A stretch of DNA of 59,134 nt, filler included, from Stramenopiles sp. TOSAG23-6 (lineage: Eukaryota), in the NCBI GenBank assembly GCA_900128565.1. It is 4 parts of 4 records of this genome, joined end to end, with 100 filler letters (N's around TTAATTAATTAA, not from the genome) between each part and the next. Parts side by side here need not be neighbours in the genome. Positions count along the whole stretch, not along the records: positions 1 to 14,783 come from LT636133.1; 3 more parts are not named here. One strand, given 5' to 3'. A program made the position numbers and the translations under genes. Under the pieces are notes generated by a model, which did no database searches, had not been told where the DNA came from, and saw nothing but the letters and a program-made list of their open reading frames with translations. Of this stretch, positions 1 through 59,134 are shown one piece after another; within the stretch, counting starts at the first letter, position 1, and each line of letters begins with the position of its first letter.

Positions 1-96
1 TTTTATTTTTTTTCAAATTCGATTTTTTTTTTTATAAAAATTTTGTACCTAACAAATTTTTTTAAATTTTTTTTGAAATATTTTTCCAAAATACAT
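1..96 (+). other. Non-canonical intron, 3' part (5' end outside window)
   Basis: TTTTGTACCTAAC at 41-53 and end motif GAAATATTTTTCCAAAATACAT at 75-96; open frame follows from 97. Confidence 0.8.
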
Positions 97-2175
97 AGAC
101 CCACGGATTGTAGACATCCACAAAATGCGCTAAATTTTATTGTACTACAAAACCAATTACAAATTCAAGACCGACAGCATAATGAACAACACAATATTTA
201 TTCACGTCAAACTACGGAAAAAATTCGAAGGATAGAAAATAAATTACAAAAAATGTGTTTAACTCAATCTGAAAATTCATCGTATAATGCTACTTATCAA
301 AAAAATGTGTCACCTCCACCTGTACCAAACAATGTGTCACCTATACCAAACAATGTGTCACCTCCACCTGTACCAAACAATGTGTCACCTGTACCAAACA
401 ATGTGTCACCTATACCGAATAATGTGTCACCTCCACCTGTACCAAACAATGTGTCACCTGTACCAAACAGTGTTTCACCTCCACCTGTACCAAGTAAAGA
501 TATAATCAAGACCAAGGTGATTCAAAGCTCAAAAGCTTTATTAGGATCACAATTTATCCAACCTGAGCTATCATCACCTTCTAGCAAAGCTTCTGTTTAT
601 CCCATGATACCCTCAGAATTGCGATCATTAATAAAAATGCAACAATCAGGAGATGCATCAAAAGCATTACACTCACAACAGACTTCGAATTCATCTAATA
701 GAACTGATCAAAATGAAAGTAATTGTATATATAAAACTAATTTTATAGACGATAAAGTTGGCACAAACGCTGATATTGTTCAACCATCGGCATTTGATAA
801 AGATAGGACAATCACATTAAACAGTTGTATTGCAACTTCATCAAATGATAATAATGTCTATGATAAACGAAATGATCAGGAATATACATTGAATAATGTC
901 TATGATAAACGAAATGATCAGGAATATACATTGAACAATGTCTATGATAAACGAAATGATCAGGAATATACATTGAAGTATAATGAGCACTCTGAAAGTT
1001 CGAAAATTGTTAGGTACGAAACTGGGCCCAGGTTCAATTTCGAATATAATCAAATGGAACTTGATGAAACTAGTCGTGTTAATGATGATAATAATAATAT
1101 TGAATCTGTAGCAGTTGATAACGATAAAGAATATTCCAGTAGTTATGCTTTTATTGACAATGACATGGAACTTGATGAAACTTGTAGTGTTAATGATGAT
1201 AATAACGAATTTGAGTATAACGATATTGAAGCTGTGCCTTTTGATTACGATGGAGAAAAGTATTGGTTAGCTGAAAACACTGGTGCTTTATATTCATTTG
1301 ATGCACTGACAGAGTTAGATCCCGACGTTGTTGGTTGGCTGGTTTCAAAGCATCCTTTGAAAGTGAGATTTCCTGTACATCCACCATCAAAAGAAGATGA
1401 TGAAGAAGATGAGGAGAGCGAAGAAGAAGAAGAAGAGGAGGAGAGCGAAGAAGAAGAAGAAGAAGAGAGCGAAGAAGAAGAATTGGATAGCGAAGAAGAA
1501 GGAGATAGTGAAAATGATGTAGAAGAGGAGAGCGAAGAAGAAGAATCTAAAGTACAAGAATTACCACAGGATTTAGAAGAAGAATCTAAAGCAGAAGAAT
1601 TAAAAAACGATTTAGAAAAGGAAGAATTAACACATGATTTAGAAAAAGAATCTAAAAATAATTTTCGCAACATTTCAGATGAAATGTGTAACGATAATGA
1701 TGTTGAATCAACAAACATGAGTATTAGTCATGATCATGATGTTGAATCAACAAACGTGAGTATTAGTCATGATCATGATGTTGAATCAACAAACATGAGT
1801 ATTAGTAATGAAGAGGAGCGCAAGGAAATAAATTTGTCAATAACGTCAATAAAAAGTGATGAAGCGAATCATAATAAGACACATCAAAGCCGAGTTGTTT
1901 CGAAAGATTTGACCAGTAAAAATTTCAAGTCATGTAATAACGACATAAATACAAATTTAAAATTGCCAAGAAGAAGAAATCGTGAGGTATATTGTAGTAA
2001 ATCAAAAAGTTTCAAAGGTATATTTCCACGGTGTTCTCTTCGTTATCTTTATGTTCGATACAAAAATGTCAATGAAGTGAAGAATAAATCGAAATTTAAA
2101 ATGAAGGCAACATTTAACACAAAACAATTACATAAAAAAGTAAAGCTTTGTCCTCTGCAGTTTATGTCAATTTGA
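97..2175 (+). CDS. Last exon of a low-complexity acidic/Pro-Asn-rich protein of unknown function
   Basis: Long ORF with NVSP(PPVP), NNVYDKRNDQEYTL, poly-E and HDVESTN repeats; the ORF-track N-terminus (MYLTNFF...) is intron sequence. Confidence 0.6.
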   Translation, partial: RPTDCRHPQNALNFIVLQNQLQIQDRQHNEQHNIYSRQTTEKIRRIENKLQKMCLTQSENSSYNATYQKNVSPPPVPNNVSPIPNNVSPPPVPNNVSPVPNNVSPIPNNVSPPPVPNNVSPVPNSVSPPPVPSKDIIKTKVIQSSKALLGSQFIQPELSSPSSKASVYPMIPSELRSLIKMQQSGDASKALHSQQTSNSSNRTDQNESNCIYKTNFIDDKVGTNADIVQPSAFDKDRTITLNSCIATSSNDNNVYDKRNDQEYTLNNVYDKRNDQEYTLNNVYDKRNDQEYTLKYNEHSESSKIVRYETGPRFNFEYNQMELDETSRVNDDNNNIESVAVDNDKEYSSSYAFIDNDMELDETCSVNDDNNEFEYNDIEAVPFDYDGEKYWLAENTGALYSFDALTELDPDVVGWLVSKHPLKVRFPVHPPSKEDDEEDEESEEEEEEEESEEEEEEESEEEELDSEEEGDSENDVEEESEEEESKVQELPQDLEEESKAEELKNDLEKEELTHDLEKESKNNFRNISDEMCNDNDVESTNMSISHDHDVESTNVSISHDHDVESTNMSISNEEERKEINLSITSIKSDEANHNKTHQSRVVSKDLTSKNFKSCNNDINTNLKLPRRRNREVYCSKSKSFKGIFPRCSLRYLYVRYKNVNEVKNKSKFKMKATFNTKQLHKKVKLCPLQFMSI
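304..493 (+). repeat. Coding tandem repeat (21/30-nt units, NVSP[PP]VPN)
   Basis: AATGTGTCACCT(CCACCT)GTACCAAAC repeated about 8 times. Confidence 0.85.
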
Positions 2176-2400
2176 TTAGACAACCAAAGAAATAATTTAT
2201 AAATCTTAAAAGTTTTCGCAACTGAAATGAATAAAAGTACTATTCATTGAAGATTGAAAGATTGAGTGGTGAATAGTTTAGTAATTGTACATTATAAATG
2301 AGTACACTTAAAATAAAATGAAGATTGAGTAATAAAAATTTCAAATCCAAAACAAAATAATTACTATACTATAAATAATAAGTATGTGTAAAAAGTTTTT

Positions 2401-2508
2401 AATTTAATATATAATATGTTTCATTCCGAATCATTCAATTTAATATATAATATGTTTCATTCCGAATCATTCAATTTAATATGTAATATGTTTCATTCCG
2501 AATCATTC
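2401..2508. repeat. 36-nt tandem repeat x3 overlapping the stop codon of the DUF726-like gene
   Basis: AATTTAATATRTAATATGTTTCATTCCGAATCATTC x3. Confidence 0.9.
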
Positions 2509-5011
2509 AATACATGCCTCTTCCACGACATCTTCCCAATCGTCGCTTGAATGATTTCTGCTGTTATGATTCACTTCGGGTGTAATGTTATGATTACCGT
2601 CATCATCATCAATGACATCTGTTGGATTTTCATCTTGATTTTGATCATTCTCATCGAAATATTCATTTTTATCTTCTCCTTCATCTCCTCCCACTTGGTC
2701 TTCTTTAGAACTTCCAAATATAAATTCATACTCATCAGTACAAATGTCACCGGCTAGTTCAGGGAATATAGCTGCCATATTCTCTGCTTCGTCATCAGAT
2801 AATACGCCTTTCGCAGTAGCAGCACGAGCGAGAGCTGGATAGTCACATGTATTGTCAAAAAAAATGTCAAAAAAAACATGTTAGGTACAGAATTTTTTAT
2901 GTCAAATAAATAAATTTCAAATTCATGATGAAAACATACATGGACTCACCGACGTCATCAAATTTTCTATGCCTGTGGTGCTTACGGATTGATGACCAGC
3001 GGAACCCACGAGATGTGCACATCGTAGTAACCAATCATCAGGATTATACACATTTAATACTCGACCACTAACAACTTTACGAATAGAGTCCCAGGCATAT
3101 ATTGTGAAAAAATATGTTAAAAAAATCGTTAGGTACAAAATTTACTATGAAAAAAAAATTAGGTAAAAAAATTAATTTTGAAAACGTACATCATCTTGAG
3201 CCGATATTGGTAAACCTATTAGTACTACATCTTCAACTAAACCGACTGAGGCTTGCCCAACAGAAATTTCTTGGGCTAACTTTTTTAATGCATGAAATAA
3301 TACAGCAGCGCCAAGAGAAAAACCAACTAAGGAGATAGGTCTCGCGCCGTACTCCCGGCGTGAAATAACTGCAGCAAGTTTATTCCCCGTTTCAATGCTT
3401 TCCTCAGAAGCTTTGTTCCAAATGCGAAGAAAATTTTCTTCAAGTGTTTCATTAGCATTATCTGAGAAAAGGATGCAGTTGAATGGAGATACTACTCGAT
3501 GTTTTAGAAGTATAGGTGATGATCTAAGAAATATAGGCGATGCTGATGGCGGCTTATTTTCTATATTTTCTATATTTTCTAAATTTTCTGGATTTTCTGG
3601 ATTTTCTGGATTTTCTGGATTTTCTGGATTCTCGGCTTCGCTGAAATTTTGCTGTATTTGTTGATGATTGTCTAGTATTTCTGGCATATCAATGAGCTCT
3701 GGAGTAGAAAAGTTAGATGGTGACATCGGTGTACGTAAACCTGATGAAATACTCCCACCATCGCTATCACTGCAATCATTGTCGGAGCGAATAAGATGGC
3801 AATTTGAAAATGTGAATCGAACTGGTGTTGGAGAGCGCCGTGACATAAAATTCCAGTCAACATCTTTACCAAAATGTGGTACGAGACTTTGTATCACTGA
3901 ACCGAGACAAGCGAGAGGTTTATATTTCCATCGTAATGAATACAAATCCCAAAATCGTCTTTTCTGGCCACAATTCTTCATAATGTTATTGACAGATGTA
4001 GGTATCCTCCAATGATTTTCCGTTGTATAACCATGTCCATTCTGAAGAGTGACCCAACCACTAACACATATTGTCAATGCCAGACCGTTTCCTCGTTCAC
4101 ATATCTGAAGGTCAAAGTCATTAGTGAGCAACTGTCGCATTTCTTGGTTTTCTTCATTTTGACGGTGAAGAATTCGCCTTGCGGCTAGTTGTTTTGTTGG
4201 AGGGCGAGGTGGAGCAATCGATCGCCCAAATAATGATCTCAATAATGATTGTCGCTGTGGTAATACATTTGGTGTAGTGGAGAGAGTTGTTACCATTGAA
4301 TGTATTGCATTTCGTGCTACACAGCCAATGTCACTGAGCAGGTTCGTTTTAATGCTTCGTCGTTGAGAAACTCGTCCATTCGCCGAACGATGATGAACTT
4401 CTTCAGCAATTGCGCGATGAGACATGATAATTCGTAACTGTCGCGTGATATCACATTCTGCAGCAAACAGAGTACGTACTGAAATTCCAAATTGATTGCA
4501 TATTCGTCTGAAGATTGTTCGAACAAAAGCGTCGTACCGGCAATTTACAATAGATAAAATTAGCATATCTGCTAAAACATGAAACGTGGAATCTTTCGTT
4601 TCTTCCCACTCAGCGACATCAGGTCTAGAACTAGTCTGAAAAGAGGCAATATCTTCCTCATTGAGGCGTAAATCTTCAGAAATAGTGTGCTTGATGAATC
4701 TTTTGCGCCACTCTTCATTCGGTACATAATTTGTTTGGTGTAGAACGACTTTGGCTAATTTTAGCCTACCCCGAACTTCCATTTTCTGTACGAAAAGTCT
4801 GCCATTTTCAAGACTGTCTTCATTGTCTATAAGTACAAGGTATAAAAATTACAAGAAAATGAGAATATGTTGAACATCACATAAAAAGTATGAGAGAAAA
4901 TGTAATATTAAAATGAGGTTGGATGAGGACTGACTTACCTTGAAATACGATTTCCAGTCGCTGCCGAATACTTAAAATTGGGCTTTCGTTTTGATTCAAA
5001 GTTTCTGACAT
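2503..5011 (-). CDS. DUF726/TMCO4-like alpha/beta-hydrolase-fold protein; exons 5011-4939, 4826-3190, 3096-2940, 2846-2503
   Basis: RPISLVGFSLGA, VEDVVLIGLP and, after intron removal, AWDSIRKVVSGRVLNVYNPDDWLL, all typical of DUF726; every join is in frame. Confidence 0.8.
2847..2939 (-). other. Non-canonical intron GT-AT (93 nt)
   Basis: AT|GTATGTTTTC...CTGTACCTAAC...GACAATACAT|; restores frame. Confidence 0.8.
3097..3189 (-). other. Non-canonical intron GT-AT (93 nt)
   Basis: AT|GTACGTTTTC...TTTTGTACCTAAC...CACAATATAT|; joins SAQDD to AWDSIR. Confidence 0.88.
4827..4938 (-). other. Canonical GT-AG intron (112 nt)
   Basis: CAAG|GTAAGT...TACTTATAG|AC; joins MSETLNQ...VFQ in frame to the main exon; lacks the GTACCTAAC motif. 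Confidence 0.75.
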
Positions 5012-5353
5012 AATGCGTAGCCTGCTTCCTTATACTGTATATAATCTATACAAAAATAATCAGTAATTTGATCGAAATCGTCTACTTGTCAGAAATGTAC
5101 AGATACAGTGTGTTTAACTGAAAAGTATGGGTTCCGTAAGTGTCATGAAGAAAGTTCTTTGGCCGCATGCCTATGTCCGAAATTGATAGAAAATGCGCTT
5201 CCAAATTTTGTGTGAACCGGGTATCACACTTATAGGAGCACACTTGTTTGTCGAGATTCGGAGGAACACTTTGAAAACTTCATCAGTAGAAATCTCAAAT
5301 CGACGGTAAAATTTAATGAGATAGAATAATATATATTAGCTGCTACAACGAGA

Positions 5354-7666
5354 ATGCCGAGGCAAATTAATTTATTTTTTATTATATTGATTTCCTTCAT
5401 GGTAATCCGCACCTCTCAAGCGACTACTGTGACCGCAGCGGTGGATGCTCCCTTTTCCAAAACACCTGCGGATTTGGTGAAACAATTCAGTGGTGCTGAG
5501 AATGTTTTATTTCATGAACCAAATGTCGGATTTGATTGGTCAATGTCATGGGCAATTAAAGATAACACTACAATATATATATCTGTTCATGCCAAAACAA
5601 GTGGATGGGTCGGTCTTGGTATTGTAGAAGCAGCTGGGATGCGTGGAGCTGACATAATGATGGGTCACGTAGCGGACGGAAAGGGAATTGTAGGAGATTA
5701 TTACGCTACTAGTAACGCAAAACCTACCAAAGATGGTTGCCAAGATTGGACAATTCATTTTGCAGAAGAAGCAGGTGGTTATACCCTGCTTGTTGTATCT
5801 CGTAAATTAGTGACAACTGATATAAATGACAGGCCAATAACGACAAGTGGTAAGAAGAGAAGTAGCTTCCTGGCTGCGTATGGTGAGATCGACTCTAATG
5901 GTGAATACATGCAGCATACTAAATCTAACCGAATCAAGTTTGTAATTGATTTGAAAGATGGAAAATCAGTGAATAAAGCAGCATGGTCTGCACAAATGAA
6001 GAACTTACCTAGTATGGCATCTATCGAGTTAACGGCTGGATCCTGTGACGATGTTGATATATGTTTCATTTCAATTTCAATTTTTTTTTTTAATTGTACC
6101 AGATTTCGTGTGTAACGTTTTCTCTTTTGAAATATTTTTTCACATCGCATACTTATCATTCTGATGCTACCGAATTCGATAATCCAGATGCCAAAGGACA
6201 AATGATTGTATCTCAGACGTCTTCATGGCGGAAATATTGTTATGTATGTTTTATTTTTTTTTTAAACAAAAAAATCGAATTTTTTTTCGTACGAAAATTT
6301 GTACCTAACAATTTTTTTTAGATTTTTTTGAAATATTTTTCCAAAATACATGCATCCACTCACAAATGGGGGGTAGATACTTCAGTTTATAAGTATATAA
6401 AAGGCTTTGAAGGTTTGATAAGAACTCCTGCGACAGCGGGGAATGTGGCTAATATCATGTTCAATGCATACACAACAGATAATTGCGTTTACACTGCGAC
6501 TACTCCTCCCAAAACTCTTTGGGTCGGAGGGCTACAGTTTTTTGATGAATTCCCAGCGGGTGTTGGAATGACCTTTACTAGTTACACAAGTTTTGAACTG
6601 CGAATTACATATGATAATCCAAAATCTGAAACTGGCCTCAATGATGATAATGGAATTAAAGTTTGGCTTGACAAAACAAAGATCGACCATGAAGCAGGAC
6701 TCCTTTTATTAGGTGATCCAGCACAAGATTTAGTAAGACAAAAAATGTATGTTTTATTTTTTTTTCAATTTCATTTCGGATTTTTTTTTTCGTACGAAAT
6801 TTTGTACCTAACATTTTTTTTTAGATTTTTTTTGAAATATTTTTTCACAAAATATAAAACTTCCAGAAGGAAGATCTTTTTATACTTTTGAGTGCGACAC
6901 GAAAAAATGGATTGAATCTTCGCCCAGCCCAAGCCCAACGACATCGTTTACTGTATTTGAATCCATTCTTCACATGCATTCAAAAGGAGAGCAGATGTAT
7001 GTACGTTTTATTTTTTTTTCAATTTCGATTTTTTTTTTGTACGAAATTTTGTACCTAACGAATTTTTTTGAAATATTTTTTCACAATATATACGGCGATA
7101 ACAGAGAACAAAAAGGAGAACAAAGTGAATGTAATTGAATATTATGATTATGATCTACGAGATTACACAATGACAGATGTATATACCTTTAAAAAAGGAG
7201 ATATTATAACTACTAAATGTTACTATAATATACCTACAGGTGAAAATGTATATATGTACGTTTTATATAAATTTCTAATTTAATGTTTTTTTCATACGAA
7301 ATTTTGTACCTAACGATTTTTTTTTGAAATATTTTTTCACAATATATGGGAATTGCAGCAAATGAGGAAATGTGTATTGATTTTCTGTATTATTACCCCT
7401 CTGATAGTAAATTATCTACCTACTGTGCAGTAGTACCTAATAATGGCGTGGCACAAAGCATTGGTGGAACATATTTGGGAAATACAAAAATAGATGCTAC
7501 AGAACCTGGGATTAGAAAATTTGGAATTTCAGCTGGTACAGCGGACGATGCGACGTGTGATAAGACTAAAGCAATCATGTCTACATCTGCTATTAGTGTC
7601 GGTAGTAGCATTAGCCCCATGGGTGTAATTTTCATTAGTGCTTTGTTAAGCTCTTTTATTATATGA
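5354..7666 (+). CDS. DOMON domain + copper type II monooxygenase-like (DBH/MOXD1-like) protein, 6 exons
   Basis: Signal peptide; DOMON motif GWVGLG...MRGADIMMG; LHMHSKG and EEMCIDFLYYYP restored after removing five introns; hydrophobic C-terminus. Confidence 0.85.
6059..6150 (+). other. Non-canonical intron AT-AT (92 nt, degenerate)
   Basis: GAT|ATATGTTTC...TTTCGTGTGTAAC...GAAATATTTTTTCACATCGCAT|; restores frame. Confidence 0.7.
6244..6351 (+). other. Non-canonical intron GT-AT (108 nt)
   Basis: AT|GTATGTTTT...TTCGTACGAAAATTTGTACCTAAC...CCAAAATACAT|. Confidence 0.88.
6747..6855 (+). other. Non-canonical intron GT-AT (109 nt; 3' end uncertain by 3 nt)
   Basis: AT|GTATGTTTT...CGTACGAAATTTTGTACCTAAC...CACAAAATAT|; leads into the exon with the HMH motif. 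Confidence 0.8.
7001..7091 (+). other. Non-canonical intron GT-AT (91 nt)
   Basis: AT|GTACGTTTT...GTACGAAATTTTGTACCTAAC...CACAATATAT|. Confidence 0.88.
7256..7347 (+). other. Non-canonical intron GT-AT (92 nt)
   Basis: AT|GTACGTTTT...TTTTGTACCTAAC...CACAATATAT|G; restores YMGIAANEEMC. Confidence 0.88.
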
Positions 7667-7885
7667 AATATATAAGGCATAAAATCCATAAAATCTGAAT
7701 TTTTTTTTAATATATATTTTTCAATTTAAATTTTAAATTGCAAATTCGACCAAAAAAATAATTTCCGGTCAAACTGGTGGTCAACTCAACAGTGTTGACA
7801 TCAACAACACTCTTTAACTCTCTTAGACTTGTTGACAGAATTATAGTGTTTCACTTGAGCAAAAAACAACATTTCGACTTTGGTA

Positions 7886-9836
7886 ATGATGAGCTATTTT
7901 GGCCAAAGTTCACAAGATTTTATCCGATGCGGCATGGATTTAGCTTTGGGAGTTGGCATAGGTTGTATCATAGGTTGGTCAACCGCAAGAAATCAACGGC
8001 CGAGTAGTATCATCAAGAAAAGTAGACCCAAAGTCGGTGTGGGAGTTTTTGTAACAAACCCGAAACATCCAGGCTGTATTTTACTAGGTATAAGAAGAGG
8101 GAGTGATGGTTCAGGAACATATGCTTTACCTGGTGGGCATGTAGAGTTTGGTGAAAGTTGGGAGACCACAGCAGCACGAGAAACTCTGGAAGAGACTGGC
8201 CAAAAAATTACATCCATGAGGTGTGTAACTGTCGATAACTCTGTAAAGACAACTGAAAATTATCATTATATTACGGCATTTATGGTCGGTTCTACTTTTG
8301 ACGAACCCATTAACATGGAACCAGATAAGTGTGATGGTTGGGAATGGATCCTATGGAATAGTGAGTACGTTTTTTTTTTTTAATTTTTAATTTTTAATTT
8401 AATTTTTTTTCATACGAAAATTTGTACCTAAACACAAACAAACAAAAAATATTTTTTCACAATACGATAACTTTCCTACTCCTTTATTTAAAGGACTCGA
8501 AACAATTCGTGCTGCAGGTTTTTGTCCGTTTTCAGATCGGTCCAACTGTTCTCACGCACCAACAATAACGAATGACTCATTTACAGAAAAAGATGCAATT
8601 ATAGCTGCTGTTAAAGGGACGCGTGCTAGATATATGTTTTTTTTTTTCAATTTCGAATTTATTTTTTTATAGGAAATTTCGTACCTAACAATGTTTTTNG
8701 ATTTTTTTTGAAATATTTTACCAAAATAAATTAGCCGTGGTCACTGGAGCATCATCTGGAATTGGAAAAGCTTTTGCGGAACAATTAGTGAAATCTGGCT
8801 TTTTTGTTGTGTGTATTGCGAGGAGAGAAAAAATATTAAAACGTTGTTGTGAAGATATGAATAACTCTGGATGGTGTTCTTCTGTTGCTACGACGACAGG
8901 AAGAATACAAATAGGAACACTTCGGCGTCAAAATGGTGCTGGTTTTGCTATTCCATTTCCTGGTGACGTCACTAATCCAGAGTTTATTACACAAATAGGT
9001 AAAAAAATACATGAAATACTAGGTGGTTCTACTTGGTCTCCTCATCAAGGTAGAGGTATTGATGTTCTTATTCAGTCAGCTGGAACATTCATATGGGATA
9101 ATAGTATTGTACCAAAAACAAGCATATGGAATGGCATGAGAAAACAAAAACAACCTCATGAGGAACAATTAAATGTAAATTTCAATGCAAAAAAAAACAT
9201 TTTTGATATTTTAAAACCATATCTTAAAAGTAATACAATAGTAAACCGCTCTCAAAATGAAATTAGCTTTGGTAGTTGTATGTACGTTTTCAAAATTATT
9301 AGTTACATTATTTTTTTTTTATTTTTTTTTTAGTACTTGTAGAAAATTTCATACCTAACAAAACATTTTTACTACAAACGTTTTTTCCATATTGCATGGT
9401 CTTAATTGGATCACATGCTGGAAAATCTAATTTCGTAGAGGAAATAGAAGCGAAAGAAGGAGTTGGAGCAGCTGATAATGAACAGGGTTATATACAAAGC
9501 ATATATGTTTTATTTTTTTTCAAATTCCAATTTTGTTTTTTATAAAAATTTTGTACCTAACAAAAAACAATTTGAAATATTTTTCCAAAATACGTGCAAT
9601 CACTCCACAAATGGTTTTTCTCATTAGAATCTTCGAGTAATGAGCATTACAATACTGATAAAGGTATCAAATTAATTGATACAATTCGTGTTCTTTTGGA
9701 GGAGCCCGAGCTAATCGACACAACTCTTTCACGGAAGGAATTTTCCCATTTTGGTATTGATTGGTCTGATGTACAAAAGCCTATTGAATTTGCAGAAAAT
9801 ATTCTACGTACAAAAGTTTTCCCTTTTATTGAATGA
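7886..9836 (+). CDS. NUDT15/MTH2-like Nudix hydrolase fused to a short-chain dehydrogenase/reductase-like domain, 5 exons
   Basis: Nudix box GGHVEFGESWETTAARETLEETG and EPDKCDGWEW; continuous frame through four introns into RLAVVTGASSGIGKA (SDR TGxxxGxG). Confidence 0.72.
8365..8467 (+). other. Non-canonical intron GT-GA (103 nt) with GA duplicated at both junctions
   Basis: GA|GTACGTTTT...TTTGTACCTAAA...CACAATACGA|T; gives WNSDNFPTPLFKGL. Confidence 0.82.
8632..8731 (+). other. Non-canonical intron AT-AT (100 nt)
   Basis: AT|ATATGTTTT...TTTCGTACCTAAC...CCAAAATAAAT|TA; links the Nudix and SDR parts. Confidence 0.78.
9282..9397 (+). other. Non-canonical intron GT-AT (116 nt)
   Basis: AT|GTACGTTTTC...TTTCATACCTAAC...CCATATTGCAT|G. 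Confidence 0.78.
9503..9595 (+). other. Non-canonical intron AT-GT (93 nt)
   Basis: AT|ATATGTTTT...TTTTGTACCTAAC...CCAAAATACGT|G. Confidence 0.78.
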
Positions 9837-10223
9837 AAAAAAAAAAAACTGATTGAAATTAGAGAATGTATTTTGGAATTCAAAAATAAAGAATAATGAT
9901 ATTATAATCTTGAGACACATATGTTTTATATCAAATTAGAAATGATTATTTACTTAAAGTATTATACAAATGACAAAATTCTGCCATTTTTATGTATTAT
10001 TATCTACAGGGGTATATATGTATTTAATGAGATGTATTATGTGTACAGACTCTACTCTAGATTTATTCAGTCAGTCTTCTACTAGTATAACAAAGAACTT
10101 GAATCATATTTTCATATGTATATATAAAAGTTTTGTTGGTCATATGTTTGCTATTTACAAGTTATAATTACAAGAACATCATAGTGACTTGTCAATATGT
10201 GAAAATTCAGAAACTGATTTCAT

Positions 10224-12307
10224 TTATAGTTTTTTTTGAACATGCTCAGCCTGGTAAAGTCGTTTTGAAAGAACAAGCTTTTTACCTGTGGAATCCAAAT
10301 GAGCATCTTCACATCGATCTTGTAACTGGCTTAGTCTTAATTTCATCATTTCTTTAATAAATTTAGCACGACTTAATCTCGGCTTCTCTTCTTTTTTTTT
10401 CAACTTTTTAGATAATATTGGAGAAATGTTTTCCTTTGCTTTACGTTTTTTTTTTTCAGTCTTTACAATAACAGTTGAGTTACTTACAAGAGAAATGTTT
10501 TCCTTTGCTTTACGTTTTTTTTTTTCAGTCTTTACAGTAACAGTTGAGTTACTTAAAAGAGAAATGTTTTCCTTTGCTTTACGTTTTTTTTTTCAGTCTT
10601 TACAGTAACAGTTGAGTTACTTAAAAGAGAAATATTTTCATCTTGAGTTTCAGTTACATCATCAACTTCAATTGCCATTAAATCTTCATCGCCTTTCACA
10701 TACAACTTCGCCTTACCATGATAGCCTCGCGAAAAACTTGTAATTTTTGCCGTTTTAGCATTTGCTAAAGAAGAATTTCCTTCAATACAAAGTTTCAGTT
10801 CTTGAATAGTCATTCTCTTTATTTTTGGTATTGATTTTGCTTTGCGCACTTTTGTTCTGCCAGGTTCTTTACCTACGATAAGAATGTCAGTCTTTCCTGA
10901 TACTGCTGTAGTAACTCTACCACCAAATGCTATAACCATTTTCTTAATTTTTCCTTTACCAAGATTTAGACCAGATCCACTGCCAACTTCTGGAAAAACT
11001 CCAGTGATAACGATTGTTTTACCTTTAAGAAATTCGGGATCTGCTCCATTTTTACCGGGTATCGGCAATGTAAAATGTGTACGCTGTTTGGAGTGTTTCA
11101 CAATTGAATTTGAATTCACCGAGGTATTTGATATTGCACTCAGACTTGTATCACTTTTTGAATTAGAATTATTTTTAGTATTTTTTGTATTTTTAGTATT
11201 TTTAGTATCGTTTGAAATAACATCTATAATTTCTATTTTAGTATCGTTTGAAATAACATCTACATTTTCTATTTCTACTGATTCTTCTACAGGTTGTTTT
11301 TGCTTAGTGTTATACATCTGGTTCATCTTTGTTTCAAGCTCTTCAAGTTGTTTCTTTGCCTTATTATAAGCAACTTCTGCTCGGATTTCTTTGGCTTTCG
11401 CTTTTTCCATTTTACTTTTTGACAAATCTTCATTTTGAATAATATTCCTTACCTTTTCGAGTGTATCAAGCATTTTATTTAATTTTATAAGAGCTTTGTC
11501 AATTTTTTTAGAAAGTGTTTTCTTCTTTTTTGCTTCACGTTCTACTTTTTTTTTCTTCTGTAATTCTTTCTTCGCTTTTGCATTCTTTTTCTTTGCATAC
11601 GATGCCCAATTTGTACTATTCATACAATGCTTAACTATCTGACGTTTAACTTTTTCAGTCATATCACCCAAACCACTTAACAATACTTCATTCATTCTCA
11701 TCAAACATTTTTCAAATTCAACAAAATCTGGAGAATTTTCGGGATTTGGAAGACCAGACCAGATTTTCTCAGGGACTCTCCAACATTTGACATGTCGCCA
11801 CCAACCATAATCACCACTCTCGGCGTCCATGATACCAATTCGAACACTTCCTCGAGGAATTTCAGTATTTAAACACGGATTTGTTTTCGATGTATTCTTA
11901 CAGGTTGAACGACCAGATTTTGCTAATTCTACGCGATATGGAATTTCCTCTACATTTTCAGCTTCATAAAAGTATTCCCAACTTGGAGTTTCACTACTGT
12001 CGAATTCTTCAGATAAATTATCGTACTCCTCAGCAGTAGACTGCGATCCATTTTTGACAAACGAATTGATATGCCCCTTTGAGAACATCGTTCTCATAGT
12101 CTCAAATGAAGTCTGAATTACTCTGAATATCTTAGCATCCCCTCCTTTATCTGGATGATTTTTCAAGCAACCCTTCCTCCAAGCTTTTCGGACACGAGAA
12201 AATTCATCCTTTACATTGAAGCAGCCGTCAAAGAATTCTTCAATATTATCTGCTGTGATGCCTAGAGTCTTGAGACATTCACCTAATGTTTTGTGAGTAC
12301 TAGGCAT
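10224..12307 (-). CDS. J-domain + PARP-type zinc finger + BRCT + SAP domain protein (apparent 1-nt homopolymer slip near 10590)
   Basis: HPDKGG; YRVELAKSGRSTCK...HVKC; LKGKTIVITG...GGRVTTAVSGKTDILIVG; beyond the 69-nt repeats the frame reads LRLSQLQDRCEDAHLDSTGKKLVLSKRL (SAP-like) to a stop at 10224. Confidence 0.72.
10421..10640. repeat. 69-nt coding tandem repeat x3 (units 69, 69, 68 nt)
   Basis: GAGAAATGTTTTCCTTTGCTTTACG(T)nCAGTCTTTACARTAACAGTTGAGTTACTTA repeated. Confidence 0.9.
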
Positions 12308-12563
12308 TATATTTGTAAAAGTATACAACCGACAATGCTTTACGAATTCCTACGAATATGAAAACAATGCAAAAGAGTTAAGCGGTGTGAGGTCAAATAA
12401 AACAACGAAAGAACAGACAATTCCAAGCCAATTGTCTTATAAATGACAGTGAGATCCAATTGTAAATAATATATAAATTGTCTATAATATGACACGCAAG
12501 TCAGGCAGGTAATAAATATTTTAGCTCTATAAGACTTTTTGAGATTTCGTGGTGGCATCTGAT

Positions 12564-14642
12564 CTAATATTTTTTAACCCCCCCCCCATGTATTAGATAT
12601 GTATTTGGAGAGTTACTGCGGACTATTGCATCATTACAATCAGGCTTCCAGCAGTTTTGAATAAATTCGGAGTAAACAAATTTATGATACATTTTTTGTG
12701 TCGTCCTTATATTTTTCTTATCCTGAAAAAAGTAGGAAAAATTAGTGTCAAACGCATTGGTATATCTACCACACCATATCTCCTCAAGCCAGAGTTTCCC
12801 AAAAGATCGAGACAGACGATATATTGCATTTCCATTAATATGATTTATATTAGGGTTAAGGTATAAACTACCTCTATAAATGCTTCCCTTTACCCAAAAT
12901 CGGTCAGATCGGATTTCATTTTCTCCTCTATACGTTTCTCTCAAAATTGCATCAATCCATAGAGGTTGTATAGGTCTTACATCTGGTTCGTAATACATAA
13001 AGTGTGTATGTGTTGGTGAAAATATATCGAATTTGTAAAGGTAAATTTGTATAGTAATTTGGTAAGAAAAAAGAATTCTTAATTAATTTTTGAAAAGATA
13101 CATATTTTTCCCAGAAAAGATTTCTTTCTATTTCTCTACTTGCAATTGATTTTATTTCACCATCTTTAGCATTTACTTCGAAAGCTTGATCTGGATTATT
13201 TTGACCAACTACAAAAATATTAGTTATCTGTTTGCAACATCCTTCAGGATAAGTACATATATTGTGAAAAAATATTTTTTTTGTAAAATTTGTAAGATAC
13301 AAATTTTTTTGAAAAAAAAATAGATTCGAAATTGAAAAAAATAGAACGTACTTTCTTCCTTCAACATATTTGCATGAGTGACAATAATGCGCTGGAAGCA
13401 ATGTCTCCACATTTGTCGTGTCTTCTTAATATATTTTTGAATTTCTTGATATATACCTTTGCTGATTTTTAAGTCGTGGTAAAGCACAAGATCTACAATT
13501 GGACTATTTGTATTATTATATACAGGGTTAGGTAAAGTTAAAGGCAATATAATATCCTGTGTAGTAATATGACGTCTTTTGTTATTGACAATATTTTTTT
13601 CTCTGCATTGTAGTTTGGAGTCAAACATTTGGTTCATTGTTACTTTGGTGCGATTCCACTGCCGAGTAATGAAAGGAATCACAACAGCCAACGAGTGACG
13701 TTGTTTTATTGCATCAGCATAAGGTTTAGGATATATCTTCTTCCGTAAGTAAATTATAGAGCCAAGCATTCCTCTCGCACCATTTCCAGGATTAGACCAA
13801 TACTTTTCGTCGCGGTGAATATCACCGCCAAAACCGTTTATCGTAACCAAAATTGAAAATACGGACTGATCAAACCTATGATTAGAAGAATTTGAACCTG
13901 TTGGTGCAATGCAAGCGAGGCGATGCGCACAGCTGTAGGCCTTTNNNNNNNNNNNNNNNNNNNNNNNNNNNNNNNNNNNTGACTCTCGCGTGTAACCTTG
14001 TAATCCCCCAGCACACATTATTGCGTCACCACCAATGGTTTTAGCATCCGTTTGAAGCTCCAAAATAGTTTTGGGATGTGTCAATTCTAACACCTTGCCA
14101 CAGCACTTCCAGTCTGTGTGCAACCCTTCTTGGGAGACAAACCAGTGACCTTTCGAATGAATTGATGCATCGATTTTAGCCAGTGGTCCTACGACTTCAA
14201 CACCAGAATCCAAAAAAATAATTGAGGGGTATTGTATGAGTGCCATGTGCATTACAATTGGTTTCCAAGCAAAGTTTGACAGGTCACGAACGTGAGGAGG
14301 ATAGTCTTCAAATGGAAATGATTTAAGTATCACCCATTTCCAGAGGTAGCGGATACGAGTCGCTAGTTGAGCTGGGAGTCCCAGGTCATACACAACTACA
14401 GTTCGACCAGGTGCATTTTCATGGATAGACCCTACAAAGTTTTCCAACATATCGTAAAATAACAATTGACTTTCTGTTACATTCCGAGAATTGCTCACCC
14501 CGCAAGCTGTTACGATCTGTGGTGGGTCTATTTTTCCGCTAGCAGCGAACTGTTTGGAAAACCTTTGCGACAATCCCAAACTAAAAATCATACTGGGGAG
14601 CATAAAGAATAATACGAACATTAAAATATTACCACGAGCCAT
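12564..14642 (-). CDS. Secreted/type II membrane protein: DUF1647-like domain + second glycosyltransferase-like domain, 3 exons
   Basis: N-terminal hydrophobic segment; VVYDLGL, FPFEDYPPHV, FAWKPI, NHRFDQS; spliced C-terminus KYTHFMYYEPDVRPIQPLWID...HINGNAIY. Confidence 0.65.
13008..13101 (-). other. Non-canonical intron GT-AT (94 nt) with U12-like donor
   Basis: AT|GTATCTTTT...TTTACCTTTAC...TTCACCAACACAT|; in-frame join KY-THFMYY. Confidence 0.75.
13257..13351 (-). other. Non-canonical intron GT-AT (95 nt)
   Basis: AA|GTACGTTCT...TTTGTATCTTAC...CACAATATAT|. Confidence 0.78.
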
Positions 14643-14827
14643 ACTAAATTATTGAATAAAGTTGTATCTAGTATGGTATTACGTATTTGGTCTTCCAAAT
14701 AATTCAAGTTTTAAATTTTTTTTTAAATTTCAAATTCAAATGTGAGAAGAAATCATTTCAAAAAATGTAAATATCAATGGTCANNNNNNNNNNNNNNNNN
14801 NNNNNNNNNNNNNNNNNNNNNNNNNNN

Positions 14828-14839
14828 TTAATTAATTAA
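14828..14839. other. Artificial scaffold linker TTAATTAATTAA within Ns (also 29634-29645 and 44420-44431)
   Basis: Identical 12-mer with stops in all six frames, centred in N runs. Confidence 0.9.
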
Positions 14840-14883
14840 NNNNNNNNNNNNNNNNNNNNNNNNNNNNNNNNNNNNNNNNNNNN

Positions 14884-15276
14884 AAATACCTGCCATGTAC
14901 AAAAAATGCACAACAACCTGTATACTATTATGTCTCTGAAGCTGCTGTGAAGGAATTTAAAGTAAACGAAAAAGAAAATATTTTCTCGTGTGGAATTCGT
15001 GATGCTGCTGGTCATTTTGCTATACAAGAGTTGTTACAAAAATCTCCTTCATTTGCATTATTTTTATTTAATCGTATGAATGAAAGCAAAGGTGGTATTA
15101 GTACTTGGTGTACGTTTAAAGAAAACAGGCCTCTCTTTGTATTAACAGCAATTCTTAAATATGGAAGTTTGGAAGTTTCAGTTAAATTAAAAAAACATTT
15201 GGAAAAACAAAGGAAAAGTCTTTCTGATATCGCTAGTACTATACCTGGTGCTAAAGCATTGCTTGCTCTTTTATAA
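14884..15276 (+). CDS. C-terminal fragment, possibly Pumilio-3/Puf6-like (CPL region); 5' end in gap
   Basis: AGHFAIQELL...W..ENRPLFVLTAIL...GAKALL; frame open from the gap. Confidence 0.45.
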   Translation, partial: KYLPCTKNAQQPVYYYVSEAAVKEFKVNEKENIFSCGIRDAAGHFAIQELLQKSPSFALFLFNRMNESKGGISTWCTFKENRPLFVLTAILKYGSLEVSVKLKKHLEKQRKSLSDIASTIPGAKALLALL

Positions 15277-15596
15277 GCTATGAAAACGTTTGAAACGTTT
15301 TACTTGAGTTGAAAAAAAAATGATCAAACTCAAACTCTGCTCACAGCCGTTAAACAAAAAAAAATAAAATACTTTTATAAAAATAATCCATTTGGACACA
15401 TGATGTTTTATCATTGACTCTTTTGATTTTTACTCGGCCTTATATGATATGGATGCATTACTAGATTTCTATAAGCTATTCAGTCGCAGAATTTGTAACC
15501 ACCTGGAGAAATATCTGTAAACTTCGCAAGCGATAGACCAATCCTTCCAATACTTTTTTTGCGTTTGCATTTTGTTGTTGTAACGTTTCTATTTTT

Positions 15597-15881
15597 CTAC
15601 TGTTTTTTTGAGGTAGCATTTTTTGTTTTTTTACCACGTGGAGAACATTGTGACTTTCTAGAGGAAGTTGGGAGTGCTTTTACTGTTTCTATTTCCTTTT
15701 CTACTGCGTTTACCGACTGCCCTAATTCTGACCATAGTGCATCAATTCTATTCTTTATATTCAATACTTCAGTGTGGTCAAGTGACCCGGCAGCTAAGCC
15801 ACTGTACAATAGATGGGTTTCTTTTAAAAGAGCCGAAAGTTGTTTCTGGCCTGCACGTGTATTAGACATAGACAAAACCAT
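15597..15881 (-). CDS. Small hypothetical coiled-coil protein
   Basis: 94-aa ATG ORF with helical pattern and basic tail. Confidence 0.4.
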   Translation of the reverse strand: MVLSMSNTRAGQKQLSALLKETHLLYSGLAAGSLDHTEVLNIKNRIDALWSELGQSVNAVEKEIETVKALPTSSRKSQCSPRGKKTKNATSKKQ

Positions 15882-16111
15882 ATCAATGAATGAATGATTA
15901 TCCTACTTCTCTCGCTTCTTTTACCTTTTGATTTTGTGAGTTTTGTGAGTTGACCTTCTCGAGTTTTGACAGAGTTGGTTTGTCACGTGTCAGATGATAC
16001 CCGGTAACGCTTGCAGTAACGGACCACCCACAAAACGGACAACCGTTGAAACTTGCTCCAACCGTCGTAGAGTCTTGCATTTCCCTTTTCGAAAGAGGAA
16101 ATACTAATTGA

Positions 16112-18116
16112 GTGATGGCTCGTAACGAGAGACATGTCTTACCAAGGCAACGTCGAGCACGTAAAACTCGCATATCTCCTCGTATTCCCAAGGGTAAAAG
16201 ATGTCAACCTCCTTCACCAGCAGAAAATAACAATTTGAGTCAAGAGGGATACGTTTTGGACAATCAAAGAGCTGGTCGGTCTGCTTTTCGAAAGCGACAG
16301 GATATGAAAAAGTCTCCTGCTGCTCGTAGAGCTGATAAAACAAATTTATTATTTGATGATAAAGACATATCAGTTTATCAAGCAAATAATAAAAGATATT
16401 TGATTTATCCTGAAGGTAACAGAGAACCAAATGGAGTATTTATCCAAAGTGTACCTTCAGATGGTCAGGACAAATCAGAATCAGAGCGGTGGACAACTAT
16501 AGATGATAATTGTCTTCGAAAAGCTGTCGCATTATATGGCGAGAATTGGCGTAAGATTGCTTCTGAAGTGAATAATAATAAATTCACTGATATTCAGTGT
16601 TTGCATCGATGGCATAGAGTCTTAAGTACACGAAAAAAGACAAACAATATTCAATGGGAACAATATGAAGATGATATACTGCAGGAGTGTCGTAGGAACG
16701 GTATTACTAAATGGTCTTCCATTGCAACATATCTTCAAGGGCGTACGGGTAAGCAATGTAGGGAGCGTTGGGTGAATCATATAAAACATAACACTTCTAC
16801 ATCGAAATCCTGGTCAGACGCCGAAGACAAATCGTTAATTAAAGTGTACAAAACCATTGGAGAAGATTGGATAAATGTGAAAAAGTTTCTTCCTGGTCGG
16901 AATGAAATTGATGTTCAAAATAGGTGGAAGGTTCTTTTGGCGACCAGGAAGGTTAAACCAAGTACATCAGTTGCTTTTCCCGTCGGAATTCAGGCAAACA
17001 TGAAGTCAACAATGTTACGAATGTTACCACCTCAAATGTCAAAGATGGCACAAATGGCACAAATGGCTCAGATGGGATTTGCCAATAATGCTACAATAAT
17101 GAGACAGTCAAATATTCCAGTTGCTCTACAGTTTACGAGTACTCCTGTTACGTTGAATACTGAATCAAAAAATGTTTCAAAAAACGTTTCAAAAAACGTT
17201 TCAAAAAATGTTTCAAAAAATGTTTCAAAAAATATTTCAAAAAATGTTTCAAAAAAACAAAATGCACAAAATAATGTAACAAGTTCGACAGATGCTAATC
17301 TTTTACGCATGGCAGAAGACTTTGTGGACGCTGAATCAAAACGACAGATGCAACATCATAACATTAAATTATCAGATTGTGATAAAGATTTAATGATTCG
17401 AGCTTATATAGCAGGAATGCAATTGAAACCAAATGAGCGAGAAGATACTGTTGGTACAGAAATTGATGGTCTACGATCTCAAAATGATTTGATGTGGGAA
17501 TTTGATGAAAGTGGTTCTTTTACTTTAGATCCTATGGGATTTTCATTCGATACTGAACCATTTGAAGGTTACTTACAATCAAATAACATGCTTTCAAATA
17601 AGGGTAGACCCAATGAAGTAAAGAAAAGTGACACTTTACCCGGTAACCAATTGTCTGAGATTCGTTCGACACCACCACAAAACTCAATCAAAGATAATCA
17701 ACACACTTTAGATCTTGGTGTTGGTTTAACTTGGGGATCTCTTGAATCGAATTTATTAGAAGATGCCAATGAAGACATTCTTGATGGTAATTTGGGAGGG
17801 GTAAACTACTCCATGCTAAACATGTACGTTTTTATCATTAATTTTTTATCTAAATTGTTTTTATTTTTGGTATGAAATTTTGTACCTAACAAAAAAAAAT
17901 TCAAATTTTTAAAATATTTTTTTTCAATACATGTCGCTCGAACACGGTGAATTAAAAAATGTATTACCGAAACTAAATGGAGAGACTTCTGATGCTGAAG
18001 AAATACCCGAAGAACTTCCAATGACCCTACCAGAAGACATAACAAACAACGCCGCCTTGATTGATAATTTAACGGTTGAATTACAAGGCAGAGGGGTACA
18101 TGTAGCAGGCTTTTGA
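16112..18116 (+). CDS. Three-repeat MYB (R1R2R3-like) transcription factor, 2 exons
   Basis: WTTIDDNCLRKAV...QCLHRW, GRTGKQCRERW, PGRNEIDVQNRW. Confidence 0.88.
17164..17255 (+). repeat. 12-nt coding repeat (SKNV)n
   Basis: TCAAAAAAYGTT x7. Confidence 0.9.
17824..17932 (+). other. Non-canonical intron GT-AT (109 nt)
   Basis: AT|GTACGTTTT...TTTTGTACCTAAC...TTCAATACAT|G. Confidence 0.85.
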
Positions 18117-18273
18117 TCTTTTTGTAAGATTTTCTACTTGTTTCATAAAACATTGCATTTATTTTCAATAAAATAAAATCTTTTATAAACAATACAAATT
18201 TACATCAGTAGTTTCTTTGCAATATTTCTCATGACAATAAAATTCACAACTCTAATTTCTTCTGTACTATTTC

Positions 18274-18690
18274 TCATAAAACTTTCTTGAACGACAACAC
18301 CTTCTTCGTTGAATGTGAGTAGTGTGTGAGCAGTAAAAGACCTGGAATGGATGCCACAATGTCCCCAAGCGTGTCCCCCATAGGGTCGGGCTCAGGAAAG
18401 TCTGAAAACAAATTCCATCGTGTAAGGTAAAAAATAAATGGACAACAAATATTTTCAATCACTTCCCAACCGAAAACGAATGTAATCATTTTTACATGTG
18501 TTAAACTGGGATAAATTAGTACAAGGCAAATATTCGCAATAATATGAACAAAGAACCATCGATCAATTATGAGATATTCACTCCCAAAATAAACTTTTTG
18601 CAAATTTATAGTTTCGTCAGAGTGAAATAAAATCACTGCTGTTACGCAAATTGAAGAGAGTACAAGAGAGCCGATAATATCAGAATACAT
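18274..18690 (-). CDS. Small multi-pass membrane protein
   Basis: Hydrophobic segments with DRWFFVH, WEVIEN and DTLGD motifs. Confidence 0.55.
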   Translation of the reverse strand: MYSDIIGSLVLSSICVTAVILFHSDETINLQKVYFGSEYLIIDRWFFVHIIANICLVLIYPSLTHVKMITFVFGWEVIENICCPFIFYLTRWNLFSDFPEPDPMGDTLGDIVASIPGLLLLTHYSHSTKKVLSFKKVL

Positions 18691-19192
18691 TTGATAGTAC
18701 TCTTCAGCACTCAGAAATATAAAGGCAATATTTCCAGAAGTTAAAGTATTACATCCGTTACGGAGATTCGGTCCAATAAGTAATAATTGTTGATGGTGCT
18801 TATTCCCTTGCGTATGAATCGACGTAATTCAGAAAGCAGGGTTATGTAGCTTGATGATATATATCAGTATCAATAGCTGAGCTAGCTGAGGCTGAGCTAG
18901 AATATTTATATAGAATAGATCAGATATCATATATATTATAATTAACGTTCCTACTAGTAAATTTTAACGGACGGACGAAAATCAAAATGGTTTTGATGTC
19001 GATCAAGGCATTTTCGGCCAAAGAATTTCATGTATATCAGCTAGATATTATAAATGCTAGCTAGCAGGTGCAGGTACTATAGCCTTCCCATAGTGTCATT
19101 GTCACTGGAATACCTGTCGAATAAGTGATTTAGACGTAAATTAAGAACATACTTTATAGAACCCGAGGGGTTTAAGTTGAATATACAATAAT

Positions 19193-20818
19193 ATGCGATA
19201 TTTCGAGATTGACACTAACTTTATTGGTGGAACCATGGCAATTCTTGCTGGAATTTTTTCTAATTTTGGTACTGCAAATCAGAAGCAAACACATTTATGT
19301 AACAATGCTTTACCACGTAGAATGCAAGGTAGTGTCTATTGGAAACAGCGTTGGATTCTAGGTTTATTTTGTATACTCTTTGGTGGTCTATTAGATATGG
19401 GTGCGTTAATGTATGCAACGCAAATAATCGTCGCTGTAGTTGGTGGGGCCGGAACTATTGTATCAAATGTTTTTTTTTGCACAATTTATCTTGGTGAAAA
19501 AATAACTATAAATGACTGTGTTGGTCTTTTTTTGATCCTTATATCAGTGGTTTTGATATCTTTCAGCACCCCTCAAGATAGAGTATATGAACTACATGAT
19601 CTTCAGAAAAACTTTGAAAGAGATGAATTTTGGCAATATTTGATGTACTGTTTCTTACTTTTATCCATGTTGCTTTTGTTATTGATGTATAATCTGTTTT
19701 GTTTTGATAGCAAAGAAAAATTTACGGCATTTCGTGCAAGAAGTATCAGTCCAAATAGAAGTCCAAAAAGTTCACATTTCGTAATGAATCGAGAAGAATA
19801 CACCCATATACCAAGTGCAACAGCTGAAAATAGATCATATCTAACGCAATCACTTAGCAAATTGAATAACTATCGTACAGCAAAAAATAGTACGCGTACT
19901 CTTAATAAAGAAGATCAGATACGGACGAAAGAATTGATGATTCAGACAAATTCTAATGTAGAAGAAATTAAAGAGGAGGACCCTAACCCTAACCCTAAAC
20001 CACTGACCAAAGGACAACTTCAAAAATCATTCGGTACAAAAAAATTTGAAACAATCTACGGATTTGATAAAAATGCTACAAATTCGTCTCTAATAGAAGA
20101 ACAACAATATCAAGACTTTTTAAGTCGTAGTAAAATGAATTCATTAATATATGCCATTATAGCTGGGATAATTGGTTCATTCACTGTTTTATTAGTTAAA
20201 TGTTTTTGTGAAATTGTTGAAGTGTCTTACCTTCCTGGACAAAAAACAAATGTCCATGATACCAAAAACACAATCTTACATTGGCAAGTCATGTTTGTTT
20301 TCATCATTTTCAAAAGAATTCAAAAGAATTCAGTTTTTTTATATTGTACGAAATGTTTTTTTTTNTACTTAATGGATTTCGAATTTAATTTTTTTTCACA
20401 CTACATGTTTTTTGCTATCGGAGGTTTATTTTGTGGTGCTTCACAGATTATACTTATAAATCAAGCTATTGAAATACATGATGCTCTTGGTGTTTTGTCT
20501 ACCTTTCAATTTACATGGATATTATTTAGTACAATTGGAGGAGTCATATTTTATGATTTACAACTTACAAAAAAAGATCAATATTTTTGTATTTTTTCTG
20601 TTATTTTATGTGCAATTTCCGTAACACTATTTGCAAATCGAAAACATGTTTTTGTGAATGATGTGGACAATATGACTATAACTAAAAATAATACAAGAAA
20701 TAGATGTATTAAAGAATTGAGCGTACAATCCAAAACTACTACAGAAAAAAATGCGTTAGAAGTAACAAATATTTTGGGTGATGAAAAATATCTAAATGCA
20801 GTGTATGGAAGTATTTGA
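19193..20818 (+). CDS. NIPA-type magnesium transporter-like (DMT superfamily), with one in-frame intron
   Basis: WILGLFCILFGGLLDMGALMYATQIIVA, YLGEKI, IAGIIGSFTVLLVK, INQAIEIHDA, GGVIFY. Confidence 0.8.
   Translation: MRYFEIDTNFIGGTMAILAGIFSNFGTANQKQTHLCNNALPRRMQGSVYWKQRWILGLFCILFGGLLDMGALMYATQIIVAVVGGAGTIVSNVFFCTIYLGEKITINDCVGLFLILISVVLISFSTPQDRVYELHDLQKNFERDEFWQYLMYCFLLLSMLLLLLMYNLFCFDSKEKFTAFRARSISPNRSPKSSHFVMNREEYTHIPSATAENRSYLTQSLSKLNNYRTAKNSTRTLNKEDQIRTKELMIQTNSNVEEIKEEDPNPNPKPLTKGQLQKSFGTKKFETIYGFDKNATNSSLIEEQQYQDFLSRSKMNSLIYAIIAGIIGSFTVLLVKCFCEIVEVSYLPGQKTNVHDTKNTILHWQVMFVFIIFKRIQKNSVFLYCTKCFFXYLMDFEFNFFSHYMFFAIGGLFCGASQIILINQAIEIHDALGVLSTFQFTWILFSTIGGVIFYDLQLTKKDQYFCIFSVILCAISVTLFANRKHVFVNDVDNMTITKNNTRNRCIKELSVQSKTTTEKNALEVTNILGDEKYLNAVYGSI
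20293..20406 (+). other. Degenerate non-canonical intron GT-AT (114 nt, in frame, stop-free)
   Basis: AT|GTTTGTTTTC...TTGTACGAAAT...TACTTAAT...TTTTCACACTACAT|G. Confidence 0.65.
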
Positions 20819-21666
20819 AACTGGAAAAAAGTATAATAAAATATTTTTCATTATGTAATACGTGTCAAAATTTATTTATATTAATAAGCTAGCGTCTACT
20901 ACGTAACATTTGGTGCTGTGGACGACTTGATGAAGTTATTGTTGTTGTTGTTGATGTTCTTACAGTGCCAGTTGTAGTTTTTTTATCGTGGTTGTTGGGG
21001 GTGGGACAAATCAATAGGAAAGCAAGAAAACTAAATCCTATAAAAAGAGTAGATATAAAAAAAAGCAAAAATGAAAAAGCTATCTGGCGTTCATACATAG
21101 TCGTACGTGGTATATTTAACTCAGTTGTGGTGTCAACGTTGAATTTGTTTTGGTTGTTNTGGACTTCCTCTCGCCTTCTTTTTTGTGCTGCTTTATGATC
21201 AGATGTACTTAACCAAGCAACCGAATCTTTGAGTAGAAAGCAGAATATAGTAAATACAGTAATTGCAATCGTTTTATAACCCATTGGCATAGATTTATTC
21301 CATTTTAATTGTCTCTTTAAAAAAAATGTGTCTGGTGCTAGCACACCTACAGATAATTTTTTTATAGTACATAAACGATAAATATGAGGAAGAACGGTCC
21401 ATACGTTAAGTTAACAACTCCAAAGCAAATTCTTAAGCCGGTTACCAGGTAACATCACATTCATCGAATTGAGATGAGATTATCTCTCCTCCAATTCGAT
21501 TTCTCTCGTCGTCGTCACGTAGTGTTGCGAATAATACAACTAAAAGTTTCAATCTATTGGGGAAGAACATTGCGAATATCCAAGTAGATTGATTGGATAA
21601 GATAGATATCTTTCGTAATCGTATTTTATTGCTCTGTGATTTTCAGTTGTTGACGTTTCTATCAGT

Positions 21667-24600
21667 ATGCCGCTTCGCCTCGATAGTATTATTGAGAAAA
21701 AACTTTCTGCGCAGTCCGACCGTGTTAAGTCTGTAGATCTGCACCCAAAGGAACCATGGGCACTTACTGCATTATACAACGGGCATTTGTTTATATGGAA
21801 TTACAACACAGAGCAGCTAGAAAAGTCGTTTGAAGTTGTAGATTTACCTTTGAGATGTGCGAAGTTTATTGCCCGAAAGAGTTGGGTCGTATGCGGAGCT
21901 GATGACATGTTCATACGTGTTTATAACTACAATACACTTGCAAAGATTACAGAATTTGAGGCACATATGGACTATATACGTTATATTGAAGTACACCCGA
22001 CACTCCCATGTTTTCTATCCACTTCAGATGATTTACAGGTGAAACTTTGGGATTGGAGTAAAGATTTTTCGTGTACGAATGTGTATGACGGTCATATTCA
22101 CTACGTTATGATGGCAAAGTTTAACCCAAAAGACGCAAATTATTTCGCCACTGCTTCCCTAGATAAGACTGTAAAAGTATGGTCACTTGGATCATCTACA
22201 CCAAATTATACTCTTGAGGGACATGAACAAGGTGTTAATTGTGTAGCATATTATTCCGGTGGAGATCGACCCCATTTACTTTCTGGGTCTGATGATCAAA
22301 CGGTCCGTGTTTGGGATTATCAAACAAAGTCTTGTGTACAGCAACTTGAGGGTCATACTGCAAATATATCTTCTGTCGCGTATCACCCAATGCTTCCTGT
22401 TATAATTACGGGTAGTGAAGATGGCACAGTGCGTTTATGGCATAATACGACGTATCGTTGTGAAACGACTTTAAATTACGCCATGGAACGTGTATGGGCA
22501 CTTGACGTACAACCGCAGTCACATAATATTGCTATTGGATTTGACGATGGTACTGTTGTAATTAAACTTGGTAATGATAATCCTGTTGTGTCAATGGATA
22601 GAAATGGAAAAATTGTATGGAGCAAAAATTCTGAAATTGAAAGCGCAAACGTAAAAGGGATTGCTGCTGAATANGTACGTTCTTTTTATTTTTTACTTTT
22701 TATTTTTTTATTTATTTTTTTTTATAGTAAATTTTGTACCTAACGAAAATTTAATTTGTTTTTTGAAATATTGTCCCATAATACATAACTGCGCTGATGG
22801 AGATGCACTTCCCGTAACATCGAAACAACTTGGTCACTGCGATTTATTCCCACAGACACTTTTACATAATACGAATGGAAGTTTTGTTGCTGTTTGTGGC
22901 GATGGTGAATATATAATTTACACTGCAAGAAAATTACGAAATAAAGCATTTGGTAATGGACTTGATTTCGTGTGGCGTGATCAGGGCAGTGGTGATTACG
23001 CCGTTCGCGTTTCGTCGTCACGAATTCAGACATTTAAAAATTTCAAAGAACATCGTGTGATTAAGCCCCCAGGAGGTGCAACCGTTATATTTGGTGGTTC
23101 GATGCTAGCTGTAGGAAGCTCTCAAGAATGTGTTTGGTTCTATGACTGGGATACTGTATGTTTTATTTTTTTTTTTAACAAAAAAATCGATTTTTTTTTT
23201 TGAAAATTTTATACCTAACGAATTTTTTTTTCAAATATTTTTCCAAAATACATGGCGCTCTTGTCCAACAAATTGACGTTGCCCCAACAGCAGCATATTG
23301 GTCTGACTCAGCAGAATTAGTGACATTATGTTGTGAAGATACATATTATGTACTAAACTGTAATAGAGAACAAATATCTCAGGCTTTAGCAAATGGTGAA
23401 GCTGATGAAGACGGTGTGGACGGTGCATTTGAGCTATTACATGAAATCAGTGATACAGTCAAATCAGGTCTTTGGGTGGGAGATTGTTTCCTATATACTG
23501 TTGAAGGCAAATTCAATTATTATGTTGGTGGTCAAGTTATGTCCCTTGGGCACATTGATACGTCACTGTTCCTTTTAAATTACGTGGCCAAAGAAGATCG
23601 TGTTTTCTTATGTGATAAAAATCGGAAAATTGTGAGTTATTCTATATTACGGTCAACATTGGAATATCAGACAGCTGTGGTGCGAGAAGAATTCGAAACT
23701 GCAACAAGTATTCTTCCATCTATTCCAAAAGAGCAACATAATAAAATTGCAAAGTTTTTGGAGTCTCAAGGATTTAAGACTTTGGCTTTGAGTGTTGCCA
23801 CTGATCCTGATTTACGTTTTGAATTGGCTGTAGAATTAAATCAGTTAAATGTTGCAGCTGATATAATGAAAAATATTGTGGATAAAAATGAAAAAGTATT
23901 GGAACGGCATGATAATGCGAGTGGTATTTCTGCAGATTACGAATTGAAGTGGAAAAAACTAGGCGATTTAGCCTTAGCCCAATGTGATTTGGACCTAGCT
24001 CAGACTTGTATATCTCGAGCTGAAGATGTTTCAGCGCAGTTATTAATGTCAACTTCTATGGGCGATGCAGCTGGACTTGAAAATGCAGCAAAGCTCGCAG
24101 TTGCAAAAGGACGTACTAATGTTGCTTTTATTGCCTTCTTTTTATTGGGTAAAATAGAAAGTTGTTTAAAACTATTAATTGATGCTGATCGTGTTCCTGA
24201 AGCAGCTTTCATGGCTAGAACGTATTTACCCTCTGAAGTTCCAAAATTAATTGGGTTATGGCGTGAAAATCTTCAAAAAGTATCAAAGAGAGCTGCAGAG
24301 AGTTTAGCGGATCCATCGGAATATGCGAATCTGTTCCCTGATATGAAGCTAGCACTTAAAGCTGAAGAAATGTTTAAACAAAGACGTGGAGAAGCACCTG
24401 TTCCAGCATCGAAATATCCTGAAGCTATGCATGAAACTGATCTAGATTTGATTGCTATTATGCGAGATATGGAAGCGAATGGTGGTGACATTGAACGTGC
24501 ACTAGCAGATAATGGCGCTGGTGATGATATGAATGAAAACAATGATGAAGTAGTAAATACTCAAAATAAAGAAGAACTCGAGTTAGATGAAGCATACGAG

Positions 24601-24765
24601 CAGCAGTGCATTGAAGACAATGAGAAAAATTCATCCTTGGACGAGGAGTTGCCTCAATTATCTGGAAGTCAAATTAAAGCAGAAGCTGAGGAAGATTATA
24701 GAACAACTGATGAAGCAAATAGCTTAGAATTTCCCAGCGAAGATGATTCTTCAAATTTTGAATAG
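21667..24765 (+). CDS. COPB2: Coatomer subunit beta' (3 exons: 21667-22674, 22787-23155, 23254-24765)
   Basis: MPLRLD...[17 protein letters not shown]40 repeats, [50 protein letters not shown]. Confidence 0.97.
22675..22786 (+). other. Non-canonical intron GT-AT (112 nt)
   Basis: AN|GTACGTTCT...TTTTGTACCTAAC...CCATAATACAT|. Confidence 0.88.
23156..23253 (+). other. Non-canonical intron GT-AT (98 nt)
   Basis: CT|GTATGTTTT...TTTTATACCTAAC...CCAAAATACAT|; restores [15 protein letters not shown]. Confidence 0.9.
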
Positions 24766-25001
24766 GCAATTCAAAACGTGTTGAATAAAGTCTTAAGGTA
24801 CGAAATATTGGTACATAAAGTCTTCGGGTACGAAATATTGGTACTGGTGAAGCTCTTAAAGATGTTTCATTGAAATGCTTCTCCAGTTACAGCTTTAATT
24901 TTCTACGTTAGTATTTACAATTGCACTTGTATGAAAAATGCTGAAATAAAATTCAATACAATTGAACATATACAATCATTTATATTCGTGAATCTTTTTT
25001 C

Positions 25002-25559
25002 TTATACTCCATGACGCTGAGCTTCTTTACGCTTCTTATGTATCCACTCATCTACAGCCTCGTGATGAGATATCCACTCAATAGCTATACCAAATAATGC
25101 GAAACCAATCGATCCTTTTGCAGCGAATTTACAAACATCATGCATTGGTTGGCGTAAAAGTATTCGTGGTAGTCCACCAAACAGGGCACCTGCTACAAGC
25201 CCAGCACCTGCAGGGTTGTACAAGTCATGAACACCTCGGTGCTTCTCCAACACACACTCTAAACTAGCCCAAACGCCACCAACGAGAGCAAAATTAGGCA
25301 CTAACGCCTTTGTTCTCCACCATGTTGCTTGTATGGTTTTACGTGTGGAATTTTTCAACTGTTCAATCGTAGTCTTGCCAACTATTTGACCATGAGCACC
25401 TTCAAAAGTTCCCATGAATGTAGCAAGTGATAAACCAATTCCTATACCTGAAACCGCAGAAACCACGCCTTTTTTCCAGCAGTTTTCTTTCGCATCAACC
25501 ACAAAAGGAACTAAATAACGCTGCATTAGTCCTGGGGGTGTTCCTATCTGGTTTGTCAT
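25002..25559 (-). CDS. TIM22: Mitochondrial inner-membrane translocase Tim17/22/23 family (Tim22-like)
   Basis: ENCWKKGVVSAVSG, NFALVGGVWASLECVLEKHRGVHDLYN. Confidence 0.8.
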   Translation of the reverse strand: MTNQIGTPPGLMQRYLVPFVVDAKENCWKKGVVSAVSGIGIGLSLATFMGTFEGAHGQIVGKTTIEQLKNSTRKTIQATWWRTKALVPNFALVGGVWASLECVLEKHRGVHDLYNPAGAGLVAGALFGGLPRILLRQPMHDVCKFAAKGSIGFALFGIAIEWISHHEAVDEWIHKKRKEAQRHGV

Positions 25560-25794
25560 TATTGCTTCTTTTATACTAGCCAGGATAGTTTAAACCAAAA
25601 GACTTGGTTAGTGTGACTTAGCTTAGTACGCGTAATAATTATTGAGAGTCACTCGCGCTGAAATTTTCGGAAAAAATGGGAACCGGGTACTCATTTTGAC
25701 CAAATACAATACCGGAACAATACCGTAATATAATTATCAACATATATACGTATACCTCCAAAAGTAGTATGCGTTTGTAGAATCATCTTAAACT

Positions 25795-27072
25795 ATGCCA
25801 ATAATATATCATGAAAAACAGCAAGCTGCATTATGTGGACAGCATTGTTTAAATAATCTAGTACAGGGACCTCTATTCGATATATCATCTCTTGCTGATA
25901 TTGCCCATACTCTTGACGCCGAAGAAAAGAATTTAATGCTCCAAGCTGGTGCTCAAACCCCTGAAGCTCTCCGTTTTCTCGCCCAAGATTCTGTCAATGT
26001 TGACAACTCTGGTAATTTTAGTGTTCAAGTATTAGGTGTCGCATTACGTCGTGTTTGTGGGTGTCGCCTCTCTGACTCTGAGCATGAAGACGAAAAGGCA
26101 GCAGGAACAATGAAAAATCCTTTAGCTGAAGAAGCTTTTGTGCTTAACTTACACTCTCATTGGTTTACTATTCGGAAGTTATATGGTAAATGGTGGAATC
26201 TTAATAGTCTTAATTCTAAACCAGAAAAAATTTCAGAATTTTACTTAGAAACATATTTGGCTAGCTTACGACAAGAAAAATGGAGGATTTTCTTAGTTAG
26301 AGGCGGATTGCCTTCTCCTGAGGCCTTTGGCTTTGGTGTGAATGGCACTGGGCCTAATTTTTATAATATATCTGACCTTGATAATCCAAGTACATCTGAA
26401 GAGGCGAATACGTCTACTACATGGGGTGTAGGTAGAACTCTTGGTGGTGGGACAAATCAAACAACTGAAGAAAGCGACGCTCAACTAGCTAGAGCATTAC
26501 AAGAAAGTATGACTGAATATTCGTCAAATACAAAATTTCATACAAATAGTATACATTCTATAGATTCTACAGATTCGATGGATTCTGATCATCAAAGCAC
26601 AAGTATAGCTCAGGCAATTGCATTATCTATGGAAGACAAAAATTCCACGGCTGGACAAAATAATGGTACTGAGACGTCATCAATTGCGTCTACAGATGAA
26701 AATATTACCGCTGCGTTGGAACTTTCCTGTCAGTTACAACTTCAAAACCTTCAGGAATCTGTACGTCAAGCAACTGCACCATCCAACTTTCGTGTGAATA
26801 TACAATTTGATAGTGAGATTGGTTGTTCTACTATTGAAAAATGTTTTGAGACTTGTGGTGTTTTCTTTGATTATGTTACAGATACTGTGGCAACATCTTT
26901 TCTAGAAAAAGGTTTTTCAGTAGTAGATGCTTTACAGCTTGGTACATCATGTAAGGTACGTACAAAATATCCAAGAATTGCGATTTCTCGACCGCTTAAT
27001 CAAAATGATAGACAAATAAGATTGGATTCTATAGGACTAAATGAAGCCAGTGTAATTGTGACTTTGAAATAA
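25795..27072 (+). CDS. ATXN3: Ataxin-3-like Josephin deubiquitinase with UIMs
   Basis: IYHEKQQAALCGQHCLNNL, SGNFSVQVL, HWFTIRK...WWNLNSL; UIM-like DAQLARALQES and IAQAIALS. Confidence 0.92.
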   Translation: MPIIYHEKQQAALCGQHCLNNLVQGPLFDISSLADIAHTLDAEEKNLMLQAGAQTPEALRFLAQDSVNVDNSGNFSVQVLGVALRRVCGCRLSDSEHEDEKAAGTMKNPLAEEAFVLNLHSHWFTIRKLYGKWWNLNSLNSKPEKISEFYLETYLASLRQEKWRIFLVRGGLPSPEAFGFGVNGTGPNFYNISDLDNPSTSEEANTSTTWGVGRTLGGGTNQTTEESDAQLARALQESMTEYSSNTKFHTNSIHSIDSTDSMDSDHQSTSIAQAIALSMEDKNSTAGQNNGTETSSIASTDENITAALELSCQLQLQNLQESVRQATAPSNFRVNIQFDSEIGCSTIEKCFETCGVFFDYVTDTVATSFLEKGFSVVDALQLGTSCKVRTKYPRIAISRPLNQNDRQIRLDSIGLNEASVIVTLK

Positions 27073-27124
27073 ATTATTCGTTCAATAAAGAATTTCAATT
27101 TTTTTTATTATAGTTACTTAAAAA

Positions 27125-27532
27125 TTATTGCTTTCTTGAACAAAGTTTGCTTACTTGTTGTGGAGTAGTTGCATCACCAAGCATATCATTTACTTCTGAT
27201 GGAGATAGTGTTTCCCCTAGTAAATTGATACAATGTGTTAGTGTTTCTGCTGATAAACAACCGTCACTTTTACTTTTCAAAAAATGTTGAAAAAATACTT
27301 GGATAGGAACGTCGTCAAACAACATCTTGGAGTGCAAATATTTAAATAAATCTTTTTTTGATATAAATTTCGCTGACTTTTGATTTGTAATCTCTCTAAA
27401 TAACAATTCTAAGTCTCTCGTTGTGAACTTAAATCCAATTGCTTCAAGTTTTTCTCGAACACAACGTTGACTTAGTTGTTTTGTATTTTCCGCACTGAAA
27501 AACTCAAACATTCTCATAAACTCACAATACAT
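27125..27532 (-). CDS. Divergent EF-hand (centrin/calmodulin-like) protein
   Basis: LEAIGF, DGCLSAETL...LGETLSPSEVNDML. Confidence 0.6.
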   Translation of the reverse strand: MYCEFMRMFEFFSAENTKQLSQRCVREKLEAIGFKFTTRDLELLFREITNQKSAKFISKKDLFKYLHSKMLFDDVPIQVFFQHFLKSKSDGCLSAETLTHCINLLGETLSPSEVNDMLGDATTPQQVSKLCSRKQ

Positions 27533-28058
27533 TATATTATTTTATATATTTCATATTAATTAGATTGTTAGAGGTTGCGTTTTCTATAAAATATTTATAA
27601 TAGATGAGATAGAGAAAAAGTTTTTTGATGGCTAATAAAAAAGAAGAAGAAGAGAAAAATAATGAATATGAAAATTTGTCTTGTCAAGAATGGAGAAAAA
27701 ACATACCTTCACTTGGTAGACCAAAAGTAGAAGTGCTTTCATCGGGTTTTGACATTGTTGATGTGTAATACGTGCATAAATGGAATGAGATGCTACAGTA
27801 CGAGTATACTGCACTATATATAGTATACTTCTGCACTATTCTATTTGAGTGTTGTGATACTACTGGTACATGTCCGTTAATTTTGCGTTAATTTCGACAT
27901 ATTTATTTCGATTTCGATGGGACGCGACTCGGACTGTGTGGTCATGAACATCAACCAAGACTCCTTCTCCAAACTAAAAACTTGGGTTGTATGTCACAGT
28001 CTGTATTATTGTAATCAAGTATATTGCTGTTTACGATATTGTATATACTATTATAAAA

Positions 28059-28802
28059 ATGGTGGAATTCAATCGGATAAATGTTGCTCGTATAGCTGCT
28101 ATATGCTGGTCTGTCTGGGTTGCATCAACGTGGTCTTCTGGAGCTGCGAAAGTTACTTCAACGAGTTGGAAAGATAGTCTTTTCCCCTTACACCCCATAT
28201 TTTTTTCTCTTTGGTTTGTATTCCTTTTTCACTCGATTACTTTTGCAATGGAAGCAAGAAGTCACGTTGGAATAAAACGAACAAAGTTGCTTTATCGTCA
28301 CAAGAACTGCATGATTACGTCTACATTTTGTTGTTGGTCTGGTTTATTTTTCATCATGTTCAATAAAGTTCTTAACAAAGACGCAGGTCTACTATTCTTT
28401 TCATTCAGGGGAAAACTTCCAAGATCACCTTCAACTCACGCAGTATATGGACTTCTTTGGACTACGGTAAGTATTATTGTGATGGTATTCGGGATGTTAT
28501 GCTTACTGCCTGAAAAAGATTTACCTAATATATTCCAGAAGAGAATTAGTCCAAAGATAAAAATATTACTCAAACCAGCTCATCGATTTTTCGGTGCTTT
28601 GACCTGTATCGCTGGTATTGTAGCAGCTTACCTTGGGTTACAAAAGACAGGCGATACTGGTATAAAACAGGCTATCATATTAGCATGTCTTTGGTTAATT
28701 TTATACATACCCCAAATAATTCATGTTATGAATGACTTGAGGAAAATAGTAACTTTGTCAAGATTATTTTTAAAACAGGAAAAACAAAAATCCAATGCAT
28801 AG
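28059..28802 (+). CDS. Cytochrome b561-like membrane protein
   Basis: TM helices with His motifs FPLHP, RHK, STHAVYG and AHRFFG. Confidence 0.7.
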   Translation: MVEFNRINVARIAAICWSVWVASTWSSGAAKVTSTSWKDSLFPLHPIFFSLWFVFLFHSITFAMEARSHVGIKRTKLLYRHKNCMITSTFCCWSGLFFIMFNKVLNKDAGLLFFSFRGKLPRSPSTHAVYGLLWTTVSIIVMVFGMLCLLPEKDLPNIFQKRISPKIKILLKPAHRFFGALTCIAGIVAAYLGLQKTGDTGIKQAIILACLWLILYIPQIIHVMNDLRKIVTLSRLFLKQEKQKSNA

Positions 28803-29014
28803 ATATTCCATGAACTAAAAAAAAAACATTACTATAATATACATAATCTAATACATGAGTTTTTTTTTGTTAGGTACAAATTTCACGGAGATACAAACTA
28901 TGCCTCGAATTCAATTACGTGAGCAAATATCGCGTACTCATCGACGCATTGTTATCATTATAATAAAAATTCTATTCTAAAAATAATTCCTTTATTTTAG
29001 TAAAAAAAATGTTT

Positions 29015-29080
29015 TTATTCAGGTTTTATTCAGGTTTTATTCAGGTTTTATTCAGGTTTTATTCAGGTTTTATTTAGGTT
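29015..29080. repeat. 11-nt tandem repeat (TTATTCAGGTT) about x5
   Basis: Seen directly at the 3' end of the phosphatase gene. Confidence 0.9.
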
Positions 29081-29534
29081 TTGGAATATTTGCTTGATAC
29101 ATCCAATGACCCTCGTAATCTATAAATTGTATTTGTAACTCATCAACACCTAATGAACCGACCATAAATCCTTGCCTTCCCATACCAAACTGCCCTCGGA
29201 CAAAACTGTCTTGAGCGGACATACCTGATGTTGGATTTTTGTGTTTTCGAAACATATTTATTTCTCTTGACGGTTTCCCATCTTCGTTATAACTAAAGTG
29301 TTCCATTGGACGAACAGAACTACCAGCACCACTAACAATATAATGTACTGTATGTTTCTGCGTTGGGTTGGGGGTAAGATTAGGGTTAGGGTTATCTTGT
29401 ATTTGATGTATAGGAATGATGTGCTGTAAATCGTGATCGTGTCCGCAAAGGTAAGCAGCAACTTTATTTTCTTCTAGGATAGGTTCCATATGATCCATCA
29501 TCCATTTGCTTTCTTCAGAATGGTATCCCATACT
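29070..29534 (-). CDS. Last exon of a purple acid phosphatase/TRAP-like metallophosphoesterase (5' part lost in gap)
   Basis: GYH, YLCGHDHDLQH and YIVSGAGS; preceded by the 3' end of a family intron (TTTGTACCTAAC...CCAAAATACAT, 29589-29535). Confidence 0.82.
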   Translation of the reverse strand, partial: SMGYHSEESKWMMDHMEPILEENKVAAYLCGHDHDLQHIIPIHQIQDNPNPNLTPNPTQKHTVHYIVSGAGSSVRPMEHFSYNEDGKPSREINMFRKHKNPTSGMSAQDSFVRGQFGMGRQGFMVGSLGVDELQIQFIDYEGHWMYQANIPKPK

Positions 29535-29734
29535 ATGTATTTTGGAAAAATATTTAAAAAAAAATCTAAAAAAAATTGTTAGGTACAAANNNNNNNNNNN
29601 NNNNNNNNNNNNNNNNNNNNNNNNNNNNNNNNNTTAATTAATTAANNNNNNNNNNNNNNNNNNNNNNNNNNNNNNNNNNNNNNNNNNNNAAAAAAAAAAA
29701 AAAAAAAAAAAAAAATCTTTAGGGAAAAAATTTC

Positions 29735-29777
<43 letters not shown>

Positions 29778-30155
29778 GATGAAAACAAACATTTGATCTA
29801 TTTCTATTCCTATCAAAATCAAAACGAAAATCAATTGACTGTACAAAATTAAAGTCAAACAGTCGAGGGACTTTTGCATTTGTAATATCTGGTATTGTGT
29901 TTATTGATATAAAATATTGATTTTTACGTTTATATGGGCGTTTGAATAACGGACCTTGTATTTTGATACCATATGTCAATTTTTTTTTTTCTCGTTAGGT
30001 ACAAAATTTCGTACGAAAACTATAAAAAAAAAAAAAAAAAAAAATTTGATATGTCTTTTTTTTTTTCTTTAGGAAAAAAATTTTTAAAAAAAACTAAAAA
30101 AAAAAAAAAAAAAAAAATGAAATTTGAAATGTATAAAGAAAAACAAACTTGTGTA

Positions 30156-30479
30156 TTAAACACATGCAACATCAAACGTAAATGCGCCGCGTATTGAGTC
30201 CATATGCCGAGCAGTTGTAACAAAGACTCGACCAAGTTCTGCTTTGCAACCATTACAGTAAAATCGTCTAAAAGCACTACCTGTCCCTTCAACTTCCATA
30301 TTTTCTACAACTGTGACCCCTGTTGCGGTCCCAAGGGATACTGTTTGTTGATCTTGGTCAGCAGATAGAAACGAGTATGTATCTCCTACAACGCACTGGC
30401 ATTGTCGACACTGAAATATTGAAGGGGAAGCAAGTTCTTCCTCAATCATTTCCTGATGAGCTTGTGAGGAAGGTGTCAT
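30156..30479 (-). CDS. Mis18/Yippee-family zinc-binding protein (3' end uncertain)
   Basis: IFQCRQCQCVVGDT...FYCNGCKAELGRVF...IRGAFTF. Confidence 0.72.
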   Translation of the reverse strand: MTPSSQAHQEMIEEELASPSIFQCRQCQCVVGDTYSFLSADQDQQTVSLGTATGVTVVENMEVEGTGSAFRRFYCNGCKAELGRVFVTTARHMDSIRGAFTFDVACV

Positions 30480-31056
30480 TTGTGCGTTTTCAATGGAAGC
30501 AATGAACTGCACTGACTAATAATACACTTTCAAATGGAGAAGATTATTGCTGCTGATATTGTAAGAGTCTTGACCAAAGTTATGAGGTGTCGTTTATTAT
30601 CAAACAAACAAAATATTATTTATTTATAATATTTATTATTTTATATATGGGATTTCGAGACTGTGTGTTGTTGTTGTTTGAACTATAAAAACTAAAAAAA
30701 TATAATTGACTGATTAAATTTTCCATTTTCGATTAAAATTTTGGATTTCGTGTATTTTGATATGACAAAAAAATCAAATCGGTCGATTTTTTGACACAAT
30801 GAAAAAGATAGAATTACTATAAAGAATAAAATCCAGAAATTATAGACTACAATTCGCAACTTCTTAACAGTACAACAAGTATCAAAGAAGTTTTGCTATC
30901 AATACAACATATTCAATTGTGTCGTTGTGTTCATATCATTAAAAAAAGATATTTGTATTCAATGTATAAGCAACTTTATTACAAACAATTGTGTAGATTT
31001 GTGTGAATTCAACCGCCATTAGACAAAACATTTCCGTTTTGCGATTATTTTCAACA

Positions 31057-33749
31057 ATGCAGAGTATTACTCTTATAATACTGTTTTTCATACTTTCAAC
31101 CAACGTAACTGTTGTATATACGTCTTTGACTACACGTCCGGATGCAATAAAACCGTATTTATTTCATGGTTGTTTTGATATATTACCTGACAACCTCCTA
31201 TCTAAGATTATTCATGTCTCTACAACAATTGATGCCTCTATTGCTCAATGTGAAATAGTAGCAAGGTTATCCCTTTTTGAAGAGATACATTCTAGATTTG
31301 AATTCAACAATGATACCGTACATACATTCTTTGTTATACACAAAAATAAAAATGAAACGAATCAATTTCATTGTAGTTGGGGATTTCAAAATACCGAGGA
31401 ACATGACACATTTTATCCTATAATGAATAATAACCCTAACCCTACCCATACGCCACAAAAATGGGGGTCATATGTTTCATCTACATTTGAATATTCATCC
31501 AATCTATCAAAGAATCAAAAAATAAATCGAGATTTTTGTGATACTTTATATGATATCACTAATTTTGAAAATACAACGAACCCTAACCCTACATTTGAAA
31601 ATGCAACAAATCATCATAAAAAAAAAACGATACAAAAAAAAAACATATATAGTGTATATACGCTGATTCCTAGTGTACAACATGTAAGTTTCTATTATAT
31701 TGTAATGATTTATATATCAACACAAGTTTTAACAAAATCAATACAAAATATTTTTTTTTTCTACAATTTTTTCTTTTCGTACAAAATTTTATACCTAAAA
31801 AAAAATCGAAAAAATCGAAAAAAATCGAAAAATTAAAAAAAAAAAAAATGAAATATTTTCTTACAATATTTCTACAACTTCTCAAAAAGGCACAAAGTAA
31901 TTATCATTATGTAGGCTGCTTTGCAGATCGTACACCACATGCCGTAGTTAAATGGTACAAAAAAATGACATTGACGAATTGTGCAGGAATTGCATTCTCA
32001 ACACGAAATCTCTGGTTTGTGCTTGAATTTCCACAAGGTTATGGTCTTGGTCTTGAGGGTCATGCTAATTGTGGAATGGGTGGTACATACATGGCAGATG
32101 GTGAATCTATTCCAGTATGTTCTATGTAGTGTTTTGATTATTATTCCAAATTTTTTTCAAATTTTTTTTCAAATTTTTTTTTGTACCTAACAATTTTTTT
32201 TCAAATTTTTTTTTCTTCAATTTTAAATTTCAATTTTCAATTTTTTTTTTTTGTAGAAAATTCTGTATATACAAATGTTTTTTTTTTCTTTGGTGTATAT
32301 ATTGTACAACACATGATATATATTGTGCAAGTAAAAAAGATAAAAATGGACATGCCTTAGGTGGACCGGGTGTCATGTCTGTGTTTGTCTATAGTAAAAA
32401 TTCAATTTCTTTAGGTACGAAAATAAGTACAAAACAAAATATACAAAATTTAGCATCATTATATACTGAATATACTACACTACAAATATTGGAACCACAG
32501 AACCCTAACCCTACTATAAACAGTCCAGATTCTTTTATGGACAACAATGATGATTTTGTGTCAACACGAAATAATGGAAAAAAAAAAAATTCGAAAATAA
32601 AAAATGATTCCAAAATTGTACCTACAAAAAAAAAAAAAAAAATTTGAAAATTTTGAAAATTTTGAAAATCCAGACAATCAACTACAAAAATGTATACAAA
32701 AATGTGTTGAAGTCCGTTCATACAGACGATGTATAGATTTGACAGATCATTCAGGATTTCGTGTTACACTGAGGATTAAAGCGTTTGAGCCTGTTTCATT
32801 TGCTTTGTCACAAACATGTTTATATTATTTTCGAAACAGAAAAAAAGTGGATGAATGTATACAGTTGATATATAAGCTACTTCAAGAAAAAAATGGGGGA
32901 TTTATCAAAAATACAAAAAATAAAAAAAATAAAAAAAATACAAAAAATACAAAAAATACAAAAAATACAAAAAATACAAAACAATCGGATTATATACAAT
33001 TTGAGTGTGTGTGCAATGGTCATTCTGAAACATCTGAGTTGTCGTGTAATGGTCGAGATGTATGTTTTATTTTTTTTTTTAGATTTTTTTTGAATTTTTT
33101 TATAGTAAATTTTGTACCTAAACAAATTTTTTTTTTTTTTTTTTTTATAGTAAATTTTGTACCTAAACAAAAAAAAATTGAATTTTTTTTTTTTTGAAAT
33201 ATTTTTTTGAAAATACATGCTGTTGAATTTGCAATTTGGAATACTGATCGAGAAAAACAATTTGAAATGTATAATTGTTTTAATGATGATTCTTTTAGAG
33301 ATGATTTTCAGAAAATAATTGGTCAATATATACAGAATAATTCAACAAAAAAACATATTATTTTTAATGATGATAATAATAATAATAATAATAGTAATAC
33401 TACTACTACTACTACTACTAATAATAATACGAATAATAATAATAATAATGATGATACTACATGCAACCCTAACCCTAATTTAAATAATGATAATACTACT
33501 ACAAATGAAATTATCTCAAAATGGAGAAAAAAATGGTTATTACAAAATACAAAACAAAAAGTAACAAATAATGAATCTTGTATTTTATTTCAACGATATA
33601 ATGGAATATCACCTCTTTTTGCTTTACACGCTGATGTTGTCGTGTTTAATACACAAGTTTGTTTTTCTTTATACATTTCAAATTTCATTTTTTTTTTTTT
33701 TTATAGTTTTTTATAAAAATTTTGTACCTAACGAAAAAAAAAATGACAT

Positions 33750-33799
<50 letters not shown>

Positions 33800-35186
33800 G
33801 TTTTCATAGGAAATTTTGTACCTAACAAAAATTAATTTTTTTTTTTCAATTTTTTTTTTAAACAATAATGACTGGTACTTGGTCTCCTTGGCTGCCATGT
33901 CGAAAATATGTCGTTGGTGTGAATCCTTTTATATTCTTTAAACGATGGCATTATGCTTCAGAGTTATGGTTACGTGTTACAAAATCTTCTATACAAAATT
34001 TGGTACAAAATGTAAAAAATGTAAAAAATATTGAAAATATTGAAAATATATTACAAAATTCAGAAACTGTTGAACATCATCAATTTAGTACTAGTAATAC
34101 TCGTACTTTTACATCTTTATCAGTGTTACATCAAATGAATCATAATAATAATACTATGAGTGAGATTATATTTACAGTTACAGATGAAGAAATTATTGAA
34201 ATCGGTAACCCTAACCCTAAAAAAATGAAAAAAAATGAAAAAAAAATGAAAAAAAATGAAAAAAAAAATGAAAAAAAAAATGAAAAAATTTTTCAAAATG
34301 TTGACGTTTGTACATTTATTTCCATGTGCGAGCCATCACGTTTAGCATATATTACATCATTAGAAGCTGTTGGATTAAAAATGCATCATTATGGAAAATG
34401 TAATCGAAATGTAAATCTAAACCCTAACCCTACTACGAATGGTAAAACCCCTAACCCTAATGTAAAAAGTGAAAAAGAAGGAAATTCGTATTTGAATGCA
34501 TTTCAACAAAAAATGTCAATTATGTCAAAATATCGATATTCTATTGTATGTACGTTTTCACAATATGAATTTATTAATTTATTTATTTTTTTTCATAGGA
34601 AATGTTGTACCTAACGATTTTTTCATGATTTCGTGTTTTTTTCACAATACATTTGAATCCATTGAAAAATTTGATTACATGTCTGAAAAAATTTGGCATG
34701 CTTTTGCTGCTGATACTATACCTATTTATAGAGGAGCACCAAATATTGAAGAATTTTTACCTTGTACGTTTTTTTTATCTTTTTAATGAAAAATCATTTA
34801 AAAAAAAAAAAAATTCAAAAAAAATTTAAAATTTTTTTTTTGTTGTTGTTGTACCAAATATAATAATAGTATTCAATAAGTCCAAGTATTTTTTTTTCTT
34901 CAAATATATATCATTTGAAATTACATTGTTTTTTCAATTTTAATTTTAATTTTTTTTTTTTTTAGTACGAATTTTCGTACCTAACAAGTTCAATATGTTT
35001 ATATTTTTTTTTTAGTACGAATTTTCGTACCTAACAAGTTCAATATATAGATTATATTTTCACATTATAAATGCACAAATTGTGTCTTATTTGTGAAAGA
35101 TTTTACATCTCCTGAGGCTTTAGCATCAGCTATTTCATTTAGAGTAGCCAAAATATTACATAGAGAAAATGAATTTATTACTTTTC

Positions 35187-35226
<40 letters not shown>

Positions 35227-35829
35227 TTTTTTTTTTCGTAAAAAAAAATATATATTGCCATTCAAATAGAATACTCTGCAATGATGAGATGGAAAACAAA
35301 ACATTTTCAACTTGAATCTCAATTATTAGTACAAAAATTAAATAATGAATTTTATAGAAAGCAGTGAATGTTTTATTTTTTTTTAACAAAAAAATCGATT
35401 TTTTTTTTATAGTAAATTTTGTACCTAACAAATTTTTTTATGATTTTTTTTGAAATATTTTTCCAAAAGACATGGGCTCAAGAAATGATTCTTGAATTGC
35501 AAAATTTGTTAAAAAACAATGAAATTTCTAAAAAAAAATCTGAAAATATTTTTGATGAATTAAACATCATTATAACTCAGACTAACCCTAACCCTAATTG
35601 GAGTGTGAGTAGCGTCTTGGAAAATTTTATACAAAATTTTGTTTTCATTCAACCAAAACCAAAATTAAGACAAAAATTTCTATATTATCTTCAATATTGT
35701 GAGAACAACCATCAACTTCAACAAGGTTGTATCATGTACATTTCCAAAATTAATTTTTTTTTTTTTTTTTTTTACCAAATTTACTACGAAAAAAAAATTT
35801 TTAATTTTTTTTTTTTTTTTTTACAAAAA

Positions 35830-35871
<42 letters not shown>

Positions 35872-36096
35872 ATTTCAAATGTCTGAAAAAAAAATATAAT
35901 GAAAATGTTTTATAATTGTGGCTAATTTTATTTTTACATTTTTCTAGAAACATTTCAATTTATTTTTACATTTTTCTAGTAATATTTCATTCAATACAGG
36001 TGTGAAAAAGTACAAAAGATGCGGCGATTTAGTGTTGACACAGTAGAAAATCTAAATGATTCAGACTTTCTTCCAGAACAGTCTCGAGAGGTCTAA
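31057..36096 (+). CDS. Multi-exon secreted/membrane protein: WSC-like region + GT10 alpha-1,3-fucosyltransferase domain (about 9 introns, one poly-A frameshift near 32630)
   Basis: YVGCFAD...GGPGVMSVF (WSC-like); ADVVVF; spliced KYRYSIVFESIEKFDYMSEKIWHAFAADTIPIYRGAPN (alpha-1,3-FucT motif) and VKDFTSPEALA. Confidence 0.72.
31684..31871 (+). other. Non-canonical intron, probably GT-TT (188 nt)
   Basis: AT|GTAAGTTTC...TTCGTACAAAATTTTATACCTAAA...CTTACAATATTT|. Confidence 0.6.
32115..32314 (+). other. Non-canonical intron GT-AT (200 nt)
   Basis: CA|GTATGTTC...TTGTACCTAAC...GTACAACACAT|; in frame. Confidence 0.68.
33060..33218 (+). other. Non-canonical intron GT-AT (159 nt) with duplicated core block
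   Basis: AT|GTATGTTTT; TATAGTAAATTTTGTACCTAAAC twice; GAAAATACAT|. Confidence 0.8.
33657..33867 (+). other. Non-canonical intron with two core motifs (3' boundary uncertain)
   Basis: |GTTTGTTTTTC...TTTGTACCTAAC x2...AAACAATA. Confidence 0.55.
34550..34652 (+). other. Non-canonical intron GT-AT (103 nt) inside the FucT motif
   Basis: AT|GTACGTTTTC...GTTGTACCTAAC...CACAATACAT|; restores SIVFES. Confidence 0.88.
34764..35072 (+). other. Expanded non-canonical intron GT-AT (309 nt)
   Basis: TT|GTACGTTTT; tandem TTAGTACGAATTTTCGTACCTAACAAGTTCAATAT x2; CACATTATAAAT|; gives LPCTNCVLFVKDF. Confidence 0.72.
35736..35999 (+). other. Family intron ending in AG (GT-AG, 264 nt)
   Basis: AT|GTACATTTCC...TTCAATACAG|G; gives GCIMCEKVQ. 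Confidence 0.7.
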
Positions 36097-36313
36097 ATAT
36101 TAAATATTTTTGAATAGTTTTTGAATAGTTTTTCATGAAACAGAATAAAAAAAAAAGATACCTAGTAGAATTATATTTATTTTAAACTTTAAACAGGTTT
36201 ATGTATAATTATTAATTAAGTATGTGCATAACATTTTGAAAACTTTATCATTTACAAATGAAGAAGTTACATCCGTGATGAAGTAAAAACGTATCCCAGA
36301 TCGTTTGATACTT

Positions 36314-37792
36314 TTATATTGGAAAGTCCATATAAACACCGTCAGCAATCTCGAAATCGATGTTGCTGAAACCCCATGCAAAAGCATTGTAAATCTGTTG
36401 AGCAATTGATGCTTTATCAACAACTGGTGCTACTGGTTCAGGTCTATCAAAACCACGAAAACCTCGTTCAGGGTGTGGTTCTGGCTCTAGCTCTGGTTGT
36501 AGTACATGATGTTGCACGCGTTGCACGACGGACCAGCCTTCGTCGTCAGTAACAACATTAACATCTCTAGCTTCCCTTACATCCTTACATACGTCGTCGT
36601 TGTCCAGAGCAGCATGTGTGTTTCCTTGGCTCAAAGAAGTCCTTCCCTTAAAGGAGGGAAATCTCACATCTTGAAAATGATCAGCCGCAAATTCAATGTT
36701 GACCCAAGGGCTTTCCGATCGATCGTACCTGTCGGTGTCAAAATCAGCAATAACATTAGCAAGGTTCGCAAATTCGTTTCCGAGTACATGTCCAAAAAGT
36801 GTTTTCAAGATTCCACCATGTGCAACAATAATTGCTTCAACCGGGTCTTTATCGGTTCGACTGGCACGTTCATGACCTTTTAGAAAAGCAGCTAAACGGT
36901 CCTCAAATTTCATGAGGCGTGTACACACTGATTCTGGTAATTCCTTTGAACCGCGTTTAATATTGTCCTCGTTATATTCTTGCAAAGGCCAATCGTTACC
37001 AAGCGCGGCCAACCTAGATTGAAAGTTAACCAAGGCATCTTCATTATACTCTGGATTGCGTTGGCGAAGTTTATCAATAAGCGTTATACCTACTGCTGGT
37101 GGGTATGCATAATCAGAGTGAGTTGTGTACACCTCGTGAATATCCTTCTCAGGAATGAAACTAGTTTTATTACTTCCAAAGAGACTCAAGGCGGTTTGGA
37201 TACAACGTCTCAGTGGACTGACTATTATCGGAGTCGATTCATTTTGAAACCATATATGAAACTTTAAAGCAGTTGCTAATTGCGTTGCTGTTTCCATACC
37301 ATTTACCGAGAGTAGAGCATCGCGACTTGCATAGCTTATCTCTCGCTCAAATGCAGGACACATGGTTTTGCTCGACGGGGTATCTGGCATAGCCGGTGTT
37401 AATACGTTTGTAAACTTTGTAAAGACGCCTGAGTAAGCTCCCTGCATTCCATCAAAGAAAGCTGCAGAAGTGTTCATGACGGAATCCTTAACAGCAACAC
37501 TTTGTTGGAAAGTTTTGATGATGTTAGTAGCCGTAGTGCTGGGCATTTGATCAATTGTCTGTACTCCCGGGTATTTTTTTGTATCGCTTAACAAGTTTTC
37601 TTCAATGCAAAGAGTCGATGAATCTTCACAACAGACTTTGTTGTATTCACTGGCGAAATTCAAAGGCGCTGACTGGGCTACGTTGTTTAATGATTCACCA
37701 TGGCGGATAAACATAAATTTTCCCCGCACAGCTTCAACATTAAGTAGAGTGATGCCATAAATAAAACCAATAAAAACGAGAGAATTTCTCAT
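36314..37792 (-). CDS. Secreted histidine phosphatase (phosphoglycerate mutase-like) family protein
   Basis: Signal peptide from MRNSLV; FIRHGES, VSPLRRCIQTA, IVAHGG. Confidence 0.85.
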   Translation of the reverse strand: MRNSLVFIGFIYGITLLNVEAVRGKFMFIRHGESLNNVAQSAPLNFASEYNKVCCEDSSTLCIEENLLSDTKKYPGVQTIDQMPSTTATNIIKTFQQSVAVKDSVMNTSAAFFDGMQGAYSGVFTKFTNVLTPAMPDTPSSKTMCPAFEREISYASRDALLSVNGMETATQLATALKFHIWFQNESTPIIVSPLRRCIQTALSLFGSNKTSFIPEKDIHEVYTTHSDYAYPPAVGITLIDKLRQRNPEYNEDALVNFQSRLAALGNDWPLQEYNEDNIKRGSKELPESVCTRLMKFEDRLAAFLKGHERASRTDKDPVEAIIVAHGGILKTLFGHVLGNEFANLANVIADFDTDRYDRSESPWVNIEFAADHFQDVRFPSFKGRTSLSQGNTHAALDNDDVCKDVREARDVNVVTDDEGWSVVQRVQHHVLQPELEPEPHPERGFRGFDRPEPVAPVVDKASIAQQIYNAFAWGFSNIDFEIADGVYMDFPI

Positions 37793-38123
37793 TGTTAGTT
37801 TCTCAAAGTGTATACAAAGGGTACTACTAGTACATACCCGCAAATGACCATTGCGGTTATATTCTTTTTCGCTGTTCATTTTTCCGAGGAACTCATACAA
37901 ACCTGTCGACTTAGCTACGGGTACACACAAACACACAAGGTACAAACAATATAAATAATATAGTAGCTATTAGCTACCTAGACTAGATGTAAACAGGTAT
38001 TATACATGTAGTTTCCATACCATTTCCCCTTACATTCAACTGTATAATATGTATAGCAAAGCTTTGCAGGTTTCAAATAATTTATTTAGATGTGAAAAAA
38101 TATAATGAAATCAACGTGATTAT

Positions 38124-38459
38124 CTATACAACATTAACTTCTTTATTAGAAAGTAAAGCAACTATATCCTCTTTTTCATCATCATAGTCAAACAGTTCAA
38201 GTACCTTGTTCATATGTGTGGATTTATCTGTGCATACTGAGAGGAGAACTGCAGCAATTTCTTTCCTTTGTTTTCCTTTCACGGCTGACTTGTTCAAAAT
38301 AACTTTTAACAACTTCTTTGCTTGTTGGCAAGTCAACAAATGCGTACGAGCAACATTTTTTACAAGACGAACTGCGTCCTTTCCACCACCGATATTCTTT
38401 AGCATAGACACAGTGTTTGGAACTTCTTCATCGGGTAGTGCAACTCGCTTTGTTTCCAT
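38124..38459 (-). CDS. Small hypothetical helical protein
   Basis: 111-aa ATG ORF (LTCQQAKKLL...). Confidence 0.55.
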   Translation of the reverse strand: METKRVALPDEEVPNTVSMLKNIGGGKDAVRLVKNVARTHLLTCQQAKKLLKVILNKSAVKGKQRKEIAAVLLSVCTDKSTHMNKVLELFDYDDEKEDIVALLSNKEVNVV

Positions 38460-38713
38460 AATTATGTCGATCTACACTAGACCTACTCTTGAAATTTGAA
38501 AATGAATCTCTCGCTTGAGATTTCCTTTCGTTCGAATATTTTTTGCTATTCTTTTTGATGTCCGATGGTCAAAAGTCAAAAAAACCAAAAAAAAATATTT
38601 TTTTTCGAGATCGATCATTTTTTCCAAAGTTGTTGAGAAAGAAGAAACTATTCAATTTCAATTCTTATAAACACATCAAAGTGGGAAAAAGTTTAAAATA
38701 CACAAACCATATA

Positions 38714-39205
38714 ATGACCAAGCATGGTTATATTCTTCCTCGTGTTCATTTCCACAGAGTATTAGCGTATAGTACAAAAGCTGTTGTCTGTATCCTCGCT
38801 ATTGAGCACTTTTATTATGCCTGGATCTTTTGGTATTTTAGTTCATCAGTTTCAAACAAACAATTTCGAATTCCAGCCGGAGATTTACAGGAGATAAAAT
38901 ACAGTAAAGCAGGTGTCTGGGCTAAAGGTATGTCAAAGCAAGTAGCATTGCTTAACTTCGGAATTAGTGTCAGTTTGATTTTGGCATGCTTTTATTACAA
39001 ACATGAAGCAGGTGTTCATGCAATGCTGTTGTTTACAATTCTCGCAACAGTTTGTAATTTTTCAACTACTCAACATTTATCATTTGATTTGGGCGCAAAG
39101 CGGTCATGGCTTTCGTTAATCACGCTACTATTATTATTATTACATGTATTCATAGAGAGTATTAGCATTCATACTGGCACAAAAGCAATTCCAAGGCAGC
39201 ATTAA
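38714..39205 (+). CDS. Small four-TM membrane protein (possibly DUF1304-like)
   Basis: ILAIEHFYYAW followed by several hydrophobic helices. Confidence 0.5.
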   Translation: MTKHGYILPRVHFHRVLAYSTKAVVCILAIEHFYYAWIFWYFSSSVSNKQFRIPAGDLQEIKYSKAGVWAKGMSKQVALLNFGISVSLILACFYYKHEAGVHAMLLFTILATVCNFSTTQHLSFDLGAKRSWLSLITLLLLLLHVFIESISIHTGTKAIPRQH

Positions 39206-39671
39206 ATTAGGGTTAGGGTTACGGAGAAATTTTGAAAATTGTACCAAAAAAAAAGTACGAAATTTCGTACCAAAATTTGTACTGTAGTATAAAAGTTCCT
39301 TTTTTTATGAAATTACATTAAACTATTGGACTAGAGAAAATATACAATAGATAAAAATGATGTAAGACATTTTATGGAAATGAAAAAGAAGTAGAAAAAA
39401 AATGCTACTCTTTTGGTCTGTATGGTGACTTACCTATACGTAGTNCCTAGCTAGGGTTAGGGGATGCAACAAATTATAAATTAGAGTTATCGGAGATTTT
39501 TTTGAATTTTTTTTCTGAATTTTTCAAAATTCAAAAATGTAGAGAAGTCGCAATTTTCTTTTTCTGCTGCTATACGTACTGTTTTGTGTACAATTTTACT
39601 CCTCCCAGGGCTCAACAACCTTGCTCATATAAATATATATATATATATTGAACATTGATAGTAATCAAAGA

Positions 39672-39946
39672 ATGATAAAAGTATATTTGTTTGTTGTATT
39701 TCAATTGTTATGTATTGTTCAATCTATAGGAGTAAATTCTTCACCTATACCAATCAATTTATCCTCCTCTCCAGCATTTTCTCTTCTTATGACAGGAGAG
39801 CTCGTTGATAAAGCAAAAGAACCTAAAGAATCGTCTCATACAAATCAAATTGGTCAAATGTCTTTTTCTTCCTCGTTATCATCGAATCCGTCAATTTCTC
39901 CAGCCTCTGTACCAGAAAACAACACACCAACCACGGTACCAACAAT

Positions 39947-39979
<33 letters not shown>

Positions 39980-40631
39980 GTCAAAAGCTACACAATCTGA
40001 AGTTGAACCTCAACAACAACAACAATATCAACAACAACAATATCAAAAACAACCAAAAGACTCAAAAGACTTAAAAGACTCAAAAGACTCAAAAGACTTA
40101 AAAAACACAAAAGACTCAAAAGACTTAAAAGACTTAAAAGACTCAAAAGACTCAAAAGACTCAAAAGACTTAAAAGACTTAAAAGACTTAAAAGACATAA
40201 AAGACTTAAAAGACTTAAAAGACTTAAAAGACTTAAAAGACTTAAAAGACTTAAAAAACACAAAAGACACGATTGTACTAGATGATACACGAAATATTGA
40301 AGAAAGTTTTACTGATTTAACAACAGAACTTTTTAACAATATTGAATATAAATTGACAGAGATAAAAAACAATATAACATCTCTATTGAGATCGTATACT
40401 ACTACTACTACTAATAATAATGGTACAAATACTACTACTATTATTACTACTACTACTAATAACATAAATAATTTGAAGAGCAAAAATATTTCAACAAACC
40501 CTAACCCTAATGGTGTCAAACAAGTGAAAAACGCGAAAAAGAAAATTGATGATTTGCGTCAACTGCAAACTCGTTTAAAAATGATCAAAGCCCGACAAAG
40601 TATACGTAATATTCACGAATATTCATCCTAA
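39672..40631 (+). CDS. Secreted low-complexity protein with poly-Q and (KDL/KDS)n repeats
   Basis: Signal-like MIKVYLFVVFQLLCIVQS; 9-nt repeat AAAGACTYA at 40056-40268. Confidence 0.6.
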
Positions 40632-41376
40632 TCCTATAACATTGACCAATTTCAAAATTCATTTCAAAATTCATTTTGAAATTTTATATGTAGTATACAC
40701 TATAGTAGTATACTTGGTTTTTTTTATTTTATTTGTTTTGGAGAAACAACAAAAATAATACCAAAAATGATACAAAAAAAAAAAAAAAAAAAATTGAAAT
40801 TTTTTTTTTGAAATTTTTTTTTNNNNNNNNNNNNNNNNNNNNNNNNNNNNNNNNNNNNNNNNNNNNNNNNNNNNNNNNNNNNNNNNNNNNNNNNNNNNNN
40901 NNNNNNNNNNNNNNNNNNNNNNNNNNNNNNNNNNNNNNNNNNNNNNNNNNNNNNNNNNNNNNNNNNNNNNAAAAAAAAAGGTGGGTAAAAAATTTTTTAC
41001 CAAAAAAAAAAAAAAAAAAAAAAAATTTATAACAAAAATTATTCATAAATTTTTTTTTTTGTACCTAACTATTTTTTTCCTAACCCTAATATATTTGTAT
41101 ACAATCTATGGTGGAGTCTGTTGTACATATTGAAATGAATAAACGTGGTAGTGTGTACAGAGGATATGTTGACGATGCGATCAATGAAGCTGTCAAAAAA
41201 ACAAAATTTATTCTTGAAAAAATTATTTCTAATCGAATTAAAAAAAATCTTTGAAAAATTCTGAATTTTTTTTTATTTTTTTTTCAAAAAAAAATTATAA
41301 TTTGGTAAAAATCCTACTAAAAATCCTAAAAATCCTAAAAAAAACATTTCAACACCTCAATAGTTGAACTACATTA

Positions 41377-43482
41377 TTATTCGATTACACTACAATTTGA
41401 AATTGTAACGGATCTTTTTTCTTCAATTGATTTTTGTGCAGCAACACCAATTAACACAGCTAATGCCCCATCAGATGCTGTCACTTCACTTTTTTCATTT
41501 AATTCAATTGAATGTATAAAATGTTCTAATTCATAATAAGTGCTACCTTCATGAAACCCTGCATCAAGAATATGTTGAGGAACAGAAATGTATTGTAGAA
41601 AAATATTTCAAAAAAAAAAATTCTGAAAAAATATTTCAAAAAAAAAATTCTGAAAAAAAAATCGAATTCTGAAAAAAAAAAATTGAAAAAAAATAAAATA
41701 TACATGCGTTCACCAATAATGATAGGTGGTGTATTAGGGTTAGGGTTTGATACAATGGTTTGGTTTGTTTGTTTTTCTTCTTTTTCTTGTTCAATCGTAC
41801 TAGGGTTAGGGTTATTTGAAGAAATCGTTTCTACGTCGGCAAGATGTAAATGGTTGATATCATTAGGGTTAGGGTTGATATCATTAGGGTTAGGGTTAAT
41901 ACCAAATGATTTTTTATTCTGTTTATTTCGTTTTTTTTCTGTTTGTACCATTTTTTCTATACCTTTTGTAGTTTTTACTACTATCTCTGGTGGTAATGGT
42001 GGCGTCTGCAATACATCTTTACTTATATTTCTCTTTCCAATGTAAAAATTTGGTTCATTTTTAATTTCAGTCTCTCCATGTATTGTGAAAAAATTTTATT
42101 TATTTTTTTTTTTTTCGTAAAAAAAAATCGTTAGGTACAAAATTTCGTACGAAAAAAAAATCGAATTTCAANNNNNNNNNNNNNNNNNNNNNNNNNNNNN
42201 NNNNNCGAAATTGAAAAAAAAAAAAATACATACGAACCACCAAATGCTTCAATTTTGCCTAACTCGCCTACAACACAAATTTCTTCCTGGTTTCGTGAGA
42301 CTTCTGCAAACATACACAAATCAAGATGAGCTCGTGTACCATTTTCATACTCTACAATTACATATAAATTGACAAAAAAATATCTAAACGTTGAAAATTT
42401 GTTAGAAAAAAAAATTTGAAAAAAAAAATTTGAAAAAAAAATTTGAAAAAAAAAATTTCAAATTTTTTTTTAAATAATGACGTCATACAAGCATTGTCTA
42501 ATATGTTTGGGATTCCAGAATGGATCCCGGTACCAACGTCGTGTACTTCACTTGATGTATATGTTTCATTTTTATGATTTATAGCTTGACTACCTGATGC
42601 GTATACTCGAATTGGTTTGTGTTTAATTCTTTATTATGTAAGAAAATTTCAATTTTTTTTTTTTTTTTTCGTAAAAAAAATATTTGTTAGGTACAAAATT
42701 TCGTATGAAAAAAAAAAAAAAAAAAAAAAATTAAAAATTATTATGAAAAAAAAAATACATTCTATTAAACAAATCAAAAAAATGACAACATTTTTCAACT
42801 AATGTACCCCCCGTATTTTTTGCAAATCTATTCCAATTACCTACTTTTTTTAAAAATGGAAATCGATGTTCTCGAATGCTAATCATATTTGTGTGATAAT
42901 ATTGTGTATATATTGTACTAGGGTTAGGGTGTATTGCAAATTTTGTTTAAAAAAAAAAATAAAAAATAAAAAATAAAAAAAAGGTTAGGTACAAAATTTA
43001 CTATGAAAAAAAATTGTGAAAACAAACATGTGAACTTTACCTATTGATCCTGAGTCAACCTCTTTGATTAATCGTGCAATGGATGGCATATACCGATACT
43101 CCATGCCTACCCAAAATACACCAGTATAATTCTCAACACGTTTTTGAATATCATTTACATGCTCGATGGTGGTACACATGGGCTTTTCAACAAGAATGTG
43201 TTTTCCTGTAGAAATGCAATCTAAAAGTACTTTATAATGGTGACAGTTTGGCGTACATATAATTACTGCTTCAACCGAAGTATCGTTCAAGAGTTCATGA
43301 TAATCTGTGTACACGGTCGGGTGTTGACAACCTACAACATTATATATAGTAGACATTGCATGTTGAATAGAGGGGTCGTTTGTGTCAGCCATTGCAACAA
43401 CAGAATGATCTTTGAAGAGTAAAATATTCCGCATGTGCTCATGTCCCATGGCGCCACAGCCAATTATACCAAACTTTACCAT
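41377..43482 (-). CDS. Gfo/Idh/MocA family oxidoreductase, 6 exons
   Basis: [24 protein letters not shown]; spliced [57 protein letters not shown]. Confidence 0.9.
41588..41703 (-). other. Non-canonical intron GT-AT (116 nt)
   Basis: AT|GTATATTTT...TTCTACAATACAT|T; restores ERISVPQ. Confidence 0.8.
42078..42229 (-). other. Non-canonical intron GT-AT (contains Ns)
   Basis: AT|GTATTTTT...TTTCGTACGAAATTTTGTACCTAAC...CACAATACAT|. Confidence 0.78.
42364..42488 (-). other. Non-canonical intron GT-AT (125 nt, degenerate)
   Basis: TT|GTATGACG...TTTTCTAAC...GTCAATTTAT|AT; restores DNAYVIV. Confidence 0.78.
42626..42758 (-). other. Non-canonical intron GT-AT (133 nt)
   Basis: AGAAT|GTATTTTT...CATACGAAATTTTGTACCTAAC...AAAGAAT|; 5-nt junction repeat AGAAT. 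Confidence 0.72.
42885..43027 (-). other. Non-canonical intron GT-AT (143 nt) containing a telomeric dimer
   Basis: AT|GTTTGTTTTC...TTTTGTACCTAAC...ACCCTAACCCTAG...CACAAATAT|G; restores VHMISIREH. Confidence 0.82.
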
Positions 43483-43819
43483 AATAAGACGTATGTAGTA
43501 GTGGGTTGTATACTGTTAAAATTTGTACTATATATAAATAAATACGTAGTATGATGATAATGACATTAATATAATATATATACACGTAGGAATGATTGTC
43601 GAAAAAATCATCGCGATATATTTTTTATGATGGATGATGGATGTCAAAAATTAAATTCCTAAATTGGTTGTTGGGGGGGGGAAATTGTTTTTTTTTCAAA
43701 ATTATTCAAATATTTTTGAATTCAGAATCTTGTGCGCGTCGTCGTCGTTCCGGCCTTTTTATACATATACGAATTTAACTCTACAACTTCACATTATTGT
43801 GTGGAAATAACACCAAGCA

Positions 43820-44331
43820 ATGAGAAAATTGAATCTATTTATTACAATAGCTTTGGTATTGATTCAAGGATGTGTATCTCGACTATTACTACGAAGAAAC
43901 CGAAGAAACACAATTGATTTATCACACCTTGGACAACTCGGAAAAAAAACGGTAAAAACAGCAACGGGGCAAAAAACAACGTCAAAGTTTTATCCTGGAA
44001 TGATGGGCATGGGACCCTTTGGTGCGGGAGAACACGGCGTTGGACCATTACTTGGTATGATGGGAATGGGTTTAGGCATTGGCGCGCATCCTGGAATGAT
44101 GGGAATGGGAGGATATCCTGGAATGTATATGCCAATGATGGGCGGTATGTACCAACCAATGATGGGCGGTATGGCTATGGGAGGCTACGGAAATGTTGGA
44201 GGTATCGGAGCACCAAACGGATCGAATATGCTAAGAAGGATGTCTCAAGGGTTTGGAAGTGGTTTGGGATATGGTGGATATGGTGGTAGCCCATATCAAT
44301 TACCATTCTTCCCTGGTGGATTTGGTTATAT
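43820..44331 (+). CDS. Secreted Gly/Met-rich low-complexity protein, first exon (3' part in gap)
   Basis: Signal peptide; GMMGMG repeats; followed by family donor AT|GTACGTTTT at 44332. Confidence 0.65.
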
Positions 44332-44476
44332 GTACGTTTTTTTTTTTTTTTTTTTTAAAATTTTTTTTTTTTTTTNNNNNNNNNNNNNNNNNNNNNNNNN
44401 NNNNNNNNNNNNNNNNNNNTTAATTAATTAANNNNNNNNNNNNNNNNNNNNNNNNNNNNNNNNNNNNNNNNNNNNA

Positions 44477-47400
44477 TCATTTGATTCAAATAGTAATTCT
44501 CGTGGTGGAAATCGTAACAGTAGTGGTCGGAATACAGCGCGTAGCGTAGATAGTATTGAAAGCGCATATACTGATATCACAGATCCAGGCACCAAATCTA
44601 AATTATCATTAAATCTTGCAAATATGGTATTAACCAATGAATCAAATGCTCGTGCTGCAAGTGCCCCAGCACATCAGAGAATACCACAAGTGTCTCTGAT
44701 GGGAAGACAGACTCCGAGGACACTAAAATCTTTCATTGAAAATTTTTTGACAGAAGATGCAAGTGCAATTAGTCTAGATATTGATTTACCAAAATATGCA
44801 AGTGACTCTGGTAATAAAGTTACAAATTCAATGCTACAAGAATTAGCTGAAATGGTACCAGAAATGACAAGTTTGAACCTTTCTGGTTGTCAACATATTA
44901 CTGATGTCGGGCTATGGGCCCTTGCACGATCCTGCACAAGATTAAAACGATTAAATTTCAAAAATATGCCTCAAATTACTCACGTTGGACTCCGGTCAAT
45001 CTCTCTTCGTTGTATACAATTGATAGAAATAGACATCAGTAATAATAGTGCCATGAACGACCAAGGAATTCGTGTTCTCGCAGCAGGTTGTACTGGTTTA
45101 AAGATATGTCGTATTTCAAACTGTATTGATGTTTCTGACCAAGGACTTATTGAATTAGCTCGTTGCTGTAAAGGTATTAAAACTGTAGATATCAGTGGTG
45201 TACATCGATTTAGTGAATTTGGAGACAAAGCATTATTAGAATTCAGTACATGTCCTAGATTAACTCAACTTAATAAGAGGTCTTGGAGTTGATACCTTAT
45301 TAAGAGGTTGTAAAGGAATTTCTTCATTGCACATGAGCAAATGCACAGCTGGGACACGTGACATGGTTGGCCCAGATGCTGTTGCAGCCAACACGAAGAA
45401 TCTTAGACATTTAGAATTAATCGAATGGCCAACTTTATCAAGTAAACATATTGAACACATAGTAAAAGCAAATAGAAATTTAACAAAGCTTAATGTATCT
45501 GGATGTATAAATTTGACAAAAAAAGCGATTCGTGCATTAGAAAATTGTAATTTTTTGACCGATGTTAACATTGCTCGATGTTCCCGAATGGGTGATTCTG
45601 CATTTGAGGCGCTAAGCATTTCCTTGCCAGATACATTGATAACACTGGATGCAACATATTTATCAAAGATTACTCATAGGGGCGTCACAAACATGCTTGA
45701 GCATTGCACAAAACTTACATCGTTACGTCTAACACCTTCACCCCAAGTTACAAGGGAGTATATGAAAGAACTTACATCGTCACCATTATGTGCATTTGTG
45801 CTTCCAGCCAATGAATGGTTTGGTTTAAAGCCCCATCCAAATGCAAAAGAATTGATTATAGAAGAAGAAAAACGTCGTTCGGAAAATGCAATGGCTTTTC
45901 GTATTCAAAACTTTTTCAAAGTTGTCAAAGATAGAAAACGCATGGTTGCTTTAAAAGCCAAACTAAAACGACTGAAAGGCATTCGAGGAATACAGTCATT
46001 ATATAGAGGCCATGTCGCTAGGACAAGAGTACGAAAAATTCTTTGGGACAAAAAGTTATATGGATCTGCGCGGAATATACAAAGATGTTACCGTGGAATG
46101 AATGGTAGAAGAAGATCTTTAAAACGTAAAAGAATATTAGAACTACGAGCGTCTAGAACAAAGTCTGCTATTGTTTGGCAATCTGGCTTTAGAGGTGTTC
46201 GTGCACGAAAATGGGTCGAAGAACATCGGCGGAAATTAGCTAAATACGAAGCTTGGAGAGTAACAGAAAAATATAGAGAAGAAAGATCTGCTTTGTTAAT
46301 ACAAAGTTGTTGGCGTTGTTACCTTGGGAAAGGCTTAGCTGAAATCGCCAAGCGTCATATGCTAGCGAAGCGAGCACATGAAAAACATGTTCAAGAATGC
46401 ATTTTATTCATACAATGTAGAATAAGAGTTTGGAAAGCAAGAAAAATACGAAATAGAAAGCAGCAACTTCGCAATGAATTTTTATTCATGAAAGCTGTAT
46501 TAAAATTGCAATGTAGATGGCGTGGTCGTAGAGGTCGTGAATATTATGAACGAATGCTTGAAATTCAGCGCAATAAAGAACTGCAACATAATTCTTCTAC
46601 TGTTATAGCTAGGGGTTGGAGAGCATATCGTTCAAGGCACACCGTGTTGATTCTTCGTTCTCTCAATGTTCTGCGTGAAGTTGAACAGCGTGCTGCAAGG
46701 TATGTGCAACGTGCATTCAGAGGGATGCAAGGGCGTCGACTGTTTAATACATATAAAAAATTAATCACTATGCGAACGCGGCAAAAAGAGTCAGTTGTAA
46801 TGATTCAGAGAGTTTATAGAGGCTTCAAGGGGCGCGAGACTGCTGAAGTTACATGGGCACAGCTACAAGCACGAAACAAGACTCAGGACATTTATGATCT
46901 TATTACTAAATATAGTATCCAGCGAAATCAAAAGAGGGAAATACGCATTGGCTTGGAGAAACAGTTTGATAAAGAACGAGCCAAGAGAGATTTCCTCCAA
47001 GAAGAAGTAAGAGTCTTAAGTCAAGTCAAGACAAAGTTTTTCGATTCTTCTTCACTCACAGGTGTCCATCAAAGATTCAAGACAAAACATTTAAGGATTG
47101 AATTGGCGAAACAGCTAGAAGAAAAAGAGGTCGACGTAAATTTATTAGATGAAAAGGTTGTTGCAATTGAAAATGAAATTCACGACATTGACAGAATATT
47201 AAGAAAGTATCGACGTGATGTGAAACCATTAGAAGATGGGGTAAAACGGCTTGCACTAAAGCGGCGTAATCGGAGACTTCGAGCTAGTATTCAAGCTCGA
47301 AAGTCATCAAGTATTAAAATCCAAGCTACATTTAGATGTTTTAGAGTTCGTAATGCTTTGTGGCGAAGTGCAGGAATAAATTATTGGGTAGAAATGGAAA

Positions 47401-49625
47401 ATAAGAAAGAACGTTCAGTATATTACTTCAATACCATGACTGAAGAGACATTACCATACGCTCCTGCTGAATTTTATATATTTGGTGTATCTCCAGTAAA
47501 ACCAATGAAATCTGGCTGGGCGGAATATTGGGATGCTGACGCAAACGAAGGAGCTGGTTCTAATTACTATTATAATGTACATACTCAAGAATTTAGATGG
47601 GAGCGCCCACCTGACTTTGATGCAGATAATTTTGATGATGAAGATGGAGCGGTTGATGAAGACGATGAATGGCTGACACAACAGGACTCAGCCGACCTGA
47701 GTAAGCGATCTACTCGAACAGGTCGTAAATTACAAGACTGGGAACAATTATGGGATCCAGAAAGTGGTCGAAGGTTCTTTATGAATAGTAAAACAAATGA
47801 AACTCGATGGACACTACCAGGTGAGTTAGCCGAAAATTCAAAAAAGACAGGTCGAAAAATAATACCAGGTTACCAAGAGTTATTCGATGAAGATTCGGGT
47901 CAAGTTTTTTATCTCAATACAGAAACAGGCCAAACATCTTGGAATAAACCCATTGCTTCAGAATGGTTTGATCAGCAAGATAAAGGCGAGCTGACCGACA
48001 GATCAAAACCTACTGGGCGAAGAGAATTTGATTGGCAAGAAATGTTTGACGAAGAAAGTGGACAGTACTTTTATTACAATGTAGAGACTGATGAAAGTCA
48101 ATGGACAATACCTTCTGGAAGGGGCAGAGATTGGTTTCGAAAGCAAGACAAAGATGCTATTGTAGAAACAGGAAAAAAAGGAAGAATGATTCACAACTGG
48201 GAGGAAAGAACTGATCCTGAAAGTGGCCATACATTTTATTTTCACTCTGAGACTGGGGAAACCACTTGGAGTCTTCCACCTGCACTAGCAGGGAAGATTT
48301 CGACGCAAGTACCAACGGGAGTTGTTACTGCGTCTACCAAATCTGGCATTGTTGAAATACCCGACGAGCACAAAATTATTGACTCAGAAGAAGTCATCGC
48401 GTGGGAAGGAGATGACTTCAAACCAAAACCTGGATCAAAAATAATTGAAAATGAATCAGAATATGAAAATAGTGCTAGTGAACTGGACAATGGTGATCGG
48501 AACGATAAAGATAGTCCGGAAAAAGAATTAAATGAATATAATGATCCATTACCAGACGACTGGCAAGAATTTGTTGATGATGAGACTGGGGCGTCTTATT
48601 ATGTTCACAAAGATGGTACTACTACATGGGACCGCCCTATCGTTGACTCTTTGATAGAAGAAGATATTGAAAACATAAATATTACCGATTCAAAAATAAA
48701 TAAGAGTATGATTGATGTAATCCAAGAAATTCCAGAAGAGGTGACGGAAGAGTTACTTGCAGAAAATATAGAGCAGAAAGAAACTGAAGCAGAGACATAT
48801 GACGAAGATGTAACTGATGATTGGGAAAGTTGTAAAGATGAAAGTGGAAATGAATATTTCTTTAATAGCAAAACTGGGGAATCTACCTGGGAAGCACCTA
48901 GTGGATTGAAAAAATTAAAAGCATTAGTAAATACAGGTATGTGGCAAGGGATTACTGATTCTGAAGTTGATACAACTGAAGAAGTTACAACACCTGAAGA
49001 ATGGGAGGAGTGTACAACTGAAAATGGCGAAAAATATTGGTACAACCAAGTTACAGCAGAATCTACCTGGGAAGCACCCAGCGGATTGAAAAAATTAAAA
49101 GCATTAGTAAATACAGGTATGTGGCAAGGGATTACTGATTCTGAAGTTGATACAACTGAAGAAGTTACAACACCTGAAGAATGGGAGGAGTGTGCGACTG
49201 AAAATGGCGATAAATATTGGTACTCAAACAAAACTGGAGAATCCACCTGGGAAGCACCTAGTGGATTGAAGAAATTAAAAGCATTGGTAAATACAGGTAT
49301 GTGGCAAGGTATTACTGATTCTGAAGTTGGTACAACTGAAGAAGTTGCAACACCTGAAGAATCTGCACAAAAGGAAGAATGGGAGGAGTGCGAAACTGAA
49401 AATGGCGATAAATATTGGTACTCAAATAAAAGTGGAGAATCTACCTGGGAAGCACCAAGTGGATTGAAAAAATTAAAAGCATTAGTAAATACAGGTATGT
49501 GGCAAGGCATTACTGATTCTGAAGTTGATACAACTGAATTAAAATCAGATGAAGAAGTATGTTATGATGGTGAGGGGAATGCTTATATATACAACAAAGT
49601 GACAGGTGAGAGTACCTGGGTATAA
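44477..49625 (+). CDS. Large LRR (FBXL/AMN1-type) + IQ motifs + coiled-coil + multiple WW domain protein (5' partial; frameshift near 45275)
   Basis: LNLSGCQHITDVGLWALA LRRs; IQxxYRG repeats; more than 10 W..YY.N..T..T.W..P modules. Confidence 0.82.
48880..49537 (+). repeat. About 180-nt tandem coding repeat, each unit a WW domain + linker (x4)
   Basis: STWEAPSGLKKLKALVNTGMWQGITDSEV recurring four times with near-identical DNA. Confidence 0.9.
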
Positions 49626-49857
49626 ATGGTTGATTGAATGATGAATATGCTTATGATTAAGCATGTGAATCACATTCTGACTCGATTGAAATTTTCATAA
49701 TAATAAATGATTAAATATTATCTCAAATGTTTGGGAAATATAAATACCTACATATCTTAGAAATTGATCAATGAAATATTTTATCTATAATATATACACC
49801 AAATGTTCTTTATCGTGGTAATATATTTGACCCCAAACTCGATTATTATTACGTGTT

Positions 49858-49963
49858 TACTCTACAAGTTCTTGTTATTTAGCTATTAATATATCATTTG
49901 TTTTCATTTTTACTCTACAAGTTCTTGTTATTTAGCTATTCATATATCATTTGTTTGCATTTT
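49858..49963. repeat. 53-nt tandem duplication, intergenic
   Basis: TACTCTACAAGTTCTTGTTATTTAGCTATT... x2. Confidence 0.85.
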
Positions 49964-50011
49964 TAGGTGAATGACTATACCCAACGAAAATTGACTGTAA
50001 CGTCATAACAG

Positions 50012-51583
50012 TCATCTTCTACAATTACATTTCCCCCATTTCCCAAGACAAATCCAACAAAAATTGTGACCGCATCCATGAGGAGGACGACATGTCATGT
50101 GCATGCAACCTTTGTTTTTTTCTATCATTTCTCCACAATTTGGACACTTCTTACAATCACGTTGCTTTAGCCACTGCAAAGTTTCTGCACTAGGTGGGCA
50201 CGGTTCTTTGCCATGATCAAGATTGCCACATTCAATACAATACTTTTTTGTGCAACCAGGACATTCGACAATCCCATTGCCAATATCGCATTTCGTAACA
50301 ACACCTACTGCTCCACAAACACAACGTAAAACGGCCTTGCAATCTTTAGCGAGTGCAACTTTTGAATTCCGTGCTTCCTCGCGTTCGGCGATCTTCATGA
50401 GCTCCCATTCACTGAGATTAGCTTTGACTAGAGGCACAGAAAATAATGATTTGCATTTCGGCATTGGACAACTCACATCCGAAATGTCACCCGATTCACG
50501 CGATACTGTTAAATAATCATGAAAACATGGCTTGCAGATAAAGTGCATATCTTTTTCACCATTGCAATTCACACAATGATTGAATGCAAACTCGTCAAAG
50601 CAAATAGAACACTCAAATCCAGTGTCCTTGTTTGTTGATGTTGAGTCATCTTCTTCATTTAATAACTTGACTCTTTCAAGACCACTTAGAAAGCCCGAAT
50701 GTTTCCTATATGCACTAATTCGCTTATTTATCAGTAATACGAGTTTTTCATCTAGAAGGCCATTTTGGTCAGAATGATCTTTACCTTTGCCTTTACCTTT
50801 GCCTTTATCCTTGTCTCGTACATGTTTCAAAATACTAATTTTTGTTGGATTTTTTTCAAGTTTAGTTTCCTCATCAGCTAATCCTTTCAGCAAATCCCAA
50901 ATAGAAATTGTCTTTCTATTGTTCTCCTTTTCAAACTCAACACGCCACTTAGAGATGCTTGTTAAAGTAAAATCAGCTCCAAAAACTGAGACTAGCAGTG
51001 CTGTGCGTTTTGGTGCGGTTAGTCCGAAGTTCTTCTCAAGATCCAAAACACTTACCGATTTTTTACCTGATCGCATCGGTGGTGGTAGTGGTGGTGGCAA
51101 TGGCTTTTGTGGCGACCGTTTTCTTTTTCTTAGACGACGTTGTTGGCGTTGTTGGAACTTTTGTCGCATTCTCGATTGTTTCCATTGTCGAATAGACGAT
51201 TCTATGCTACTGCTCATCCTACTAAATGGATTCCGAACAGCCCTTTTTTGTCGCATAGACGACTGTATGCTACTGTTCCCTGCTAATTCTTGAATTTTAT
51301 TGTACAAAAATCCCCGTAAAAGGTTCCTATGAGAGCTACTAGATGAATTGCTGGATCCGTTGCTTCTAGAAAAGTTGTTGGTCGACTTGATAAAACGCGG
51401 CTCATCAGAGATCTTGTGATCGTTATAAAATCTACCAGAACTACTGGAACTTCCAGACGATTTGTTGGTCGACTTGATAAACCGCGGCTCATCAGATATC
51501 TTGCTTGAAGAACTTTTATTGCTAGAAATGAACTGAACTTCGTCATCAGAGCTACTCTCAATTATGATTGCGTCGCTCTGCAT
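50012..51583 (-). CDS. RBR (RING-IBR-RING) E3 ubiquitin ligase
   Basis: CSICFD...HFICKPC...CPMPKC; CPGCTKKYCIEC..H; KKCPNCGEMIEKNKGCMHMTC...CGHNFCWIC. Confidence 0.9.
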   Translation of the reverse strand: MQSDAIIIESSSDDEVQFISSNKSSSSKISDEPRFIKSTNKSSGSSSSSGRFYNDHKISDEPRFIKSTNNFSRSNGSSNSSSSSHRNLLRGFLYNKIQELAGNSSIQSSMRQKRAVRNPFSRMSSSIESSIRQWKQSRMRQKFQQRQQRRLRKRKRSPQKPLPPPLPPPMRSGKKSVSVLDLEKNFGLTAPKRTALLVSVFGADFTLTSISKWRVEFEKENNRKTISIWDLLKGLADEETKLEKNPTKISILKHVRDKDKGKGKGKGKDHSDQNGLLDEKLVLLINKRISAYRKHSGFLSGLERVKLLNEEDDSTSTNKDTGFECSICFDEFAFNHCVNCNGEKDMHFICKPCFHDYLTVSRESGDISDVSCPMPKCKSLFSVPLVKANLSEWELMKIAEREEARNSKVALAKDCKAVLRCVCGAVGVVTKCDIGNGIVECPGCTKKYCIECGNLDHGKEPCPPSAETLQWLKQRDCKKCPNCGEMIEKNKGCMHMTCRPPHGCGHNFCWICLGKWGKCNCRR

Positions 51584-51808
51584 CGTTTTACTCAATGCTA
51601 TATTCAATGAGGCCACTTTTTAAGTGTTGATGTCAACATCAGTATGCATCATTGATTTTCGACCGATTTTGACCAATTTCTAATTTGTTCTGAAAGTGAA
51701 ACAAGCTAAATTTTGACACGTGTGGTGGCAATGCGCAGCAATGTGACACAAACCTTTCAGAAAGACTTTTGACTCTCTTCGTTGTATAATATAGTTTATT
51801 AAACCACG

Positions 51809-53203
51809 ATGATTACCCGTGCTCTTAAACATGTAGCCCAAAGGTGTCATTTCAACTCTCGTGGCTTTGCATCTGCATCAGCTGCCGAAATTGAATTCGA
51901 TTTGGGAACCCCGTACAAGACTCATCTCTGCGACGGCCCAGCAACCAACACGGCAATGTCTTCGCGAGAGGAATTGCTTGGTTATTTGAAAGAAATGAAT
52001 GTTATTCGTCGAATGGAAGTTGCTTGTGATAATGAATACAAGACGCGTAATATTCGTGGGTTTTGCCATTTATATGATGGCCAAGAAGCCTGTGCTGTCG
52101 GTACAGAAGCTGCGATGAGTAGAGACGATGACTGGATTACTTCCTACCGTTGCCATGCGGCTTCCTACCTTAGAGGTGACTCTGTGGAGTCTATTATGGC
52201 CGAGCAGTTTGGTTTCGAGAGTGGAGTAGTTAAAGGCAAAGGAGGATCCATGCACATGTACAACAAAGAGACAAACTTTTGGGGAGGGGCTGCCATTGTT
52301 GGTGCTCAGGTTCCAATTGGTGCAGGTTTGGCATTCGCTAATAAATACAACGCAAACCATGGTGGTGAAAGGATGAATGTATCAATGGCATTTTATGGCG
52401 ACGGCGCTGCTAACCAGGGCCAATGTTGGGAAGCAGCAAATATGGCTCTTCTTTGGAAGCTTCCAGCTCTATTTGTAATCGAAAATAACATGTATGGGAT
52501 GGGCACTTCTGTTGAACGTCATAGTGGTCTCACAGAATATTATAAACAGGGTGGTGTTGTTATTCCAGGCATTCAAGTAGATGGTATGGATGTTTTAGCA
52601 GTCCGCGAATGCTTCAAGTATGCGCGTGAATGGGCTGCTACAGGTAATGGTCCAATGTTTATTGAGGTGAAGACTTATCGTTACCATGGCCATTCCATGT
52701 ACGTTTTATTTTTTTTTAATTTCGAATTTATTTTTTTTGTACGAAATTTCGTACCTAACAAAAAAAATAAAAAAAAATATTTTTTCACAATACATGTCGG
52801 ATCCTGGATTAACATATCGAGATCGCGACGAAGTGTCAGATATGAGAAGCACTCGAGATTGTATAGCTAAAGTAAAAGACTATTTGATAGGTGCAGATCT
52901 TGCAGATGAAGCTGAATGTAAAGCTATTGAAAAAGATGCTCGTAAAGAAGTAAAAGAGGCTGTGAAAGCCGCAAAAGCGGGTAAAGAGTTGCCACTACAT
53001 GTACGTTTCTATTATTTCAATTTCAAATTTATTTGCTTTGTACGAAATTTTGTACCTAACGATTTTTTATCCAAAAAAAAAAAATTTTTACAATACATGA
53101 AATGTACACTGATATATTCCATAAGGAGGTTCCAGAGTTTATTCGAGGTGCTCAAATGGAAACAAGTGCATACAAAGGTGTTTCATCACTACAACAACAA
53201 TAG
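51809..53203 (+). CDS. PDHA1: Mitochondrial pyruvate dehydrogenase E1 alpha (exons 51809-52698, 52796-53000, 53099-53203)
   Basis: IRGFCHLYDGQEA, GKGGSMHMY, YGDGAANQGQ, spliced TYRYHGHSMSDPG. Confidence 0.97.
52699..52795 (+). other. Non-canonical intron GT-AT (97 nt) inside YHGHSMSDPG
   Basis: AT|GTACGTTTT...GTACGAAATTTCGTACCTAAC...CACAATACAT|G. Confidence 0.93.
53001..53098 (+). other. Non-canonical intron GT-AT (98 nt)
   Basis: AT|GTACGTTTC...GTACGAAATTTTGTACCTAAC...TTACAATACAT|; gives LHEMYTDIF. Confidence 0.9.
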
Positions 53204-53450
53204 TTGTACTAGTGTAGGGTTAGGGTTAGTTGTAGGGTTAGGATTGAGCACATTGGAGTGCATTCGAGTCTTCGAAATGTTAAAGTATCATACGTATGGA
53301 AATGGTAAAGTATCATACCTATGGAAATTTCAATGTAGAATTGAAAATATATTTATTTCGTTGTATTCATTTTGTTCAATATAGAAAAGCAATAAAGAAG
53401 AAAATATTATTGGTTCGTACGCATATTTTATATATTGGGCTATATCTCTT

Positions 53451-55253
53451 TCAATGATTATTCATCCACGGCTTTGCAGTACTAGGAGAATTCTTCTTCA
53501 AAAATGTTGCAGATCCTCTTTCACTTAAAGGTAAATCAGTAGATCTTTTCCCCCATTTTCGCAACGGACCTGCGACAACTTCAGTAGAAGCAGGTAATCT
53601 TTCACTTCCATCAGAAGTGTATAATGCATTTTTATTATTTGTATTTGTAGAAATAGATCTTTCAGAGTTCGCATTTCCTGAAAAATAATCTACACTCCGA
53701 ATACTCGTTTGAGATTGAAATGTGTACTCATTGTTTTGCCTTGTAGTATCACGAAAAGAACTACCACCATTACGACCACCCTGTAATGGCGGCAATTGTG
53801 TCCTTGGTGATTGTCGGCTTTCAAGTAACGCTTGATTTATTAATTCAATTTTGTCAGATTTTAAACGAGTAAGAAGAATTTCTACTAACTTTTCTCTACC
53901 TATCAAGCTTAAGTCTGAAAAAGATGTTGGTGGTCCTTTTCTTCGATCAGGCAAGAGAGTTTTAGCAGAAGGTGCAAAATCACTTTCCGAAAAAAGTTCA
54001 TCAGGCCTTTCCGTCATTTGATGTCTTACATCTTCAGCTGCAGCTAACAACATAGCACATGTATTGCAAAAAAAAAAAAAATCATAAAATAATCGTTAGG
54101 TACAGAATTTGGTACAAAACAAAATTTGAAATTGAAATGATAAAAACGTACACAATTCGTCATGAGTCTCAAAATTTTGTACATTACATGCTTTGACCCG
54201 ATTCATTTCTTTTCGTAAGCGATGATTATTTTCTTGTGTACGTGCTAATCGAGACTCAAGAGCTTCCACTTTAACATTGACAGTTTGAAGTGCTTCGTCC
54301 GTACTTAATAACTCTTCACTCAATTTCTCGTCTCTGTCGAGCATTGATTTAGTAATATCCCGATTTTTATCATCTTTTACTTGAATTTTTTCGTTCAATC
54401 GTTTCAACAAACGTTGATAAATTTGAGTTTTCTTTGCAAATTCCAATTGCATTTGTTTATGCATATCAATTTCTTGTTGTTTTCTTCGACTTTCTTCTTT
54501 CAACGATTGAGTCTGTCGCATTAATTTTTCCATGGCTTTTGTTTGATATTTTAACTCTTTGCTCATTCTTGAATTTTCTTGTATTGCATCTCTAGTAGTA
54601 GAGTGAAGCATTAATTGACTGTGTTGGTATGCATTTTGTTTCGTTTCTAAAATCTTTTGCTCCATTTCCTCCTGTAACTTATTTTTTTCTGAAACTCGAC
54701 GTTTATCCTGTTGGACTAATTGTTTATTGGTGTCTTCACGAGCATTTTGCAATTCAGCTTCCATTTTACTCATTTTCAATCCGAAATCCTCTTTCAGCTC
54801 AATAAATTGTTTTAAGCTTTCTAACTCCTGATTTTTCTTTTGTAATCCAAGTTGCATAGTTGCAATAACTTCGTTTAATTCCTTAACTTTTTTGTTATAG
54901 GTTTGAGTTGATTCTTCGTCTGCCATTTCTTTTTCAGTCTTCATATTGATTAAACCCTTTTCCAATCTTTCAATCTCATTGTAATTGTGATCTAACTTTT
55001 GATTAAGAAAAAATTGTATATCTGCATGTCTCTTTTGAGCGTCAGCGATATTTTTTTCATGTTTCGTATTGCTTATAGTGAGTTGTTCCCTCTTTTTTTC
55101 TGAGTCCTCTAACTTGAATTTTAGGTCTTCAATGGTAAACTGTAATTTTATTAGCTCAGCATCTGGATGAGGCTCACTTGGAGCACCATCGCCTGCATCA
55201 CCCTCTTTCTCGGCTTCTTTGTCTTTCTTTTTCTTTCCCTTTTTCTTTGCCAT
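53451..55253 (-). CDS. Coiled-coil cilia/flagella-associated protein (CFAP157-like), 2 exons
   Basis: MAKKKGKKK N-terminus, long coiled coil, TTRDAIQEN, LSLIGREKLVEILL. Confidence 0.55.
54059..54151 (-). other. Non-canonical intron GT-AT (93 nt)
   Basis: GT|GTACGTTTT...TTCTGTACCTAAC...TGCAATACAT|. Confidence 0.85.
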
Positions 55254-55622
55254 CTTAAATATAAAGTGATAAAGTTATATTATTTAAATATCTATCTTTT
55301 ATTGACATGTCCAAGGAGAAGGGAAGGTCAAAAAGTAACCGTAAAGGGAACAAACCTGTTCGACACAAATCGTAGATATTCTCTTGAATAATTCTTCCAC
55401 CTATATAGCCAGGCGTTTGTTTTTAACTAGTGTCATTGCTGGGACATTAACTAATTTATCTGCGAATGAACAACAAATTCGGGATGTATTCCAACAAAAA
55501 TGCAAAAAGACTGTATAGATTGAAAACTGAAAGTATTGGAAAAATTTGATTGCTTTATAAAAAATAATGTCACTGTTCTTGTATAGTCAAGAGTTTCATA
55601 AAGAATATGCATTGTTCAAATT

Positions 55623-56102
55623 CTAATTCGGTCCTCGAACCACGGTACTAGAGGTGGTCGGGGTGCCGACTTCCGACTGTGGTGTGGTGATATTTTCGGT
55701 TTCCTGCTGCACCTGTTGAGGTTCTTCTGAATGAATTGCTTCAACAATTGCTGCATGTGCGTTTAAAACAGCTTGTCCTAGCATGTTCTCTTGACGTAAA
55801 GAATGTGGGTGCGCTTGTCCTGGCCACCCATGCAATACTGGTGTAGAAAACGAATCTGTGTTTGTACGAAGACGAAGACGGAAAAGGCGCGGACCCGTAA
55901 AATGACCTTGAGGTGTAAGTTCTGGAGAAGTTGGAGGAGTACTTGACTCAGGAGTTCCTGGTGAAGGGGGGGACCTCGCTGACTCATTCTCATCCGGTGT
56001 ATGATAACCATCTTCAGCAGCTTCTGTATCCATTGCTACAATTGTTGCAAATGGAATTTGGAAGAGAGTAAACAGAAAGGTGCTTGTGCTGATAAACTTC
56101 AT
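55623..56102 (-). CDS. Small secreted Pro/Ser/Thr-rich protein
   Basis: Signal-like MKFISTSTFLFTLFQIPFATIVA. Confidence 0.55.
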   Translation of the reverse strand: MKFISTSTFLFTLFQIPFATIVAMDTEAAEDGYHTPDENESARSPPSPGTPESSTPPTSPELTPQGHFTGPRLFRLRLRTNTDSFSTPVLHGWPGQAHPHSLRQENMLGQAVLNAHAAIVEAIHSEEPQQVQQETENITTPQSEVGTPTTSSTVVRGPN

Positions 56103-56401
56103 GGTAATAGTAGGTATATAGAAATCGTTGATCGATATACTTTTACGGTATATTTTGAAAATTGAACGGCAGTTGGTANNNNNNTAGGCAGTTGGTAAAA
56201 ACGTGATGCACTGAACAGAAAACACGAAATGTTGATATATTCAATCATCAAAAAATTGGCCACGATTAAAAAAATCCATTAATCTAATCATCGTCGGTCA
56301 ATGGACGAACTTCGGAAGAAGAAGTCAAAGTTCTATTTCTCTCTGTAGAAGTTATTCAATTTCACCAATTTCATCTTGAGGTTTTCCACCATAATAATAG
56401 T

Positions 56402-57205
56402 ATGGAGAACAAGTCACCCCCAGCCACCAACCCTAAGTTTGAGGAACTTTTCCGNNNNNNNNNNNNNNNNNNNNNNNNNNNNNNNNNNNNNNNNNNNNNN
56501 NACAAGTTGAAGGTCTTCAGGCTATTCTAGTAAGTACTTGTGAAGGCGTTCCACTCATCAAAGTGATTGGCGAGGACAACCCTGGAGTAGAACCACAAAT
56601 GATAGCACATGCCGAAACTAAATTTTCATATATATTTGCTGTTGCAGCATCCCAAGCTGCAAATTTACGCTTAGGTAACCTTAATTCGATTACTAGGTAG
56701 GTGTCATGTTTTTATTGTGAAACTGTATTTATTTATACTCGGCAACATTCTTCAAAAGTTAACTTTTTCTTTTTATTGATGTATCTTTTTTTTCTACAGC
56801 TACTATGAAAACAATATACTTATGCATATAAATCAAGGTCCTGGGTTATCAACAGTAAATAGTGGAGGTGATGCAGCTCCTTTATTCGTTTCTGGTGGTG
56901 ATGAACAAAACATTTCTGAAGAAAAATCAATGCGTCATGAAACGAACTCTCCACGTCAGAGTCTTCTAAAAATGCAAAATCCCGATCAAAATGGGAAAAA
57001 TGATAATAGAGATCTGGGTGTATCACATAGCGCATCTTTAGACTGGATTGTGGAGGATAGCTGTGGATCTATTGTAATTTCACTTATAGCTAAGAGAAAC
57101 TGTGAAATTTCATTGCTTCACAAAATAGCACCACATCTTCGAACAGCACTATCTGGTCTTTCTAAGAGTGTTCAAATATTGCTTGACGCCGATCAACGAC
57201 AGTAA
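56402..57205 (+). CDS. LAMTOR3: Ragulator subunit LAMTOR3 (MP1)-like, 2 exons, spans a gap
   Basis: QVEGLQAILVSTCEGVPLIKV...FAVAASQAANLRLGNLNSITSYY...IVISLIA, resembling LAMTOR3 SVEGLHAIVVSDRDGVPVIKV. Confidence 0.78.
56697..56799 (+). other. Canonical GT-AG intron (103 nt)
   Basis: AG|GTAGGT...polypyrimidine TTTCTACAG|C; in frame; no GTACCTAAC motif. Confidence 0.82.
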
Positions 57206-57323
57206 GTAAACGAAAATTATTGAATAGTGTGCACTAAATGATTGTTCATGTAATGTTTGAAACACTATTACAAGATATTATAAAAAATCATAGAAAAACT
57301 TTTCAACATATTTTTTAATATAG

Positions 57324-59055
57324 TCAATTTGTTTTACCTGGCATTCGCTCTCGGTTAGCAGTTGAACTTGAACCCATTCTGTGATCAGTTGAAGATACCG
57401 CTTCTTTAATTTGGTTCTCTGTTCCAGCCCAGTCTGCATAGTCTGCTTTTTCACTTGCTTCGTATTCATCTATCAGTCCTTGTACAACTGCGCGGCAGTC
57501 GTCAAATTCAGATTCGCTGAATTCAAATTCATCATTCTCTGTATAATTTTTCAAGAAAGCACCACGTTTCCGCAGCTTATCATACATATTCATATTTCTC
57601 TTGAATAGCTGAGCTATGCTACTGTGATTAGCTATCATCAAACCACTCACTTTGTGAGAAGACTCGACATAAGGCGACTTTTTAGATAAAGCGACCTGGA
57701 TGCTAGCTGGACCCCAAGGAATGACGTATTGTGAAAAAATATTTTTTTTTTGGTTTAAAAAAATTCGTTAGGTACAAAATTTTCATAGTAAAAAAATGTA
57801 GGTGAAACATTCAATTTTGAAAACCTACAATCTCGCAAGTTTTCGCTCACGTATGCGTTGAAGTGCTTTATGGACTTGTGTTGGATCAACATCACCCTGA
57901 ATGATATTCAGTATGGAAATGTAACACCCTCTCTTAGTATTCGTCGAAACCATGTATTGTGAAAAAATATTTTTTTTTGAATAAAAAAATCGTTAGGTAC
58001 AAAATTTGGTACGAAAAAAAAATTCGAAATTCAAAAAAATAAAACATACTTTATCCCACTCGGTTGATGTTGTAATAGTCGCCGCATAACGTCTAACACT
58101 GTTGTTTTTCGCACAGCACTGGTCTTTGATTCAATTGTAAGAGGAGTGTACCCAGTCATTAAGAAATGACATCGTGGTGTTGGAATTAAAGAAGCAATGA
58201 GACCGACAAGATCATTATTCATATAACCAGGATATCTCAAAGTAGTTGTACTAGCAGCCATGTATTTTGAAAAAATATTTCAAAAAAAAATCGTTAGGTA
58301 CAAAATTTCGTACGAAAAATGAATTCGAAATTGAAAAAAAATAAAACATACATGACAGTCGCTACAAGACTATTCAGTTGATTGACTGTTGGATTGGCGA
58401 TATGTAACCGATCTGTGGCAATCCGATTGAGTGCGGTATTATCTAATACCATGACACAATCAGCATTCAAAGTGAGACGTTTGAGGGTTAACATGGAGTT
58501 ATACGGCTGTACGACGACATCGGCATCATCTTGATTAGGAAATACAGAATACGTTTGAATTAGTTTCTTTGGAAAATGGTCATTGAGTTTTTCCAAAAGA
58601 TAAGATCCCATACCAGAACCTGTCCCACCAGCAATTGAATGAGACAGAACAAATCCCTCCAAACTTTCACTACCATCGGCCTCTCGGTTGATCATGTCCA
58701 TTAATTCTTCATGAACACCCTCGGCTTGGTGATAACCACTTGCCCAGTTATTTCCTGCACCACCACCGTCAGTAGACATGAAAATATTTTCAGGATTGAA
58801 AAACTTCTGGTATTGACCATTTTGAATTCCTTTTACAACACGAGGTTCTAAATCCATCATAAGTGCACGTGGAATGTAGTGGTCGTCGTCAGCTTGGTAA
58901 AAAAATACGTCTTTACGATCCATTCCTAATTGTGCAAAGTCCTCAAGCGATCCATCTGGACGAATACCATGCTCATTACAGAGCTGCTCCCAGAATGACA
59001 TTCCAATTTGATTACCGCATTGGCCTACCTGCAAAGTGATAATTTCGCGAGGCAT
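57324..59055 (-). CDS. TUBG1: Gamma-tubulin (exons 59055-58352, 58259-58050, 57951-57829, 57723-57324)
   Basis: [66 protein letters not shown]. Confidence 0.98.
57724..57828 (-). other. Non-canonical intron GT-GT (105 nt)
   Basis: TT|GTAGGTTTTC...TTTTGTACCTAAC...CACAATACGT|C; gives the conserved F of FIPWGP. Confidence 0.9.
57952..58049 (-). other. Non-canonical intron GT-AT (98 nt)
   Basis: AA|GTATGTTTT...TCGTACCAAATTTTGTACCTAAC...CACAATACAT|G. Confidence 0.88.
58260..58351 (-). other. Non-canonical intron GT-AT (92 nt)
   Basis: AT|GTATGTTTT...TTCGTACGAAATTTTGTACCTAAC...CAAAATACAT|G; restores [13 protein letters not shown]. Confidence 0.93.
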
Positions 59056-59114
59056 GATGACTTTTCAACAGAAAATTTTCTCCGAAAGACTTTATTTAAA
59101 GGAGAGAGCAAATA

Positions 59115-59134
59115 GAGAGAGAGAGAGAGAGAGA
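59115..59134. repeat. (GA)n microsatellite at the window end
   Basis: GAGAGA run upstream of gamma-tubulin. Confidence 0.9.

Follow-up and report, generated by a model that had tools for sequence, protein, structure and literature searches.

The window, a stretch of 59,134 nucleotides of DNA from Stramenopiles sp. TOSAG23-6, very probably carries a high-copy, introner-like family of short spliceosomal-type introns of an uncultured marine stramenopile-like protist. The introns have non-AG ends, and the family looks to have been overlooked by existing gene models. Searching with nhmmer gave 55 matches, 38 of them at E<=1e-3 and the best at 6e-27, the 38 being copies of one AT-rich element of ~90-160 nt; the 18-mer core, at up to three mismatches, occurred 16 times in the window against 0.14 expected. 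We fixed boundaries for 34 introns, the first 30 curated and four added later; two candidates, 31684 and 33657, which did not fit the rule or had unclear exon frames, were excluded from all counts. All 34 defined introns lie in sense orientation inside ORFs, and no other kind of intron was recognised in the window. The repeated introns reported by the sequence-only reading are thus real, and nhmmer matches together with frame restoration bear out its view of them as one repeated introner-like family.

The focal copy follows a first exon with a NUDIX match (Pfam) and comprises the following parts:

8363-8364, plus strand: GA, the final two exon bases 5' of the copy
8365-8373, plus strand: 5' motif GTACGTTTT; the family consensus is GTAYGTTTT, resembling a yeast-type 5' splice site
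8411-8432, plus strand: core CATACGAAAATTTGTACC and branch-like motif, CTAAA at 8428-8432 in this copy
8450-8465, plus strand: 3' block TATTTTTTCACAATAC, with which the element proper ends
8466-8467, plus strand: second GA, removed with 8365-8465 (or by an equivalent shifted cut)

GA at 8363-8364 is followed by GTACGTTTT from 8365, then ... CACAATAC ending at 8465, GA at 8466-8467 and TAAC, so the GA reported on both sides of this copy is present. The element proper ends at 8465, and the end coordinate given earlier, 8467, therefore takes in the second GA. The NUDIX ORF joins the open downstream frame only if 8365-8467 (103 nt) is removed, giving AGT GA/T AAC at the junction and 68 open codons downstream.

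The other family introns in the window are as follows, with their flanking dinucleotides given as upstream/removed:

2847-2939, minus strand: family intron, AT/AT
3097-3189, minus strand: family intron, AT/AT, 3' ATAT
6059-6150, plus strand: family intron, AT/AT; 5' ATATG (A for G), 3' TCGC-AT; 3' end set by reading frame
6244-6351, plus strand: family intron, AT/AT
6747-6855, plus strand: family intron, AT/AT; 3' AAAT-AT; end set by reading frame
7001-7091, plus strand: family intron, AT/AT; exon-final GTAT adjoins GTACG
7256-7347, plus strand: family intron, AT/AT
8632-8731, plus strand: family intron, AT/AT; 5' ATATG, 3' ATAA-AT
9282-9397, plus strand: family intron, AT/AT; exon-final GTAT, then GTACG
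9503-9595, plus strand: family intron, AT/GT; 5' ATATG
13257-13351, minus strand: family intron, AA/AT; public gene model P0241 reads through
17824-17932, plus strand: family intron, AT/AT
20293-20406, plus strand: family intron, AT/AT; 5' GTTTG
22675-22786, plus strand: family intron, coatomer beta' gene, AN/AT
23156-23253, plus strand: family intron, coatomer beta' gene, CT/AT; informative on the cut register
29535-29790, minus strand: family intron, AT/AT; assembly gaps (N) inside
29956-30148, minus strand: family intron, AA/AA, the second non-AT recurrence
32115-32314, plus strand: family intron, CA/AT
33060-33218, plus strand: family intron, AT/AT; core duplicated internally
34550-34652, plus strand: family intron, AT/AT; exon-final GTAT precedes GTACG
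34764-35072, plus strand: long composite family intron, TT/AT; core present twice
35366-35473, plus strand: family intron, GT/AT; 5' GAATG
41588-41703, minus strand: family intron, Gfo/Idh/MocA-like gene, AT/AT
42078-42233, minus strand: family intron, TC/AT; N gap inside
42364-42488, minus strand: degenerate family intron, TT/AT; ends set by reading frame
42626-42758, minus strand: family intron, AT/AT; 5-nt junction repeat AGAAT
42885-43027, minus strand: family intron, AT/AT; inserted CCCTAACCCTA; 3' end set by reading frame
52699-52795, plus strand: PDH E1alpha intron 1, AT/AT; junction YRYHGHS-M-SDPG
53001-53098, plus strand: PDH E1alpha intron 2, AT/AT
54059-54151, minus strand: family intron, GT/AT
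57724-57828, minus strand: gamma-tubulin intron 3, TT/GT; conserved Phe requires the retained upstream T
57952-58049, minus strand: gamma-tubulin intron 2, AA/AT; conserved Met requires the retained downstream T
58260-58351, minus strand: gamma-tubulin intron 1, AT/AT; in a polyA-RNA contig 58258 is followed directly by 58351

The family consensus runs from an exon ending in AT through GTAYGTTTT ... CGTACGAAATTTTGTACCTAAC ... TTTTTTCACAATAC and a terminal AT to an exon resuming with G. The introns measure 91-309 nt (91-159 nt among the first 30), with a GC content of 11-24%. In the first 30 copies, bases 1-5 are G in 27, T in 29, A in 28, Y in 29 and G in 28, and ATAC or ATAT stands immediately 5' of the final two nucleotides in 21/30 (a hand count from their listing). 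A branch-like CTAAC occurs in 24/30, and the distance from the branch-like A to the 3' end is 32-61 nt (median 39). That the 3' end is not AG, as had been claimed, holds: a terminal AG appears in only 2/30 copies at any register from -3 to +3, and 22/30 lack any AG from the branch motif to the end. GT stands at the 5' motif in 27/30, but with AG terminal in only 2/30 the family does not have the canonical GY...AG ends of transposon-type introners. The proposed inverted ends survive in part, since ATGTAT...ATACAT is found in the consensus but just 4 nt (GTAT/ATAC) lie inside the element proper, the repeat reaching 5-7 nt when flank bases are counted. The sole palindrome of the family is central, and RNAalifold predicted 0 conserved pairs across 18 copies with 8-nt flanks.

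Homology between copies extends beyond the splice signals. An alignment of 18 copies showed it over the whole length, including CAATTTCGAATT and GAAATATTTTTTC, stretches with no known signal role; pairwise identity averages 74% (range 58-92%), and subfamilies and internal duplications are present. In the seawater metagenome DNA run X3, unique depth was ~7 against 2685-26700 in bins holding copies, and metagenome contigs at least 92% alike pile up to thousands of times unique depth.

Removal of GTAYG..ATAY plus 2 nt restored the frame, leaving at least 30 open codons, in 29 of the first 30 introns, a test that is partly circular for the five whose boundaries were set with the help of the reading frame; the removed stretch is the element plus 2 nt, as had been stated. 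The sole failure was intron 42078-42233, which is in frame only with element+1 or element+4. Moving the 3' cut by 1 or 2 nt left the frame open in just 2-6/30, and the four later-added introns are also open after rule-based removal. In intron 42626-42758, the frame-consistent 3' end falls 10 nt past the consensus-like end. A supposed 5' site at 34886 was dropped, as it lies within the long intron 34764-35072. Conserved genes are likewise continuous once the elements are taken out: PDH-E1alpha is seamless, with HGHS-M-SDPG at the junction; gamma-tubulin spliced in silico gives 478 aa without a stop, 421/473 identical to P0003; and coatomer beta' gives 964 aa without a stop, seamless against P0121.

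One junction is backed by RNA, from an assembled contig rather than raw reads. This polyA metatranscriptome contig (X9, record 30) covers 58069-58258 and 58351-58485, skipping 92 nt that correspond to the element plus 2, and this 92-nt joint is absent among the DNA joints listed. The remaining joints listed between element copies look like assembly jumps between repeats. The unspliced element is also present in RNA libraries at high summed depth, and for most exons no RNA contig spans an intron.

The bases flanking each copy bear on how it arrived. The exon ends in AT in 20/29 readable copies (first 30; one contains an N), of the same order as the 24 of 37 reported earlier, and the AT is repeated after ATAY in 19 of the 20. 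Across 33 copies, the removed dinucleotide is AT in 29/33 and the upstream dinucleotide in 21/33; the 3' AT thus behaves as though it were fixed and under constraint within the element or splice signal. Among non-AT upstream flanks, 2/12 recur exactly, GA/GA (8365) and AA/AA (30148), where 0.24 matches were expected (P=0.019, 33 copies); over all flanks, 22/33 match where 18.7 would be expected (P=0.014), while for the first 30 by themselves the figures are 20/30 and 18.2 (P=0.098). Flank recurrence is weak as a rule, yet above chance. The sequence-only reading took the 3' dinucleotide for a second TSD copy; the above-chance matches lend this partial support, but AT stands there in 29/33 whatever precedes the intron. 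With AT excluded a weak correlation appears, 10/12 non-AT flanks being without recurrence. At 42626-42758 the 5-nt junction repeat AGAAT is present as described. An AT-preferring 2-nt duplication followed by drift fits the pattern equally as well as A/T insertion of a TG...CA element without duplication; according to Gozashti et al. 2022 (PMC9860276, in part), across-intron matches cannot separate duplication from duplication-free insertion.

Junctions with mismatched flanks bear on the exact cut. At 58049 (AA/AT), the downstream T gives Met, the residue in 8/8 fetched gamma-tubulins; at 57828 (TT/GT), the upstream T gives Phe, again found in 8/8 homologs; and at 23156 (CT/AT), the upstream C gives Thr, with T in 36 and N in 0 of 68 matched homologs and T at this junction in the closest relative, P0121. 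These Met, Phe and Thr residues are all accounted for only if the cut falls 1 nt outside GTAYG and 1 nt past ATAC, which argues that neither GT...NN nor NN GT...AC would be the uniform cut. An Asn at junction 23156, suggested by yeast and human coatomer (DWEN...), was discarded, being contradicted by the 68 homologs. The fourth junction, 13351 (AA/AT), would disagree weakly with the TG...CA register: that cut gives Cys, against D (45), N (18), E (4), S (2) and one gap in 70 aligned homologs, and a cut at GT gives Ser, a better fit. A first search had returned only the organism's own mis-modelled protein and a wider HMMER search the 70 relatives; this site is no more than moderately informative on the register.

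Each copy brings its own signals. The 5' motif GUAYGUUUU is followed by a palindromic core, CGUACGAAAUUUUGUAC, leading into the branch-like UACCUAAC and then a U-rich tract, and a conserved non-AG 3' block, UUUUUUCACAAUAC-AU, closes the copy. At the RNA level, exactly GUAYG to AUAY plus 2 nt is very probably taken out, restoring the reading frame; a major-type spliceosome tolerant of a non-AG 3' site would do this, with the actual cuts most likely falling 1 nt 5' of GUAYG and 1 nt past AUAC. The family would have spread by copying, so that every insertion would be born as a ready-made intron; the route may have been DNA transposition with a 2-nt AT-preferring duplication, or duplication-free insertion. 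A more far-reaching version, speculative and on the whole unlikely, holds that one self-contained cassette created or replaced the whole intron complement of a free-living marine stramenopile, with UG...CA cuts, A/T insertion without duplication and spread through RNA (reverse splicing) or as a TSD-less transposon; the excised RNA would then end in UG...CA, and neither chemical step would use GU or AG, on which almost all eukaryotes rely.

It is quite possible, if short of probable, that the family is a MITE-like transposon, GTAYG...ATAC, with a 2-nt AT-preferring TSD and splicing from GT through the second copy. The GA/GA and AA/AA matches (P=0.019), the excess over all flanks (P=0.014), the longer repeat AGAAT at 42626-42758 and the short inverted ends all point this way, and the available part of PMC11282704 supplies precedents: an exonic TAC before MITE-derived introns forms the 3' site in Fritillaria borealis, and Micromonas introners have co-opted a TSD. 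Against this stand the 10/12 non-AT upstream flanks without recurrence, a 3' AT constrained in its own right (29/33 against 21/33 upstream), P=0.098 for the first 30 introns alone, an inverted repeat of just 4 nt within the element, and the Lys that a cut before GT would give at 58049, where 8/8 gamma-tubulins have Met. None of the 38 matches in the window lies outside genes or antisense, Pfam detected no transposase in the 10 largest ORFs (host-type domains only), and neither a presence/absence allele nor an autonomous partner of the family was found in the window. Somewhat unlikely is a unit TGTAYG...ATACA, with TG...CA ends and a 5-nt inverted repeat, set between exonic A and T with no bases duplicated; it would have spread by reverse splicing or as a TSD-less transposon, and splicing would remove exactly the inserted unit. 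The register at 58049, 57828 and 23156 agrees with such a unit, as does the confinement of all copies to the sense strand of genes, and it needs 8 flank changes against 10 for a 2-nt TSD (a hand tally, not computed). It would, however, put Cys at 13351, unlike the 70 homologs, demand extra coincident changes for GA/GA and AA/AA, and make the first exonic base after the cut T in 29/30, oddly constant for an exon; the terminal G...T is best conserved (27/30, 29/30) and T...A less so (25/29, 27/30). A spliceosome cutting a single base outside GU is not known to us. Helitron-derived introners insert at A/T without a TSD and have 5' TC and 3' CTRR ends with a subterminal hairpin. An A^T position would suit the 1-nt register, but Helitron ends are absent here, the ends being TG...CA and the palindrome central.

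That the introns are immobile and vertically inherited, sharing unusually long conserved signals needed for splicing, is improbable. The motifs are common to 34/34 definable introns with no other intron kind recognised in the window, and no direct sign of mobility was found; the whole-length similarity including CAATTTCGAATT and GAAATATTTTTTC, the subfamilies and internal duplications, E-values down to 6e-27 and metagenome contigs at least 92% alike at thousands of times unique depth nevertheless argue for copying. Gene models of the closest relative among the proteins searched are also seamless across five family intron positions; those models probably come from a predictor limited to standard introns. 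We consider it very improbable that these are U12-type (minor spliceosome) or AT-AC introns read as ATGTAYGT...CAATAC, even though the consensus shifted by 2 nt reads AT...AC, CCTAAC resembles the U12 branch box and three copies begin ATATATGT. U12 introns combine a 5' /RTATCCTT with a TCCTTRAC branch box a short way from the 3' end; here the 5' consensus is (AT)GTAYGTTTT, with /RTATCCTT absent, the branch motif lies 32-61 nt from the end, far beyond U12 spacing, 12/33 copies would start without AT, and the 2-nt shift is rejected at 57828 and 23156. Sequences eliminated at the DNA level, like ciliate IESs, would also have short inverted ends and a repeated flanking dinucleotide of which one copy is kept. 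This last explanation is barely conceivable: contigs assembled from the DNA of an independent seawater metagenome extend into the elements at the same sites and at unique depth, the joined form occurs only in the RNA library among the joints listed, the copies bear 5' splice-site and branch-type motifs, and the host is stramenopile-like, a group in which we know of no nuclear dualism.

For gamma-tubulin and coatomer, the closest named relatives belong to oomycetes and ochrophytes; judged from sequence, the host of the introns is stramenopile-like. The 16-nt core hit 28 loci in viral_contigs, none a real copy by nhmmer; two patterns run on metagenome_contigs found no match, nor did one run on genome_contigs. 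In the literature, including single-cell and metagenome genome papers on marine stramenopiles, we found no such introns described; the supplementary species lists of PMC9860276 and PMC12130899 may bear on this. Rfam (gathering threshold) gave 0 matches, hence no snRNA gene in the window, and ARAGORN 0 tRNAs. P0241, the organism's own public gene model, reads through intron 13257-13351 and ends in junk, so proteomes of this lineage are probably truncated or split at such introns. Introner surveys built on GT-AG annotations would overlook the family. If the pattern holds genome-wide, a single family would account for all introns seen, an extreme in intron gain.

Introner elements of Micromonas pusilla and Aureococcus anophagefferens were reportedly described by Huff et al. 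2016. In the portions of PMC11282704 and PMC9860276 available to us, they resemble the present family in comprising hundreds to thousands of similar short elements, each one a sense intron; the element and one flank copy are spliced out, leaving mRNA length unchanged, and the introns are AT-richer than exons. They differ in having clear TSDs (3 nt in M. pusilla, PMC11282704) and TIRs, whereas here the TSD is at most 2 nt and mostly indistinguishable from a fixed AT, and the TIR is 4-5 nt; their ends are GY...AG, one often supplied by the TSD, whereas here there is no AG. The dinoflagellate parasite Amoebophrya likewise has repeated introns whose ends are non-GT/AG, with short direct repeats spanning the exon/intron borders and an ambiguous exact cut (PMC7789003, in part). 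There, however, 8-20 nt inverted repeats form hairpins that join the exon ends, and the direct repeats are 3-5 nt with no common terminal motif, whereas RNAalifold predicts no conserved pairing in 18 copies here and the 5', branch and 3' motifs stay the same from copy to copy. Fungal introner-like elements, which according to the accessible part of PMC9860276 are thought to spread by reverse splicing, are alike in lacking a clear TSD or TIR, in their bias towards genes and the sense strand, and in their complete splice signals; they have canonical GT...AG ends, in contrast to the non-AG 3' end here, where duplication is hinted at by the flank repeats of two non-AT copies. Nonconventional introns of euglenids share non-canonical borders, border repeats and inverted bases near the ends, but rely on a stable stem that draws the two ends together and, in the extracts of PMC4770533 and PMC11282704 available, have no 5' splice-site, branch or pyrimidine signals, whereas the present family has strong linear signals and no predicted stem.

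The comparison with Fritillaria borealis draws on excerpts of PMC11282704, which cites Henriet et al. 2019 for its non-canonical MITE-derived introns, and of PMC13326754. Most or all introns break GT/AG there, as the family introns do here, and both show repeat-family features, short inverted ends and a flank repeat at the 3' cut (PMC11282704). The Fritillaria spliceosome is otherwise standard-looking, and its genome, like that of the present host, is compact and marine. Its commonest ends are AG-AC and AG-AT, with many variants, whereas here a yeast-like GTAYGT and a strong CTAAC are kept and the 3' end alone is odd; here, too, one family supplies every intron recognised, and the host is a stramenopile-type protist. 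Fritillaria has been called exceptional, GT/AG being obeyed by fewer than 10% of its introns (PMC13326754), and the present organism would, if the pattern is genome-wide, be its protist counterpart. The departure is simple and uniform, in that the 5' site and branch box look normal and only the 3' end is non-AG, so that 3'-site choice without AG would be directly testable in this system.

The DNA of the window is eukaryote-like and AT-rich, with a GC content of about 33% and 539 N in 16 runs. At 8363-8467 it reads GA / GTACGTTTT...CATACGAAAATTTGTACCTAAA...TATTTTTTCACAATAC / GA / TAAC, in which the first GA is followed by:

8365-8465, focal element proper
8466-8467, second GA of the focal copy

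The NUDIX profile Pfam PF00293 matches the upstream ORF with E=4.5e-16 over its positions 2-113 of 134, and this ORF stays in frame only with 103 nt removed, giving the junction AGT GA/T AAC with 68 open codons beyond it. As GA flanks the copy on both sides, three cut positions yield the same mRNA. At 7859-9281 (+), the NUDIX exon and an exon opening with a short-chain dehydrogenase motif (TGASSGIG) join in frame via introns of the same repeated family; the product may be a NUDIX-SDR fusion protein, or else two separate genes have been joined in error.

A family profile built on 15 copies found 55 matches in the window, 38 of them with E<=1e-3 (best 6e-27), and an 18-nt core matched 16 times there at no more than 3 mismatches, against 0.14 expected. 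In an alignment of 18 copies, likeness spans the full element length, in the order 5' GTAYGTTTT; CAATTTCGAATT in the middle; T runs; a near-palindromic CGTACGAAATTTTGTAC leading into CCTAAC; more T; and GAAATATTTTTTCACAATAC. Pairwise identity averages 74% (range 58-92%), and the family shows subfamilies and internal duplications. In an independent seawater DNA run, depths summed over contigs at least 92% alike reached 2685, 5978 and 26700 in three copy-holding bins versus about 7 in unique bins; the sums are not copy numbers, but their magnitude suggests family copies in the thousands, in agreement with 38 copies per 59 kb if the genome is tens of megabases. A lone palindromic core fragment at 39235-39283 (AGTACGAAATTTCGTACC..), adjoining TTAGGGTTAGGGTTA between two ORFs, is the sole family-like piece noticed that is not clearly within a gene. 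Separately, an inverted duplication, about 29950-30180 (-) and about 33640-33870 (+), takes in the end of an exon (..VFNTQ) together with the 5' portion of a family intron; because the post-intron sequences differ, one of the pair could be chimeric or dead.

Boundaries were fixed for 30 copies, 25 by motif alone and 5 with reading-frame help, and four copies were added later. Cutting out everything from the start of GTAYG through the second base beyond ATAY left 30 or more open codons for 29 of these 30, while shifting the 3' cut by -2, -1, +1 or +2 nt left an open frame in 5, 2, 6 and 2, respectively. The joined PDH E1alpha junction reads YRYHGHS-M-SDPG. Spliced in silico, gamma-tubulin yields 478 aa without a stop, with 421/473 identity to its relative P0003, and coatomer beta' yields 964 aa without a stop, ungapped against its relative P0121 at both junctions. 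In the polyA metatranscriptome run X9, a 347-nt contig (record 30) maps to 58069-58258 and 58351-58485 with 0 and 1 differences, omitting 92 nt that correspond to gamma-tubulin intron 1 plus 2 nt; this joint was not found among the DNA joints listed. The sequence-only reading of these repeats as introner-like introns is thus borne out by the profile matches, the restored frames and one joint in polyA RNA. All introns of the genes followed belong to the family (PDH 2, gamma-tubulin 3, coatomer 2, a Gfo/Idh/MocA-like oxidoreductase 5), and no GT...AG intron was recognised in these genes in the window. An intron-free ORF of 1453 aa with nine WW-domain stretches and IQ motifs lies at 45264-49622 (+), and several further long genes likewise lack introns; family copies are thus distributed unevenly among genes.

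Among the first 30 copies, which have 11-24% GC, the first five bases are G in 27, T in 29, A in 28, Y in 29 and G in 28. CTAAC occurs in 24, its A lying 32-61 nt (median 39) from the 3' end, and 22 have no AG between the branch motif and that end. The claim that the 3' end is not AG holds: allowing every register between -3 and +3, AG is the terminal dinucleotide in 2/30. GTAYGT and TACTAAC-like boxes are classical yeast-type major-spliceosome signals, and from this analogy we infer that removal is most likely by a major-type spliceosome; no snRNA gene was found in the window. The short inverted ends apparently do not pair into a stem, since RNAalifold predicted no conserved base pairing in 18 copies with flanks. 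At 6059, 8632 and 9503, A replaces the G of GTAYG (ATATGTTT) with frames remaining open across all three, which is hard to reconcile with G as the first intron base. At 6997-7005, 9278-9286 and 34546-34554, an exonic GTAT abuts the GTACG of the element (GTATGTACGTTTT), and the first GTAT must stay exonic for frame; this doubling, found in three introns out of the first 30, is too frequent for chance.

The register of the cut was assessed on copies with differing flank dinucleotides and a conserved junction codon, where k counts how many bases upstream of the 'GT...NN' position the two cuts both sit. For intron 58049 (57952-58049; AA/GTATG...ATAC/AT/GG), k=0 gives Ile-Lys-Val and k=1 to 3 gives Ile-Met-Val; Met occupies this site in 8/8 compared gamma-tubulins (N[IT]MVST). 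For intron 57828 (TT/GTAGG...ATAC/GT/C), k=0 or 1 gives Arg-Phe-Ile and k=2 Arg-Val-Ile, with Phe in 8/8. Both residues are conserved in alpha- and beta-tubulins too. For intron 23156 (CT/AT), k=0 or 1 gives Thr and k=2 Asn; the 68 motif-matched of 120 coatomer homologs have T 36, S 15, E 12, D 4, Q 1 and N 0, the closest relative having T. Only k=1 satisfies all three introns, making the excised unit N-GTAYG...ATAC-N, in consensus TGTAYG...ATACA. Intron 13351 (13257-13351; AA/AT) encodes Ser for k<=0 but Cys for k>=1; its site in 70 aligned homologs (D 45, N 18, E 4, S 2, one gap) weakly favours Ser, against k=1. No uniform register fits intron 42233, and end-base conservation is highest for G...T, i.e. 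k=0. On balance, k=1 is provisionally the best single register.

Flanks could be read for 33 introns, with the unclear candidates 31684 and 33657 excluded. Exons end in AT 21, AA 3, TT 3, GT 2, GA 1, CT 1, TC 1 and CA 1; the final two excised nucleotides are AT 29, GT 2, GA 1 and AA 1. Upstream and 3' dinucleotides agree in 22/33 introns, versus 18.7 +/- 1.2 in 50,000 permutations (P=0.014), and two identities are non-AT (GA/GA at 8365, AA/AA at 30148) versus 0.24 expected (P=0.019). The AA/AA case came among the four later introns, which were all the definable ones and were not selected by flank; the first 30 alone give 20/30 versus 18.2 expected (P=0.098). There is thus a modest locus-specific flank signal, as expected of a duplication. 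The 3' AT is also constrained in its own right, being more constant than the upstream AT. The proposal that the 3' splice dinucleotide is the second copy of a 2-nt, AT-preferring target-site duplication (TSD) is therefore only partly supported: identities are in excess, also with AT set aside, but 10 of the 12 non-AT upstream flanks do not recur at the 3' end, nine being paired with AT and one with GT. The 5-nt repeat AGAAT reported at 42626-42758 is indeed present, within AATAGAAT / AATAAAGAAT; the frame-consistent 3' end of this copy lies 10 nt beyond the consensus-like end. According to Gozashti et al. 2022 (PMC9860276), a TSD with a near-uniform flank repeat is indistinguishable from insertion-site preference plus element ends.

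The family may have spread by DNA transposition with a 2-nt duplication, as suggested by the two non-AT recurrences (8365, 30148), the extended AGAAT repeat of copy 42626-42758, the inverted ends, short as they are, and precedents described in PMC11282704; no transposase was seen in the window (Pfam, 10 largest ORFs). Alternatively, copies may have inserted without duplication, via reverse splicing or as a TSD-less element, for which the k=1 register, the strictly sense orientation of copies and the 0/38 matches outside genes argue. Weaker opposite-strand profile matches fall on the palindromic cores of copies in sense. Antisense copies within exons would be lost whether or not insertion duplicates its target, which makes the lack of intergenic copies more telling; yet 59 kb of compact genome is little.

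A telomere-like 13-mer, AACCCTAACCCTA, occurs 16 times in the window against 0 expected in shuffles:

19985, 29381, 31432, 31579, 32501, 33465, 34207, 34420, AACCCTAACCCTA, 13 nt each
35584, 39208, 40497, 41735, 41801, 41864, 41885, 53215, AACCCTAACCCTA, 13 nt each

Fifteen of the 16 lie inside the longest local ORF, on its strand and in the frame AAC CCT AAC CCT (Asn-Pro-Asn-Pro), and a shorter piece, CCCTAACCCTA, lies within intron 42885-43027. These could be in-frame-tolerated short telomeric-repeat insertions, e.g. break-repair filler, or a 12-nt micro-insertion family.

For gamma-tubulin and coatomer, the nearest named relatives are oomycetes and ochrophytes, and the two closest matches are EukProt models. 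The EukProt model P0241 is 100% identical to the gene at 13.2-14.6 kb (ORF 13227-14648, -) and runs through intron 13351 into ...KEESTFYFFQFRIYFFFKK..., translated intron sequence, before stopping; public annotation has thus missed this intron. At family introns, the proteins predicted for this organism are thus probably cut short or split in its proteomes. The window's DNA also occurs in a 2015 sequencing run, possibly its source. Three 2024 seawater DNA runs contain 0.48-0.76 of the words sampled from the window's DNA, and seawater metatranscriptomes contain small shares.

No description of such introns was found in the main texts of the openly available articles searched or of genome papers on marine stramenopiles. 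Their kind is already known from introners and from the non-canonical transposon-derived introns of Fritillaria, Amoebophrya and euglenids, as described in PMC7789003, PMC9860276, PMC11282704 and PMC13326754. The present family differs from these in joining a 5' site and a branch box of canonical appearance to a uniform non-AG 3' end, in supplying all introns seen, and in its host, a stramenopile-type protist.

Follow-up and report, generated by a model that had tools for sequence, protein, structure and literature searches.

The introns of budding yeast carry the signals GTATGT and TACTAAC; they are short, with a near-invariant extended 5' site and branch motif and a branch lying tens of nucleotides from a 3' end that reads YAG. 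The intron family described here shares this layout and the CTAAC of the branch motif, but the two bases preceding CTAAC differ (GTACCTAAC) and the 3' end reads AAUAYAU. Introners, intron families that derive from transposons, occur in Micromonas, in Aureococcus and in many eukaryotes of aquatic habitats (Gozashti et al. 2022, PMC9860276; Gozashti et al. 2025, PMC12130899; Huff et al. 2016 as cited in PMC7789003). The present family resembles them as many similar short non-coding copies in unrelated genes of a marine protist, with what appear to be short inverted repeats at the termini and duplications of the flank, and with an excised segment made up of the element and a portion of the target duplication. 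It differs in that described families use familiar splice sites, whereas AG closes none of 26 copies here; the only 3' sites in the 2025 survey are AG and AC, and families with unfamiliar sites and without RNA support were dropped from it (PMC12130899). The non-canonical introner elements of Amoebophrya are likewise repeated introns with non-GT/AG borders on which standard gene prediction fails, with direct repeats of 3-5 nt overlapping the borders and inverted repeats at the ends; their borders are, however, highly variable and mostly AG-A(N), no U1 was detected there, and their inverted repeats are 8-20 nt long and hairpin-forming (PMC7789003). The family in our window instead has a conserved GTAYGT, a terminal repeat of about 5 nt and a strong branch motif, and only its 3' end is unusual. 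In the tunicate Fritillaria borealis, non-AG 3' ends occur on a genome scale, in introns with a presumed origin from small inverted-repeat transposons, but these introns are mostly AG-AC or AG-AT and their 5' end is also non-canonical, in contrast to the GT of 19/23 copies here (PMC11282704, 10.1101/2025.08.15.670264). A literature search (supplements excluded) turned up no account of these introns and none in which GTACCTAAC acts as a splicing signal; as far as their available texts go, the MAST single-cell genome paper mentions introns only in the methods (PMC5778133) and a preprint treats intron content only as a proportion (10.64898/2026.04.17.719054).

Here, we analysed a window of 59,134 nt (the whole stretch of DNA, joined from four parts of the Stramenopiles sp. 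TOSAG23-6 assembly GCA_900128565.1). The focal block sits within a predicted 97-nt intron interrupting the pyruvate dehydrogenase E1-alpha gene, with the following features.
52699..52795, plus strand: focal intron, predicted, pyruvate dehydrogenase E1-alpha gene, 97 nt, ends GT...AT
52699..52707, plus strand: predicted 5' splice site GTACGTTTT of the focal intron
52739..52754, plus strand: perfect 16-nt palindrome GTACGAAATTTCGTAC, left arm 52739-52746, right arm 52747-52754
52751..52759, plus strand: branch-like 9-mer GTACCTAAC, predicted branch A 52758, 37 nt from the 3' end
52780..52795, plus strand: 3' block TTTTTTCACAATACAT closing the focal intron, corresponding to the last 16 alignment columns, gap-free in 23/23 copies
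The flanking frame matches Pfam E1_dh, and removal of the segment yields ...YRYHGHSM/SDPGLTYRDR..., a junction (slash) identical to that of the relatives P0002, P0003 and P0005. The 23-nt block which the original prediction had placed at 52738-52760 is real: these positions read TGTACGAAATTTCGTACCTAACA and agree with the consensus given for it. The palindrome said to precede the motif is present as well, but in the focal copy it is the gap-free 16-mer listed above and the proposed spacer T is absent. This copy carries TTTTGTACGAAA instead of the expected TTTCGTACGAAA (a 12-mer found in 3/23 aligned copies, alignment read by eye), and the headline motif TTTTGTACCTAAC is the family consensus but reads TTTCGTACCTAAC here. 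On both strands of the window, GTACCTAAC occurs 32 times against 0.21 expected, a number reached in 0 of 100 shuffles, and the 16-mer GTACGAAATTTYGTAC gives 41 matches with up to two mismatches against 0.16 expected (palindromic sites counted on both strands). The word CTAAC by itself shows no enrichment in the window (93 vs 85 expected).

The family to which the focal intron belongs comprises at least 26 sense-oriented copies across 12 reading frames of the window, of which the others are listed below.
53001..53098, plus strand: second family intron, pyruvate dehydrogenase E1-alpha gene, motif 53052-53060
58260..58351, minus strand: gamma-tubulin intron 1, motif 58293-58301
57952..58049, minus strand: gamma-tubulin intron 2, ends GT...AT (or TA...TG)
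57724..57828, minus strand: gamma-tubulin intron 3, starts GTAGGT, ends ...ACGT, neither AT nor AG
2847..2939, minus strand: family intron, motif 2880-2888, frame restored
3097..3189, minus strand: family intron, motif 3128-3136, frame restored
6059..6150, plus strand: diverged family intron, starts ATATGT, motif decayed to GTGTGTAAC (6108-6116)
6244..6351, plus strand: family intron, motif 6301-6309, AG 12-13 nt past branch A
6747..6855, plus strand: family intron, motif 6804-6812, internal AG would shift the frame if used
7001..7091, plus strand: family intron, motif 7051-7059
7256..7347, plus strand: family intron, motif 7306-7314
8365..8467, plus strand: family intron, motif GTACCTAAAC, ends ...ACGA, upstream exon also ends GA
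8632..8731, plus strand: family intron, starts ATATGT, motif 8681-8689
9282..9397, plus strand: family intron, motif ATACCTAAC (9351-9359)
9503..9595, plus strand: family intron, starts ATATGT, ends ...ACGT, motif 9553-9561
13008..13101, minus strand: old, diverged family intron, starts GTATCT, motif region decayed to TTACCTTTAC; frame-compatible, 108 + 147 open codons either side
13257..13351, minus strand: family intron, motif GTATCTTAC (13292-13300)
17824..17932, plus strand: family intron, Myb-domain gene, motif 17882-17890
20293..20406, plus strand: diverged family intron, starts GTTTGT, motif region nTACTTAAT; frame-compatible, 370 + 136 open codons
22675..22786, plus strand: family intron, coatomer gene (COPA/B-type domains), motif 22736-22744
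23156..23253, plus strand: family intron, same coatomer gene, motif ATACCTAAC (23211-23219)
33060..33218, plus strand: family intron, motif block duplicated (two copies of TATAGTAAATTTTGTACCTAAAC); frame-compatible, 153 + 165 open codons
34550..34652, plus strand: family intron, motif 34607-34615, narrowly fails the longest-frame rule (43 vs 58 codons)
35366..35473, plus strand: family intron, starts GAATGT, motif 35421-35429
54059..54151, minus strand: family intron, motif 54095-54103

Taking out the copies restores reading frames, and four of the junctions are exact by comparison with homologues. The junction PLH/EMYTDIF of the second pyruvate dehydrogenase intron agrees with P0002, P0003 and P0005. 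In the gamma-tubulin gene, the exons around intron 1 map to human gamma-tubulin residues 1-235, a split codon M236 and residues from 237 onward, exon 3 ends at residue 347 with the split codon TT/C (F348) and exon 4 continues from I349, and the exon mapping across intron 2 is continuous to within one residue, in a variable loop. For the intron at 6244..6351, an alternative 78-nt GT-AG version is likewise in frame. We aligned 23 verified full-length copies, to which three diverged copies add up to the total of 26; the 23, picked without regard to frames, are all in sense orientation, which argues for removal at the RNA level, and lie within a long open frame once removed. Left unspliced, all 23 run into a stop within 0-381 nt. 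A blind rule with a chance expectation of one third found that 21/23 copies join the longest flanking frames (p = 1e-8), or 24/26 with the three diverged copies added (p = 5e-10). Intron lengths span 91-159 nt with no bias towards multiples of three (23 copies), and median pairwise identity is 72%. All copies have three signals in common: GTAYGTTTT at the 5' site, then, at 32-45 nt before the 3' end, the block AAATTTTGTACCTAAC, and finally a fixed 3' block CA(C/A)AATAYAT. Such a set of many related copies acting as introns in unrelated genes (26 copies, 12 frames) is what characterises introners, and we favour, with modest confidence and judging from sequence comparison, the reading that the focal block is the branch-site region of a short, multi-copy, introner-like spliceosomal intron. 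Scanning permissively for introns of any kind between open frames returned 5077 combinations and was uninformative.

At the 5' site, A3, G5, T6 and T7 are each kept in 23/23 copies, T2 in 22/23 and G1 in 20/23; GT opens 19/23, and the yeast-like consensus GTAYGTTTT contains the hexamer complementary to U1/U6. At the other end, AG is found in 0/26 copies, and the last two bases of the 23 aligned copies are AT (20), GT (2) or GA (1), the junction of a GT-ending copy being fixed by homology. A defining feature of U2-type introns is thus missing, and the machinery must differ somewhere. The original prediction had the 3' site chosen by distance plus the motif CACAATAY. The second part stands, as the 3' end keeps a constant offset from the CA(C/A)AATAY block (last 16 columns gap-free), but the distance from the branch-like motif varies by 13 nt. 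Borders of the AT...AC kind were considered and rejected, being possible for only 11/26 copies and impossible for 15/26; gamma-tubulin intron 2 has no upstream AT, so its ends must be GT...AT (or TA...TG). A U12-type branch lies roughly 10-15 nt from the 3' end, whereas the predicted branch here lies at 32-45 nt, although TACCTAAC matches the U12 branch TCCTTAAC at 6/8 positions; the U12-type 5' site [AG]TATCCTT is likewise absent, no copy having ATCC after its first two bases. Spacing and 5' site together exclude a U12-type signal. The likeness to U12-type introns lies in long conserved 5' and branch motifs, a branch ending in ...TAAC and the copies that are formally AT...AC (PMC11282704).

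Within the introns, GTACCTAAC is the best-conserved internal block and intact in 18/23 aligned copies. The alignment columns G75, C78, C79 and C83 (2.6-3.2 bits, kept in 21-22/23 copies) are equalled only by G1 and G5 of the 5' site. The earlier claim that the whole predicted block is the most conserved one holds for its right half only, the left half (C/T)GTACG being kept in 11-20/23 copies per column. CTAAC has 3 mismatches in 115 cells (intact in 20/23 copies) and the right-arm GTAC 5 in 92 (19/23), compared to 30 in 92 for the same word in the left arm (9/23; Fisher p = 3e-6, with cells that are not independent, the copies being related by descent and grouped in subfamilies). Detection was biased towards copies whose motif is intact, and two decayed ones scored only E = 0.42 and E = 18; a scan defined by the intron ends and ignoring the motif gave 19 candidates, 16 of them family copies, with the exact 9-mer in 13/16. 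As every intron seen in the window belongs to one family, family heritage and a general splicing requirement are not fully separable in these figures. Across all 26 copies, 27-51 nt separate the end of the 9-mer from the 3' end, and the predicted branch A lies 32-45 nt from it (median 37, 23 copies), which bears out the position of about 30-45 nt proposed before and is within the usual U2-type range. A YTRAY-type motif tens of nucleotides upstream of the 3' end is as expected of U2-type introns.

The core by itself looks ordinary: CTAAC agrees with the U2-type branch consensus, and CCTAAC matches the general consensus AYTRAY (10.1101/2022.06.08.495308) at 5/6 positions, so that standard U2 could pair with it. 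Even the most diverged working copies retain a yUnAy-like core (CTTAC, GTAAC, CTTTAC, CTTAAT). Pairing by hand with the standard U2 sequence GUAGUA leaves the C before CUAAC bulged or mismatched, and the core-adjacent GTAC is kept like the core (5/92 vs 3/115 mismatches); both fit a U2-like (or U12-like) snRNA with a changed branch-binding loop, e.g. GUAGGUAC, that would pair fully with GUACCUAAC. Co-evolution of an snRNA with changed signals has a precedent in Entamoeba U1, which has an altered recognition sequence (10.1101/2022.06.08.495308). Working copies nevertheless occur with ATAC (two copies), GTAT or GTGT at this place, or with its GT lost, the spacing and the 5' site speak against the U12-type form, and no snRNA gene was found, the window giving no Rfam match at gathering scores or at E<=1 (nor any tRNA gene). 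We regard such a variant snRNA as quite unlikely and, given how well the core fits, it would not be needed.

The conserved stretch of about 16-18 nt (AAATTTTGTACCTAACRA) extends beyond what canonical U2 pairing accounts for, with A/T columns 68-74 kept in 19-23/23 copies. SF1/BBP is known to read the 7-nt UACUAAC, and a diverged SF1/BBP or a lineage-specific RNA-binding protein might read the whole AAAUUUUGUACCUAAC block and recruit U2. A/T columns, however, carry little information in a sequence with 82% A+T, and diverged copies lacking the full block work, or at least persist, in essential genes; we rate this protein reader as unlikely.

The palindrome invites a different reading, in which an RNA hairpin presents or masks the branch site. 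A stem of 5-6 bp is predicted in some copies, but paired cells amount to 72.5% against 72.2% in shuffles, the 23-copy alignment contains 0 compensatory changes in the palindrome, its closing G-C pairs are disrupted in 12/23 and 11/23 copies, and folding z-scores of eight copies range from -1.93 to +0.23, none significant. As the left arm decays as well, the fold drawn in the original prediction is not maintained, and the hairpin reading is effectively refuted. Pairing between the intron ends as a splicing guide was rejected, since the ends are complementary by consensus only (4.78/6 vs 4.79/6 in a cross-copy control). The same holds for a Euglenid-type nonconventional intron, in which a stable secondary structure joins the variable ends: here, pairing covers about 5 bp at the ends, is not copy-specific and comes with the folding z-scores given above.

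Alternatively, palindrome and motif may act on DNA, as a subterminal site for a transposase or other mobilising protein, with conservation reflecting recent copying from master elements and not splicing. The family indeed resembles a small non-autonomous mobile element and is probably transposon-derived. It has a putative short terminal inverted repeat (ATGTA...TACAT; 4.8/6 bases complementary, equally so across different copies) and an apparent flank duplication of 1-7 nt, with a mean of 3.0 nt vs 2.5 nt with other copies' flanks and 0.7 nt at random exon sites, a measure confounded with a shared AT/G target or exon preference; one copy duplicates GA, not AT. Overlapping GTAC-centred palindromes would suit a dimeric DNA binder, and one perfect 16-nt palindrome lies by itself between genes at 39255-39270. 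Against a maintained binding site, the left arm decays in inserted copies, the opposite of what such a site predicts, so that only the right arm is kept and the full palindrome is intact in only 5/23. With a median identity of 72%, the copies are moreover not so young that age could explain 96-97% retention of the 9-mer, and no transposase domain (Pfam) was found in any of 43 scanned frames. A DNA-level site as the explanation of the block appears very unlikely to us, though a DNA-site role and a branch-site role could coexist. The gene model P0008, from a relative, possibly extends into a 5' end resembling that of the family but located elsewhere, which would be a weak sign of mobility.

Returning to the favoured reading of an introner-like spliceosomal intron, we propose that the element is transcribed inside its host gene, always in sense, and that GUAYGU at its 5' end would act as a strong splice site of the standard type, read first by U1 and later by U6. 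Within GUACCUAAC, the CUAAC core would pair with the branch-binding sequence of U2, leaving the penultimate A bulged, while the adjoining GUAC and AAAUUUU might supply extra contacts to SF1/BBP, SF3 proteins or added U2 pairs, which would account for a conservation matching that of the core. After a mostly T-rich stretch, the 3' cut would fall two bases past AAUAY, irrespective of those bases. The left arm of the palindrome would be a relic of the ancestral mobile element, dispensable for splicing. A more far-reaching version appears rather unlikely: one mobile intron family would now be the (near) sole intron type of this stramenopile lineage and the splicing machinery would have co-evolved with it, the extended branch signal AAAUUUUGUACCUAAC being read via an altered U2 loop or an SF1-like protein and a two-base ruler from the AAUAY block replacing AG recognition. 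If the introns are spliced as we infer, textbook 5' and branch signals are combined with a 3' end lacking AG, and the cut is placed by a nearby block. This would separate the choice of the 3' site from other intron recognition more cleanly than in Fritillaria and Amoebophrya, in which both ends vary, and would provide a natural system for studying how the second splicing step finds its site.

More surprising than the motif are the non-AG 3' end and a public gene model that reads through the introns. The model of the same locus (P0001, EukProt GSMAST32.ASY1.ANO1.1986.1) runs through both pyruvate dehydrogenase introns into a frameshifted tail, with 100% identity over 42 aa across 53001..53098. 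Among two candidates from a protein-database search with this 42-aa read-through, only the same-locus model matched, and no other mis-annotated copy came up. Predicted proteomes of such genomes probably contain corrupted sequences wherever this family is present, and introner surveys relying on annotated or canonical introns would miss it. At 27495-27706 on the minus strand, a GTATGT...CAG intron is out of frame and a family-like ...AAATATAT end is in frame, as one third of ends would be by chance.

The block at 52738-52760, TGTACGAAATTTCGTACCTAACA, lies within a T-rich stretch that breaks an open frame encoding a dehydrogenase E1 domain (PF00676 in Pfam, E=5e-81). The original prediction was right about its existence: GTACCTAAC occurs 32 times on both strands of the 59 kb compared to 0.21 expected from shuffles, and the palindromic 16-mer 41 times compared to 0.16 expected when two mismatches or fewer are allowed. 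CTAAC by itself is not enriched (93 versus 85 expected), indicating that what recurs is the extended block, as part of a repeated element. Searching the window with a profile of 15 well-formed copies yielded 81 matches with E<=10, 33 of them with E<1e-3; 23 of these 33 were full-length (model position <=12 to >=85). The full-length match 3-96 was left out as it is cut by the window edge, while copy 22675-22786, obtained from a scan using the two ends only, was added; the resulting 23 full-length copies were picked without regard to reading frames. The remaining 10 matches below E=1e-3 are incomplete: three are truncated by assembly gaps or the window edge, and the rest of the 10 fall in very AT-rich DNA (29-35 kb and 42-43 kb). 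The consensus of the aligned copies opens with GTAYGTTTT and a T-rich segment containing AATTTCGAATT; (C/T)GTACGAAATTTTGTACCTAAC(G/A)A follows, and after a largely T-rich run comes the 3' end GAAATATTTTTTCA(C/A)AATAYAT. Their median length is 98 nt, and pairwise identity has a median of 72% (range 52-91%).

Excised at position-defined borders, all 23 copies fall in a long open frame on their own strand.

Open frames after excision of the copies (11 in all)
2506-4848, open frame
5330-7663, open frame
7859-9833 (+), open frame with NUDIX and short-chain dehydrogenase domains
12955-14648, open frame
16112-18113, open frame
21640-24762, open frame
33862-34783, open frame
35242-35883, open frame
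51803-53200 (+), open frame of the pyruvate dehydrogenase E1-alpha gene
53454-55274, open frame
57327-59064, open frame

Without excision, a stop codon follows for each of the 23 at a distance of 0-381 nt, and multiples of three are not favoured among their lengths. Under a blind rule, in which the longest open frames on each side are joined and one third are expected in phase, 21 of 23 copies were in phase (p=1e-8); the two misses are 53001-53098, whose borders are fixed by homology, and 34550-34652, a near tie. The diverged copies 20293-20406, 13008-13101 and 33060-33218 are also in phase (24/26). Every full-length copy is oriented sense to its gene (23/23), which argues for removal at the level of RNA rather than DNA. 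After removal of four introns, the two domains of 7859-9833 (+) share one continuous frame, which may represent either a gene fusion or two neighbouring genes.

Homology places four junctions exactly. The predicted spliced pyruvate dehydrogenase reads ...YRYHGHSM/SDPGLTYRDR... and ...ELPLH/EMYTDIF... (slashes mark junctions), the same as in three relatives, P0002, P0003 and P0005. Exons 1-2 of gamma-tubulin correspond to residues 1-235, split codon M236 and residues 237 to ~305 of a solved human gamma-tubulin chain, exons 3-4 to ~308-347, split codon TT/C (F348) and 349-452; junctions 1 and 3 are thus exact, and junction 2, in a variable loop, is placed within one residue. None of the 26 copies ends in AG, a larger surprise than the branch motif. 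GT...AT ends are found in 20 of the 26, and an AT...AC reading is possible in only 11; the second gamma-tubulin intron has no AT ahead of its start, and the third ends in ...ACGT. Two copies, 6747-6855 and 6244-6351, carry an AG 12-13 nt past the predicted branch point. Its use would cause a frameshift in the former and keep the frame in the latter, which is therefore ambiguous.

What, then, is the block? The GTAYGT 5' site and the CTAAC core are most likely strong signals of the usual kind for the major spliceosome. From the predicted branch A to the 3' end we measured 32-45 nt (median 37, sd 4.1), which, set against the usual spacing ranges of U2-type and U12-type sites, fits the former and not the latter. 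CCTAAC agrees at five of six positions with the consensus AYTRAY quoted in 10.1101/2022.06.08.495308. Given the ordinary 5' site, the core match and the spacing, the block is most likely a branch site, the best-supported reading. Conservation of the neighbouring GTAC and AAATTTT would reflect stronger recognition, through a protein or through a few additional base pairs with U2. Pairing with the standard U2 loop, GUAGUA, leaves the C ahead of CUAAC bulged or mismatched, the sole point in favour of the changed snRNA suggested in the original prediction. Such a change is unnecessary, albeit unrefuted: apparently working copies tolerate ATAC, GTAT, GTGT, CTTAC, GTAAC, CTTTAC and CTTAAT, and for the best-studied non-canonical system 10.1101/2025.08.15.670264 credits U2AF proteins and snRNA modification, not snRNA sequence. 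No snRNA genes were found in the window.

The claim that this is the most conserved internal block holds for its right half. Columns G75, C78, C79 and C83 of GTACCTAAC carry the highest internal information (2.6-3.2 bits, kept in 21-22 of 23 copies), equalled only by G1 and G5 of the 5' site. The 9-mer, i.e. the end of the right arm plus the core, is intact in 18 copies and CTAAC in 20, with detection biased towards copies whose motif is intact, the scores of two decayed ones being as poor as E=0.42 and E=18. A motif-blind scan, which gave 19 candidates including 16 family copies, still found the exact motif in 13 of the 16. For the left half conservation had been overstated: GTAC is mismatched in 30/92 cells there compared to 5/92 in the right arm (Fisher p=3e-6, with cells not independent owing to common ancestry). 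Read by eye, the left arm shows at least 10 different variants, so that several independent changes were involved. The original prediction suggested that distance plus CACAATAY may select the 3' site. The last 16 alignment columns are gap-free whereas the distance from the motif varies, which ties the 3' cut to the CA(C/A)AATAY block and not to the distance.

The palindrome did not hold up as a fold. Its full 16-mer is present in 5/23 copies; for the six-pair stem, 72.5% of cells are paired compared to 72.2% in shuffles, two G-C pairs are broken in 12/23 and 11/23 copies, and no pair shows changes on both sides. Folding of eight introns was no better than that of shuffled sequence (z -1.93 to +0.23), and we thus reject an RNA hairpin. 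At 39255-39270 a perfect 16-nt palindrome, GTACGAAATTTCGTAC, stands alone in intergenic DNA, with more GTAC words alongside (39255-39282) and neither CTAAC nor intron ends. Together with the left-arm decay inside genes, this fits a relic of an ancestral mobile element, and the palindrome may have been a DNA-binding site at an earlier stage of the element rather than being one now. At its two ends the element carries a short inverted repeat, ATGTA...TACAT, with 4.8 of 6 positions complementary, a level no higher within copies than between them. Flank duplications of 0-7 nt (mean 3.0) compare to 2.5 with other copies' flanks and 0.7 at random exon sites; the shared AT/G context explains most of this. 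In one copy GA is duplicated in place of AT, a hint that the final two bases of the intron are taken from the target site. Among the protein domains found in the window there is no transposase. As far as described in PMC9860276 and PMC7789003, the pattern resembles introners and Amoebophrya elements, respectively, but differs from both in its canonical 5' end and fixed non-AG 3' end. In the literature searched, neither this family nor GT...AT introns from such organisms were described, and GTACCTAAC was not reported as a signal.

The top protein match of the first pyruvate dehydrogenase exon is the EukProt model GSMAST32.ASY1.ANO1.1986.1 (51803-53200, +); further named matches are stramenopiles, e.g. 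Hondaea, Pythium and diatoms. The model translates both introns, has a frameshifted unrelated tail, lacks 26 residues near position 90 and is 100% identical to the 42-aa read-through translation of the window; hence, it derives from the same sequence. Going by these protein matches, the host would be a MAST-3-like stramenopile. P0008, the gene model of a relative (83% identity), ends in the tail SQSTFHFFFTF after ...PGIQV, which, back-inferred from protein, could weakly point to a family-like 5' end that is read through at a different position.

Further probable introns of this type, with degraded or duplicated blocks, lie in AT-rich genes without known domains (31685-31870, 32117-32315 and 34764-35253, all +), e.g. 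the candidate GTAAGT...ATACCTAAAAA...ACAATAT; AGTACGAATTTTCGTACCTAAC is tandemly duplicated at 34956-35064, a candidate family intron region. A lone TTTCGTACCTAACAATTTTCG, 21 nt of the block, lies at 1001-1021 (-), antisense in the + strand frame 1-2175, with none of the element's other parts alongside. Assembly gaps often start or stop within copies: a 5' end, GTACGTTTT (44332-44375), breaks off into N at 44376, and the 3' halves at 29535-29589 (-) and 42078-42169 (-) come out of N at 29589 and 42171. The assembly seems to be broken by these low-complexity repeated introns. The joints 14784-14883, 29590-29689 and 44376-44475 each consist of 44 N, TTAATTAATTAA and 44 N, a pattern that suggests an artificial linker, with stops in all six frames, where contigs were joined, so gene order across them may not be real; further N runs lie at 13945-13979, 40823-40970, 42172-42205 and 56455-56501. 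Telomere-like repeats (TTAGGG or CCCTAA, two units) in intergenic AT-rich DNA at 39208-39222, 39453-39465, ~40496-40510, 41075-41090 and 42915-42930 may be a promoter or terminator motif; one of them directly follows the stop codon that closes a frame at 39205.
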